A DNA stretch of 37,259 nt from an uncultured Cytophagia bacterium (GTDB lineage Bacteria; Zhuqueibacterota; Zhuqueibacteria; Residuimicrobiales; Residuimicrobiaceae): NCBI GenBank assembly GCA_964554965.1, contig CAZKQR010000003.1, positions 1-37,259 on the forward strand, written 5' to 3'. Of this stretch, positions 1 through 37,259 are shown in pieces; the first letter of the stretch is position 1; the number at the start of each line of letters is the position of its first letter. The position numbers and the translations under genes were made by a program. The notes under the pieces were generated by a model, which ran no database searches, was not told where the DNA came from, and saw only the letters and a list, made by a program, of their open reading frames with translations.

Positions 1-572
1 TCGCCGAAATCAAAAGCCAGACAGGCGGTCTGTATTTCCACACGATAGTTGATATGGCTGTTCGGCCCGACGTTAAAACGGATTTCAATCCGCTCGCACG
101 CGGGCTGCGGCGTGATCTTGAAAAAGGAGAGCTCAAAACCATTTTGAAAATCAAACTCGGGTGTAAACGGGCCCTCCGCCTTCATAAAGCCGGCGCCATC
201 CGCCGGATCAGGAAAGGGCAGCTCCGGATTGCTCGGGCAATCCCCATCGCTGTTCAGCCATTTGATCAGATGATCATAGGATCCGGTCACGAATTCGCCG
301 GTGCCTTCCACAAGCGACCATTCCACCCGCACCCAGACGTATTTCGAATAGTTCTCCCGATAGGTGTTGGCGACATCGATCTTGGCGATGATAAACTGCG
401 CCTGCGGGCCGGTGTTGGAGGCGGTCCCAGTGGCGATGGTCTGAGTCCAGAAGGGCAAATTTTTCGGATTGTCCCACCAGATCGGCGTGTTGGCTGCGCG
501 CACCAGTGTGGCCAGCACAAGGATAAATAACAGGCTCCAACCACTTTGTAGCAAAATTTTCTTGAACGCCAT
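1..572 (-). CDS. secreted protein of unknown function (N-terminal part; gene continues past the left edge)
   Basis: Absent from the ORF track because it has no stop in the window. The reverse strand from ATG 572..570 is open to base 1 and reads MAFKKILLQSGWSLLFILVLATLVRAANTPIWWDNPKNLPFWTQTIATG... GGGAGG lies 8 nt upstream of the ATG. The N-terminus is a typical signal peptide. The listed + ORF 54..530 is its antisense shadow. Confidence 0.6.
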   Translation of the reverse strand, partial: MAFKKILLQSGWSLLFILVLATLVRAANTPIWWDNPKNLPFWTQTIATGTASNTGPQAQFIIAKIDVANTYRENYSKYVWVRVEWSLVEGTGEFVTGSYDHLIKWLNSDGDCPSNPELPFPDPADGAGFMKAEGPFTPEFDFQNGFELSFFKITPQPACERIEIRFNVGPNSHINYRVEIQTACLAFDFG

Positions 573-945
573 GATTCATTCCTCCCTTTTTTTGACGACA
601 CCTGCAAGCGTTTCTGTCGCTCCTTTATTCCAACTCGGAAAAAGCCCTTTGCGCAGGCTTGGGGTAATCCTTGTATTTTCAAAACAGATCGACAGGGTTG
701 CCTTTTTCTTGAACGCAAAAATGCAATATACGTACCAAGATTGTGGGTTTTGTCCTGTTGTGCAGGACACAGAACACAACAGCGCCTGATGTTGCTGTGC
801 AGGGATTTAGGGTGAAACAGGATGAGAAATAAACCGGAAGGTCAGAGAAAAAAAAAGATGGACGGCTAGCTAGGCGGCTTTGGTTTCAACTGCGTAAAAG
901 GCAGCGGCTGGAGGCGTTGATTTTTTCGACCCTTTCGCGCTGAAA

Positions 946-979
946 CAAAAAAAAGCGCAGCCCTAATCAGGGATCAGCG
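946..979 (-). terminator. candidate intrinsic terminator after the glycosyltransferase operon
   Basis: On the minus strand the last GT2 stop (976..974) lies inside an imperfect hairpin, CGC-TGAT-CCCT-gatt-AGGG-CT-GCG. It is followed directly by C plus T8 (plus-strand A8 at 946..953). The stem is short and has an internal loop. Confidence 0.35.
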
Positions 980-2125
980 TTTTATTTCAGTGGCGCCTCT
1001 GCGGCCCTTCCAGCGAAACAAACCCAATGAGCCCATTACGCCTACGGTGACCACATAGGGAATTTGCAGCATGAACCACAATGGAAAACAGCGTAACAGG
1101 TCGCAACGCTGAAAGTAGCGGCAGCCGCTGCGGGCGATGCAGTACTCGAACCAGCCTTTGGCGGCGAGGCAGATCCACAGCGAAGGACTGTTGAGCGCGC
1201 CGGAAAGATAAAGGATCACCCCGGTCAGCAGCGCAAGGTTGCACGAAAAGGTGAGGATTAGATAGGCGAAGAAAAGCGGATTGAGATGCAGCTGATAACC
1301 GCCATTGGAGGCCCAACGATTGCGTTGATTGATGAAATCCGCCCAGGTGGGCTGCGGGGCAGAGACCGCATAGCTGTCGGGCTCGGAAGCGAACACGATA
1401 TTCCTGTTCGTATGTTTGCGGATCATCTGCATCAGCAGCACATCGTCGCCCGATATGCGCCGGCTGATGGCGCGATAGCCGTCCACTTGATCGAACGCCG
1501 ACCGCCGGTAGCCCAGGTTTTGTCCGGAGGCGGCCAGCGGTACGCCCAGATGCGTGCTCGCCGCCGCCACACCCATCAGGGTGACAAAATCAAACGCCTG
1601 AAACCGTTCCACCAGCTTTTGCGCCTGCCCGGCATGGCCGAATTGCGAAAAGCCGATGACAAAGCCGACGTCCGGATTGAAATAGCGCACCATAGTCGAG
1701 ATCCATTTTTCGCCCACCCGGCAATCGGCGTCGGTGGCCAGGATGATTTCTCCCCGGGACGACTCCACCGCGCATTGCAGGGCGTATTTCTTGGGACTGA
1801 ATCCCGCCGGCGTTTCGCGAATGTCAAGCAGATGCACCTGCGGGCAGCGCGCCGCCAGGGCAGAGACGATATCGGCCGTTCGATCCGTCGATCCGTCATT
1901 GGCCACGATCACTTCATACAGCTCGGCCGGATAATCCTGTTTGATCAGATCCTGAAGCAGGCTGCCGATGCTGCGTTCCTCATTGCGAGCGGCGACGATC
2001 ACCGAAATCCGATAGCGACGGCTGTTGGTTGGCCGATGTGGGCGATGCAGCGCCAGGATAAAGATGAAAATGATCGCACCGTAGAGCACGGTGAGCAGAC
2101 CGATGATGTGCGGCAAGGCATTCAT
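974..2125 (-). CDS. membrane-embedded family 2 glycosyltransferase, paralog 1 (QxxRW type)
   Basis: ORF 974..2224 trimmed to ATG 2125 (MNALPHIIGLLTVLYGAIIF...), which overlaps the upstream stop as ATGA. It has an N-terminal TM helix, then the GT-A motifs ISVIVAARNEE, NDGSTDRT, SPKKYAL, TDADC, SGDDVLL and QRNRW (1313..1327). Several hydrophobic C-terminal helices follow. Confidence 0.85.
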   Translation of the reverse strand: MNALPHIIGLLTVLYGAIIFIFILALHRPHRPTNSRRYRISVIVAARNEERSIGSLLQDLIKQDYPAELYEVIVANDGSTDRTADIVSALAARCPQVHLLDIRETPAGFSPKKYALQCAVESSRGEIILATDADCRVGEKWISTMVRYFNPDVGFVIGFSQFGHAGQAQKLVERFQAFDFVTLMGVAAASTHLGVPLAASGQNLGYRRSAFDQVDGYRAISRRISGDDVLLMQMIRKHTNRNIVFASEPDSYAVSAPQPTWADFINQRNRWASNGGYQLHLNPLFFAYLILTFSCNLALLTGVILYLSGALNSPSLWICLAAKGWFEYCIARSGCRYFQRCDLLRCFPLWFMLQIPYVVTVGVMGSLGLFRWKGRRGATEIKR

Positions 2126-3237
2126 GCGGCGGAGTCGCTCTCCTTCCACGAGACCCGGCAAAACGGGCCCAAAGCGCCGAACAGCACCACATAAAGGACG
2201 TGCGCAACAGCAGCGATGGGCCACACCGTCAAACAGGCAAGGCGTTTCATTTTACCGGCAAAGGCGAGCAGCAGCGGCAGCTCCGAAACCGCCTTGACCG
2301 CCCAAAGGATCAGACCATAACGGCGATAAGACGTGAACAGCGAGGCCAGGAGCAAAAAATTAAACACCCAGGCGCTGAACAACACGCCGGTCATGACCGG
2401 CCCGTAATGAAAACCTTTGGACGCATGGCGCAACCGTTGCCGAATAAAATGGCTGGCGCTTGGCGGAAGATACGTGGGCGCCGCCAGTTCCGGCGCCAGC
2501 GCGTAACGGACGCGCAGGTTCTGTTTCAGGACAAGTTTTAAGAACAGGTCGTCGTCGCCTGAGACAAAACCGGCGATATCCCTGAATCCTCCCACCTGCT
2601 CGTACACCGTTTTTCGATACACCAGGTTTCGGCCTGTGCAGGTCGCCGGCCGGCCCCAGCCGCTGCACCCGGCTGCCAGCGCTGCCAGGGACAACGCTTC
2701 CAGAGCGATCAGGCGCGATCCCAGAGTGTTCAGGGCCGGCAGCTCATAGGGCGAATAACCAATCACCATGGCGATCTCGGGCGTGAACCGGCTTGCCATG
2801 CCTTGCAGCCAGTGGGGTGACGGCCGGCAGTCCGCATCGGTGAACAGCAGCAGTTCTCCGCGGGCCGCCGCGATGGCCTGAGCCAGGGCGTTCTTCTTGG
2901 CTGAAATCACTTTATCCCGGCCCTGAACAGAGATCACCCGCACGGCCGCGGATCCCGGATTACGGCTGAAAGCGAACGCCCGTTCCGCCGTCGCATCGGT
3001 CGAACCGTCGTCGCTGAGAAGGACTTCGTAGCGGTCTTGAGGATAAGTCTGCTCCGACAGAGCCTGCAGTAGAGGGGTCACGTGGCGCTCTTCGTTGCGG
3101 CAGGCGATGATCACCGAGACCATGGGGCGTTGGTGGCTGGTGCGCGGTTCGTCGCGGTACAAACCGGCAAAAATAACGAGCAGGCTCAGGCTGTAAAGGA
3201 CCGTCAACAGGACCGCTATGTAAAGGAAGGGGGCCAA
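2122..3237 (-). CDS. membrane-embedded family 2 glycosyltransferase, paralog 2 (QxxRH type)
   Basis: ORF 2122..3375; its ATG starts all overlap the upstream gene by at least 70 nt. TTG at 3237..3235, 7 nt after the upstream TAA, gives an N-terminus (APFLYIAVLLTVLYSLSLL...) colinear with paralog 1. Motifs: VSVIIACRNEE, SDDGSTDAT, SAKKNAL, TDADC, SGDDDLF, QRLRH (2425..2439). The start codon is uncertain. Confidence 0.8.
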   Translation of the reverse strand: MAPFLYIAVLLTVLYSLSLLVIFAGLYRDEPRTSHQRPMVSVIIACRNEERHVTPLLQALSEQTYPQDRYEVLLSDDGSTDATAERAFAFSRNPGSAAVRVISVQGRDKVISAKKNALAQAIAAARGELLLFTDADCRPSPHWLQGMASRFTPEIAMVIGYSPYELPALNTLGSRLIALEALSLAALAAGCSGWGRPATCTGRNLVYRKTVYEQVGGFRDIAGFVSGDDDLFLKLVLKQNLRVRYALAPELAAPTYLPPSASHFIRQRLRHASKGFHYGPVMTGVLFSAWVFNFLLLASLFTSYRRYGLILWAVKAVSELPLLLAFAGKMKRLACLTVWPIAAVAHVLYVVLFGALGPFCRVSWKESDSAA

Positions 3238-3244
3238 GGGCGCC

Positions 3245-4813
3245 TTAGTAGTTGAGTAAAAGTTCGAACCGCGCCAAATGATCGAACGAGTTGATTCCCG
3301 CCTGGCGATGCACATTGCGGACATCGGCATACTGATAGTGCACGGAGACAAAAAAATCGCGATAGACTTGTTCACGGATTTTTATGCCGAATATTTTTTG
3401 TTTCTCCACGACGCCGCGGAGAAATTTTTTTTCTACGCCTTGCTCAGGGCGGGAGTGCGTGTCGGCGTCACCTTCGCCCTTGCGCTGTTGCTGCCAAGAC
3501 AGCTCGATGCGAAAATCCCGCAACGGCTGCCAGCCCAGCTGTAGAAAGAGACCGTCGGCGTTGGGGCCCAGCCAGTGGCCGATGAGCTGATTAAAGTGGC
3601 TATAGATGTTTATGGAATCATAATGGGAGTATACAAACGGCTCCACCCGCGCATATTCGATGCGCAGATCCGTGTCGGCGATGCGCAGCGGATTGATGAG
3701 CTGGCCGCCGAGGAGAAAAGCGAACTTGTTGCCAAAGTAGCGGGTCAGGCTTTCCGTGCTGGTCATGTCGTCGATGAAATATTCGCCATAGAGTTTAACG
3801 CCGGACCACGGCGTACAGGTCAGGTCCAGGCTCATGGTCTTGTTGTCTTTGTCGCCGAGGTGATGCTGCGCAATGTGGATGGGCATAATGGGATTGAGAT
3901 AGGCGAATTGCACATCGCGTTTGCCATAGACCACGGTCTCGGTGGCGCCGAGGTACAGACCGGGCTTGACCATAAAATCCAACCGGTGGCCTGCCAGGTA
4001 CTTGCTCCCCAGGTTGCTGTGCAAAAAGGCGTGCACATAGCTGAAGGAGAAGCGGTGAAAAAAAGCGTTGAGCCGGATCAGCTCGGCAGCCGGTGTATTC
4101 CCGGAAAGGGAAAGGCCGCCGTGAAAACCCGGCCCCCAGGCGATCTCATCCCGCCCGGCCTGAATGCGGAACCATGTGTTCTGCCAGGTCCAATAGGCCA
4201 GCGCCTGATCTCGATAGACGTTGGAACCAGCGATCACCACCGGCGCGCCTTGAGAGGGATCGAAATGTTCTTCCGTCTTTTGGTTGCCGCGCGTCAAGGT
4301 GTTGCGCGCATCCAGGTAAAAGCCCACGGTCTGATCCAGGCTGCCGCGAAGGATAGCGCCGCCGCTGGTCTCGGAAATCAGCGCATCCGGCTGATACTGA
4401 TGGCCGCGATTGGAGAGGATCGTCTGCTTGGCGTGCAGGTCGATATGGATCCGGCTGTTTTTTTCCCGCCAGGTCAACAGGTGGCGTTCCGAGCTGCGCT
4501 CCGTCGCAGTGGGATTTAATTCGTCAAAAAAATCGCCCTGCAGCTGATCGAGCATTTTCTTTTCGGTTCGACTGAACTGCCCCGGCTTTTGTTGCGCCTG
4601 TACGGCCGCCTGACGCACCAGATCGGCGAACACGGCTCTGGATAGGGGCCGCACGCGCAGTTGATGGCTGAAGATCAGCCCTCTGCTCTCCATGCGCTCC
4701 AGGACGGCATAGCCCCAATACTCCATCGGCACATTGACCGACGGCGCGGTGCCGGCGAGAACGCCGGCCGCTGCCAAAAGCAGGAGTCGAAGAATTTTTT
4801 TGCAGCTGATCAT
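3245..4813 (-). CDS. Wzi-like outer-membrane beta-barrel protein (capsule-assembly Wzi family candidate)
   Basis: ORF 3245..4993 trimmed to ATG 4813 (MISCKKILRLLLLAAAGVLAG, a signal peptide). The segment YWGYAVLERMESRGLIFSHQLRVRPLSRAVFADLV matches my recollection of the helical N-domain of Wzi-family proteins. The rest is beta-strand-like alternating sequence ending in aromatic ...ELLLNY, as in OM barrels. The family call is recall-level. Confidence 0.6.
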   Translation of the reverse strand: MISCKKILRLLLLAAAGVLAGTAPSVNVPMEYWGYAVLERMESRGLIFSHQLRVRPLSRAVFADLVRQAAVQAQQKPGQFSRTEKKMLDQLQGDFFDELNPTATERSSERHLLTWREKNSRIHIDLHAKQTILSNRGHQYQPDALISETSGGAILRGSLDQTVGFYLDARNTLTRGNQKTEEHFDPSQGAPVVIAGSNVYRDQALAYWTWQNTWFRIQAGRDEIAWGPGFHGGLSLSGNTPAAELIRLNAFFHRFSFSYVHAFLHSNLGSKYLAGHRLDFMVKPGLYLGATETVVYGKRDVQFAYLNPIMPIHIAQHHLGDKDNKTMSLDLTCTPWSGVKLYGEYFIDDMTSTESLTRYFGNKFAFLLGGQLINPLRIADTDLRIEYARVEPFVYSHYDSINIYSHFNQLIGHWLGPNADGLFLQLGWQPLRDFRIELSWQQQRKGEGDADTHSRPEQGVEKKFLRGVVEKQKIFGIKIREQVYRDFFVSVHYQYADVRNVHRQAGINSFDHLARFELLLNY

Positions 4814-4878
4814 GGCACTCGTCTTTCCGCGGATTTTATTGCTGCGTCTGATTAAATATATCAAACCACCTGCTTTTT

Positions 4879-5997
4879 TCAAATTCTTTTTTCCCCATCC
4901 AGCTTGCCGCGAGTATAGCGCCGCTCCTTCCAGACAAAACGCCCGCGCCAGGCCAGCAAACCGACCATGAGCGTGTAAAGCACCTGCCACCATTGCGCCA
5001 GCAGAAAATCGCCCAGATTTTTCCGGCCTGGCGGGGCGCCGGTCCGGTACAGCAGGCCGGCATCGCAGAAAATTTTGACGAGAAAAAAAATAAGCCAGGA
5101 CGGTCTGAAAAGCACCAACATACCCAGCAGCAGCAGGGAGGCGTTATAGAGAAAAATAAACCCCTCCAGTGCAATGATGGAAAATGGATAGAGAGCGGTT
5201 TTGGACGCCCAGCGCAACCGCTGCTGCAAAAAAGCGGACAGAGAATCGCACGAGGTCGTACGGACCCGGCAGTCCGGCGCGTCGGCGAAAGCGACGAGGT
5301 GTTTATTGCGCCGCATTTTTTGCAACAGCAGATCATCATCACCGGAAGCGGCCGCCTCGATACCGTAAAATCCGCCGGCCTGATCATACAGAGCTCGACG
5401 GTAGCCCCAGTTGGCGCCGTTGGCCAGGAACGGCCGTTGATGACCGACGGCCGCTGCGCCGACGACCTGAAACGACCAGGCATCCAGAGCCTCCAACCGG
5501 GATAATAGGGACCCGCTTGATGCGATATCCACCCAGGACACCACGGCGCCGACCCTTTGCGCAAAATAGCTGATCATGGTTTCAATCCATCGGACCGGCG
5601 CCACACAGTCCGCATCAGTGGTCAGAATGATCTCTGCGTGGCTGTGTTGAATGCCCAGGTGCAGTGCCGCTTTTTTGGGCGACCATCCTGGTGGAAGGGG
5701 CTTGGATAAAAAGCAGCGGACGCCATGGGCTTGAGCCACAGCGGCCGTATCATCGGACGAATCGTCATCCACCACCAGGATCTCGTAGCGGTCGGATGGA
5801 TAGCTCTGCCGTTGCAGGGCGTCGAGACACCGGCCCAGGGCTTTCGCCTCATTGCGCGCAGGGATGATCACGACGACGTGAGGCTGCTCCGCCGTGCGAC
5901 GCTGTCGGCGCAGCCGGCGCAGACCGGCCCAGAGCCACAGGCTAAAGACGCCGTAGAGCAACGACATCAATCCATAATAGATGAACGCCGCGTTCAC
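4879..5997 (-). CDS. membrane-embedded family 2 glycosyltransferase, paralog 3 (QxxRW type)
   Basis: ORF 4879..6591 trimmed to GTG 5997..5995, which overlaps the upstream TGA as GTGA. This gives NAAFIYYGLMSLLYGVFSLWLW..., colinear with the other paralogs. Motifs: VVVIIPARNEA, VDDDSSDDT, SPKKAAL, TDADC, SGDDDLLL, QRLRW (5209..5223). Confidence 0.8.
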   Translation of the reverse strand: MNAAFIYYGLMSLLYGVFSLWLWAGLRRLRRQRRTAEQPHVVVIIPARNEAKALGRCLDALQRQSYPSDRYEILVVDDDSSDDTAAVAQAHGVRCFLSKPLPPGWSPKKAALHLGIQHSHAEIILTTDADCVAPVRWIETMISYFAQRVGAVVSWVDIASSGSLLSRLEALDAWSFQVVGAAAVGHQRPFLANGANWGYRRALYDQAGGFYGIEAAASGDDDLLLQKMRRNKHLVAFADAPDCRVRTTSCDSLSAFLQQRLRWASKTALYPFSIIALEGFIFLYNASLLLLGMLVLFRPSWLIFFLVKIFCDAGLLYRTGAPPGRKNLGDFLLAQWWQVLYTLMVGLLAWRGRFVWKERRYTRGKLDGEKRI

Positions 5998-6965
5998 GCA
6001 GGTTCCTGCATGGAATCCTTCGGGCTCTGCAGCACCCGGCTTTTCATCAGGACGGCAAAGCCGGCCACGGCGGGCAAGAGCACGTTGATGGCGAATAACA
6101 ACAGCGCACTGTCGAACGCCGCGGCCTCTGACACCTGCAGTTTGCCGAGGAAATAGATGGACGCGCTCTCGCGGATGCCCAAATCGCCCAGGGAAACCGG
6201 AAGCAGGGTTTTGCTCCACATGATGGCCGCCACGGCCGAAAGCCCGGAACGAAGCGGCAATGGTGCAAAGGCTCGAATGAGCAGATAAAATTGCCCGAGA
6301 TACACCGCCACCTGAGCGATGGTGTAAAACAACAGCGAGCGCGACACTTGCGGCGTCAGCCGGGTAACGCCGTTGAGGACCTGCTGCAGCCGTTTGTGTT
6401 TGCCGGAGCTGTTGAACCGCTTGAGCACATAGTTGAGAAAGGCAGGGTGCAATGCCAGACCGATGCCGGCCAGCACCAGCGCCAATCCGGTGGTCTCCAC
6501 CGGAACCCACAGCTCCGGGCGCAACGCGGCGCGCAGGAAGGGGAGCAAGCCCCACAAGCCGGCGAAATAAACCACCAGCAGAGCATACCATTTTTCGATC
6601 AACATCAGGCCCATCAGTCCCAGCCAGCTGGCGCCGGGGATGAGCACGGTGCGGCCCAGATCTCCGATCCGGCCCGGCGTGATCAGACCGAGGGTGATGC
6701 CGGCAAACAACGAAAGTAAAAGTTCTTTTGCAGAGATCGCCGGGTCAAATTGCCTTACAATGAGCTGCCAGCGTTTGAACTGGCAGTACAGATTGGGCGC
6801 CAGCAAAACCAGAGCGGCTGTAATCAAGCCGTGCTGAGCGTTGACCGCCGCATTGCGCAGATCGACCCAACTGATTCGGTGAATCAGCAGCCCCAGCACG
6901 CACAACGCGACCAGGATCTTGCTCCAGCTGATCCATTTTTTGTTATTGATAAAGGTCCAGTCCAT
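5994..6965 (-). CDS. flippase-like polytopic membrane protein (lysyl-phosphatidylglycerol synthase TM region / UPF0104 family)
   Basis: 323 aa and almost entirely hydrophobic helices. It carries the paired motifs I associate with the family: ITPGRIGDLGR and SLGDLGIRESA. Its start overlaps the upstream radical SAM gene by 23 nt. Confidence 0.7.
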   Translation of the reverse strand: MDWTFINNKKWISWSKILVALCVLGLLIHRISWVDLRNAAVNAQHGLITAALVLLAPNLYCQFKRWQLIVRQFDPAISAKELLLSLFAGITLGLITPGRIGDLGRTVLIPGASWLGLMGLMLIEKWYALLVVYFAGLWGLLPFLRAALRPELWVPVETTGLALVLAGIGLALHPAFLNYVLKRFNSSGKHKRLQQVLNGVTRLTPQVSRSLLFYTIAQVAVYLGQFYLLIRAFAPLPLRSGLSAVAAIMWSKTLLPVSLGDLGIRESASIYFLGKLQVSEAAAFDSALLLFAINVLLPAVAGFAVLMKSRVLQSPKDSMQEPA

Positions 6966-7956
6966 GAGTACAGTTGTTGCAAATTTCAGGTTTACAGGAT
7001 CCAGCGACGCGCCGGCGAAAGTGCCGCAGCGCCTCTCCCCGCCAGATGGTGATAAAGGGCTGTTCGGTCAGACGGCCGAGAAGCGCGCTCTCGTCTTTGT
7101 CAAAGCAGCAGCCCACCACATGGCCGTCCTGATGAATAACGCAACCGGTCCACAAGCGATCGCAGATTTTGTTCTTTTTACTTTTAACAGTCAGCCCACC
7201 GGAGTCGAGGGTGTAGCGCCGGTACTTTTCAGCCAGTGGTAAAAACCGATCCGCATCTTGCGGCGAGCGCACCTGAACGGATTTGATCAGGACACAGTCG
7301 GCGCCCCAGCGGCGCGCGGTGTCGCGCACCCGCTCCACCTCGTGTTCGTTGTGCTTCATCACCAGAAACTGCAGGCAGATGCGGGGTGTTTTTTGCCTCA
7401 GCTGCTCCCTGGCTTGGCGCAAATGGGCAATGGCGGCAACCACCCGCTCGAGCCGCGCACCCCTGCGATAGATTTGAAAAGTCGACTCCTCCAGACCATC
7501 CACAGACAGAATGATCTGGTCCAGGCCGCTGGACGCCAGGTCACGGGCTTGAGCAAAATCCGCCAGCAGCTGCCCGTTGCTGCTGCAGGTCACAACCACC
7601 TTGGCCGCTTTGGCCGTCCGGACCATCTCCACAAACTCCGCGTGCAACAGCGGCTCCCCCTGATCATAGAGCAAAAGATAGAGCAAGGATCGCTGTGTTT
7701 GCTGCAGGATTCGTTGATACAGCGCCAGCGACAGATCCCCCTGTGGCCGCTGCAGCAGACCGGCGCCGGTGCTGCACTGCGGGCAGGCCAGGTTGCAGCG
7801 ATTGGTTGGCTCAATGGTCAATACCAGCGGAAGACCCCAGGAGATCGGCCGGCCTGACAACCTGGAGAGGCCCAGAGAGATATAGACCCGGCCCAGATTC
7901 ATCAGCCGATACGGCGTAAGACAGGCCAGGAGACGAAAAAGCGGCACTTCTTTCAT
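6943..7956 (-). CDS. radical SAM enzyme with SPASM/twitch-like Cys-rich C-terminus
   Basis: ORF 6943..8151 trimmed to ATG 7956 (MKEVPLFRLL...), overlapping the upstream stop as ATGA. CNLACPQC (CX3CX2C) is at 7774..7797. The C-terminal region reads CDRLWTGCVIHQDGHVVGCC (CX12GX4C) ... CKPEICNNC, seven Cys in total. Confidence 0.85.
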   Translation of the reverse strand: MKEVPLFRLLACLTPYRLMNLGRVYISLGLSRLSGRPISWGLPLVLTIEPTNRCNLACPQCSTGAGLLQRPQGDLSLALYQRILQQTQRSLLYLLLYDQGEPLLHAEFVEMVRTAKAAKVVVTCSSNGQLLADFAQARDLASSGLDQIILSVDGLEESTFQIYRRGARLERVVAAIAHLRQAREQLRQKTPRICLQFLVMKHNEHEVERVRDTARRWGADCVLIKSVQVRSPQDADRFLPLAEKYRRYTLDSGGLTVKSKKNKICDRLWTGCVIHQDGHVVGCCFDKDESALLGRLTEQPFITIWRGEALRHFRRRVAGSCKPEICNNCTHGLDLYQ

Positions 7957-8765
7957 CTTTTGCCGGCCAGCACGTAAAAAGTGGGCATCAGCCATTGACT
8001 CAGCCACCCCGGCTGTTGCGGCGTCCGTGCCACCAGGGGGCCGGCAAGTTTCCACATGCTCAGGCGACGCACCAGCGCAAGATGCCAGGCCCGGTTCCAC
8101 AAAGCTTGCGGTTGAGCCAGGGCCAGAGTAGCGACCTCGCGGATCTGCCATTTGGATTTCAGCTGCGATTTCTCCAGCATACGGTTCAGCTCGCGCCAGG
8201 ACAACAGCTGGGCGATATCCGGTTTGTCCGCGTCGAACCAGTGCAACCAGTTCACGATAATTTTTTTAATCGCAGCCCGCTGCATGCAGGAGATCAGCGG
8301 CAGACTGTAGTGCGGGTCGCACAAAAGGTGGACCGGCGACCATTTGTTGGGCGTGGAAAAACAGATCACGCCGGTTGCCTTGAGTGACCGGCTGCATCGC
8401 GCGAGCAGGTGCGAGGGGTTGGCGACGTGTTCAAGCACGTCCCAGAGCAGGATGGCGTCCAGGGGGCGATCTGCCCGCCACTTCAGCACATCCCGGCAGT
8501 GAATTGAAACAGACAGACCTTCCTGGATTGCCTGGGTCTCGAGCAGCTGCAAAGCCTCGCTGCGGATATCCACTGCCGCCACCCGGCAGCCGCAGCGGGC
8601 CAGCTGCAGGCTGGCCCCACCGGTCCCACAGCCCAGATCCGCAACCTCGGCGTTGTTCAAGGGGAGGTGCTGCGCCAGCCATTCGGCCGCCAGACGGCCA
8701 CGGTGATGCGAAAAAGCGCGGTATTGCGACCACAGGGCGCTGTTGATCGTGCTGGTCATGGTCAT
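7953..8765 (-). CDS. class I SAM-dependent methyltransferase
   Basis: Motif I, VADLGCGTGGASLQLARCG, followed by the acidic loop VAAVD. The layout is typical of the Methyltransf_11/23 type. The ATG is 1 nt after the upstream TAG. Confidence 0.8.
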   Translation of the reverse strand: MTMTSTINSALWSQYRAFSHHRGRLAAEWLAQHLPLNNAEVADLGCGTGGASLQLARCGCRVAAVDIRSEALQLLETQAIQEGLSVSIHCRDVLKWRADRPLDAILLWDVLEHVANPSHLLARCSRSLKATGVICFSTPNKWSPVHLLCDPHYSLPLISCMQRAAIKKIIVNWLHWFDADKPDIAQLLSWRELNRMLEKSQLKSKWQIREVATLALAQPQALWNRAWHLALVRRLSMWKLAGPLVARTPQQPGWLSQWLMPTFYVLAGKR

Positions 8766-8766
8766 C

Positions 8767-9849
8767 CTAACGCCAGGTTGCCGGCTGCTGCCAGCGATGC
8801 CAGGCCACCCAGGTGTGATAGAGTAAAAAGAGCGGCTGCCAAGCCAGAAAGCCGGCCAGCGGCAGCTTTTGCTGTAAAGGCCGGGCGATGGAATAAAGGG
8901 CGAGGCCGTCCAGCAGCACTTTCAGCCCAAACGGCAGCATCAGCCTGGGAGTGAATAGAATTCCAACCAAAAAACCGGCCCACAGCCCAGCGTTCAGAAG
9001 GTGATAGACACCATAAACAGCCTGAGCCGGCAGCGGATAATGCGCGCCGGCGGAGAGATGACGTTTTTTCTGTTTTATAAATTCGTGCCAGTTCTGCGGG
9101 CCCTGGGCCGGCACCACCGAATCCGCAGACAGACAGTAGCGGATGCCGCCGCATTGGCTCAGCCGCTGGATGATGAAATCATCATCGCCCGACAGCGAGT
9201 CCGGCAAATCGGTAAAGCCCTGAATGCGCTGCCAGGCGGAGCGGCGATAGGCCAGATTGCGGCCGGAACCGGTGATCCCTATGCCGCGGCCGATGGTTCC
9301 GGCGGCCACCAGGGCGGCGGCAAGGCTGTCGGCCAGTAAAAAGCCGCGCCACCAGGAATCAGACGGACAGGTCTGTGGAGAAAAGCCGGCGACCAGACAG
9401 GTTTGATCCTGGAACCGGCTGGCCATGTTTCTTATCCATGCAGGCGGCGGCAGACAATCGGCATCGGTCAACAGCAGCCATTCGCCCTGCGCCTGTTCGA
9501 TCGCAGCGTGCAGGGCGGCCTTTTTCGAGCTCTTCCACGGCTGAGGCGGAGCAGCGGACAACAAGCGCCAATCCGGCCGGTCTTTGATGAACTCTTGAAC
9601 CCAAGCCCCGGTGCCGTCGGTGGAGTGATCATCTACGATGAGGACAGTATAATTGGGGTAATCCTGTTTCGCCAGCGCCTGCAGACAGAGCGGGATCCGG
9701 TTTCGTTCATTTTGTGCGGCAACAACGACGCTAACCGCTGCGTCGCTCAGGCCGCTGTCCAACCCAGCCTGTTTACGGTCGACCCCGGTGACCACCCAGA
9801 CCAGGATGATTCCATAGAGGAGCAGCAGCAGCCATAGCAATACCATCAT
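8767..9849 (-). CDS. membrane-embedded family 2 glycosyltransferase, paralog 4 (QxxRH type)
   Basis: ORF 8767..9948 trimmed to ATG 9849 (MMVLLWLLLLLYGIILVWVV...), with GGAG 10 nt upstream. Motifs: VSVVVAAQNE, VDDHSTDGT, SSKKAAL, TDADC, SGDDDFI, QKKRH (9058..9072). Confidence 0.8.
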   Translation of the reverse strand: MMVLLWLLLLLYGIILVWVVTGVDRKQAGLDSGLSDAAVSVVVAAQNERNRIPLCLQALAKQDYPNYTVLIVDDHSTDGTGAWVQEFIKDRPDWRLLSAAPPQPWKSSKKAALHAAIEQAQGEWLLLTDADCLPPPAWIRNMASRFQDQTCLVAGFSPQTCPSDSWWRGFLLADSLAAALVAAGTIGRGIGITGSGRNLAYRRSAWQRIQGFTDLPDSLSGDDDFIIQRLSQCGGIRYCLSADSVVPAQGPQNWHEFIKQKKRHLSAGAHYPLPAQAVYGVYHLLNAGLWAGFLVGILFTPRLMLPFGLKVLLDGLALYSIARPLQQKLPLAGFLAWQPLFLLYHTWVAWHRWQQPATWR

Positions 9850-9871
9850 ACCCGGATTCTCCGAACCGTGC

Positions 9872-9900
9872 AAAGTATCCAAAATATCCTTAACAATCAA
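9872..9900 (-). promoter_or_regulatory. sigma70-type promoter candidate for the glycosyltransferase operon
   Basis: Minus strand: TTGATT (9900..9895), 17 nt, TACTTT+G (9877..9871). It lies in an AT-rich island 22 nt upstream of the GT2 paralog 4 ATG. Confidence 0.5.
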
Positions 9901-9935
9901 GAAATTTATCGGCCGGTCCGGCGCAGGGAAATCGA

Positions 9936-9964
9936 TTGACAGAGCCAAATCAATTTTGTATTTT
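9936..9964 (+). promoter_or_regulatory. sigma70-type promoter candidate for slt-tex
   Basis: TTGACA (9936..9941), 17 nt, TATTTT (9959..9964). It is divergent from the GT operon promoter. Confidence 0.5.
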
Positions 9965-10018
9965 TACTCAGCTGAGATAAACCCGGCGACAGGTCGGTTC
10001 CTGCATAGGGAGAACAAA

Positions 10019-10720
10019 ATGGCCGTAAAAGAGGAAAAATTCCTGCACAACCTGCGCATCATCATCTGGGTGCTTTCCGCCCTGGTGCTGGTGGTGATTG
10101 CGGCAGTGGGCATCAAGTATACCTACAACAGCCGCTACCAGAAAAAAGTGGCGGAGCTGGAAGGGGTGATCAAAAGCCAGCGCTCTTCGATGAACATCGA
10201 AAGCCTGCGCCAGTATAACATTGTGCGCATTAGTGCCATCATCTCCCAGTACAACCGCATCATGCCCGGCCCGATCAAATACGACATCGCCCGTGAGATC
10301 TATGACGCCAGCCTTTTGCACACCAGCCTGGATGTACATCTGGTCTGCGCCATCATCACCTATGAGACCAACGGAACTTGGAATCCGGAGCTGATCTCCT
10401 CGGAGGGCGCTATGGGATTGATGCAGGTGATGCCGATCACCGGCATGTACATCGCCCGCTCCATGCATCTCAACTGGGTGACGCCGGATGAGATCCTGCT
10501 CAATCCGATTCACAACATCCGCATCGGCGCCCGCTATCTGGCCGCGCTGATCGATCTGTATGGCGTGGACGGCGCGCTGGCCGCCCGGCGTGTGGGCGAA
10601 TGGCGGGCGGCTCTGTGGATTAAAGGCGGCCATCGCAGCGGCACGCTGCCGGATGATGTGCAAAAGTATATGAATGACGTTTTGAAACAGTATGAAGCAT
10701 TAAAGCAGTTTAAAGGTTAG
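10019..10720 (+). CDS. lytic transglycosylase domain protein (SLT family), membrane anchored
   Basis: ORF 9956..10720 trimmed to ATG 10019 (GGGAG 7 nt upstream). It has an N-terminal TM segment, IIIWVLSALVLVVIAAV. The SLT motif is YETNGTWNPELISSEGAMGLMQVMP ... IRIGARYL. Confidence 0.8.
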   Translation: MAVKEEKFLHNLRIIIWVLSALVLVVIAAVGIKYTYNSRYQKKVAELEGVIKSQRSSMNIESLRQYNIVRISAIISQYNRIMPGPIKYDIAREIYDASLLHTSLDVHLVCAIITYETNGTWNPELISSEGAMGLMQVMPITGMYIARSMHLNWVTPDEILLNPIHNIRIGARYLAALIDLYGVDGALAARRVGEWRAALWIKGGHRSGTLPDDVQKYMNDVLKQYEALKQFKG

Positions 10721-10728
10721 GTCGGTCA

Positions 10729-12894
10729 ATGGATGACGCCTCGATGATTGCGGTCATCGCAGAGGAGCTTTCTCTGCGATGGCAACAGGTTAAAAACACG
10801 CTGGAGCTGTTGAATCAGGACAACACGGTTCCTTTTATCGCACGCTACCGCAAGGAGGTGACCGGCAGTCTGGACGAAGAGCAAATCCGGGCGATTGCCG
10901 AGCGCGGCAAATACCTGCGCACGCTGCAGGAGCGCAAACAGACGGTGCTGAGAAGCATCGAGGAGCAGGGCAAGCTCACCGCCGAGCTGGCGGTACGGAT
11001 TCAGGCGGCCGTCAAGCTGCAGGAGGTGGAAGATCTGTACCTGCCCTACAAGCCGAAACGGCGCACCCGCGCGACCATCGCGCGGGAGAAAGGCCTGGAA
11101 CCGTTGGCGCAGATGATCATGGCGCAGACGCTCGAGACCGGCGATCCTGAAGAGATCGCTGCGCCGTTTATCGACCCGGACAAGGGGGTGCTCTCTGCCA
11201 AAGAGGCGTTGGCCGGCGCCCGGGATATCGTGGCGGAGATGGTTTCCGATGAGGCCCAAGGCCGCGGCATCGTGCGGGAGCGCACGTTGGCAACCGGTGT
11301 GCTCAAGGCCGAGGCGATCGATCCTCAGCAGCCGGGCAATTATGAGCTTTATAAGGCCTTCGGCGAACCGGTCAAGACCGTGCCGCCCCATCGCATCCTG
11401 GCGGTCAATCGCGGCGAACGGGAGGATTTTCTCAGAGTCTGGATCGATGCGCCGGAGACCGAGATGGTGGCTGAGCTCGAAAACCTTCATCTCCATAACC
11501 CCCGTTCGATTTTCACCGACGATCTGCGCAGCGCCATCCAGGACAGCTATCATCGCTTGATCGCTCCTGCCATCGAGCGTGAAATCCGTGCGAGCTTGAC
11601 CGAACGGGCCGGCGACCACGCGATTCGCGTGTTCAGCGCCAATCTGCGCGCGCTGTTGATGGGGCCGCCCATGCGCGGCCAGGTCATCATGGGCATCGAT
11701 CCCGGTTTTCGCACCGGCTGTAAAGTGGCGGTGATCGACGCGACCGGCAAGTACCTGGAAGGCGACACCATTTTCCCGCACGAACCGCAAAAAAGGTGGC
11801 AAGAGGCTGCAGACCTGCTCGCCGAGCTTATCACCGATTATAACGTGGCCATTGTGGCCATCGGCAACGGCACCGCAGGACGGGAGACGGAAAAGCTGGT
11901 GGCCGAAGTGCTGTCGAAACTAAAAGGCAAGGCGGCTTACACCATCGTCAATGAGGCGGGCGCCTCGGTCTATTCCGCTTCGCCGGTGGCGAAGAAAGAG
12001 TTTCCCGATCTGGAAGCTTCGCAGCGCGGCAACATCTCCATCGCCCGGCGTTTGCTGGACCCTCTCTCCGAACTGGTAAAGATCGACCCTCAATCCATTG
12101 GCGTGGGTCTGTATCAGCACGATGTGGATCCGGCCAAACTCGCCGAATCCTTGGATCAGACCGTGGAGTCGTGTGTGAATCAGGTGGGCGTGGATCTCAA
12201 CACCGCCTCGGCCTCTTTACTCAAGTACGTCTCTGGCGTCAACAGCCGGCTGGCGGAGCAGATCGTGCGCCATCGGGAGGAACACGGGCCGTTCACAAGC
12301 CGTGCAGAGCTCGTGCAGGTCAAAGGGATGGGAGAGCACACGTTTGTTCAGGCAGCAGGATTTTTACGCATCCCCGACGCGGAACGGTTCTTTGATTCCA
12401 CCGCGGTTCATCCCGAGGCCTATGATGCCGCCCAATGCCTTTTGCAGGAGCTGGGCCTGGAGGTGCAAGACATCCAACGCGACGGAACGCTGCTGAACCG
12501 GCACCTGCAACAAAGCAAACAGACCGTGGACCAGTTGAGCCAACGCTGCGGCTGCGGACGGGAAACGCTGCTCGACATCATCAGTTGTCTGGAAAAACCG
12601 GATCGCGATCCGCGCGATGGCATGCCCAAACCCATTCTGCGCAGCGATGTGCTCTCCATCGATGATCTGGCCATCGGCATGGTGCTGAAAGGCACGGTGC
12701 GGAATGTGGTGGATTTCGGAGCTTTTGTGGACATCGGCGTCAAGGAGGACGGCCTGGTGCATCTCAGCCGTATGGCGAAAAAATATGTCAAAAATCCACT
12801 GGAGGTGGTCTCGGTCGGCCAGGTGGTCGAGGTCAAGGTGATCAGCATTGACAAGGAGCGCCATCGAATCGGCCTGAGCCTGGTTCTGGATTGA
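10729..12894 (+). CDS. tex: Tex-like RNA-binding transcription accessory protein
   Basis: 721 aa. It has the canonical Tex N-terminus (VPFIARYRKEVTGSLDEEQIR), a YqgF-like core, an HhH region and a C-terminal S1 domain (GMVLKGTVRNVVDFGAFVDIG...GLVHLS). Confidence 0.9.
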   Translation: MDDASMIAVIAEELSLRWQQVKNTLELLNQDNTVPFIARYRKEVTGSLDEEQIRAIAERGKYLRTLQERKQTVLRSIEEQGKLTAELAVRIQAAVKLQEVEDLYLPYKPKRRTRATIAREKGLEPLAQMIMAQTLETGDPEEIAAPFIDPDKGVLSAKEALAGARDIVAEMVSDEAQGRGIVRERTLATGVLKAEAIDPQQPGNYELYKAFGEPVKTVPPHRILAVNRGEREDFLRVWIDAPETEMVAELENLHLHNPRSIFTDDLRSAIQDSYHRLIAPAIEREIRASLTERAGDHAIRVFSANLRALLMGPPMRGQVIMGIDPGFRTGCKVAVIDATGKYLEGDTIFPHEPQKRWQEAADLLAELITDYNVAIVAIGNGTAGRETEKLVAEVLSKLKGKAAYTIVNEAGASVYSASPVAKKEFPDLEASQRGNISIARRLLDPLSELVKIDPQSIGVGLYQHDVDPAKLAESLDQTVESCVNQVGVDLNTASASLLKYVSGVNSRLAEQIVRHREEHGPFTSRAELVQVKGMGEHTFVQAAGFLRIPDAERFFDSTAVHPEAYDAAQCLLQELGLEVQDIQRDGTLLNRHLQQSKQTVDQLSQRCGCGRETLLDIISCLEKPDRDPRDGMPKPILRSDVLSIDDLAIGMVLKGTVRNVVDFGAFVDIGVKEDGLVHLSRMAKKYVKNPLEVVSVGQVVEVKVISIDKERHRIGLSLVLD

Positions 12895-13044
12895 CCCGCG
12901 GCCATGGTTCGCTGAGCCGAAGCGCAGCATCGTTTCTGCAGGCCGCGATCGTTTGTTGCAACAAGAGGTATTGCCGTTCAGCCTTTCACGGCAAGCTCTA
13001 AAGGTTACCGGGAAGATTATCGACGTCGGGAGAGAGTCGGAAGC

Positions 13045-13740
13045 ATGCTCTGCACAGTTATTGAACCCTCTTACTTTCTGCGGCAGGATGAATGCGCGAA
13101 AGCGCTGCAGGCGGACGTCGTCATCTGGGCGGATTCGTTTTCTTTTCGCCGGCACAGCACCATCAACCGCGCGGCGATCAAGACCGTGCACGGCGCTCAC
13201 TGGCTGACCATCCCGGTGTTGTCAAGAGGCCATGCCGGCCAATCCATCCGCGAAACCAGAATACAGAATCAGGAGGATTGGCGCACCGGCCATTTAAAGA
13301 CGTTGGAGATCAACTATCACCTCACGCCCTGGTACGATGCCCTGGCGGACAAAATCGCCGCTGCACTGCAAGATTCCTGGACGCATCTCAATCCCTATCT
13401 GCAGTGCCAGGTCGCGGTTCTAGCGCCGCCCAGACCGCTCTGCGCTGTCGGCAGCAGCACTCTGCAGCCTCACGCCGATCGCACGGATCGAGTGATCGCC
13501 TGGATGCGGCAGCTGCACGCGGACGCTTACCTGGTGCATGCGCATCAAGTTCCTCTGCTCGACGTGCCGCGTCTGCAGCAAAGTGGAATGGGTCTCTATG
13601 TCTTCCGGTTCACCGCGCCGGTCTATCAGCAGGCGTTCGCCGGACATGTTCCTCATCTGGCGATGATCGATCTGGTGTGCAACGAGGGTCCGGCGAGTTA
13701 CGGCCTTTTACAGCGGGCCGGACGTGTACAATCCCTGTAA
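13045..13740 (+). CDS. WbqC-like family protein
   Basis: N-terminal pattern IEPSYF...ADVVIWADSFSFRRHSTINRAAIKT..GAHWLTIPV...I.E..I....W...HLKTLEINY...PWY, as I recall for the WbqC family (PF08889). Function unknown. Confidence 0.65.
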   Translation: MLCTVIEPSYFLRQDECAKALQADVVIWADSFSFRRHSTINRAAIKTVHGAHWLTIPVLSRGHAGQSIRETRIQNQEDWRTGHLKTLEINYHLTPWYDALADKIAAALQDSWTHLNPYLQCQVAVLAPPRPLCAVGSSTLQPHADRTDRVIAWMRQLHADAYLVHAHQVPLLDVPRLQQSGMGLYVFRFTAPVYQQAFAGHVPHLAMIDLVCNEGPASYGLLQRAGRVQSL

Positions 13741-13752
13741 AGGAGAACGCTG

Positions 13753-14979
13753 ATGAAGCTTTCGCAATGGTTTGATCAAATCGACCGGTCATCCTCCCTG
13801 GTGATCGAATGGCAGAGGGCCATGACCGCCATTCCGGCGATGGGACCGGAGAGCGGCGGCGATGGTGAAAAGGAAAAAGCCGATTGGGTGAAGGGGTTGC
13901 TGCAAGAGATCGGATATGACGCTCTCAGCGACTATCCGGCCGCGGATTCCCGCGTCTCCTGCGGTTGGCGGCCCAATTTCCTCGTGCGCTGGCATGGACG
14001 CGACCGCAGTAAAACCGTATGGGTGATGACGCATCTGGATGTGGTGCCTCCGGGCGATCGCAAGCTGTGGAGCAGCGACCCGTTTACTTTGACCGTTGCA
14101 GGCGATCGCTTGATCGGCCGCGGTGTTGAAGACAATCAGCAGGGACTGGTGTCCGCTCTGCTGGCGGTGCGCGCACTGCGCGAGGCCGGCGTGACGCCCG
14201 CCTGCAACATCGGACTGGCCGTGGTGGCGGATGAGGAGAACGGCAGCGAATTCGGATTACACTATCTGCTCAAGCACCAGCGGAATGCGTTCGGCAACCA
14301 GGATCTGATTATTGTGCCGGACGCCGGCGACGAAAAAGGGTTGACCATCGAAATTGCGGAGAAGAGCATCCTCTGGCTGCAGGTTCAGGTGCAGGGGAGA
14401 CAATGTCACGCCTCTACTCCGGCGCAGGGCATCAATGCGCATCGCGCCGCCGCCCACCTGGCGGTCAAGCTGGATTCCCTGTACCAAACCTTCAACCAGT
14501 CTGATGCGCTCTTTGATCCGCCGGTCAGCACCTTTGAGCCGACGAAAAAAGAAGCCAATGTCCCCAACATCAACAGCATTCCCGGCGAGGATATTTTTTA
14601 TCTTGACAGCCGGGTGCTGCCGCACTATTCGCTGCAATCGGTGGAGGAACGGATTCAGGAGCTCTGTCGGGAGGTGGAAGCGCAGTTCGGCGTGACGATT
14701 GCGCTGTCGTCGAAACAGCGGGCTGCGGCGGCGCCGCCGACCGGGGCGAACGCGCCCGTGGTGCAGGCGTTGAAGCGCAGCATCGCTGCGGTCAAGGGGA
14801 GTGAGGCCAAATTGATCGGCATCGGCGGCGGGACCGTGGCCGCGGCTTTTCGCGCTGCCGGATTGCCGGCTGCCGTCTGGTCCACTCTGGAGGACACCGC
14901 CCACCAGCCCGATGAATCGTCGCTGATCTCCAACACCCTGTCGGATGCTAAAGTGCTGGCCCATCTGTTTATAGGCTGA
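13753..14979 (+). CDS. M20 family metallohydrolase (ArgE/DapE/LysK-like deacylase)
   Basis: AGGAG RBS. Motifs: THLDVVPPGD...W..DPF, GRGVEDNQQG and ADEENGS, typical of M20 dimetal deacylases. Substrate not assignable. Confidence 0.8.
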   Translation: MKLSQWFDQIDRSSSLVIEWQRAMTAIPAMGPESGGDGEKEKADWVKGLLQEIGYDALSDYPAADSRVSCGWRPNFLVRWHGRDRSKTVWVMTHLDVVPPGDRKLWSSDPFTLTVAGDRLIGRGVEDNQQGLVSALLAVRALREAGVTPACNIGLAVVADEENGSEFGLHYLLKHQRNAFGNQDLIIVPDAGDEKGLTIEIAEKSILWLQVQVQGRQCHASTPAQGINAHRAAAHLAVKLDSLYQTFNQSDALFDPPVSTFEPTKKEANVPNINSIPGEDIFYLDSRVLPHYSLQSVEERIQELCREVEAQFGVTIALSSKQRAAAAPPTGANAPVVQALKRSIAAVKGSEAKLIGIGGGTVAAAFRAAGLPAAVWSTLEDTAHQPDESSLISNTLSDAKVLAHLFIG

Positions 14980-15003
14980 TCCTTTCCGGACTGGGGCCGG
15001 CGG

Positions 15004-16143
15004 TTACTGCGAATGGCCGAACCATTTATCCAGAAAGCCGAATTTTTTACCAAACGGCAGCTCCAAAATCAGGCTAGAGTCGCTGAAGAAAAACAGATCT
15101 CCCACCTTGAGCCCCAGTTCGCTGCGCAGAGGTTTCCAGTTCTGCCGATAACATCCCTGATCCACCCGCGTGCCGTTGCTGTCTTTGATCACCAGGCTGA
15201 CCCGTTCCGGATGCTCTCGATCGATCATGAACGGAGAGTGGGTGGTGTAGATGATCTGATTTTTCATCGCCAGATCCTCGAGGACGTGGACCAGATCCCT
15301 CTGACCGGCCGGATGAAGATGGATGCCGGGCTCGTCGATGAGAAAGATGTACTCGTTGGCCTGGCCTTCATAGGTCTGGGACAGAACATGGATGTAGAAG
15401 GAGAGAAACCAGCGGAAGCCCAGGCTGCGGGATTCGGGCGTGTCAAAGACCGTGGTGCGGTCGCTGAAATCGATATAGAGCGAATGGCCGTTAACATTCA
15501 GCTTGACCTCCAAGGAGGGCTCTTGCGTCCAAACGCGGCGAAGCTGTTCCGAGATCAGCCGGCCCGCCTCTTCCAGCATCTTGCGGTTGCGCGCGCTGTC
15601 CTCAAACAGCGCTTCGCAGGGATCGAGGCCGCCGATCTTGAGCAGATTTCTTTCCGCGCTGAATTCGGCGGTGGCGGAGAGAAGCTGCTCCCTGTCGATG
15701 CGGTTTTTCAGCAGCCGGATGTCGTCAAAATAGAGAACCTGGGGCAGAGCGGCGATCAGCCTGCGACTGTCCACATTGCCGATCGGCTGTTGGTCGATGA
15801 ACAGGCGGTAATCCTGCCATGCCGGGCCTGACCGGCAGATCTGAAAGGAATCGGCTTCGCGAAAGGATTCGGATAACTGGCCCAGTGCCAGTTTGTTTTC
15901 TCTGGACAAGCCGGTCCATTCCAACGTTATCTCTGGATTTTTGCCTGAATAGTAGTGATGGGCATATTGACACGTCAACGAGGGATCAAACGGCTGGTCG
16001 GGCCGGAAGGCTTCGATGGATTTGAGCAGGTTGGTTTTGCCGCTCTCGTTGGCGCCGATGAGGATATTGATGCGGGGATCCAGATGCAGCGACACTTCGT
16101 TCAGAGACTTGAAGGCGCGCACAGATACTTTTTTGATCACCAT
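15004..16143 (-). CDS. AAA/ABC-type ATPase of the OLD/AAA_15-21 kind, with no nuclease domain
   Basis: ORF 15004..16500 trimmed to ATG 16143 (GGAG 6 nt upstream); the longer form would overlap nadB. It begins MVIKKVSVRAFKSL, with Walker A LIGANESGKTNLL. The Walker B/D-loop region is FLIDEPGIHLHPAGQRDL...IYTTHSPFMI. 379 aa, no Toprim or other effector domain. Confidence 0.75.
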   Translation of the reverse strand: MVIKKVSVRAFKSLNEVSLHLDPRINILIGANESGKTNLLKSIEAFRPDQPFDPSLTCQYAHHYYSGKNPEITLEWTGLSRENKLALGQLSESFREADSFQICRSGPAWQDYRLFIDQQPIGNVDSRRLIAALPQVLYFDDIRLLKNRIDREQLLSATAEFSAERNLLKIGGLDPCEALFEDSARNRKMLEEAGRLISEQLRRVWTQEPSLEVKLNVNGHSLYIDFSDRTTVFDTPESRSLGFRWFLSFYIHVLSQTYEGQANEYIFLIDEPGIHLHPAGQRDLVHVLEDLAMKNQIIYTTHSPFMIDREHPERVSLVIKDSNGTRVDQGCYRQNWKPLRSELGLKVGDLFFFSDSSLILELPFGKKFGFLDKWFGHSQ

Positions 16144-16223
16144 GGGAACTCCACAGTTCGCGTCCTGAATCAGAGGCCCGAGGCATTCTCGGCCGGCGCG
16201 ACGGCAACCGGCCTGAATCACGA

Positions 16224-17831
16224 TCAGACGTCGATGCGCTGCAGCACCGTATCCTGGAGAAAATTTTCGTCGTCTGTTTTTGGATAGTCGGTCGTATAAT
16301 GCAACCCGCGGCTCTCCTTGCGCATCAGAGCGGACTGGATGATCAGCTGAGCGACGGTGGCCAGGTTGCGCAACTCGATCAATCCTTCGGTGATTTTTGT
16401 GCGCCGGTAAAAGTTCTCGATTTCCTGCCGGATCAAGCGGATCCGGCTGAGGGCGCGTTCCAGCCGCAGAGTGGAACGGACGATGCCGACGTAATCCCAC
16501 ATGATGTTCTTGATCTCCATTTTATCATGGGAGATGAGTACCCACTCTTCGCTGTTAAACGTTCCGCTGTCGTCCCAGCGGGGAATGTCGGGAAACTCAA
16601 AGCGTCGTGATTCCACATAGCGGACGGCGGTCTCACTGGCGACATGGGCAAAGACCACGGCCTCCAGTAAAGAATTGGATGCCAGCCGGTTGGCGCCGTG
16701 CACGCCGGTGCAGGTCACTTCCCCGGCGGCGAACAGACCGCCGATGCTGGTGCGCGCCTGCAGATCGGTGATCACGCCTCCGCAGGCATAATGGGCGGCC
16801 GGCACCACCGGGATTGGTTCCTGAGTGATGTCGATTTTATAATTCATGCAGTTTTCATAGATGTGTGGGAAATGGCTCTTGATCTCTTCGGCGCTTTTAT
16901 GGGTGATGTCGAGGTAGACGCAGGGATCGCCGCTTTTTTTCATCTCGCTGTCAATCGCCCTGGCGACGATGTCGCGCGGCGCCAGGGAGGCCATGGCATG
17001 ATATTTTTCCATAAAGGACTCACCGGCCTTGGTGATCAGACGGCCGCCGAATCCCCGCACGGCCTCAGAGATCAGGAACGAGTTCGCCTCCGGATGGTAG
17101 AGGGAGGTGGGATGAAATTGCATGAACTCCATGTTGCCGATGTTTGCTCCCGCACGATAGCTCAAAGCCACGCCATCGCCGGTGGCGATGGCGGGATTGG
17201 TGGTGTGTTGATAGACCTGACCGCATCCGCCCGTGGCCAGGATGGTCGCCCTGGCGACGAAGCGGTCGATTTGGTTGGTCTGAACTTCCAGCACATAGGC
17301 GCCCCAGCAGTGCAGTTCCATCGGCTGCGGCTGGGGTGAAAAAAAATGATGCTCGGTGATCAACTCGATGGCCACATGGTGTTCATAGAGCGTGATGTTG
17401 GCGTTGCTTTTGACAGCCGCCAGCAGGGCTTGTTCCACATCCCGGCCGGTGTGGTCTTTGACATGGACGATACGATGATGGTGATGCCCCCCTTCCCGGC
17501 CGAGGTCGAACCGGCCGTTCTCCTTCTGGGTAAATGCCACGCCCAGAGCAAACAGCTCGCGCACCCGTTCCGGGCCCTGTTCGACGATCAGGCGAACCGC
17601 ATCCTCGTGACACAGTCCGGCTCCGGCCTGCAGCGTGTCCTGAATATGACGATCGAAAGAATCGCCTTCGTCGAAAACTGCGGCGATGCCGCCCTGTGCA
17701 TAGTTGGTGTTAGACTCGTTCTGCTGCTTTTTGGTGACCACGGCCACTGTGCCTTTTTGGGCAAGCTTGATGGCTGCGGAGAGTCCGGCGATGCCGCTGC
17801 CGATGACCAGAAAATCAGTTTGAAGGCTCAT
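16224..17831 (-). CDS. nadB: L-aspartate oxidase
   Basis: FAD motif [15 protein letters not shown]. The succinate dehydrogenase/fumarate reductase flavoprotein-like core (HYTMGG-equivalent HYACGGV) and the 535 aa length are typical of NadB. Confidence 0.9.
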
Positions 17832-17861
17832 CGTATGATCCTATGTTAGGTCTGCCGCCGG

Positions 17862-18482
17862 CTATTGGGCGCGATCGCCCCAGGAGCGGTAGTACAGCTC
17901 TTTGGCTTCGATGGTCATGCCCGGATTGTGTCCCTGAATGGCAAAATGACCCTGGGTGTATTCTGAATCCGCGAACTCGGTGACCAGCTGCTCGTTCACC
18001 CAGATCTGAATGTTCGCGCCGATCGCCTTGATGCGCAGGGAGAACCATTCGTTGTCCTTGGTCAACAGGGCTTTGGCCTGGCCGGTCGGTTTGCCGGGTT
18101 TCCACAGCCAGCCGGTGTGCGCGGTGGAATGGTTATCGATCTGCGCTTCATAGCCGCGGGGAAAGCCCTCCGGATTGGATTCCGGCGGATTGGCGCGAAA
18201 GTACAAGCCGCTGTTGCCTTTTTCGCTGACGCGGAACATACCCTTGATTTCCAGGTCGCTCAGCACCGGCTCTGCGTAGAGATGGCCCATCCCGTCCCGG
18301 CCGATCAGGACGCCGTCGCGCACCTCCCAGGTGGCTTTGCCGCGGCAGAACCAGCCGTCTAGATTTTTGCCGTTGAACAGGGAAATCCATTCCGGCTCTG
18401 CACTGTTTTTCACCTCGGATTTTTGGCATCCAGCCGCCGAGAACAACAGGACCCCCAGTAGGACGAGCGTTTGTTTTTTCAT
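17862..18482 (-). CDS. DUF1080 (3-keto-disaccharide hydrolase-like) lipoprotein
   Basis: ORF trimmed to ATG 18482 (GAGGA RBS). Signal peptide plus lipobox MKKQTLVLLGVLLFSAAGC. DUF1080 pattern: WISLFNGKNLDGW...W.V.DGVL.G...G.L, GYE.Q.D, and HFAIQGH. Confidence 0.75.
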   Translation of the reverse strand: MKKQTLVLLGVLLFSAAGCQKSEVKNSAEPEWISLFNGKNLDGWFCRGKATWEVRDGVLIGRDGMGHLYAEPVLSDLEIKGMFRVSEKGNSGLYFRANPPESNPEGFPRGYEAQIDNHSTAHTGWLWKPGKPTGQAKALLTKDNEWFSLRIKAIGANIQIWVNEQLVTEFADSEYTQGHFAIQGHNPGMTIEAKELYYRSWGDRAQ

Positions 18483-18526
18483 GATTGATCCTCGTGTGAT
18501 GATGATGGTAAAGGGTTCTAATCCAT

Positions 18527-18555
18527 AGTATACGTTTTTTGCGGCCAAGAGTCAA
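18527..18555 (-). promoter_or_regulatory. sigma70-type promoter candidate for DUF1080-nadB(-ATPase)
   Basis: Minus strand: TTGACT (18555..18550), 17 nt, TATACT (18532..18527). About 45 nt upstream of the ATG at 18482. Confidence 0.5.
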
Positions 18556-18644
18556 ATAAAAATACGCGGGAAAGGACTGGATCATCATCACGGCAAGTCG
18601 TATATTAGGCAATCCTCATCGAAGAAAAGTCAAAGGAGCCGGTC

Positions 18645-19637
18645 ATGAAAGGTAATCCGTGTATTTGCTTGATCATGAGCGTGTGGATGCATGTCAGTGC
18701 GCCGGCGTATTCATCGGCGCCATCCCCTGCGGATGGGATGAGAGAGATGCGTTACAGCCGCCGGACTGCGGCAGAAGCGGTACGATGGCAACACCAGTTG
18801 CGCCAACAATGTATCGATCTGCTTCGTCTGCAGGATCTGATGAGCCTGCGCGGCCAACTTCCGTTCCAAATCAAGCGATGCGCCGAGTCGGACCGAGCCG
18901 GCTATCGAACGATGGAATTGGAAATGGACGCCACTCCCGGAAGAAGAATGTCCGTGGTTTTGACCAGGCCTTTGCAGGGCGCCGGACCGTTTCCCGCAGT
19001 GGTGTGTGTGCACGGCCATGGCGGTTCACGACACGTTGTGTACAACGTCGAGACCATTTATAAAGGCTTTGCGCATTCTCTGGCGGAAGCGGGGTATGTG
19101 ACCATCTCAGCGGAGGTGGGCCGGCATCAAGTCTTTGAATCAGGCCGCACTCTGATGGGTGAACGGTTGTGGGATTTGTTACGCTGCGTCGATTATTTGC
19201 GTTCCTTGGAGGAGGTGGATGTTCAGCGCATCGGCTGCGCGGGGTTGTCCCTGGGCGGTGAGATGGCCATGTGGTTGGCGGCCATAGATGAGGGGATCGC
19301 CGCAACGGTCAGCGCCGGATTTCTCACCATGATGGATCAGATGGAAAAGAATCATTGTCCGTGCTGGAAGTTCGACGGCCTGCGCCGGCGGGCGGATTGG
19401 CCGGACATTTACTCGCTGATTGCGCCGCGGCCGTTGCAGTGTCAGAACGGATGGAAAGAGCCGCCGCCGGATTTCGTCGTGTCTCTCGCCCGCCTGGCGA
19501 TGGCTCAGATTCAGCCGATCTATGAGGACCTGGGCCGGCCCAAGGCGGTGGAGCTGCATGCGCACTGCGGCGCGCACGAGATCGATCTTGCCGCGTTGAT
19601 GGATTTTTTTGAGCGTACGCTGCGTCCTCGTCCATGA
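18645..19637 (+). CDS. alpha/beta hydrolase (acetyl-xylan-esterase / Abhydrolase_7-like)
   Basis: AGGAG RBS and a hydrophobic N-terminus. Nucleophile elbow GLSLGG, preceded by VCVHGHGGS. Substrate unknown. Confidence 0.7.
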   Translation: MKGNPCICLIMSVWMHVSAPAYSSAPSPADGMREMRYSRRTAAEAVRWQHQLRQQCIDLLRLQDLMSLRGQLPFQIKRCAESDRAGYRTMELEMDATPGRRMSVVLTRPLQGAGPFPAVVCVHGHGGSRHVVYNVETIYKGFAHSLAEAGYVTISAEVGRHQVFESGRTLMGERLWDLLRCVDYLRSLEEVDVQRIGCAGLSLGGEMAMWLAAIDEGIAATVSAGFLTMMDQMEKNHCPCWKFDGLRRRADWPDIYSLIAPRPLQCQNGWKEPPPDFVVSLARLAMAQIQPIYEDLGRPKAVELHAHCGAHEIDLAALMDFFERTLRPRP

Positions 19638-19668
19638 GGTAAGGCTTTGGGACGTCGTCGCGGTTGCC

Positions 19669-19709
19669 CACAATTTGTTCTTTGTATTGTGAAAATAACA
19701 ATTAATTTG
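19669..19709 (+). promoter_or_regulatory. AT-rich island upstream of proBA: promoter candidate plus inverted repeat
   Basis: TTTGTA (19681..19686), 16 nt, TAATTT+G (19703..19709). The inverted repeat CACAAT (19669..19674) / ATTGTG (19686..19691) overlaps the -35 region. The -35 match is weak. Confidence 0.3.
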
Positions 19710-19741
19710 TAGGCAGTTGAATCTTTCCGAAAGACAGGGAA

Positions 19742-20872
19742 ATGGCGACAACCGCTTTACCCGTTTGGCGCCGGGCGGTGATCAAAATCGGCAGTGGATT
19801 GATCGCACCGGGCGGAAAAAAATGCAGCACACAATACACGCTGTCCATCGCCGGCTTTATCACAGCGGCTAAAAATCAGGGCAAGGAAATCATCATGGTA
19901 TCCTCCGGCGCTGTGGCCGGCGGCTTGTCCACTCAGCCGGAATTGCTCAAGCATACAACCCGGACCATTCCGGAGAAACAGGCGCTGGCCGCCATCGGCC
20001 AGCCGTTGATGATGAACCATTGGCGCCGCTTTTTTGATTTTCCCTGCGCACAGTTGCTGTTGACCTATGATGATGTCCATACGCGCAAACGGTTCGTCAA
20101 CGCCAAGAACACCATTCGGCAGCTGTTGAAAATGGGCTGTCTGCCGATCGTCAACGAGAACGATACCGTGGCCGTGGAGGAATTGCGGGTCGGCGACAAC
20201 GACAACCTCGCCGCCTACGTCGCCATGCTGGCTGAGGCCGATCTGCTGATCATCTGCAGCGATATCGATGGTCTGTATGATAGCGATCCGCACTGCCACA
20301 GCAGCGCACGGCTGTTGCCGGTGGTGGAAAAAATCGACCGGACCGTCTATGCCCTGGCCGGCGGATCAAGGAATCCCATTGCCACCGGCGGCATGCGCAC
20401 CAAGATCGAAGCGGCACAAAAGGCGTGCGCCCGCGGCATCAACACCGTGCTGATCAATGGCAGCCGGCGCGAGGCGCTGGACTCGCTGCTGGCCGGGCAG
20501 CTGTCCGGAACACTGTTCAAGCGCTCGCAAAACCCCATGACCGCAAAAAAACACTGGATGGTGCACGCTCTGGCCCCCTGCGGTCAGATCACCATCGATG
20601 GGGGCGCCGGCCGCGCTCTGCTGCAGCGCGGCGCTTCTCTGCTGCCCTCCGGAGTGACCGGAGTAGCCGGCGATTTTAAAAAAGGGGAGCCGGTGTTGGT
20701 CCTGCTGCAGCAAGGCAAGCAGACCGTACCGATCGCTAAGGGCATCACCCGCTACGGCGCACGTGATTTGACCAAAATCAAAGGGAGAAAAAGCGCCGAG
20801 ATCACCGGGATTCTCGGCTATGTCGGCGCTGAGGTGATCCATCGGGACGATCTGGTGCTGATTTACGAGTGA
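19742..20872 (+). CDS. proB: glutamate 5-kinase
   Basis: N-terminus RRAVIKIGSGLI, amino-acid-kinase core, C-terminal PUA-like region. It is followed by proA. Confidence 0.9.
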   Translation: MATTALPVWRRAVIKIGSGLIAPGGKKCSTQYTLSIAGFITAAKNQGKEIIMVSSGAVAGGLSTQPELLKHTTRTIPEKQALAAIGQPLMMNHWRRFFDFPCAQLLLTYDDVHTRKRFVNAKNTIRQLLKMGCLPIVNENDTVAVEELRVGDNDNLAAYVAMLAEADLLIICSDIDGLYDSDPHCHSSARLLPVVEKIDRTVYALAGGSRNPIATGGMRTKIEAAQKACARGINTVLINGSRREALDSLLAGQLSGTLFKRSQNPMTAKKHWMVHALAPCGQITIDGGAGRALLQRGASLLPSGVTGVAGDFKKGEPVLVLLQQGKQTVPIAKGITRYGARDLTKIKGRKSAEITGILGYVGAEVIHRDDLVLIYE

Positions 20873-20896
20873 GTTTAGCAAAGGAGAAAATAAAAG

Positions 20897-22153
20897 ATGC
20901 AGGTGCCGTTGGTGGACCTGGTGACAGCCACGCGTCAGGCCGGCCGTACCATCGCCAGACTCGATTCGTCAGCTAAAAACCGCGCTCTGCAGGCCATGGC
21001 TCGCCGGCTGATCGACCGGCAGGCGGAGATTCTGCGCGCCAATGAACAGGACCTGCGTCAGGCGGAGGCCAAGGGGGTGTCCGCGGCCATGCTGGACCGG
21101 CTGACCCTCACTCCGGACCGGCTGCAGGGCATGTCCACCGCGCTGGAGGAATTGGTGCAACTTGCCGATCCAGTGGGAGTTACGTCTGAGTCATGGATAC
21201 GCCCCAATGGCCTGCGCGTCTGCCGTATGCAGATTCCTCTGGGAGTCATCGCCATAATCTATGAGGCGCGCCCCAATGTAACCTCCGACGCGGCGGGACT
21301 TTGCATCAAAAGCGGTAATGCGGTGATTCTGCGCGGCGGTTCTGAGGCTCTTAACTCCAACCAGGCTGTGGTGCGCGCGCTGCGACAGGGTCTGGAGGAG
21401 AGCGATCTTCCCGCAGCGGCTGTAACCCTGATGCCAGGCACAGACCGGCAGGATATGGCGGCTTTGCTCAGAATGGATTCGCTGATCGATCTGGTGATAC
21501 CCCGTGGCGGAGAGGGATTGATACGCTTTGTCGCCGAGAACAGCCGGATACCGGTCATCAAGCATTACAAGGGCATCTGTCATCTTTATGTCGACAAGGA
21601 CGCGGATCTCGACATGGCGTTACGTCTGCTGATCGACGGGAAAACATCGCGTCCGGGCGTGTGCAATGCGCTGGAAACTTTGCTGGTGCACGCACAAGCC
21701 GCTGCCGCGTTTTTGCCCATGGCCCAGGAGGCGTTGAAAAGAAAAAACGTCGAGCTGCGCGGATGCCCCAGGACCTGCGCGCTGATCCCCGCCGCTCTTC
21801 CGGCCCAGGAAAAGGATTACGATACCGAACACCTGGACTTGATCCTCTCGGTGCGTGTGGTGGAGGATTTCAACGCCGCGGTTGCCCATATCGAACAGCA
21901 CGGTTCCGATCACACCGAAGTGATCGTTACGGAAAATTTGACCACCGCCCGGCGGTTTGTTCAGCAGGTGCACTCTTCTTCCGTGATGGTAAACGCCTCC
22001 TCCCGTTTTGCCGACGGCGGTGAGTTGGGATTAGGCGCAGAGATCGGCATCTCCACGACGCGGCTGCACGCCTACGGTCCCATGGGTTTGGAAGCGCTGA
22101 CGACGAAAAAATTCGTCGTCCTGGGCGCCGGGCAAACGAGACATTCCCAATAA
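20897..22153 (+). CDS. proA: glutamate-5-semialdehyde dehydrogenase (gamma-glutamyl phosphate reductase)
   Basis: 418 aa aldehyde dehydrogenase-type protein with the ProA pattern (IYEARPNVT, VCNALETLLVH). AGGAG RBS. Adjacent to proB. Confidence 0.9.
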   Translation: MQVPLVDLVTATRQAGRTIARLDSSAKNRALQAMARRLIDRQAEILRANEQDLRQAEAKGVSAAMLDRLTLTPDRLQGMSTALEELVQLADPVGVTSESWIRPNGLRVCRMQIPLGVIAIIYEARPNVTSDAAGLCIKSGNAVILRGGSEALNSNQAVVRALRQGLEESDLPAAAVTLMPGTDRQDMAALLRMDSLIDLVIPRGGEGLIRFVAENSRIPVIKHYKGICHLYVDKDADLDMALRLLIDGKTSRPGVCNALETLLVHAQAAAAFLPMAQEALKRKNVELRGCPRTCALIPAALPAQEKDYDTEHLDLILSVRVVEDFNAAVAHIEQHGSDHTEVIVTENLTTARRFVQQVHSSSVMVNASSRFADGGELGLGAEIGISTTRLHAYGPMGLEALTTKKFVVLGAGQTRHSQ

Positions 22154-22174
22154 AAAGGATCGAGGAGATATGAG

Positions 22175-22582
22175 ATGAAACCTTTTATCGATCATATTGC
22201 TTTGCGGGTGAGCAACCTGGATCAGGCGATTTTATTTTATACCGATGTTTTAAAATTCGAGTTGAATTTCCGCACCCTGGATGAGAAGCATCACGAGGCG
22301 TTCGCCTATCTGCAGATGGAGGGGGGCAGGCTAGAGTTGCTGCAAAAGCTGGATGCAAACAATCAACCCATGGCTTACGAGCGGCCGCCGGTCGTGCCGC
22401 CTTTTTGTCCGCATCTGGCGCTGGGCTGCGCTGATTTGGATGAGATGGTCCTTGATCTGAAAAAAAGAGCGGTGCCGTTGATCGAAGGCCCTCTGATCAT
22501 TCCGGGCGAGGTGAAATGGCTGTACATCGCCGATCCGGACCATAACATCATTGAATTCGTGCAGTGGTTGAAAAAACCCTGA
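22175..22582 (+). CDS. VOC (glyoxalase/bleomycin-resistance/dioxygenase) family protein
   Basis: 135 aa. FIDHIALRVSNLDQAILFYTDVLKF and the C-terminal ...DPDHNIIEF are typical of the VOC fold. Confidence 0.75.
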   Translation: MKPFIDHIALRVSNLDQAILFYTDVLKFELNFRTLDEKHHEAFAYLQMEGGRLELLQKLDANNQPMAYERPPVVPPFCPHLALGCADLDEMVLDLKKRAVPLIEGPLIIPGEVKWLYIADPDHNIIEFVQWLKKP

Positions 22583-22602
22583 GCGTTGAGTGGACGCTTT
22601 TT
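22582..22602 (+). terminator. weak intrinsic terminator candidate after proBA-VOC
   Basis: AGCGT-tgagtgg-ACGCT followed by TTTT, starting at the last base of the VOC TGA stop codon. The stem is only 5 bp. Confidence 0.3.
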
Positions 22603-23699
22603 CAAACTCTAGGCAAAGCCTCTTCAATAATTCCACCCCCCACCAGCCTATCCCCCTGATAGCAGACCACGGATTGCCCCGGCGTCACCGCCGGCCGCGG
22701 CTCTGTAAATTGAAGGATGACGTTGTCCTGTTCCACCTGCTCTATGGTCGCTGCGAATCCGGGATCCTTGTAGCGAATTCGCGCCTCTACTTTGGCGCCG
22801 GCCGCCGGCTGCGGCCAGGCCAGCCAATTGGTGTGACTCGCTCTCAATCCAGAGGCCAGCAATTCCTGCTGGTCTCCAAGCCGAATGCGGTTGTTAGCGG
22901 GATCGATTCCGCAGACAAACACCGGCCGCCCCAAGGCGACCCCCAGCCCCTTGCGCTGACCGATGGTGTAAAAAGGAAAGCCGCGATGCCGGCCGATCAC
23001 AGCGCCCGTGCGATCGACGAAATCACCTGAGGGAACAGAGTGGCCGGCCTGCGAAAACCGGTCGGTGAGGAAACGGCGAAAGTCGTCATCCAGAATAAAA
23101 CAGATTTCCTGGCTTTCATTTTTATCAGCCACAGCCAGGTTCCACTCCCGTGCTTTGGCTCGGACTTCCTCTTTGCTCCATTCGCCCAAAGGAAACAGCG
23201 TGTAGCGCAGCTGTTCCTGCGACAATCGCCACAACGCGTAAGATTGATCCTTAGCCCGGTGCATTGCCTGCTGCAGCGAATAACGGCCGCTCTGTGGATC
23301 TGTCAGCACACGGCAGTAATGGCCGGTGGCGAAAAGTTCGGCTCCGCAGCGGCGGCCGAATTCCCACAGCGCCCCCCACTTGATGTGTACATTGCAGTGG
23401 ACGCAGGGATTGGGCGTGCGGCCGGCCGAATATTCGCCGACAAAATAGTCGATGACCGTTTTTTCGAACTGCGCATGCAGGTCCACCACATGATGCTCGA
23501 TGTCCAGCTGCCGGCAGACGATAGCCGCGTCGCGGCTTGGCTGGGACGGATGCCGGAGCGCACCCTGCGCAGGCAGCAGGGAAGCGTCCAGATGTTCCAT
23601 GGTGACGCCGATGACCTTGTAACCCTGCTTCTGCAGCCAGGCGGCGGCCACCGAGCTGTCCACGCCGCCGCTCATGGCCACAGCCACTAGCGATTTCAT
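22602..23699 (-). CDS. mnmA: tRNA 2-thiouridine(34) synthase
   Basis: PP-loop VAVAMSGGVDSSVAA, conserved Cys residues (NPCVHCN), 365 aa. Confidence 0.9.
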   Translation of the reverse strand: MKSLVAVAMSGGVDSSVAAAWLQKQGYKVIGVTMEHLDASLLPAQGALRHPSQPSRDAAIVCRQLDIEHHVVDLHAQFEKTVIDYFVGEYSAGRTPNPCVHCNVHIKWGALWEFGRRCGAELFATGHYCRVLTDPQSGRYSLQQAMHRAKDQSYALWRLSQEQLRYTLFPLGEWSKEEVRAKAREWNLAVADKNESQEICFILDDDFRRFLTDRFSQAGHSVPSGDFVDRTGAVIGRHRGFPFYTIGQRKGLGVALGRPVFVCGIDPANNRIRLGDQQELLASGLRASHTNWLAWPQPAAGAKVEARIRYKDPGFAATIEQVEQDNVILQFTEPRPAVTPGQSVVCYQGDRLVGGGIIEEALPRV

Positions 23700-23709
23700 A
23701 GGCCGCCGC

Positions 23710-26490
23710 TCACTTTGTCAGTTCCAATCCCCAGGTTTTATTTTTCATTATCGCCGGCACGCCGGTTTTCATCCATAGGGGCATGGGAGCGTCCATTAAA
23801 TAGTGATCGAAAAACTGCTGCAGACGAATGGAGAGATCCTTGCGATTTTTGCGCTCTTTGAGATTGTGTTCTTCGCCGTTGTAAACCAGCAGCCAGGCGG
23901 GTTTGCCCAACCGGCGTAGAGCGGTGAACAGCTCGATCCCCTGCTGATAGGGGACGGCGCCGTCGTTATCGTTATGCATGATCAACAGTGGAGTGGTGAC
24001 ATCCGGCGCTTTAAACAGCGGCGAGTTTTCGATGTAATGCCACGGTTTTTCCCACAGCGTGGCGCCGATGCGGCTTTGTTCCCGCTCATACTGAAACTGG
24101 CGCACCCGGCCCGACTCTAGACGAATGCCTCCATAGGCGCTGGTCATGTTGCTCACCGGAGCGCCGGCGCCGGCGCAACGAAACAGATGCGAGTGCGCAA
24201 CCAGATAGGCCACCTGGTATCCGCCCCAGCTCTGCCCCTGAATGCCGATGCGGCTTTGGTCGACGAATCCGCGACCAATCAGAGCATGAACGCCGGGAAG
24301 GATGCACGACAGTGCGCTTTTCCCCGGATACCCGTCTTCATAGACGATGTCCGGAATAAAAAAGAGATAACCACGGCTGGCGTAGAACACCGGCGAAACC
24401 GTGGATGCGCTGGGCCGTGGTTCAAAGTACCGGTGCAGCAGATCGGCGTTGCGCTCGTAAAAATAGACGATCATGGGGTATTGCCTGGTCGAGTCGAAAT
24501 TTTCCGGCTTGTACAGCAGGCCCTGCAACGGTTTGCCGTCGTTGGAGAGCCAGTGGACCAATTCTACCGATCCCCATAAATAGCCGGCCTGCTGCGGATT
24601 GGCGTCGCTCCTTCTCAGCGGTTGAGTGAACCGTGTATCCATAGTCCACAGATCGGGAAACTCGCGAAAGGTGGAGCGCGTAAAGGCCAGCCTGTCCGCC
24701 TGTTTTGCTTTGATCGGATTGCCCAGGGATTGAGCCGCGTGAAAAAGGAGTAGCGGCGCTGCGTCGTCGCGCAGCCGTTTGCTGCAAAAGCCTTCGGATT
24801 TGTCGCGATAATCAAAAGTTTTCAGCAGCAGCGGCTTGTCGCTATCGATAAATTTGATCTCCGGATCCAGCGACAGGTAACGGTAGCTGGTTTGCTCCTG
24901 TCGCCCCAGTCCTTTGGTGATGATACGGGCAGCGGCTTTATTCGCCGGATCCAGCTCCCAGATATCGTAACGGTCATAGAGCAGAACGCGGCGGTCCTGA
25001 GCGGTCCAGCCCATCAATCCATAGGCGGCCGGGTAATTCAGACGGTCATTCAGTTCATCGGCAAAAGAGACGCCGAGGCCGGCGGTCAGGTTGTTGGTTT
25101 TTCCGGAAGCGACCTCATAAGAGAACCAGTGGCTCTGCACTTCATCGAACCACAGCACGTATTTGCCATGGGTTGAGGCGCTGACAGGGCCGGCGATCTT
25201 TTTAGCGATGAGGGTGCGTGCGCCATCTGCAAGGCGTACGCTGTAGAGATCCTGAAAGGTGGCGCCATCCCAGGAGAGCAGCATCTGATAAGGCAGGCTG
25301 CTCAGCCCCAAAGCCCAAGGGGCGTCGCCCTCTTGGACGATTTTCACCTCGGGCAGATCGACGGCCGCCAGTTGCGAGAATTTTTCATCTTTCACGCGCA
25401 CCGCCGCTGTGTAACTGCGCTTGAGTTCCTTTTCCAGGTCATGAACCTGCTGCGACTGTAGAAGCGGGTCCTGGTAATGCCAGATGTCGAGTTTGGCGGT
25501 TTCGAACTCTACCAGCAGGGTGTCCTCAGCCACGGGGATGGGCGCTGTGCCTAAAAACAGCTGTTCGCCGTTGCGGCTGAACTGGAGCGTCTGGTTTTCG
25601 CTGATCAGCCAGTGTCGCGGGAAACCGGTTTTCAGCGTGTCGAGAAGCCGGCGCGCCGAATCGTTCTCCGCGCGCCAGCAAAAGAGGGAATAAAACCGTT
25701 GTTTGTTTTTGCTGGTGTCGCTGTCGGCAAGAAAGGCGGCCTGTTGGCCTGGTTCATCCCAGAGTAATTTTTTATACACCGCCTTGCCGCTTTGAATCAT
25801 ACGCCAGGAGGAAGAGGAGGTGGTAAATACATAGACGCCGGGTTTTTGTGTGCTGTCCGCGTCAGAGCAAGCGAATAGAATGCGCTGCCCCGTCTTGGCG
25901 ACCTGATAGTCCGTCACGGCATGAAACGTCCACTCCCGGCCGTCTGTCAGCCGTCTTATCACCAGATCGCTGCCCGCTTCATCCGCTTTCTTTTTATCTT
26001 TGCCCTTCTCCTGTTTCGCCAGCGCCGGATCTTTCTCGCGCTGATACGCCAGCCAACCGGCGCCCTTTTCCGGCAGCTGAAAAGATTTGAGCCACCCGAC
26101 CTTGGTCACTGAACCGTTGTTCAGTTGCAGGATGGCCAGAGAATCCTTGGGCATCTCCTCCTCTTTTTTCTTGGCGATCTTGGCTTTGCGAGTCTCCTGA
26201 AAAAAGGGTTGAATGTGCGCTACCACGAAACGCGAGTCTTGAGTAAAAAGCGCTTTGTGGCCGCGGGGAATCAGGAAGGTTTGTTCTCGATCGAGCGCGG
26301 TGATCCGCAGCTCACCATCCCCTTCCTGGGGCGCCAGGCTGTAAAGCAAAAAGGCGCCGTTCTCCGACAGAGCGGTTCCGGCGATCGAGTTCCATCGGTC
26401 ATAGACCGAGTGGTCGAGCGGTTTTTTTTCAGCCAAACAGCTTGCGGCGATTACCAAAAGGCAAAGCGAAAGACCGATCCGTTTCATCAT
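23710..26490 (-). CDS. S9 family serine peptidase (prolyl oligopeptidase/dipeptidyl peptidase type), secreted
   Basis: ORF trimmed to ATG 26490 (MMKRIGLSLCLLVIAASC, a signal peptide). A long propeller-like N-terminal region precedes the catalytic domain with GIQGQSWGGY (GxSxGG) and downstream D/H (HNDNDGAV, EEHNL). Confidence 0.8.
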   Translation of the reverse strand: MMKRIGLSLCLLVIAASCLAEKKPLDHSVYDRWNSIAGTALSENGAFLLYSLAPQEGDGELRITALDREQTFLIPRGHKALFTQDSRFVVAHIQPFFQETRKAKIAKKKEEEMPKDSLAILQLNNGSVTKVGWLKSFQLPEKGAGWLAYQREKDPALAKQEKGKDKKKADEAGSDLVIRRLTDGREWTFHAVTDYQVAKTGQRILFACSDADSTQKPGVYVFTTSSSSWRMIQSGKAVYKKLLWDEPGQQAAFLADSDTSKNKQRFYSLFCWRAENDSARRLLDTLKTGFPRHWLISENQTLQFSRNGEQLFLGTAPIPVAEDTLLVEFETAKLDIWHYQDPLLQSQQVHDLEKELKRSYTAAVRVKDEKFSQLAAVDLPEVKIVQEGDAPWALGLSSLPYQMLLSWDGATFQDLYSVRLADGARTLIAKKIAGPVSASTHGKYVLWFDEVQSHWFSYEVASGKTNNLTAGLGVSFADELNDRLNYPAAYGLMGWTAQDRRVLLYDRYDIWELDPANKAAARIITKGLGRQEQTSYRYLSLDPEIKFIDSDKPLLLKTFDYRDKSEGFCSKRLRDDAAPLLLFHAAQSLGNPIKAKQADRLAFTRSTFREFPDLWTMDTRFTQPLRRSDANPQQAGYLWGSVELVHWLSNDGKPLQGLLYKPENFDSTRQYPMIVYFYERNADLLHRYFEPRPSASTVSPVFYASRGYLFFIPDIVYEDGYPGKSALSCILPGVHALIGRGFVDQSRIGIQGQSWGGYQVAYLVAHSHLFRCAGAGAPVSNMTSAYGGIRLESGRVRQFQYEREQSRIGATLWEKPWHYIENSPLFKAPDVTTPLLIMHNDNDGAVPYQQGIELFTALRRLGKPAWLLVYNGEEHNLKERKNRKDLSIRLQQFFDHYLMDAPMPLWMKTGVPAIMKNKTWGLELTK

Positions 26491-26685
26491 GAGTACCTGA
26501 CTGGTTGTGAGCGAAGAAGGATTTAACAAATGTAGGAATTTTTGCGGGAAAAATAAACAACTATGTGCAGCGCGCGCCCGGGGAGGGAGCGAAGAGCGCC
26601 CTACGGGTGCTGCCGTTCCATTGCTGCGATGGTGTCGGCGAAAAGCGGCTGGTTGAAAAAAGGGGTATTGCCCATGCCGTCTGGA

Positions 26686-27342
26686 TTAGCCCTGGTCATG
26701 CGCCACGATGCGCGCCTCGGTTAAAAAGACCACCTCTTCAGCGATGTTGGTGGCATGGTCAGCCAATCGCTCCAGCTGTCTGGTGAGCACGATCAGGTGC
26801 GCGCACGGCTCGATGTCGTCGGTCTTGGCTTTCATCCGCTCGACAAGAAATTTAAAAATGCTTTTATTCAAACCGTCCACCGCATCGTCCTGGCGCCGCA
26901 CTTGCAGCGCTTTTTGATTGTCCAGCTCGGTGAACGCCGCGATGGCTGTTTTCAGCATCACTTGCGCCTGTTTGGCCATGTCGATCACCTGCGACTCTTG
27001 TACCAGATCGTGGCGGTCTGCGGTCTTGCGTGTGCGGTTGACGATGTTGACGGCGATGTCGCCGCATCGTTCAAGCTGGGCGCTGATCTTGAGCGCCGTG
27101 ATGATGGTGCGCAGGTCGATGGCCACGGGCTGAAACAGAGCAAACAGGTTTTCACACTGAGCCAGAATCAGGTTTTCATAGGCGTCCGTCTGTTTGTCGC
27201 GCTCCTTGACCACGCGGCAAAGCTCTACATCGGCTTTTTCCAACGCTTCAATGGCCATGCCCACCTGGCCGTCCACCAGCTCCACCATCTGCTGCAAGGA
27301 CGTTTTCAGGCTGTCCATTTCCTGAGTGAAATGATTCTGCAT
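26686..27342 (-). CDS. phoU: phosphate signalling complex protein PhoU
   Basis: 218 aa with two PhoU repeats; the ERIGD-type motifs appear as ERCGDIAVN and ERLADHATN. Confidence 0.9.
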   Translation of the reverse strand: MQNHFTQEMDSLKTSLQQMVELVDGQVGMAIEALEKADVELCRVVKERDKQTDAYENLILAQCENLFALFQPVAIDLRTIITALKISAQLERCGDIAVNIVNRTRKTADRHDLVQESQVIDMAKQAQVMLKTAIAAFTELDNQKALQVRRQDDAVDGLNKSIFKFLVERMKAKTDDIEPCAHLIVLTRQLERLADHATNIAEEVVFLTEARIVAHDQG

Positions 27343-27371
27343 ATGCGATGAACCTCAACCTTGTACATGGC

Positions 27372-27400
27372 AATATACTCATGTTTTTCCCTGAAATCAA
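27372..27400 (-). promoter_or_regulatory. sigma70-type promoter candidate for phoU
   Basis: Minus strand: TTGATT (27400..27395), 17 nt, TATATT+G (27377..27371). About 30 nt upstream of the phoU ATG. Confidence 0.5.
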
Positions 27401-27540
27401 CGAAAACGAGGGGATGATGAAGCAACCGCCGGCGCCACGCTTGGTCAGGGCCTTTTCTGCTCTTGCCGGCCGACAGGCTTCAACTCTATATTTATTTTGT
27501 GCTGATTTCGCCGGCAGCCGATGCGGCGGCGCGCGAGTTC

Positions 27541-27569
27541 TTGACTTTGAGGTGAAATATGTGTAATTT
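27541..27569 (+). promoter_or_regulatory. sigma70-type promoter candidate for pstSCAB1B2
   Basis: TTGACT (27541..27546), 17 nt, TAATTT+G (27564..27570). It lies inside the ORF-track 5' extension of pstS, which argues for the downstream ATG. Confidence 0.5.
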
Positions 27570-27594
27570 GCGGCGGCGAAAAATGAGGGAACGT

Positions 27595-28386
27595 ATGCGC
27601 AGAATCTTTGCGGTCGTTGTCGTTGTTCTGCTTGTTGCTCATCTATCCGCTTGCGGCCATCGGCGCAGTTCGATCACGGTGGCCGGTTCTACGGCCTTTC
27701 AGCCCTTTGCGGAAAAGCTGGCCGATCAATTCATGACCAACCGGCCCACGACGAACATCATTGTGCAGGGCGGCGGCTCCGCAGTGGGCATCCAGTCCAC
27801 GCTGTCAGGAACGGCCCAGATCGGCATGGCGGATCTGGTCACCCTGCCTGAGGAGGCAAAAGGGCTGCAGGCTACGGAAGTGGCCCGGGACGGCATCGCG
27901 GTTGTGGTGCATCCGTCCAACCGCATCAACGACCTGACAATGGATCAGCTGCGCCGAATCTTCAGCGGCCGGATCCGCAACTGGCGCGATCTCGGCGGCA
28001 GCGACGGCGTTATCACCGTTGTTTCGCGCGAGGCTGGATCGGGCACGCGCATTTCCTATGAGCAGATCGTCGGCGATCTCGTTTTGACCAAAGAGGCCAT
28101 CGTTCAGGATTCCAACGGCACCATTCGGGAGACCGTGGCCAATGATCCCAACGCCGTCGGTTATCTGTCGCACGGCTTGCTTAATGAAAAAATCAAAGCG
28201 GTGGCCATCGATGGGGTGGCGTGCACCAACGAAGCCATTCAAAGCAAGCAGTACGCACTGGCACGCCCGATCTTTTTGCTCACCCGTGGAGCGCTGTTGC
28301 CCGACACTCAGGCGTTTATCGATTACATTCTCTCCGCAGAAGGCCAGCAAACCATTCAATCCAGCGGTCTCATTCCGGTTAAGTAG
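27595..28386 (+). CDS. pstS: phosphate ABC transporter substrate-binding lipoprotein
   Basis: ORF 27559..28386 trimmed to ATG 27595 (GAGGGA 5 nt upstream). Lipoprotein signal MRRIFAVVVVVLLVAHLSAC. PstS-family pattern: ITVAGSTAFQPF ... GGGSAVGI. Confidence 0.85.
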   Translation: MRRIFAVVVVVLLVAHLSACGHRRSSITVAGSTAFQPFAEKLADQFMTNRPTTNIIVQGGGSAVGIQSTLSGTAQIGMADLVTLPEEAKGLQATEVARDGIAVVVHPSNRINDLTMDQLRRIFSGRIRNWRDLGGSDGVITVVSREAGSGTRISYEQIVGDLVLTKEAIVQDSNGTIRETVANDPNAVGYLSHGLLNEKIKAVAIDGVACTNEAIQSKQYALARPIFLLTRGALLPDTQAFIDYILSAEGQQTIQSSGLIPVK

Positions 28387-28394
28387 CGAGCGTC

Positions 28395-29258
28395 ATGAAA
28401 CCTTATAGCCTGGGAGAAAAAGGCGTTCAGTACATTCTAACTGCCATCGCTTTTTCCGCGTTGTTCGGGCTGTTGCTGATCGCGCTGTTTATCCTCAAAG
28501 AGGCACTGCCCTTTCTCACCCAGGTGGGCTTGAAAGATTTTATTTTCGCCCACGACTGGGAACCGCAGAGCGGCAAATTCGGCATCTATCCCATGATCAT
28601 CGCCTCTCTGTGGGTGACCTTTGGCGCCATGATGATCGGCGCGCCGCTGGGCATCGCCTGTGCGGTGTTTCTCACCGAATTCGTTCCCCGGCCGGTGATG
28701 CATACGATCAAGCCCATGATTGAACTATTGGCCGGCATCCCCTCAGTCCTTTATGGTTTTATCGGCGTCATTGTTCTGGCGCCCCTGATCCGCTCGCATC
28801 TGGGCGGCCCCGGACTTTCACTGCTGGCCGCCTCCATCATTCTCGGCATCATGGTCCTGCCCACCATCATCAGTATCTCTACGGATGCGATCAGCGCAGT
28901 GCCCACCTCTTTTCGTGAAGGCTCACGGGCCCTGGGCGCCACCCGCTGGCAGACGGTTTATATGGTGGTGTTAAAGGCCGCGCGATCCGGCATCATTTCC
29001 GGCGTCATCCTCGGCATGGGGAGGGCCATCGGCGAAACCATGGCGGTGATCATGGTGGCGGGCAACGCGGTCAAGCTGCCGGGCTCTGCTCTGGATTCTG
29101 TGCGCACGTTGACGGCCAACATCGCCCTGGAGATGGGTTATGCCGTCGGGCTGCACCGCAGTGCGCTGTTCGCCACCGGCGTGGTGCTGTTTATTTTTAT
29201 CATGGTGTTGAACACCCTGGCCGGCGCCTTTGTCAAACGGGAGATACGCCGGCGATGA
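28395..29258 (+). CDS. pstC: phosphate ABC transporter permease PstC
   Basis: 287 aa polytopic protein with the EAA-type loop (REGSRALGATRWQT), first permease after pstS. Confidence 0.85.
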   Translation: MKPYSLGEKGVQYILTAIAFSALFGLLLIALFILKEALPFLTQVGLKDFIFAHDWEPQSGKFGIYPMIIASLWVTFGAMMIGAPLGIACAVFLTEFVPRPVMHTIKPMIELLAGIPSVLYGFIGVIVLAPLIRSHLGGPGLSLLAASIILGIMVLPTIISISTDAISAVPTSFREGSRALGATRWQTVYMVVLKAARSGIISGVILGMGRAIGETMAVIMVAGNAVKLPGSALDSVRTLTANIALEMGYAVGLHRSALFATGVVLFIFIMVLNTLAGAFVKREIRRR

Positions 29259-30094
29259 TGCGGATTCCTGCAAAAGTCAGCCAGGTTGTGGCGGCGGCCG
29301 TTATGGCGCTGGCGACCTTGCTCACCCTGGCGGTGCTGGTCTTTATCGTGGTCTTTATTCTGGAAAAAGGGTTGCCGATCCTGAGCCGTACTTTTCTCTT
29401 CAGCGCCCCCCGGGATATGGGCAAGGCCGGCGGTATTTTTCCCACCATTCTGGCGACGATCCTCCTGCCGCTGCTGGCCATTGCTCTGGCCCTGCCGTTG
29501 GGCGTCGGCACAGCCATCTATCTCACCGAGTACACCCGCGAGAGCCGGTTGACGCGGATCATCCGTTTTGGCAACGATTGTCTGGCCGGCATCCCTTCGA
29601 TCATTTTCGGCCTTTTCGGCTTTCTCTTTTTCGTCACTTTGCTGGAGATGGGCTGGTCGCTGCTGTCCGGCGGGCTGACCCTGGCGCTGATGATTTTGCC
29701 CACCATCATTCGCACCTCTGAGGAGGCGATCAAATCAGTACCGACCTCCTATCGCGAGGTTAGTTTTTCGCTGGGCGCCACCCGCTGGCGCACCATTCAG
29801 CGAGTGGTTTTGCCCAATGCCCTGCCCGGCATTTTGACCGGCGTGATGCTGGGCATCGGCCGTTCCATCGGCGAGACCGCGGCGTTGATCTTTACCGCCG
29901 GCTCTTCGCTGCGTCTGCCGCAATCGCTGTTCGATTCGTCGCGCACCATGTCCGTCCATTTTTATATTCTGGCGCGCGAAGGGCTGTCCACGGAAAACGC
30001 CTACGGCACAGCGGCGGTTCTGATCCTGTCTGTGCTGTCGGTCAACGCCGTGGCCTATTATCTCATGCATCGCTATATGAAAAAAAATGGCTAA
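29255..30094 (+). CDS. pstA: phosphate ABC transporter permease PstA
   Basis: 279 aa polytopic protein. ATGA overlap with pstC. EAA-type loop YREVSFSLGATRWRT. Confidence 0.85.
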   Translation: MMRIPAKVSQVVAAAVMALATLLTLAVLVFIVVFILEKGLPILSRTFLFSAPRDMGKAGGIFPTILATILLPLLAIALALPLGVGTAIYLTEYTRESRLTRIIRFGNDCLAGIPSIIFGLFGFLFFVTLLEMGWSLLSGGLTLALMILPTIIRTSEEAIKSVPTSYREVSFSLGATRWRTIQRVVLPNALPGILTGVMLGIGRSIGETAALIFTAGSSLRLPQSLFDSSRTMSVHFYILAREGLSTENAYGTAAVLILSVLSVNAVAYYLMHRYMKKNG

Positions 30095-30145
30095 CCTTTG
30101 CTCACAGCCGCCACCGGCGCCGGGCCATTCGCCTGCAGGATGCTC

Positions 30146-30901
30146 ATGAAAGCCAAATTCACTTTATTTCAATTCAGCGCCTATTATGGTTCGCATTGCG
30201 CGCTGCAGCAAATCGATCTGCTCATTCCGCCGCGGCGAATCCTTGGCATCATCGGACCTGCCGGCTCGGGCAAGACCACTTTTTTGCGCTCGCTCAATCG
30301 GCTGAACGATCTGACCACCGGCTTTCGCCGGCAGGGCGAGGTGCGGCTGGACGGTGAGGACATCTATGGCGTGGATTTCGATCCCATCGACCTGCGCCGG
30401 CGCGTGGGCATGCTGTTCGCCCTGCCCATCGCCCTGCCCATGACCATCTATGAAAACGTGGTCTACGGTCCGCGCATGCAGGGGATCCGTGGACGGTCGC
30501 AGCTGGCTCAATTGGTGGAAAGCAGTCTGCGCGCCGCTTTTTTATGGGATGAGGTCAAAGACCGTTTAAAGAGTTCCGCACTGCGGCTGTCCGGCGGCCA
30601 GCAGCAGCGGCTCTGCCTCGCTCGCGTCCTGGCTCTGAATCCCGAAGTGATCCTGCTGGATGAGCCGACCTCAGGATTGGACCCCATCTCTACCGCCAAG
30701 ATAGAAGACGCCCTGACCCTGCTGAAGGAGCAGTACACCATCGTGCTGGTGACCAACAACACCATGCAGGCGGGCCGCGTCGCCGACACCACCGCCTTTT
30801 TTTTCATGGGCGAGCTGATCGAGCACGATGAGACCAAAAAAATATTCACCAATCCTGCGAAGCAGCGCACCTTGGATTATGTGACCGGCCGTTTTGGATG
30901 A
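30146..30901 (+). CDS. pstB: PstB-like ATP-binding subunit 1 (Q-loop Gln and H-loop His replaced)
   Basis: ORF 30098..30901 trimmed to ATG 30146 (AGGA upstream). Walker [10 protein letters not shown], signature [13 protein letters not shown] (30587..), Walker B ILLDEP. However, VGMLFALP has Ala at the Q-loop Gln position (30419..30421), and [11 protein letters not shown] has Asn at the H-loop His position (30755..30757). Confidence 0.85.
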
Positions 30902-31668
30902 GGCTCATGGCAACGAAGAACAAAATAGAGATCCAGCGTCTGAATCTTTATTACGGCGCTTTTCACGCCCTGCACGACATTTCAATGGACATTCTGGATC
31001 GCCAGATCACCGCGCTCATCGGTCCCTCCGGCTGCGGCAAATCAACTTTGGTGCGCAGCCTCAACCGGATGAACGATCTGATCAGCGGCGCCCGGGTGAC
31101 CGGCTCTGTGCGGGTGGACGGGGAGGACATCTATGCGGCCAAGGCGGATGTCGAAAAGGTGCGCAAAAAAGTGGGCATGGTCTTTCAACGGCCCAACCCT
31201 TTTCCGCTGTCCATTTTCGACAATGTGGCCTACGGTCTGCGCGTGGCAGGCGTGAAAAACAAAGCCACGCTCCAGAATAAAGTAGAGCAGAGCTTGAGGG
31301 CCGCGTGGCTCTGGGACAGCCTGAAGGATCAGTTGCATGCGTCGGCATTGACCCTGCCCATGGATCAGCAACAGCGTCTGTGCATCGCGCGGCTGTTGAT
31401 CATCGAGCCGGAAGTGATTTTGATGGATGAGCCCTGCTCCGCGCTGGATCCCATCGCCACCGCCAAGATCGAGGAACTGATCCTGGAGTTGAAGAAAAAT
31501 TACTGCATCGTCATCGTCACCCACAACATGCAGCAGGCGGCACGGGTTTCAGATTTTTCCGGGTACATGCTCCTCGGCGACTTGATCGAGTACGATGATA
31601 CTAAAAAAATATTTACCCATCCCGCGGATAAACGCACCGAAGAGTACATCACCGGCCGCTACGGCTGA
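30898..31668 (+). CDS. pstB: PstB ATP-binding subunit 2 (degenerate signature motif)
   Basis: ATGA overlap with pstB1. Near-canonical PstB: [41 protein letters not shown]-terminal YITGRYG. The ABC signature reads [13 protein letters not shown] instead of LSGGQ (31354..31368). Confidence 0.9.
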
Positions 31669-31742
31669 GACCGTGGATACGGCGCGAGCCGGTTGCACCG
31701 CGGCCATCCGCCGGTGAGGCGCTCAGTCCGGCCGGGAACCGC

Positions 31743-32603
31743 TCAATCCGAAGAGGTGAGCGTAAGGCCTTCTTTTATTTCGACCAGCCCCCATTTGCGA
31801 TAATCCCCGTTGTTCATGACTGGAATCGCTCTGCCGATTTGATACATCTCTTGTCGATGATAATGGCCGTGCAGCACCAGATCCGGGCGAAAGCGATCGA
31901 GGAGGGCGACCAGCTCTCGGCGGTTGATCAATCTGGTTGCCGCGGCGAACAGCCTGCCTTCCCGCCGGCTCACCACCGAAGCGGGCAGCAGATGGTGGTG
32001 CAGCACCACGATTTTAAATCTGCCGGCTAACTCTTCGTGCGCCAGGATACGTTCGGCGCTGCCGGGATCCACATAGCCGTTGGAGCAGAAAACATTGCGG
32101 CTGATGTGCGGCAGGCAGCGGTTGGAATCCAACACGATCAGGGCAACCCGTTCGTCTAAAAGTTTAATAAAGGGATAGGGATCTGTTTCCCGGTCGTTCA
32201 ACGTAAGGATGGAGCGAAAGGCGTTGCGAAAGCTGTGGACGAAGAAGGAGAGATCCTTCTCATAGTGCGGCTGATCATAGGCGTGTATTTTCAATGCCGT
32301 GCGGGGAACCTGGCGCCATTTGCGGTAAAAGTCGCCGCCGGCGTGAAAATCTTTAAAGAAAAAATAGTAGAGATCGTGATTGCCGGGCAACACCGTCAAG
32401 CGGTCCGAGGTGGAAAAACCGCTGCGTCGCAGCAGGGCGGCCAGCGCGCGGAATTCTTCAGCGCGGCCGCTCTGACTCAGATCCCCGCTGAGGATCAGAT
32501 GATCCGGATGCGCGCGCTGGACCTGGGTCAGCCGTCGTTCCACCAAAGCGTCCCTCTCGGCGGAAAAGCCGTAATGCAGGTCAGATAGATGGGCGATCTT
32601 CAT
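31743..32603 (-). CDS. metallophosphoesterase (calcineurin-like)
   Basis: Motifs: HLSDLHYG, ILSGDLSQSG, PGNHD, VVLHHHL, LHGHYH. Confidence 0.8.
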   Translation of the reverse strand: MKIAHLSDLHYGFSAERDALVERRLTQVQRAHPDHLILSGDLSQSGRAEEFRALAALLRRSGFSTSDRLTVLPGNHDLYYFFFKDFHAGGDFYRKWRQVPRTALKIHAYDQPHYEKDLSFFVHSFRNAFRSILTLNDRETDPYPFIKLLDERVALIVLDSNRCLPHISRNVFCSNGYVDPGSAERILAHEELAGRFKIVVLHHHLLPASVVSRREGRLFAAATRLINRRELVALLDRFRPDLVLHGHYHRQEMYQIGRAIPVMNNGDYRKWGLVEIKEGLTLTSSD

Positions 32604-32622
32604 CGCGTGGGATTCGACCGGG

Positions 32623-33039
32623 TTAACCGAAACAGAGGATTTTGATCACATAGATCAGAATTCCGGCCAGGGCGAAAAAAAGCACATCCTGCAGACGATC
32701 CCAGAACATGAGGATCTTTAAATCCACTTCTTTCCATTGCTCCCATTCGCGGATGACGCCAAGGAGAAAGCCGCTCAATCCGGCGGTAAAAAAGGAAGGC
32801 CAGAGAAAAACCGGCAGTAAAACCGCCGCGCTGTACAACATATGTAGCGCCTGATCCAGCACGTTGATCCAACCGCAGTGTTTGGGCCGCCAGGGGTGCC
32901 GGTAGGCGAGGATGCTGAGCACTTTATGGTATTCGGGATCCGGCAGCTTTTTCAGCTGTTTTTCAACCCGATCCGCCACTTTTTCCAGATCCGGCGGCGC
33001 TGCACCGTAGAAAATGCGATAGTGCTCCGGTTTCTGCAT
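32623..33039 (-). CDS. small membrane protein, unknown function
   Basis: 138 aa. GAGGTG RBS. A polar N-terminal region of about 55 aa is followed by 2-3 hydrophobic helices. It ends 19 nt before the metallophosphoesterase start. No family recognised. Confidence 0.55.
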   Translation of the reverse strand: MQKPEHYRIFYGAAPPDLEKVADRVEKQLKKLPDPEYHKVLSILAYRHPWRPKHCGWINVLDQALHMLYSAAVLLPVFLWPSFFTAGLSGFLLGVIREWEQWKEVDLKILMFWDRLQDVLFFALAGILIYVIKILCFG

Positions 33040-33200
33040 AGTCTCACCTCTTTAAGCTGGGTAAGCAGACTCTAGGCAGGGCTCCATGATGCCGTTCAGT
33101 CACTCCTTGTACAATTTAAAAACCGAAGCCGTATTTCAAAGCATTTTCTTCCACGACCCGTTGGCCTGTCCCTGCCGGCTCGGAGCATAGGACTTTTCTC

Positions 33201-33229
33201 TTGATTTTTGCCGCCCGAATACCTAATTT
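33201..33229 (+). promoter_or_regulatory. sigma70-type promoter candidate for the 133-aa gene
   Basis: TTGATT (33201..33206), 17 nt, TAATTT+G (33224..33230). Confidence 0.45.
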
Positions 33230-33366
33230 GATTTGCATTTTTTAACCCGCAGAGCCGGGACCATGAGACGCATGGCAGCGGACCGGGGTATATCCCCGCA
33301 CGGGGATGGTCAGCCGGCTGTTCATTTTGTGGCTCTGCGCAGGGCGAGCGAGGAGAAGGCAAGTCC

Positions 33367-33768
33367 ATGAAAGCGAAGAAATTTTTCTGGTTCGGCACGG
33401 CGCTGTTTCTCTTGGCCCTTGCCGTTTTTGTTTGGTGGCGATATTATTTCGTGTTCGGCGAAGGGGTTAAGGCCGGCAATTTGAATTTTTTGGTGAAAAA
33501 AGGCTACGTGTTCAAGACCTGGGAAGGCCGGCTGATTCAAACCGGCTTTAAAACCCCCAAACCGGGTTCGATGCAGAGCAATGAATTTGAATTCAGCGTG
33601 GTGAATGACAGCCTGGCGCACGAGTTGGAAAGAGCCAGCGGCAAATTCGTCGAAGTGCGTTATAAAGAATACCTGCATGCGCTGCCCTGGCGGGGCATGA
33701 GCAATTACACCGTCACCGCCATTCTGCGCATCGAGGATGATCCGGGCAACTCGGTCTTGCCGTTCTAG
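33367..33768 (+). CDS. membrane-anchored small protein, unknown function
   Basis: 133 aa. GGAGAAGG RBS. An N-terminal TM anchor (FFWFGTALFLLALAVFVWW) is followed by a beta-rich soluble domain. No family recognised. Confidence 0.6.
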   Translation: MKAKKFFWFGTALFLLALAVFVWWRYYFVFGEGVKAGNLNFLVKKGYVFKTWEGRLIQTGFKTPKPGSMQSNEFEFSVVNDSLAHELERASGKFVEVRYKEYLHALPWRGMSNYTVTAILRIEDDPGNSVLPF

Positions 33769-33931
33769 CGGCCGGGTGGGCTGCTTTTGCTGCAGCCACA
33801 GACACCCACAAGGGCGCTTTCTTGTTGTAAATCAAAAACATATCAGTTGGTCTTTGCTACGAGCAGAATTCTGCTGCACCCGGCAACGGGCTACGTGCAC
33901 GCGAGTCCGGTCTGCACTCGCCCCTCTTGAC

Positions 33932-33963
33932 AACCGGCACGACGAAAAGGCGCCGGTTTTTTT
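33932..33963 (+). terminator. intrinsic terminator candidate
   Basis: AACCGGC-13 nt loop-GCCGGTT followed by a T-run (to 33963). It is preceded by a second hairpin, GCGAGT-9 nt-ACTCGC (33901..33921). Confidence 0.4.
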
Positions 33964-34046
33964 ATCGCCATGTGCCCACAGGCGGCAACCGCGGAAAATC
34001 CCTTTGCCGTCTTTCTCCTCATGCGGTCGTTTTCTCTTTTCGAGAG

Positions 34047-34075
34047 TTGACATTTAGGAAAAAATGTACTAATTT
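34047..34075 (+). promoter_or_regulatory. sigma70-type promoter candidate for the secreted-protein gene pair
   Basis: TTGACA (34047..34052), 17 nt, TAATTT+G (34070..34076). About 37 nt upstream of the TTG start at 34113. Confidence 0.55.
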
Positions 34076-34112
34076 GATCTTTGTTTTTCAGGCGGCATAA
34101 AAGGACTCTGCC

Positions 34113-36386
34113 TTGTTACGGTGCATCCGACCACGCTTCATGTTCCTCCTCCTTTTGGGTTTGATCAGTTCCCTCATGGCCCAGCCCATTCGCGACAACC
34201 GGCCGCGCGCATCCGCGCGTCTGCACAAAACCGCCATCGATGATTATTGGCATTTTCATAATGCCGGAAATCTCGGATTGACCGTCACCAACTATGGCGT
34301 GATCGGCGAAGGGTATAACAATCCGGATCAGCCTTCCTGCATGTACAAATTGCATGCGGATAACATGCGTTATCAGATCGAGCACATGTCCTTCGGCGGT
34401 CTCTGGGTCGGCGGCCGCAGCGAGGCGGACGGCGCCGTGCACGTTTCCACCGCCATTGTGGACGGCGTATTCGAAGCCGGCGAAGAGGGCTTTGAGTTTA
34501 CCAACAGCGAAACGGCCGGCGATACGATACAGATTCGCTCGACCATCGTCACCTCTCCCTATTTTTCGCCGCACGCGGTGTCGCATCAGGACTTTGTCGC
34601 CACCTTTACGGATCTGAACACCCGCGTGCCCGGAAGCGACTTTGAGATACCCAACCACACTCCGCTCGGCCTCAGCATCCGCCTCGAGTCCTATGCCTGG
34701 AATTACAGTTACACCGATGCGTTTGTCATCCTCAACTATACCATCACCAACGTTTCTCGTTATACCATTGAAGACGTCTTTGCCGGCCTTTGGGCGGACG
34801 CCGCAGTCGGCAATATGAACTACACCAGCATCTATACATCCGGCGGCGGCTGGTCGTGGTATGATAACATGAACGGATTTGATCAGGCCTATAAACTGGC
34901 TTATCAATTTGATGCCGATGGCGACGACGGATTCGCGCAGAGCTATTTCGGACTGCGCTATCTGGGCTCCTCCCGCCGCCGCGATTCCGTAGAGGTCCAT
35001 TATGACCAGTGGCGCTGGTCAGCCAGCGCGGCCATGGATTTTCCAGAGTACGTCATGCCGATCAACGATGAGGGCCGGTACGAGGTTTTGCGCGGTCGGC
35101 ATACGGGCAGGTATTACAACGAGGTCACAGACGGCGGCATTCCGACCGATCCGGCCAGCCGGGGCAGCTGGATGCTGGTGCTCAGCGCCGGCCCGCTGGC
35201 TACGCTGGCGCCGGGAGGTTCCACCACTGCAACCTTTGCGATTGTCTGCGGCCTTTGGGCTACGCAGGAGTCGAACGACACCCCCGGCCGCCGCGCCAAC
35301 CTTCGCCTCAATTCCGATTGGGCGCAGATCGCCTATAACGGCGAAGACGTGGACGGCGACGGCAAACTCGATCCCAACGAGGACCAGAACAACAACGGCA
35401 TCCTCGACGGCCAGGAGGATGTCTACCGTTCTGATCTTGATCTGAACAGAAACAGCCGATGGGATGCCGGCGAGCCGGTTTTCGGCGACGGCGACGGCCA
35501 TCTCGATATCGAAGAAGACGTGCACAGTAATGCCATCAAGGGCATTCAACGGGGCAACGGAGTGATCGATCGATTTATTCTTCCCAGCCCGCCGCCTTCT
35601 CCGAATCTTCTCGCTGTTCCCGGCGAAGGCCGGGTGACGCTCTATTGGGACAAGGTGTCGGAGGAGTACGAGGACCCCATCACGCGCGAAAAAGACTTTG
35701 AGGGATACCGCATCTACAGCTCGCCCAAAACCGCTTCCTCCGCAGAGGAACGCACGCTGCTGGCGGAATTTGACCGGATCAACAACTTGGGGTATGACAC
35801 CGGCTTTGCCGCGGTCCAGGTCGATACGGTCATCGACGGACGGCGCTATTTTTACCGCTTCACCAACACCGAGCTGCTCTCCGGTTGGCCGGGTCAGTAC
35901 TGGTTTGCCGTCACCGCTTTTGACCGCGGCAATCCGACAAACAATCTGCCCAGCCTGGAAAGCTCTGTGCTGGAGAACAAGATTTATGCGGTCATCGGAT
36001 CTCCCGCGAGACCGGCCGGCAGCGAGCTCCGTGTCGGCGTCTTTCCCAACCCCTACCGTGGTCAGGCCCGGTGGGACGGCGACAGCGACCGCGACCAGAT
36101 GCTGTGGTTTTTTAATTTGCCGGCCGAAGCCGAGGTGCGCATCTACACCCTGGCCGGCGATCTGATCGATGAGTTCCGCCATCATGGCAGCAGCTATCGC
36201 GGCGAAGACGTCAACCTGATGCAACAAAAGATCGGCGGCAGCAACACCGTGCTGCCGGGCGGGTTGCACGCCTGGGATTTGATCTCCTCCTATGATCAGG
36301 CGATTGCCACCGGACTGTATTTTTTCAGCGTCAAGGACGTGGAAACCGGGGAAATTCAAACGGGGAAATTCGTCATCATCAAATAA
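34113..36386 (+). CDS. large secreted protein with Ca-binding Asp-rich repeats, FN3-like domain and C-terminal T9SS/FlgD-Ig-like sorting domain
   Basis: TTG start with AGGA 7 nt upstream. Signal peptide MLRCIRPRFMFLLLLGLISSLMA. DVDGDGKLDPNEDQNNNGILDGQED and FGDGDGHLDIEED are thrombospondin-type-3-like loops. PPSPNLLAVPGEGRVTLYWD...FEGYRIY is FN3-like. The C-terminus VFPNPYRG...RIYTLAGDLI...GLYFFSVKD...GKFVIIK resembles T9SS C-terminal domains. The N-terminal ~380 aa are unassigned. Confidence 0.75.
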   Translation: MLRCIRPRFMFLLLLGLISSLMAQPIRDNRPRASARLHKTAIDDYWHFHNAGNLGLTVTNYGVIGEGYNNPDQPSCMYKLHADNMRYQIEHMSFGGLWVGGRSEADGAVHVSTAIVDGVFEAGEEGFEFTNSETAGDTIQIRSTIVTSPYFSPHAVSHQDFVATFTDLNTRVPGSDFEIPNHTPLGLSIRLESYAWNYSYTDAFVILNYTITNVSRYTIEDVFAGLWADAAVGNMNYTSIYTSGGGWSWYDNMNGFDQAYKLAYQFDADGDDGFAQSYFGLRYLGSSRRRDSVEVHYDQWRWSASAAMDFPEYVMPINDEGRYEVLRGRHTGRYYNEVTDGGIPTDPASRGSWMLVLSAGPLATLAPGGSTTATFAIVCGLWATQESNDTPGRRANLRLNSDWAQIAYNGEDVDGDGKLDPNEDQNNNGILDGQEDVYRSDLDLNRNSRWDAGEPVFGDGDGHLDIEEDVHSNAIKGIQRGNGVIDRFILPSPPPSPNLLAVPGEGRVTLYWDKVSEEYEDPITREKDFEGYRIYSSPKTASSAEERTLLAEFDRINNLGYDTGFAAVQVDTVIDGRRYFYRFTNTELLSGWPGQYWFAVTAFDRGNPTNNLPSLESSVLENKIYAVIGSPARPAGSELRVGVFPNPYRGQARWDGDSDRDQMLWFFNLPAEAEVRIYTLAGDLIDEFRHHGSSYRGEDVNLMQQKIGGSNTVLPGGLHAWDLISSYDQAIATGLYFFSVKDVETGEIQTGKFVIIK

Positions 36387-36440
36387 GCGCATCACCGAGC
36401 GAGGCCGAGGGGCAACAGACCTTCAGAAAGGAGCTGCACG

Positions 36441-37259
36441 TTGAAAAAAGCGATACTGGTTTTCTTGGTACTGGCTGTATGGAGTTCCGCAGGAGCTCAG
36501 GTCACTTTAATCCGCGACATTCAATACACCACCGCCCCCACCGGGGATTCGCCGCTTAAGGATCAGATCGTAACCATCAGCGGTGTGGTCACCGGTGAAA
36601 TCTATGCTTTTAAAAACAGCTACTATTATGTGCAGGACGCCAACGCCCCCTGGTCCGGCATCAAGGTTTACGACAAGACCCATTTCGCCGCCCAGGGCGA
36701 TCGCGTCACCCTGACGGGAACGGTGGCCGAGTACAAGGGCGTCACTGAGATCACCACCGTAACCGCCTTTACCATCGATTCCACCGCTACCAACTGGATT
36801 CAGCCCATGGCCGTGACCACCGGCGAGATCGCCACCACCGGCGCTAAGGCGGAGGCCTATGAGGGCTGTCTCGTTCGCGTAGGTCCCGCCACCATCACCA
36901 ATCCGAACCTCGGCTATGGCGAGTGGCAGATCGATGACGGCTCCGGGCCCTGCCGCGTCGATGACGAGGCCAAGTACTATTTCCTTCAGGCCCAGTATGG
37001 CTCTGTGCAGTCGATCACCGGCCTTCTCGATTTTGCCAACAACGACACCAAGATCGAGCCGCGCCTGGCCAACGACGTTATCGAAGAGGGTCCGTACACC
37101 CGCATCCAGCGCATTCAACAGGTGCGTTACAGCGATCTGCTGAAAACGCCGACGCAGAACGCCGCGGATAAGAGCTATATGGACGGCGACACTGTGACCG
37201 TGAGAGGCATCGTCACCATGCCGACCGGATTGTGCTACGCCGGCGCAGGCATCAAATTC
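36441..37259 (+). CDS. secreted protein with repeated ExeM/NucH-type OB-fold-like modules (5' part; continues past the right edge)
   Basis: Absent from the ORF track (no stop in the window). TTG 36441 with AGGAG 7 nt upstream. It is open for 273 codons: (M)KKAILVFLVLAVWSSAGAQVTLIRDIQYTTAPTGDSPLKDQIVTISGVVTGE...YYYVQDANAPWSGIKVYD...GDRVTLTGTVAEYKGVTEIT. A second module starts at IQRIQQVRYSD...GDTVTVRGIVT. The listed minus ORF 36507..37118 is its antisense shadow. Confidence 0.6.
   Translation, partial: MKKAILVFLVLAVWSSAGAQVTLIRDIQYTTAPTGDSPLKDQIVTISGVVTGEIYAFKNSYYYVQDANAPWSGIKVYDKTHFAAQGDRVTLTGTVAEYKGVTEITTVTAFTIDSTATNWIQPMAVTTGEIATTGAKAEAYEGCLVRVGPATITNPNLGYGEWQIDDGSGPCRVDDEAKYYFLQAQYGSVQSITGLLDFANNDTKIEPRLANDVIEEGPYTRIQRIQQVRYSDLLKTPTQNAADKSYMDGDTVTVRGIVTMPTGLCYAGAGIKF

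What the first reader, a model, noticed from the sequence alone, without database searches (positions are those of the whole stretch)
974..9900. Eight-gene operon: four paralogous membrane GT2s, a radical SAM/SPASM enzyme, a methyltransferase, an MprF-type flippase-like protein and a Wzi-like OM barrel, with no canonical export machinery
Seen in the sequence:
- All eight genes are on the minus strand behind one strong promoter candidate (9872..9900).
- A hairpin plus T8 follows the last gene.
- Junctions are ATGA (2122..2125, 7953..7956), GTGA (5994..5997), a 1-nt spacer (8766), a 23-nt overlap (6943..6965), 7 nt (3238..3244) and one 65-nt spacer (4814..4878). This implies translational coupling.
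- The four GT2s (360-383 aa) are colinear. Each has an N-terminal TM helix, then xSV(I/V)xAxxNE, DDxSxDxT, SxKKxAL, TDADC, SGDD(D/V) and QxxR(W/H), then a multi-helix C-terminus.

Established knowledge:
- That layout is characteristic of membrane-integrated GT2s that glycosylate lipids or polymerise and translocate glycans (CrtQ/CruC, MGlcDG synthase, glucosylceramide synthase, HpnI, NodC, PgaC, BcsA).
- The PF03706-type domain is the lipid-flipping part of MprF.
- Wzi retains capsule at the outer membrane.

Inference: the locus builds a methylated, radical-SAM-modified oligoglycosyl lipid or short surface glycan. It would be flipped by the UPF0104 protein and displayed through the Wzi-like barrel. 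The operon contains no Wzx/Wzy, Wza/Wzc, ABC exporter, initiating phosphoglycosyltransferase or nucleotide-sugar genes. I cannot match this gene set to any characterised locus from memory.
Basis: partly seen in the sequence, partly recalled or inferred. Interest (0 to 1): 0.72.

Follow-up and report, generated by a model that had tools for sequence, protein, structure and literature searches.

The report
Uncharacterised KSB1 envelope glycoconjugate gene cluster
The eight genes are real and are the first part of a conserved 13-gene cluster in the uncultured bacterial phylum KSB1 that most likely builds a chemically tailored sugar-lipid or lipid-anchored sugar chain for the outer membrane; no characterised system matches it.

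Summary
The eight minus-strand genes, their junctions, Pfam families and GT2 motifs are all as described. The "strong" promoter and the terminator hairpin are weak.

- **Source.** The window comes from a KSB1 (Zhuqueibacterota) bacterium, about 94% identical to MAG contigs related to 'bacterium ADurb.Bin478'.
- **Cluster size.** The window is cut about 970 bp after the last GT2. In three KSB1 relatives the cluster continues with up to five more conserved genes: two more radical SAM enzymes, a DUF3108 protein, a fifth membrane GT2 and a PHP-type metallohydrolase.
- **GT2 paralogs.** The five GT2s form five positionally conserved orthogroups, each with its own fixed active-site variant. This suggests five distinct steps.
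- **Structure models.** GT2d models confidently (pLDDT 93) as a minimal cellulose-synthase-like membrane GT2 with four TM helices. The barrel's best TM-score match is Wzi.
- **Radical SAM.** The SPASM enzyme's closest solved relatives modify sugars or cyclitols (BtrN, BlsE). Its family is very large. It lies next to GT2 and/or UPF0104 genes in Calditrichota and Ignavibacteria, and one member is fused to a GT2.

No curated NCBIfam model reaches its cut-off for any of the eight proteins, and my literature searches found nothing on the locus. My best reading (about 0.45) is a lipid-anchored oligosaccharide tailored by methylation and radical chemistry, flipped, and held at the outer membrane. The product is unknown.

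The parts
8767..9849 (-). GT2a: membrane GT2 of 360 aa, first gene. Orthogroup 'a', with QKxRH and SGDDDF variants.
   Evidence: Pfam PF00535 89.6 bits, plus PF13641 and PF13506. Best NCBIfam hit is CruG at 63 bits against a cut-off of 600. Orthologs at the same position in L088, L089 and L087.
7953..8765 (-). Class I SAM-dependent methyltransferase, 270 aa.
   Evidence: PF13489 65 bits, plus PF13649 and PF08241. Best NCBIfam hit is UbiG at 63 bits, below its cut-off of 103. A 34% ortholog sits at the same position in L087.
6943..7956 (-). rSAM1: radical SAM enzyme of 337 aa with a C-terminal SPASM/twitch-type auxiliary-cluster domain and a conserved amphipathic N-terminal extension.
   Evidence: PF04055 plus PF13186. 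CxxxCxxC at C54/C58/C61, and five invariant C-terminal Cys (C265, C283, C284, C326, C329). Closest PDB relatives are BtrN (81 bits), BlsE (58) and GDGT-MAS (51). No TM helix by hydropathy.
5994..6965 (-). UPF0104 / LPG_synthase_TM (MprF flippase-like) polytopic membrane protein, 323 aa.
   Evidence: PF03706 60.8 bits against a cut-off of 33.4, full length. At least 5 hydrophobic segments. A 41% ortholog in L087.
4879..5997 (-). GT2b: membrane GT2 of 372 aa with a GTG start. Orthogroup 'b', with QRxRW and SGDDDL.
4814..4878 (-). 65-nt spacer before the barrel gene. It holds the -10 element of the best sigma-70-like site in the region (4882..4855, TTGAAA-16-TATATT, TG-extended).
   Evidence: This is a consensus match only. 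The spacer is 22 nt in the 94% relative.
3245..4813 (-). Wzi-like outer-membrane beta-barrel of 522 aa, with a signal peptide and an N-terminal helical domain.
   Evidence: PF14052 67.9 bits against a cut-off of 30.1. AF2 pLDDT 86 and pTM 0.85, with about 18-20 strands after helices at residues 34-99. The highest TM-score in the Foldseek table is to Wzi 2YNK (0.59/0.69); AlgE reaches up to 0.50/0.62.
2122..3237 (-). GT2c: membrane GT2 of 371 aa with a TTG start. Orthogroup 'c', with QRxRH and SGDDDLF.
974..2125 (-). GT2d: membrane GT2 of 383 aa. Orthogroup 'd', with QRxRW and SGDDV. This is the paralog that was modelled.
   Evidence: AF2 pLDDT 93.1, pTM 0.90. TM helices at 3-26, 283-307, 315-337 and 341-366. 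Foldseek: PcManGT 6YV7 (TM 0.68/0.75), BcsA (up to 0.71), Xl-HAS1 (up to 0.71).
947..980 (-). Weak terminator-like element: an interrupted stem followed by T8 (947-954).
   Evidence: -7.7 kcal/mol, z -0.43. Not called by the scan.
9850..10018 (.). Divergent intergenic region between GT2a and the SLT gene. It presumably holds the operon promoter.
   Evidence: The SLT-GT2a divergent arrangement is conserved in L001, L005 and L087.
1..572 (-). 5' part (190 codons) of a GEVED/FlgD_ig/T9SS-tail protein gene. It is a lineage-specific insertion between GT2d and the rest of the cluster, which lies outside the window.
   Evidence: tblastn gives 95% identity to the L088 704-aa protein. The gene is absent at this position in L089 and L087.

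Best explanation
The eight genes are the upstream block of a conserved KSB1 cluster that assembles a lipid-anchored oligosaccharide (a glycolipid or short lipid-linked glycan) for the outer membrane.

**Proposed mechanism**
1. Five paralogous membrane-embedded GT2s work at the cytoplasmic face of the inner membrane (four in the window, a fifth downstream). Each has a minimal cellulose-synthase-like fold and its own fixed acceptor-site variant. Each adds one defined sugar to a membrane lipid acceptor or to the growing head group.
2. The head group is tailored by the methyltransferase and by radical SAM enzymes. rSAM1, in the window, is BtrN-like with what looks like one twitch-type auxiliary cluster, so it would probably oxidise or rearrange a sugar carbon. 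rSAM2, the BlsE-like rSAM3 and a PHP metallohydrolase lie downstream.
3. The UPF0104 (MprF-flippase-like) protein moves the product to the periplasmic leaflet.
4. The exported DUF3108 protein and the Wzi-like 18-strand-type barrel receive or retain it at the outer membrane.

**Shown**
- Gene order, domain identities and folds.
- Conservation of the cluster and 1:1 orthology of the paralogs.
- Linkage of rSAM1 with GT2 and/or UPF0104 in two other phyla.

**Inferred**
- The lipid acceptor, the order of steps, the chemistry of each radical SAM enzyme, flipping, and the role at the outer membrane.
For: 1. **Fold.** GT2d is a confident membrane GT2 with only four TM helices plus interface helices. 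Its closest structure is the minimal cellulose-synthase-like PcManGT.
2. **Nearest curated families.** These are mostly lipid-glycosylating GT2s (CruG, HpnB, HpnI), though MftF and PgaC also rank among the top hits, all far below cut-off. A source annotates the ortholog as MGlcDG synthase.
3. **Distinct paralogs.** The five GT2 paralogs are 28-37% identical to each other. They form five positionally conserved orthogroups across KSB1, each with its own QxxR(W/H) and GDD/ED variant. This fits five non-redundant steps better than one processive polymerase.
4. **A separate flippase-like protein.** It is conserved in the cluster. A self-translocating synthase would not need one.
5. **Sugar-directed radical SAM enzymes.** rSAM1 is closest to BtrN and BlsE. 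rSAM3 is closest to BlsE (80 bits). One family member is a natural GT2-rSAM1 fusion.
6. **Linkage in other phyla.** rSAM1 lies beside a GT2 in four Calditrichota loci, two of which also carry UPF0104. One of these has a Wzi-like barrel and three GT2s. In Ignavibacteria rSAM1 is followed by UPF0104 and GT2, with a DUF1207 protein inserted in one of the two loci.
7. **Precedents.** GT plus radical SAM remodelling of a glycolipid head group is known for HpnI/HpnJ and for calditol synthase (PMC13459092). hpnL is a UPF0104 relative enriched near shc loci (bioRxiv 10.1101/2025.07.29.667474).
8. **Outer-membrane parts.** The barrel's best TM-score is to Wzi. DUF3108 has a signal peptide and is described as having the YmcC fold (PMC4364669).
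Against: - No lipid-synthesis gene (isoprenoid, hopanoid, carotenoid, ceramide or acyltransferase) lies in or next to the cluster in any of four genomes, so the acceptor is unknown.
- QxxRW GT2s with fold similarity to BcsA and HAS (TM about 0.7) can be processive. Structure alone does not separate a lipid GT from a synthase.
- Using five membrane-embedded GT2s for successive sugars is unusual. Later steps in known pathways normally use peripheral GTs.
- rSAM1 has no TM helix. It is absent from the otherwise complete cluster in L087 and stands alone in most Bacteroidota. Its substrate therefore need not be the product of these GT2s.
- UPF0104 flippase activity is established only for MprF. The function of HpnL is unknown.
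- Wzi itself is a lectin, not a lipid receptor.
- The organism is uncultured, so there are no chemical data.
Confidence: 0.45

Rival explanations
1. Synthase-dependent exopolysaccharide system. One or more of the GT2s are processive synthase-translocases like BcsA, PgaC, Alg8 or HAS. The polymer is tailored by the methyltransferase and radical SAM enzymes and leaves through, or is anchored by, the 18-strand-type barrel, which would act like AlgE.
For: - GT2d superposes on BcsA and hyaluronan synthase with TM up to 0.71.
- QxxRW is present in GT2b, GT2d and GT2e.
- PgaC is the best NCBIfam hit for GT2d at 75 bits.
- The barrel also matches AlgE, with TM up to 0.50/0.62.
- No Wzx/Wzy or ABC exporter is present, which is typical of synthase-dependent systems.
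Against: - GT2d has only four TM helices, against eight in BcsA.
- No PilZ, PgaD, Alg44-type co-polymerase or TPR scaffold is present.
- Five distinct, individually conserved GT2 orthogroups are not expected for a homopolymer synthase.
- A dedicated flippase-like protein would be redundant.
- The barrel's best TM-score is to the plugged lectin Wzi, with its N-terminal helical domain, rather than to an open exporter.
Confidence: 0.2
2. Lipid-phosphate sugar donor factory, of the AglD, GtrB/GtrA or ArnC type. The GT2s charge polyprenyl phosphate with different sugars. UPF0104 flips them, and the sugars are then transferred in the periplasm to another envelope polymer such as peptidoglycan, LPS or a protein.
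For: - InterPro groups UPF0104 with 'lysyl-PG synthetase / glycosyltransferase AglD' (quoted). From my own recollection, not tested here, AglD joins a GT2 domain to this membrane domain.
- Weak NCBIfam hits to ArnC, DPM and PpgS-type enzymes.
- A conserved SLT lytic transglycosylase lies upstream, and Mur ligase and RodZ lie downstream.
- The Bacteroidota neighbours of rSAM1 are envelope enzymes: GHL10, GH25 and Lnb.
Against: - No GT-C-type periplasmic transferase (GtrC, ArnT or AglS-like) is in the cluster.
- The GT2s have the cellulose-synthase-like QxxRW architecture rather than the DPMS/GtrB architecture. GtrB and ArnC rank far lower in both the sequence and the fold searches.
- Five donors in one operon would be unprecedented.
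Confidence: 0.12
3. Glycosylated small molecule or RiPP pathway, analogous to mycofactocin (MftC rSAM/SPASM, MftF GT2, MftM methyltransferase) or to glycocins.
For: - The locus combines rSAM/SPASM, GT2 and a methyltransferase.
- MftF is the best or second-best NCBIfam hit for GT2b and GT2c (76-82 bits). MftC scores 60 bits and MftM 34 bits.
- A 48-codon ORF follows GT2d in L001.
Against: - All scores are far below the cut-offs of 280, 265 and 200.
- There are no MftA, B, D or E homologs, and no peptidase or precursor.
- The small ORF is not conserved. In L087 GT2d abuts DUF3108.
- The flippase-like protein and the outer-membrane barrel do not fit a cytoplasmic cofactor.
- rSAM1 has only five invariant C-terminal Cys and is closest to BtrN, not to peptide maturases.
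Confidence: 0.05
4. Head-group decoration of a specific polycyclic or polyene lipid (hopanoid or carotenoid glycosides), that is, a distant hpnI/J/K/L or CruC/CruG locus.
For: - HpnI, HpnB and CruG are among the top NCBIfam hits for all five paralogs.
- The composition of GT2 plus rSAM plus UPF0104 parallels hpnI-hpnJ-hpnL.
Against: - Scores are 56-80 bits against cut-offs of 310-600.
- HpnJ was not among the listed rSAM1 matches. From memory it is a B12-type radical SAM enzyme; rSAM1's only Pfam domains are Radical_SAM and SPASM.
- No HpnK is present, and UPF0104 does not hit the HpnL model.
- No shc, hpnH or crt gene lies within 10 kb in four genomes.
Confidence: 0.08

Closest known systems
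Hopanoid head-group module hpnI-hpnJ-hpnK(-hpnL)
   Same: A membrane GT2 glycosylates a membrane lipid, and a radical SAM enzyme then remodels the sugar. A UPF0104-type membrane protein of unknown role is linked to hopanoid loci. HpnI and HpnB are among the best curated hits for the GT2s.
   Different: No model cut-off is reached (at most 80 bits against 310). HpnJ was not among the listed matches for rSAM1, whose only Pfam domains are Radical_SAM and SPASM. There is no deacetylase and no hopanoid gene nearby. This cluster has five GT2s and three radical SAM enzymes, plus outer-membrane proteins.
Calditol synthase (Cds) pathway of Sulfolobus
   Same: A radical SAM enzyme is proposed to convert a hexose head group of a membrane lipid into a cyclitol (PMC13459092). 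This is a precedent for radical tailoring of glycolipid head groups.
   Different: It is archaeal and acts on a GDGT lipid. Homology to rSAM1-3 was not tested, because no Cds sequence was available.
Synthase-dependent exopolysaccharide systems (BcsA, PgaC, Alg8/AlgE, HAS)
   Same: GT-A domain plus interface helices plus TM helices, with the D,D,D,QxxRW motifs. Fold TM-scores reach about 0.7. An outer-membrane barrel is encoded alongside, and there is no Wzx/Wzy or ABC exporter.
   Different: Only four TM helices. No PilZ or co-polymerase, and no TPR scaffold. There are five non-redundant GT2 paralogs and a separate flippase-like protein. The barrel's best TM-score match is Wzi.
PcManGT (PDB 6YV7), membrane mannosyltransferase of Pyrobaculum calidifontis
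   Same: It is the best structural match (TM 0.68/0.75, E 4e-16) and the second-best PDB sequence hit (E 1e-11). It has the same minimal membrane GT2 architecture.
   Different: Only about 20% identity. It is archaeal, and it is a single enzyme rather than a paralog series.
Wzi of E. coli group 1 capsules (PDB 2YNK)
   Same: Pfam PF14052 scores above its cut-off. The predicted barrel with an N-terminal helical domain has its highest TM-score to 2YNK (0.59/0.69).
   Different: 13% identity. No Wza, Wzb, Wzc or Wzy partners are present. In one distant genome (L086) the homolog sits in an unrelated context.
MprF flippase domain and other UPF0104 (PF03706) proteins such as AglD
   Same: Full-length PF03706 match. 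It is genetically coupled to GT2s.
   Different: No lysyl-PG synthase domain. It falls below the TIGR00374 cut-off (19 against 43 bits). No activity has been tested.
BtrN and BlsE, radical SAM enzymes that act on sugars or cyclitols
   Same: They are the closest solved relatives of rSAM1. BtrN scores 81 bits, with the best-scoring stretch covering the C-terminal auxiliary-cluster domain. BlsE scores 58 bits. BlsE is also closest to rSAM3 at 80 bits.
   Different: Similarity is remote. rSAM1 has an extra conserved N-terminal extension of about 40 residues. The substrates are unrelated (aminoglycoside and nucleoside antibiotics).

Membership tests
Pfam GT2 families (PF00535/PF13641/PF13506), membrane GT2 with cellulose-synthase-like fold | GT-A domain scoring above the Pfam gathering cut-off, with D / DxD / catalytic D / QxxRW-type motifs. 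| tested here: met
   All four window GT2s score 68-90 bits on PF00535 and 46-59 bits on PF13506. The motifs are conserved. GT2a and GT2c have QxxRH.
Pfam GT2 families (PF00535/PF13641/PF13506), membrane GT2 with cellulose-synthase-like fold | Integral membrane architecture (TM plus interface helices) resembling BcsA, HAS or PcManGT. | tested here: met
   AF2 pLDDT 93 with four TM helices. Foldseek TM 0.65-0.75 to 6YV7 and 0.67-0.71 to BcsA and HAS. Only GT2d was modelled.
Processive synthase-dependent EPS systems (Bcs/Pga/Alg/Pel) | A c-di-GMP receptor or co-polymerase (PilZ, PgaD, Alg44, PelD) and a periplasmic TPR scaffold. | tested here: not met
   No such domain appears in the eight window proteins or the five downstream proteins.
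Processive synthase-dependent EPS systems (Bcs/Pga/Alg/Pel) | Processive polymerisation and translocation by the GT2. | not testable with these tools
   This needs an enzyme assay or analysis of the product.
hpnIJKL hopanoid head-group pathway | HpnI equivalog (TIGR03472, at least 310 bits); HpnJ radical SAM enzyme; HpnK; HpnL (TIGR03476); linkage to shc. | tested here: not met
   HpnI scores 40-80 bits. HpnJ is not among the listed rSAM1 matches. UPF0104 hits only TIGR00374, at 19 bits. No shc lies within 10 kb in four genomes.
Wzi (PF14052) capsule-assembly outer-membrane proteins | Sequence match above the gathering score, and a Wzi-type beta-barrel with an N-terminal helical bundle. | tested here: met
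   67.9 bits against 30.1. Model pLDDT 86. 2YNK has the highest TM-score, 0.59/0.69.
Wzi (PF14052) capsule-assembly outer-membrane proteins | Operates with a Wzy-dependent group 1 capsule machinery (Wza/Wzb/Wzc). | tested here: not met
   None of these is in the cluster or within 10 kb of it in relatives.
MprF-type flippase domain (PF03706 / UPF0104) | Full-length match to the LPG_synthase_TM model. | tested here: met
   60.8 bits against 33.4, covering residues 16-302 of 323.
MprF-type flippase domain (PF03706 / UPF0104) | Lipid flipping activity. | not testable with these tools
   Established only for MprF. The function of HpnL is stated to be unknown.
Radical SAM / SPASM-twitch enzymes | A CxxxCxxC radical SAM cluster motif and a C-terminal Cys-rich auxiliary-cluster domain. 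| tested here: met
   C54/C58/C61 are invariant. C265, C283, C284, C326 and C329 are invariant. PF04055 scores 56 bits and PF13186 46.5 bits. The best-scoring stretch of the BtrN match covers the C-terminal domain. Five Cys suggest one auxiliary cluster (inference).
Mycofactocin system (MftA-F, MftM) | MftC, MftF and MftM equivalog scores, and the presence of MftA, B, D and E. | tested here: not met
   MftC 60 against 265 bits, MftF at most 82 against 280, MftM 34 against 200. No other Mft genes are present.
Wzx/Wzy-, ABC- or phosphoglycosyltransferase-initiated glycan pathways | An initiating PGT (WbaP or WecA type), a Wzx flippase, a Wzy polymerase or an ABC exporter. | tested here: not met
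   No matching Pfam or NCBIfam family appears in the 13 proteins. The only ABC transporter in the window is pstSCAB at 27.5-31.7 kb.

The most novel reading that the evidence does not exclude
The cluster, together with its minimal rSAM1-UPF0104-GT2(-barrel) form in Calditrichota and Ignavibacteria, specifies a previously unknown class of outer-membrane glycolipid in the FCB superphylum. Its sugar head group would be rearranged by radical chemistry (for example into a keto-sugar or cyclitol). It would reach the surface by a route that uses none of the known export machineries: a UPF0104 flippase, then a YmcC-fold DUF3108 protein, then a Wzi-like barrel. As a corollary, the large stand-alone rSAM1 family of Bacteroidota would be a general envelope-sugar-modifying enzyme with no characterised member.
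Probability: 0.22. Interest if true: 0.8.

Novelty: new variant of a known kind. Interest (0 to 1): 0.58.

Why it matters
- **Envelope of an uncultured phylum.** KSB1 (Zhuqueibacterota) has no cultured member, and the phylum-level genome paper I checked says nothing about its envelope. A conserved 13-gene cluster with five membrane GT2s and three radical SAM enzymes is likely to define a major surface molecule of these organisms. It could be a new lipid biomarker for anaerobic sediments and digesters.
- **An export route outside the three textbook glycan pathways.** The cluster combines a UPF0104 protein, a DUF3108 protein and a Wzi-like barrel, and contains no known export machinery.
- **A large uncharacterised enzyme family.** rSAM1 belongs to a family of at least 6,488 clusters at 50% identity (E ≤ 1e-30). 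Members occur in cultured Bacteroidota genera such as Dyadobacter, Sediminibacterium and Lacibacter. The link to glycosylation found here gives a concrete hypothesis that can be tested in culturable strains.

Tried and rejected
- **Source contig.** An exact look-up of the window's UPF0104 protein found nothing on record. Close relatives were reached through homologs instead.
- **RNA genes.** The Rfam and tRNA scans of the window found nothing.
- **Curated families.** The NCBIfam scan of all eight proteins reached no curated cut-off.
- **PDB sequence searches.** Searches with the barrel, DUF3108 and the PHP protein gave no meaningful hit.
- **Literature.** Searches for the domain combination and for KSB1, Calditrichota or Ignavibacteria glycolipids found nothing relevant. 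The Zhuqueibacterota paper does not mention glycosyltransferases, radical SAM enzymes, LPS or capsules.
- **Bacteroidota neighbours of rSAM1.** I looked for a conserved partner gene. Only loosely recurrent envelope genes appeared (GHL10, GH25, Lnb, MarR, AI-2E permease), and no GT2 or UPF0104 lay within 10 kb.
- **Membrane anchoring of rSAM1.** I considered a TM anchor and rejected it, because hydropathy shows no TM segment.
- **RiPP precursor.** I considered the 48-codon ORF after GT2d in L001 and rejected it, because it is not conserved.
- **PTO1314-family lead.** rSAM3 scores 84 bits on this model. I could not test whether that family includes calditol synthase, because no Cds sequence could be fetched.

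Full report
**1. Observation**

ORF listing shows eight consecutive minus-strand ORFs between 974 and 9849.
- ATGA overlaps at 2122-2125 and 7953-7956.
- A GTGA overlap at 5994-5997.
- A 1-nt spacer at 8766.
- A 23-nt overlap at 6943-6965.
- A 7-nt spacer at 3238-3244, with a TTG start for GT2c.
- A 65-nt spacer at 4814-4878.

Independent gene calls on related contigs give the same eight genes.

Two regulatory claims are weaker than stated.
- The proposed promoter at 9872-9900 matches only about 7 of 12 consensus positions and was not returned by the scan. The scan's best site in the region (10/12, TG-extended) lies in the 65-nt spacer before the barrel gene.
- The 'hairpin plus T8' is a T8 run (947-954) after an interrupted stem of -7.7 kcal/mol. 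That is no better than shuffled sequence (z = -0.43).

**2. Domain identities**

- PF00535, PF13641 and PF13506 in the four GT2s.
- Class I methyltransferase families in the MT.
- PF04055 plus PF13186 (radical SAM plus SPASM).
- PF03706 (LPG_synthase_TM).
- PF14052 (Wzi).

No curated NCBIfam model reaches its cut-off. The best GT2 hits are CruG, HpnB, HpnI, MftF and PgaC, at 42-82 bits against cut-offs of 280-600. None of the eight proteins therefore belongs to a named, characterised family.

**3. Source and true extent of the cluster**

Homologs of the radical SAM enzyme, GT2d and the barrel are named 'bacterium ADurb.Bin478', 'candidate division KSB1' and 'Candidatus Zhuqueibacterota'. The window is 93-94% identical at the DNA level to a 473-kb metagenome contig.

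The window ends about 970 bp after GT2d, but the cluster does not.
- In the 94% relative (L088) and in a 56-68% relative (L089), GT2d is followed by five more genes:
  - rSAM2 (351-353 aa, weak SPASM match).
  - A DUF3108 protein (254-256 aa) with a signal peptide.
  - A fifth membrane GT2, here called GT2e (368-371 aa).
  - rSAM3 (334-337 aa), whose closest solved relative is BlsE.
  - A 530-aa PHP-type CehA/McbA metallohydrolase (93 bits against a cut-off of 80).
- A 6.5-Mb KSB1 genome (L087) has the same order without rSAM1 and rSAM2. It keeps orthologs of the MT (34%), UPF0104 (41%), rSAM3 (45%), the PHP protein (41%) and DUF3108 (30%), and the same ordered series of five GT2s and the Wzi-like barrel.
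- The flanks are conserved as well. An SLT lytic transglycosylase lies divergently upstream. R3H, Mur-ligase and RodZ genes lie convergently downstream, followed by Maf.
- In the window's lineage, a gene for a GEVED/T9SS-tail protein is inserted after GT2d. Its first 190 codons occupy window positions 572-3.

The 'eight-gene operon' is therefore the upstream block of a 13-gene cluster. Within KSB1, rSAM1 is an accessory tailoring gene.

**4. The GT2 paralogs**

The four window paralogs and GT2e are 28-37% identical to each other. On a neighbour-joining tree, their counterparts in L088, L089 and L087 fall into five clean orthogroups that keep their positions in the cluster.

Each orthogroup has its own fixed active-site variant, conserved across KSB1 relatives whose orthologs are as little as 36-49% identical to the window's:

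| Orthogroup | QxxRW-type motif | Catalytic-D motif |
|---|---|---|
| a | QKxRH | SGDDDF |
| b | QRxRW | SGDDDL |
| c | QRxRH | SGDDDLF |
| d | QRxRW | SGDDV |
| e | QRxRW | (I/V)EDF |
| single GT2 of Calditrichota | QQxRK | SGDDVH |

This pattern is expected for five non-redundant enzymes with different acceptors. It is not expected for redundant copies of one polymerase.

**5. Structure models**

- **GT2d** models with mean pLDDT 93 and pTM 0.90. It has one N-terminal TM helix, a GT-A domain, interface helices and three C-terminal TM helices.
  - The best Foldseek match is the Pyrobaculum membrane mannosyltransferase PcManGT (6YV7; TM 0.68/0.75).
  - BcsA and hyaluronan synthase follow, with query-normalised TM scores up to 0.71.
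  - By sequence, PcManGT is the second-best PDB hit (E 1e-11, after a soluble Leptospira glycosyltransferase). Ceramide glucosyltransferase is just detectable at E 7e-4.
- **The barrel** models with pLDDT 86. It has a signal peptide, an N-terminal helical domain and about 18-20 strands. Its highest TM-score is to Wzi (2YNK; 0.59/0.69). OccD2 ranks slightly ahead by E-value, and AlgE reaches up to 0.50/0.62.

**6. The SPASM radical SAM family (rSAM1)**

- An 18-sequence alignment shows the CxxxCxxC motif and five invariant C-terminal cysteines. It also shows a conserved, non-TM N-terminal extension.
- The closest solved structures act on sugars, a cyclitol or a lipid: BtrN (81 bits, with the best-scoring stretch over the auxiliary-cluster domain), BlsE (58 bits) and GDGT-MAS (51 bits).
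- The family is very large. It has 6,488 clusters at 50% identity with E ≤ 1e-30.
- In Bacteroidota the gene stands alone. This includes the cultured genera Sediminibacterium, Dyadobacter, Lacibacter, Agriterribacter and Polluticaenibacter. Its neighbours are only loosely recurrent envelope genes.
- In Calditrichota, rSAM1 lies beside a GT2 in four loci, and two of these also carry UPF0104. One locus reads UPF0104-GT2-Wzi | rSAM1-GT2-GT2.
- In Ignavibacteria, rSAM1 is followed by UPF0104, GT2 and a 466-aa protein (DUF6600 where scanned). One of the two loci has a DUF1207 protein between rSAM1 and UPF0104.
- One family member is a natural fusion of a TuaG/WcaA-like GT2 domain to the rSAM1 domain.
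- Together these results tie rSAM1 to glycosylation rather than to peptide maturation.

**7. Most likely mechanism**

Shown:
- Membrane GT2s, a flippase-family protein, sugar-type radical SAM enzymes and a methyltransferase.
- An exported DUF3108 protein and a Wzi-fold outer-membrane barrel.
- Conserved co-linearity of these genes.

Inferred:
- The GT2s add sugars one at a time to a membrane lipid at the cytoplasmic face.
- The methyltransferase, rSAM1-3 and the PHP hydrolase tailor the head group.
- UPF0104 flips the product.
- DUF3108 and the barrel hold it at the outer membrane.

Precedents:
- DUF3108 is described as having the YmcC fold (PMC4364669).
- A GT followed by radical SAM remodelling of a glycolipid head group is known for HpnI/HpnJ and for calditol synthase (PMC13459092).
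- A UPF0104 relative, hpnL, is enriched near shc loci, although its function is unknown (10.1101/2025.07.29.667474).

I put this reading at about 0.45. The main weaknesses are that no gene identifies the lipid acceptor, and that fold alone cannot exclude processive synthesis.

**8. Rival explanations**

- **Synthase-dependent exopolysaccharide system (0.2).** The BcsA/HAS-like fold, QxxRW and the lack of other exporters fit. The four-TM architecture, the missing co-polymerase, PilZ and TPR parts, the five distinct orthogroups and the separate flippase-like protein argue against it.
- **Polyprenyl-phosphate sugar donor factory of the AglD/GtrB type (0.12).** The UPF0104 coupling and the peptidoglycan-related flanks fit. 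No GT-C transferase is present, and the GT2s are not DPMS-like.
- **Distant hopanoid or carotenoid glycoside locus (0.08).** It fails every membership test I could run.
- **Mycofactocin-like or RiPP reading (0.05).** It also fails every membership test I could run.

**9. Novelty and significance**

All the parts belong to known superfamilies. The logic of GT2 plus radical SAM plus UPF0104 acting on a membrane-bound sugar has precedents. I therefore rate the locus a new variant of a known kind, not categorically new.

What is new:
- The combination of genes and its scale (five membrane GT2s and three radical SAM enzymes).
- The outer-membrane parts, in a cluster with no known export machinery.
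- Conservation across several divergent KSB1 lineages and linkage of rSAM1 to GT2 genes in two other phyla.
- The link it provides to a very large uncharacterised radical SAM family.

No characterised locus matched in the NCBIfam scan or the literature searches. Interest is moderate to high (0.58). The product is unknown and the organism is uncultured, but related modules in other FCB phyla and the stand-alone Bacteroidota homologs could make the hypothesis testable.

Noticed in passing
outside the window; L088:13872-19424, L089:11563-17152, L087:13887-18429: The cluster continues past the window edge with rSAM2, DUF3108, a fifth membrane GT2, the BlsE-like rSAM3 and a 530-aa PHP/CehA-McbA metallohydrolase. 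L087 has the downstream block without rSAM2.
   Followed up: yes
P0492 (632 aa, metagenome representative): A natural fusion of a soluble TuaG/WcaA-like GT2 domain to an rSAM1-type radical SAM/SPASM domain. P0473 is a tandem duplication of the radical SAM domain.
   Followed up: partly
L011-L085 (Bacteroidota loci): The rSAM1 family is very common in Bacteroidota, including the cultured genera Dyadobacter, Sediminibacterium, Lacibacter and Agriterribacter. There it has no GT2 or UPF0104 neighbour. Recurrent neighbours are GHL10 (17 loci), a 153-aa winged-helix (MarR-like by eye) protein (12), Lnb-like (9), GH25 muramidase (9) and AI-2E permease (7).
   Followed up: partly
L058:7915-13506 and L069:9995-14657 (Ignavibacteria): A compact module of rSAM1 - UPF0104 - GT2 - a 466-aa protein (DUF6600 in L058). 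L058 has a DUF1207 protein between rSAM1 and UPF0104. In L058 the divergent upstream gene is BshC; L069 has a 541-aa gene in the same place. DUF1207 may be a different outer-membrane protein in the place taken by Wzi in KSB1 (not tested).
   Followed up: partly
window 1-572 (-): The N-terminal 190 codons of a GEVED / FlgD_ig / T9SS C-terminal-sorting-domain protein, 95% identical to L088. It is inserted between GT2d and rSAM2 only in this lineage.
   Followed up: yes
window 4855-4882 (-): The best sigma-70-like match of the region (TTGAAA-16-TATATT with TG) sits at the end of GT2b and in the 65-nt spacer. The barrel gene and the genes after it may therefore have their own promoter. The spacer is only 22 nt in the 94% relative.
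   Followed up: no
window 9956-10720 (+) and L087/L089 flanks: An SLT lytic transglycosylase lies divergently upstream of GT2a. R3H, Mur-ligase and RodZ genes lie convergently downstream of the full cluster, followed by Maf. Both arrangements are conserved in L089 and L087. This may be simple synteny or an envelope-related link.
   Followed up: no
L086:10001-11578 (CP070762.1): In a more distant genome, the 44% Wzi-like homolog sits beside an epimerase, a soluble GT2, methylmalonyl-CoA mutase and a methyltransferase, with no membrane GT2s. The barrel is therefore not strictly tied to the cluster.
   Followed up: partly
window 13045-13740 (+): A WbqC-like protein (PF08889, 121 bits) followed by an M20 peptidase. 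In L004/L005 a GT1/GT4-type glycosyltransferase sits next to the WbqC gene. This could be a second glycan-related unit about 3 kb from the operon.
   Followed up: no
window 19742-32603: Housekeeping context: proB, a proA-like gene, mnmA, an S9 peptidase (939 aa), phoU, pstS-pstC-pstA with two pstB copies, and a metallophosphoesterase. There are no nucleotide-sugar or lipid-synthesis genes.
   Followed up: yes
window 34113-36386 (+) and 36507-37118 (-): ORFs of 757 aa and 203 aa with no Pfam match at E ≤ 1e-4. A 458-aa ORF overlaps the first on the opposite strand, so the true gene was not resolved.
   Followed up: no

Follow-up and report, generated by a model that had tools for sequence, protein, structure and literature searches.

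The phosphate-uptake locus in a 37,259-nucleotide stretch of DNA from an uncultured Cytophagia bacterium (GCA_964554965.1 CAZKQR010000003.1:1-37259; the whole stretch is called the window below) ends in two adjacent genes for PstB-type ATPase subunits, and neither subunit has the full set of catalytic motifs: PstB1 is without the Q-loop glutamine and the H-loop histidine, and PstB2 is without the LSGGQ signature. From the way these losses are distributed and conserved we consider it highly probable that the two proteins form an obligate PstB1-PstB2 heterodimer having one ATP site of consensus type and a second that is degenerate, the latter probably still able to bind nucleotide. The motif states are fixed, the two subunit types are strictly co-inherited, and each type has a single origin, while the formation of the heterodimer, the binding of nucleotide at the degenerate site and the loss of catalysis there are predictions from sequence.

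The phosphate-uptake locus and its two ATPase subunits

Family models identify positions 26686-31668 of the window as a complete high-affinity Pst locus, with the gene order pstS-pstC-pstA-pstB1-pstB2 on the plus strand and a nearby, divergently oriented phoU. The phoU gene (26686..27342, minus strand; TIGR02135, 186.8 bits against a cut-off of 130.25) encodes the signalling/regulatory protein. It is followed by pstS for the periplasmic phosphate-binding protein (27559..28386; TIGR02136, 206.0 bits against a cut-off of 206.6) and by the two permease genes, pstC (28395..29258; TIGR02138, 289.6 bits, above cut-off) and pstA (29255..30094; TIGR00974, 289.9 bits, above cut-off), which overlap by 4 nt. 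Five loci from named phyla other than that of the window (L137-L141) have a pstS gene of similar size, 264-266 aa, in the equivalent position. In four of these five (L137, L139, L140 and L141) phoU adjoins the pair, and in the remaining one, L138, the contig stops right after pstB2.

The two ATPase genes have open reading frames and translations as given in a preliminary description of this DNA. The first, pstB1 (30146..30901, plus strand), encodes an N-type subunit of 251 aa, and the second, pstB2 (30898..31668, plus strand), an E-type subunit of 256 aa if translation begins at the ATG at 30898 or 253 aa if it begins at the ATG at 30907. Both proteins match TIGR00972 far better than any other family, although PstB1 scores slightly under the family cut-off of 343.2 bits (337.1 bits) and PstB2 above it (379.6 bits). 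No further PstB-like gene above background was found in the genome of the window, a fragmented metagenome-assembled genome of 446 contigs that is approximately 85% complete. The stretch is contained in public sequencing runs of metagenomes from sludge, wastewater and digesters.

PstB1 shares 52% of its residues with PstB2; identity to E. coli PstB, to which both align over their full length without gaps, is 47% for PstB1 and 55% for PstB2. For PstB1 the gapless alignment to the solved E. coli protein (PDB 9k3x) covers 247 residues, so that the motif columns are unambiguous, and it places the residues that the preliminary description had assigned to the Q-loop, the H-loop and the signature, together with their coordinates, exactly where they had been put. 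The Walker A motif of PstB1 (30254..30280) departs from the canonical PstB sequence GPSGCGKST in having serine for Cys47 (E. coli position), a change found in every PstB1-type protein, while the Walker A lysine, Lys49 in E. coli numbering, is kept in 100% of them. The Q-loop reads LFALP, in which the GCC codon at 30419..30421 (Ala92) occupies the position of E. coli Gln98; in the lineages of PstB1-type proteins examined this position is alanine, proline or serine and never glutamine. The LSGGQ signature (30587..30601) is intact, as it is in 115 of the 116 PstB1-type genes readable there in metagenomes, and is immediately preceded by Arg147, at a position that is arginine or lysine almost invariably. 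The Walker B motif ILLDEP (30650-30667) is likewise intact, with Glu173 as its catalytic glutamate. Next to it the D-loop reads SGLD where canonical PstB has SALD (30671-30682), a change that the preliminary description had not listed and that lies at the dimer centre, not confined to the degenerate site. The H-loop reads VTNN, the AAC codon at 30755..30757 (Asn204) standing at the position of E. coli His210, and asparagine is found there in 100% of PstB1-type proteins of both variants described below. The A-loop Tyr20 is relaxed among PstB1-type proteins.

PstB2 shows the complementary state. Its Walker A and B motifs, Q-loop glutamine, D-loop and H-loop histidine (VTHN) are canonical, and its signature (31354..31368) is LPMDQ in place of LSGGQ. 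All three of Ser155, Gly156 and Gly157 (E. coli numbering) are thereby replaced, with aspartate in the position of the second glycine; position 157 is aspartate or glutamate in 100% of the partner subunits of all lineages.

The ATGA overlap of the two genes that was cited earlier as support for a 1:1 complex is present in the DNA, insofar as the ATG at 30898 overlaps the pstB1 stop codon TGA at 30899-30901, but another ATG in frame, at 30907, is conserved to the same degree within the genus and fits where the closest homologues begin (253 aa, MATKNK...), which leaves the start codon ambiguous and the overlap in the window a possibility. Relatives show ATGA, TGATG or a spacer no longer than 9 nt at this point (-4 to +9 nt), apart from one case of approximately 175 nt; a tight junction is thus the rule, and the two genes are probably translationally coupled. 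One run labelled as RNA (X19), in which contigs of a close relative span the junction, has a library described as 'GENOMIC RNA-Seq' and was not counted as evidence of transcription.

Conservation, co-occurrence and origin of the two subunit types

The nearest 120 homologues of PstB1, 65-94% identical to it, all have the Q-loop alanine, the H-loop asparagine, the SGLD D-loop and an intact xSGGQ signature; those with names belong to assemblies of Acidobacteriota, Verrucomicrobiota, Bacteroidota, Ignavibacteria and Kiritimatiellia. Among the nearest 120 homologues of PstB2, 119 have the broken signature, as LP[LM]DQ or a close variant, with the rest of the motifs intact. Such invariance indicates that the motif changes are selected and not drifting. 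A reference set of 118 canonical PstB proteins was used to determine which changes are specific to each type. Common to all PstB1-type lineages (E. coli numbering) are Cys47 to Ser, replacement of Gln98 (by Ala or Pro in this comparison), Phe103 to Leu and His210 to Asn; in all PstB2-type lineages Gly156 has given way to Leu or Met, and Gly157 to Asp or Glu. All 118 canonical genes classified have every motif, and the changes of either subunit occur in 0/118.

That the substitutions might be the decay of a redundant duplicate, an incipient pseudogene, or an error of sequencing or assembly could be thought of because the window comes from so fragmented an assembly (446 contigs, 85% complete), but this explanation is already refuted by the conservation data. 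Neither frame is interrupted or shortened, the residues concerned do not vary among homologues whose named members span several phyla, and the identical residue pattern recurs across 119 metagenome contigs. Contigs from independent sludge and wastewater studies, moreover, contain near-identical strain variants of the pair, and these independent runs keep identical motif codons: among the differences listed none affects a critical motif codon, a further 81 differences lying outside that list.

The preliminary description had raised the question of whether the losses in the two genes go together in orthologous pairs, and they do so without exception: each of the 126 PstB1-type genes that have readable downstream DNA is followed by a partner that is acidic at signature position 4. 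This total is made up of 11 loci from the phylum of the window, 10 of a second variant, 4 from a broad sample, 5 from named phyla and 96 from metagenomes. For the window's own phylum, all 167 species genomes were surveyed with two motif-specific DNA patterns. The PstB1-type pattern lay inside a real gene in 10 genomes, and in 10/10 of these the acidic-signature pattern followed 600-770 nt downstream on the same contig and strand; in an eleventh genome the pair is cut by the contig start, bringing the count to 11/11 paired. Nine acidic-signature matches in genomes had at first appeared unpaired, eight of which are chance matches outside any ABC gene and one a real pair cut at a contig end. Two matches to the PstB1 pattern, one in a genome (G097) and one in a metagenome (L169), were likewise discarded as chance, having no ABC open reading frame.

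The phylum also contains a second, more divergent form of the pair, for which 10/10 sampled loci are paired. Its first subunit has proline for the Q-loop glutamine, asparagine for the H-loop histidine (VTNL), the D-loop IA[IV]D and an intact LSGGQ, and its partner has the signature LQLEQ, LLLEQ or LSLDR. The broad sample consisted of 80 PstB loci from named genomes, taken from among the matches listed to a scan with a PstB1-type alignment, and since most of these are canonical it serves as a control. Among those matches approximately 75 loci have a single canonical PstB and at least five are PstB1-type; all four of the latter that have downstream DNA (4/4) have a partner, with signatures LSLEQ, LSAEQ, LSLEA and LSGEQ. 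The five loci from named phyla other than the window's (5/5) share the order pstS-pstC-pstA-pstB1-pstB2. A scan of metagenomes with the PstB1-type pattern gave 120 contigs, 119 of which have a real PstB1-type gene. Where the partner is readable it has Asp or Glu at signature position 4 (96/96) and keeps the Q-loop glutamine (96/96) and the H-loop histidine (91/91). A canonical partner beside a PstB1-type gene was seen on none of the contigs with these 119 real genes, and no PstB1-type gene without a partner was seen on metagenome contigs that continue for 520 nt or more downstream of it. The asymmetric pair was not traced to any cultured host; cyanobacteria were looked at, and their tandem pstB pairs are canonical.

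For a maximum-likelihood tree of 101 PstB proteins, the alignment columns of Walker A, the Q-loop, the signature, the D-loop and the H-loop were first taken out. The acidic-signature (PstB2-type) subunits fall on one split (20/20; ultrafast bootstrap 99, SH-aLRT 94), and the PstB1-type subunits fall on another (21/21; support 96/85) together with one odd Bacillota protein. The distance matrices of the partners mirror each other (Mantel r = 0.95, with 0/5000 permutations as high), also inside the two variants (r = 0.93 and 0.70). One split for each type and mirrored distances together indicate that each type arose once and that both have been inherited as a unit. Under midpoint rooting, PstB1-type and PstB2-type proteins are not sisters. 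The LP[LM]DQ variant is patchy in the window's phylum, being present in the genus of the window, in one sister genus and in two distant families, and its identity to proteins from other phyla reaches 77%, which suggests that the operon has moved laterally.

The duplicated PstB pairs of Firmicutes, with which a comparison had been proposed, turn out to be different. In 20 tandem pairs from Lactobacillales all genes (40/40) are canonical in every motif, and on the tree these duplicates lie elsewhere, among canonical PstB. The genes of six tandem pairs from cyanobacteria are also canonical in every motif (12/12). For E. faecalis, PstB1 and PstB2 are reported to be identical in Walker A and LSGGQ as well as in the H-loop (PMC12096839). 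As judged from these Lactobacillales and cyanobacterial controls, duplication of pstB does not by itself yield a degenerate site.

The predicted composite ATP sites

Each ATP site of an ABC ATPase is built from Walker A, Walker B and the A-, Q- and H-loops of one subunit and the signature of the other. In E. coli PstSCAB one PstB contributes Walker A and B to the binding of ATP and the other contributes LSGGQ (PMC12976172), and the make-up of the composite site is identical across the whole ABC superfamily (PMC7756269). With this geometry the deviations of PstB1 and the altered signature of PstB2 meet in one and the same site, so that the earlier statement that all losses fall in a single composite site stands, with the D-loop change as a minor exception.

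Conservation within each type follows the same division. PstB1-type proteins keep LSGGQ, the Walker A lysine and the Walker B Asp-Glu in 100% of cases while their own catalytic side is degenerate, and PstB2-type proteins keep the glutamine, the histidine and Walker A and B in 100% while their own signature is lost. What each subunit preserves is exactly what only its partner can use, a pattern that can be understood only if the sites are completed across the two subunits, and nothing else in the sequences speaks as strongly for a working heterodimer.

In the mechanism that we propose, the ATPase would be an obligate PstB1-PstB2 heterodimer seated on PstC-PstA in place of the usual PstB homodimer. 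Site 1 would be formed by the P-loop side of PstB1 and the signature of PstB2; it would be without the Q-loop glutamine, have asparagine for the H-loop histidine and a changed Walker A, and face Pro-Met-Asp where Ser-Gly-Gly is expected. Site 2, formed by the P-loop side of PstB2 and the LSGGQ of PstB1, would be fully consensus and would hydrolyse the ATP that powers transport. Site 1 probably still binds Mg-nucleotide, as the 100% conservation of its Walker A lysine and Walker B Asp-Glu suggests, presumably with poor or absent hydrolysis, and may act as a structural or allosteric latch like the degenerate sites of heterodimeric exporters.

Two aspects of site 1 call for more guarded wording. 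The catalytic Walker B glutamate is kept in 100% of PstB1-type proteins, while in most described degenerate sites it is lost; in MRP1, exchange of the H-loop histidine for asparagine in the active site (NBD2) leaves near wild-type transport, and Q-loop mutants show altered kinetics without activity being abolished (PMC7756269). Given this behaviour of the MRP1 mutants, site 1 could be slow and not dead. Binding of nucleotide there is also not assured and may be weak, in view of the relaxed A-loop Tyr20 and the acidic residue near the position of the gamma-phosphate.

The strict selection on the Walker A lysine and Walker B Asp-Glu of site 1, together with the invariant Asp or Glu at the gamma-phosphate position, allows a further reading, which we think unlikely though worth stating, that the degenerate pocket is a purpose-built regulatory site whose occupancy by ATP, ADP or even phosphate gates the single catalytic site. 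If this were true, one ATP would be used per cycle, sensing of the energy or phosphate state would be built into the transporter alongside PhoU, and these would be properties of an old, single-origin class of Pst importers found in several phyla.

A heterodimer in which both sites hydrolyse ATP, site 1 being kinetically retuned and not degenerate, strikes us as rather improbable. On this account the asparagine would replace the histidine as hydrogen-bond donor to the gamma-phosphate and the retained glutamate would still activate water, in keeping with the 100% conservation of that glutamate and of the Walker A lysine in PstB1-type proteins, and with the retention of transport by the MRP1 NBD2 His-to-Asn mutant and the mainly kinetic effects of the Q-loop mutants (PMC7756269). 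Against it, three elements are changed together in site 1, among them the Ser-Gly-Gly of the partner that clamps the gamma-phosphate; the side chain at signature position 4 is invariably acidic; and a comparable glutamate-containing signature, LNVEQ, marks the non-catalytic site of Pdr5 (PMC7756269). We regard it as very improbable that the two proteins are not a pair at all, whether as separate homodimers serving different conditions or with PstB1 as a regulatory ATP-binding protein without a role in transport. Such an arrangement would recall E. faecalis, whose tandem pstB1 and pstB2 reportedly do not overlap in their cellular functions (PMC12096839), and the score of PstB1 just below the PstB family cut-off could be read the same way, but in E. 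faecalis both genes are canonical at every motif and the pair lies elsewhere on the tree. A PstB1 homodimer would be without glutamine and histidine in both of its sites and a PstB2 homodimer without a signature in both, and each subunit nevertheless keeps, in 100% of cases, the elements that are of use only to its partner. The genes are never apart in 126/126 loci, usually overlap or abut, and co-diverge, and the genome of the window offers no canonical PstB as an alternative partner. The obligate heterodimer with one consensus and one degenerate site is the reading that we prefer.

Comparison with known systems

Pst is the textbook high-affinity phosphate importer, and its ATPase is treated as a symmetric PstB homodimer, including in cryo-EM structures of 2026. 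No description of degenerate PstB motifs or of an asymmetric Pst ATPase was found in the full-text literature searched, most subscription journals lying outside it, in agreement with the earlier remark that such asymmetry is not a described feature of Pst importers; degenerate sites, which have been studied extensively in ABC exporters, are treated in the reviews consulted as a matter of exporters and not of type I importers that depend on a binding protein. What appears to be new here, judging from sequence, is the degenerate-site heterodimer design known from exporters in a type I phosphate importer. If this is true, a naturally occurring, widespread and strictly conserved Pst variant that combines a consensus with a degenerate site would be a clean system in which to ask how many ATP are used per cycle of a type I importer and what the second site does, and annotation pipelines would be lumping two functionally distinct subunits together as 'PstB'. 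One may speculate that the arrangement reflects energy economy in the uncultured, mostly anaerobic host lineages.

Canonical PstSCAB-PhoU of E. coli (cryo-EM structures 9k3s, 9k3x and 9k3y; PMC12976172) has the same operon parts as the window and presumably shares with it the type I importer architecture and the substrate. The difference is in the ATPase: E. coli has one PstB gene, the product of which forms a homodimer, whereas the window has two ATPase genes and a predicted composite site without glutamine, histidine or LSGGQ. The tandem pstB genes of Firmicutes and cyanobacteria (PMC12096839; B. subtilis PstBA/PstBB, PMC11466899) likewise consist of two adjacent genes at the end of the pst operon, implying a heterodimeric ATPase, but unlike the pair in the window they are canonical in both genes, and the Lactobacillales pairs, the only tandem duplicates placed on the tree, form clades separate from the asymmetric pair. 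Outside the Pst family, one of the two ATP sites has also been noted as degenerate in the sugar and nucleoside importers RbsA and NupO (PMC11466899). These have fused ATPase domains, belong to another ABC importer family, are degenerate in the Walker A lysine and in Walker B, and are unrelated to Pst.

The closest resemblance in design is to exporters with a degenerate site (TM287/288, TmrAB, BmrCD, LmrCD, PatAB, TAP1/2, CFTR, MRP1 and Pdr5; PMC7756269), which also have two non-identical nucleotide-binding domains. The preliminary description had likened the pair to these exporters. Features of the heterodimer class are present in the window, namely two non-identical subunits that are always co-encoded and deviations gathered in one composite site (the D-loop again being a minor exception), and, as in the exporters, the other site is consensus and the partner signature is degenerate. 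The Pdr5 signature LNVEQ has its acidic position 4 in common with the PstB2 type of the window. A return to consensus abolished the function of Pdr5. The likeness does not extend to the catalytic Walker B glutamate, which is retained in the degenerate site of the window, the Q-loop glutamine and H-loop histidine being lost instead. The system of the window also differs in that it is a type I importer, has its ATPases as separate polypeptides and includes a periplasmic binding protein, and it shares ancestry with the exporters only at the level of the general ABC ATPase fold.

A second asymmetric PstB pair and its distribution in the phylum

A second asymmetric PstB pair, which is more divergent, is found in genomes of the window's phylum (loci L099-L105 and L114-L116). 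Its subunit 1 has the motifs GPAQSGKTT, V[FAS]PLP (with the Q-loop Gln replaced by Pro), LSGGQ, LCLDEF, IA[IV]D and VTNL, and the gene encoding it overlaps that of a partner whose signature reads LQLEQ, LLLEQ or LSLDR. The two subunits occur together in all ten loci of this variant sampled in the phylum, and in some genomes the pair is the sole PstB, with no canonical PstB present.

The variant found in the window itself, in which the PstB2 signature reads LP[LM]DQ, is patchily distributed in the phylum: it occurs in the genus of the window, in a single sister genus and in families f22 and f23. Elsewhere in the window's own family, other genera have the second variant alongside a canonical PstB, and three f22 genomes hold both the LP[LM]DQ pair and a canonical PstB. 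This patchy occurrence, together with the mixed PstB content across the phylum, suggests that pst operons have been transferred laterally or replaced.

The pstB1-pstB2 junction and flanking genes

The start of pstB2 was compared between the window (30898-30909) and loci L142-L150. Two in-frame ATG codons could start pstB2, one at 30898 that overlaps the pstB1 stop codon and one at 30907, and each is kept across the genus. In f22 genomes the pstB2 start is the ATGA overlap only. In one relative, G032 (L150), approximately 175 nt separate pstB1 from pstB2, and the signature is LSLDQ. Contigs of a close relative from sequencing run X19, labelled 'GENOMIC RNA-Seq', extend from the end of pstB1 across the junction and through most of pstB2 (window 30736-31506); because the library type is ambiguous, these were not taken as evidence of transcription.

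The pst locus is flanked by an S9 prolyl-oligopeptidase-family protein of 939 aa (23710-26529, minus strand) and by a calcineurin-like metallophosphoesterase (31743-32603, minus strand) that is convergent with pstB2 and that, lying beside a phosphate-uptake operon, may serve in phosphate scavenging.

Other PstB-like proteins with altered motifs

A Bacillota MAG (L027:197-3354) has a pstC-pstA-pstB-like-phoU operon with a single ATPase gene, and the 4 kb downstream contain no second pstB. In this ATPase the Walker A motif (GPAGSGITT) has no Lys and Walker B (ILLDRP) has no Glu, and the Q-loop Gln is missing as well. The tree groups the protein with the PstB1-type clade; judged by its motifs, this would be a Pst system whose ATPase is not evidently catalytic.

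Five loci in genomes of the window's phylum (L109-L113) encode a PstB-like type that stands alone. Its motifs are LSQ[KR]P, LSIGQ at the signature, ILGDEP at Walker B and VTHI at the H-loop. It scores approximately 340-350 bits and forms a separate long-branch clade adjoining the PstB1 type.

Four cyanobacterial loci (L157-L160) encode a PstB paralogue, with the D-loop [SF]GLD, whose sole motif loss is the Q-loop Gln (VFPKP, VFSKP, VLPKP or VLSKP). The neighbouring PstB, 0.4-1.2 kb away and without a compensating signature change, is fully canonical.
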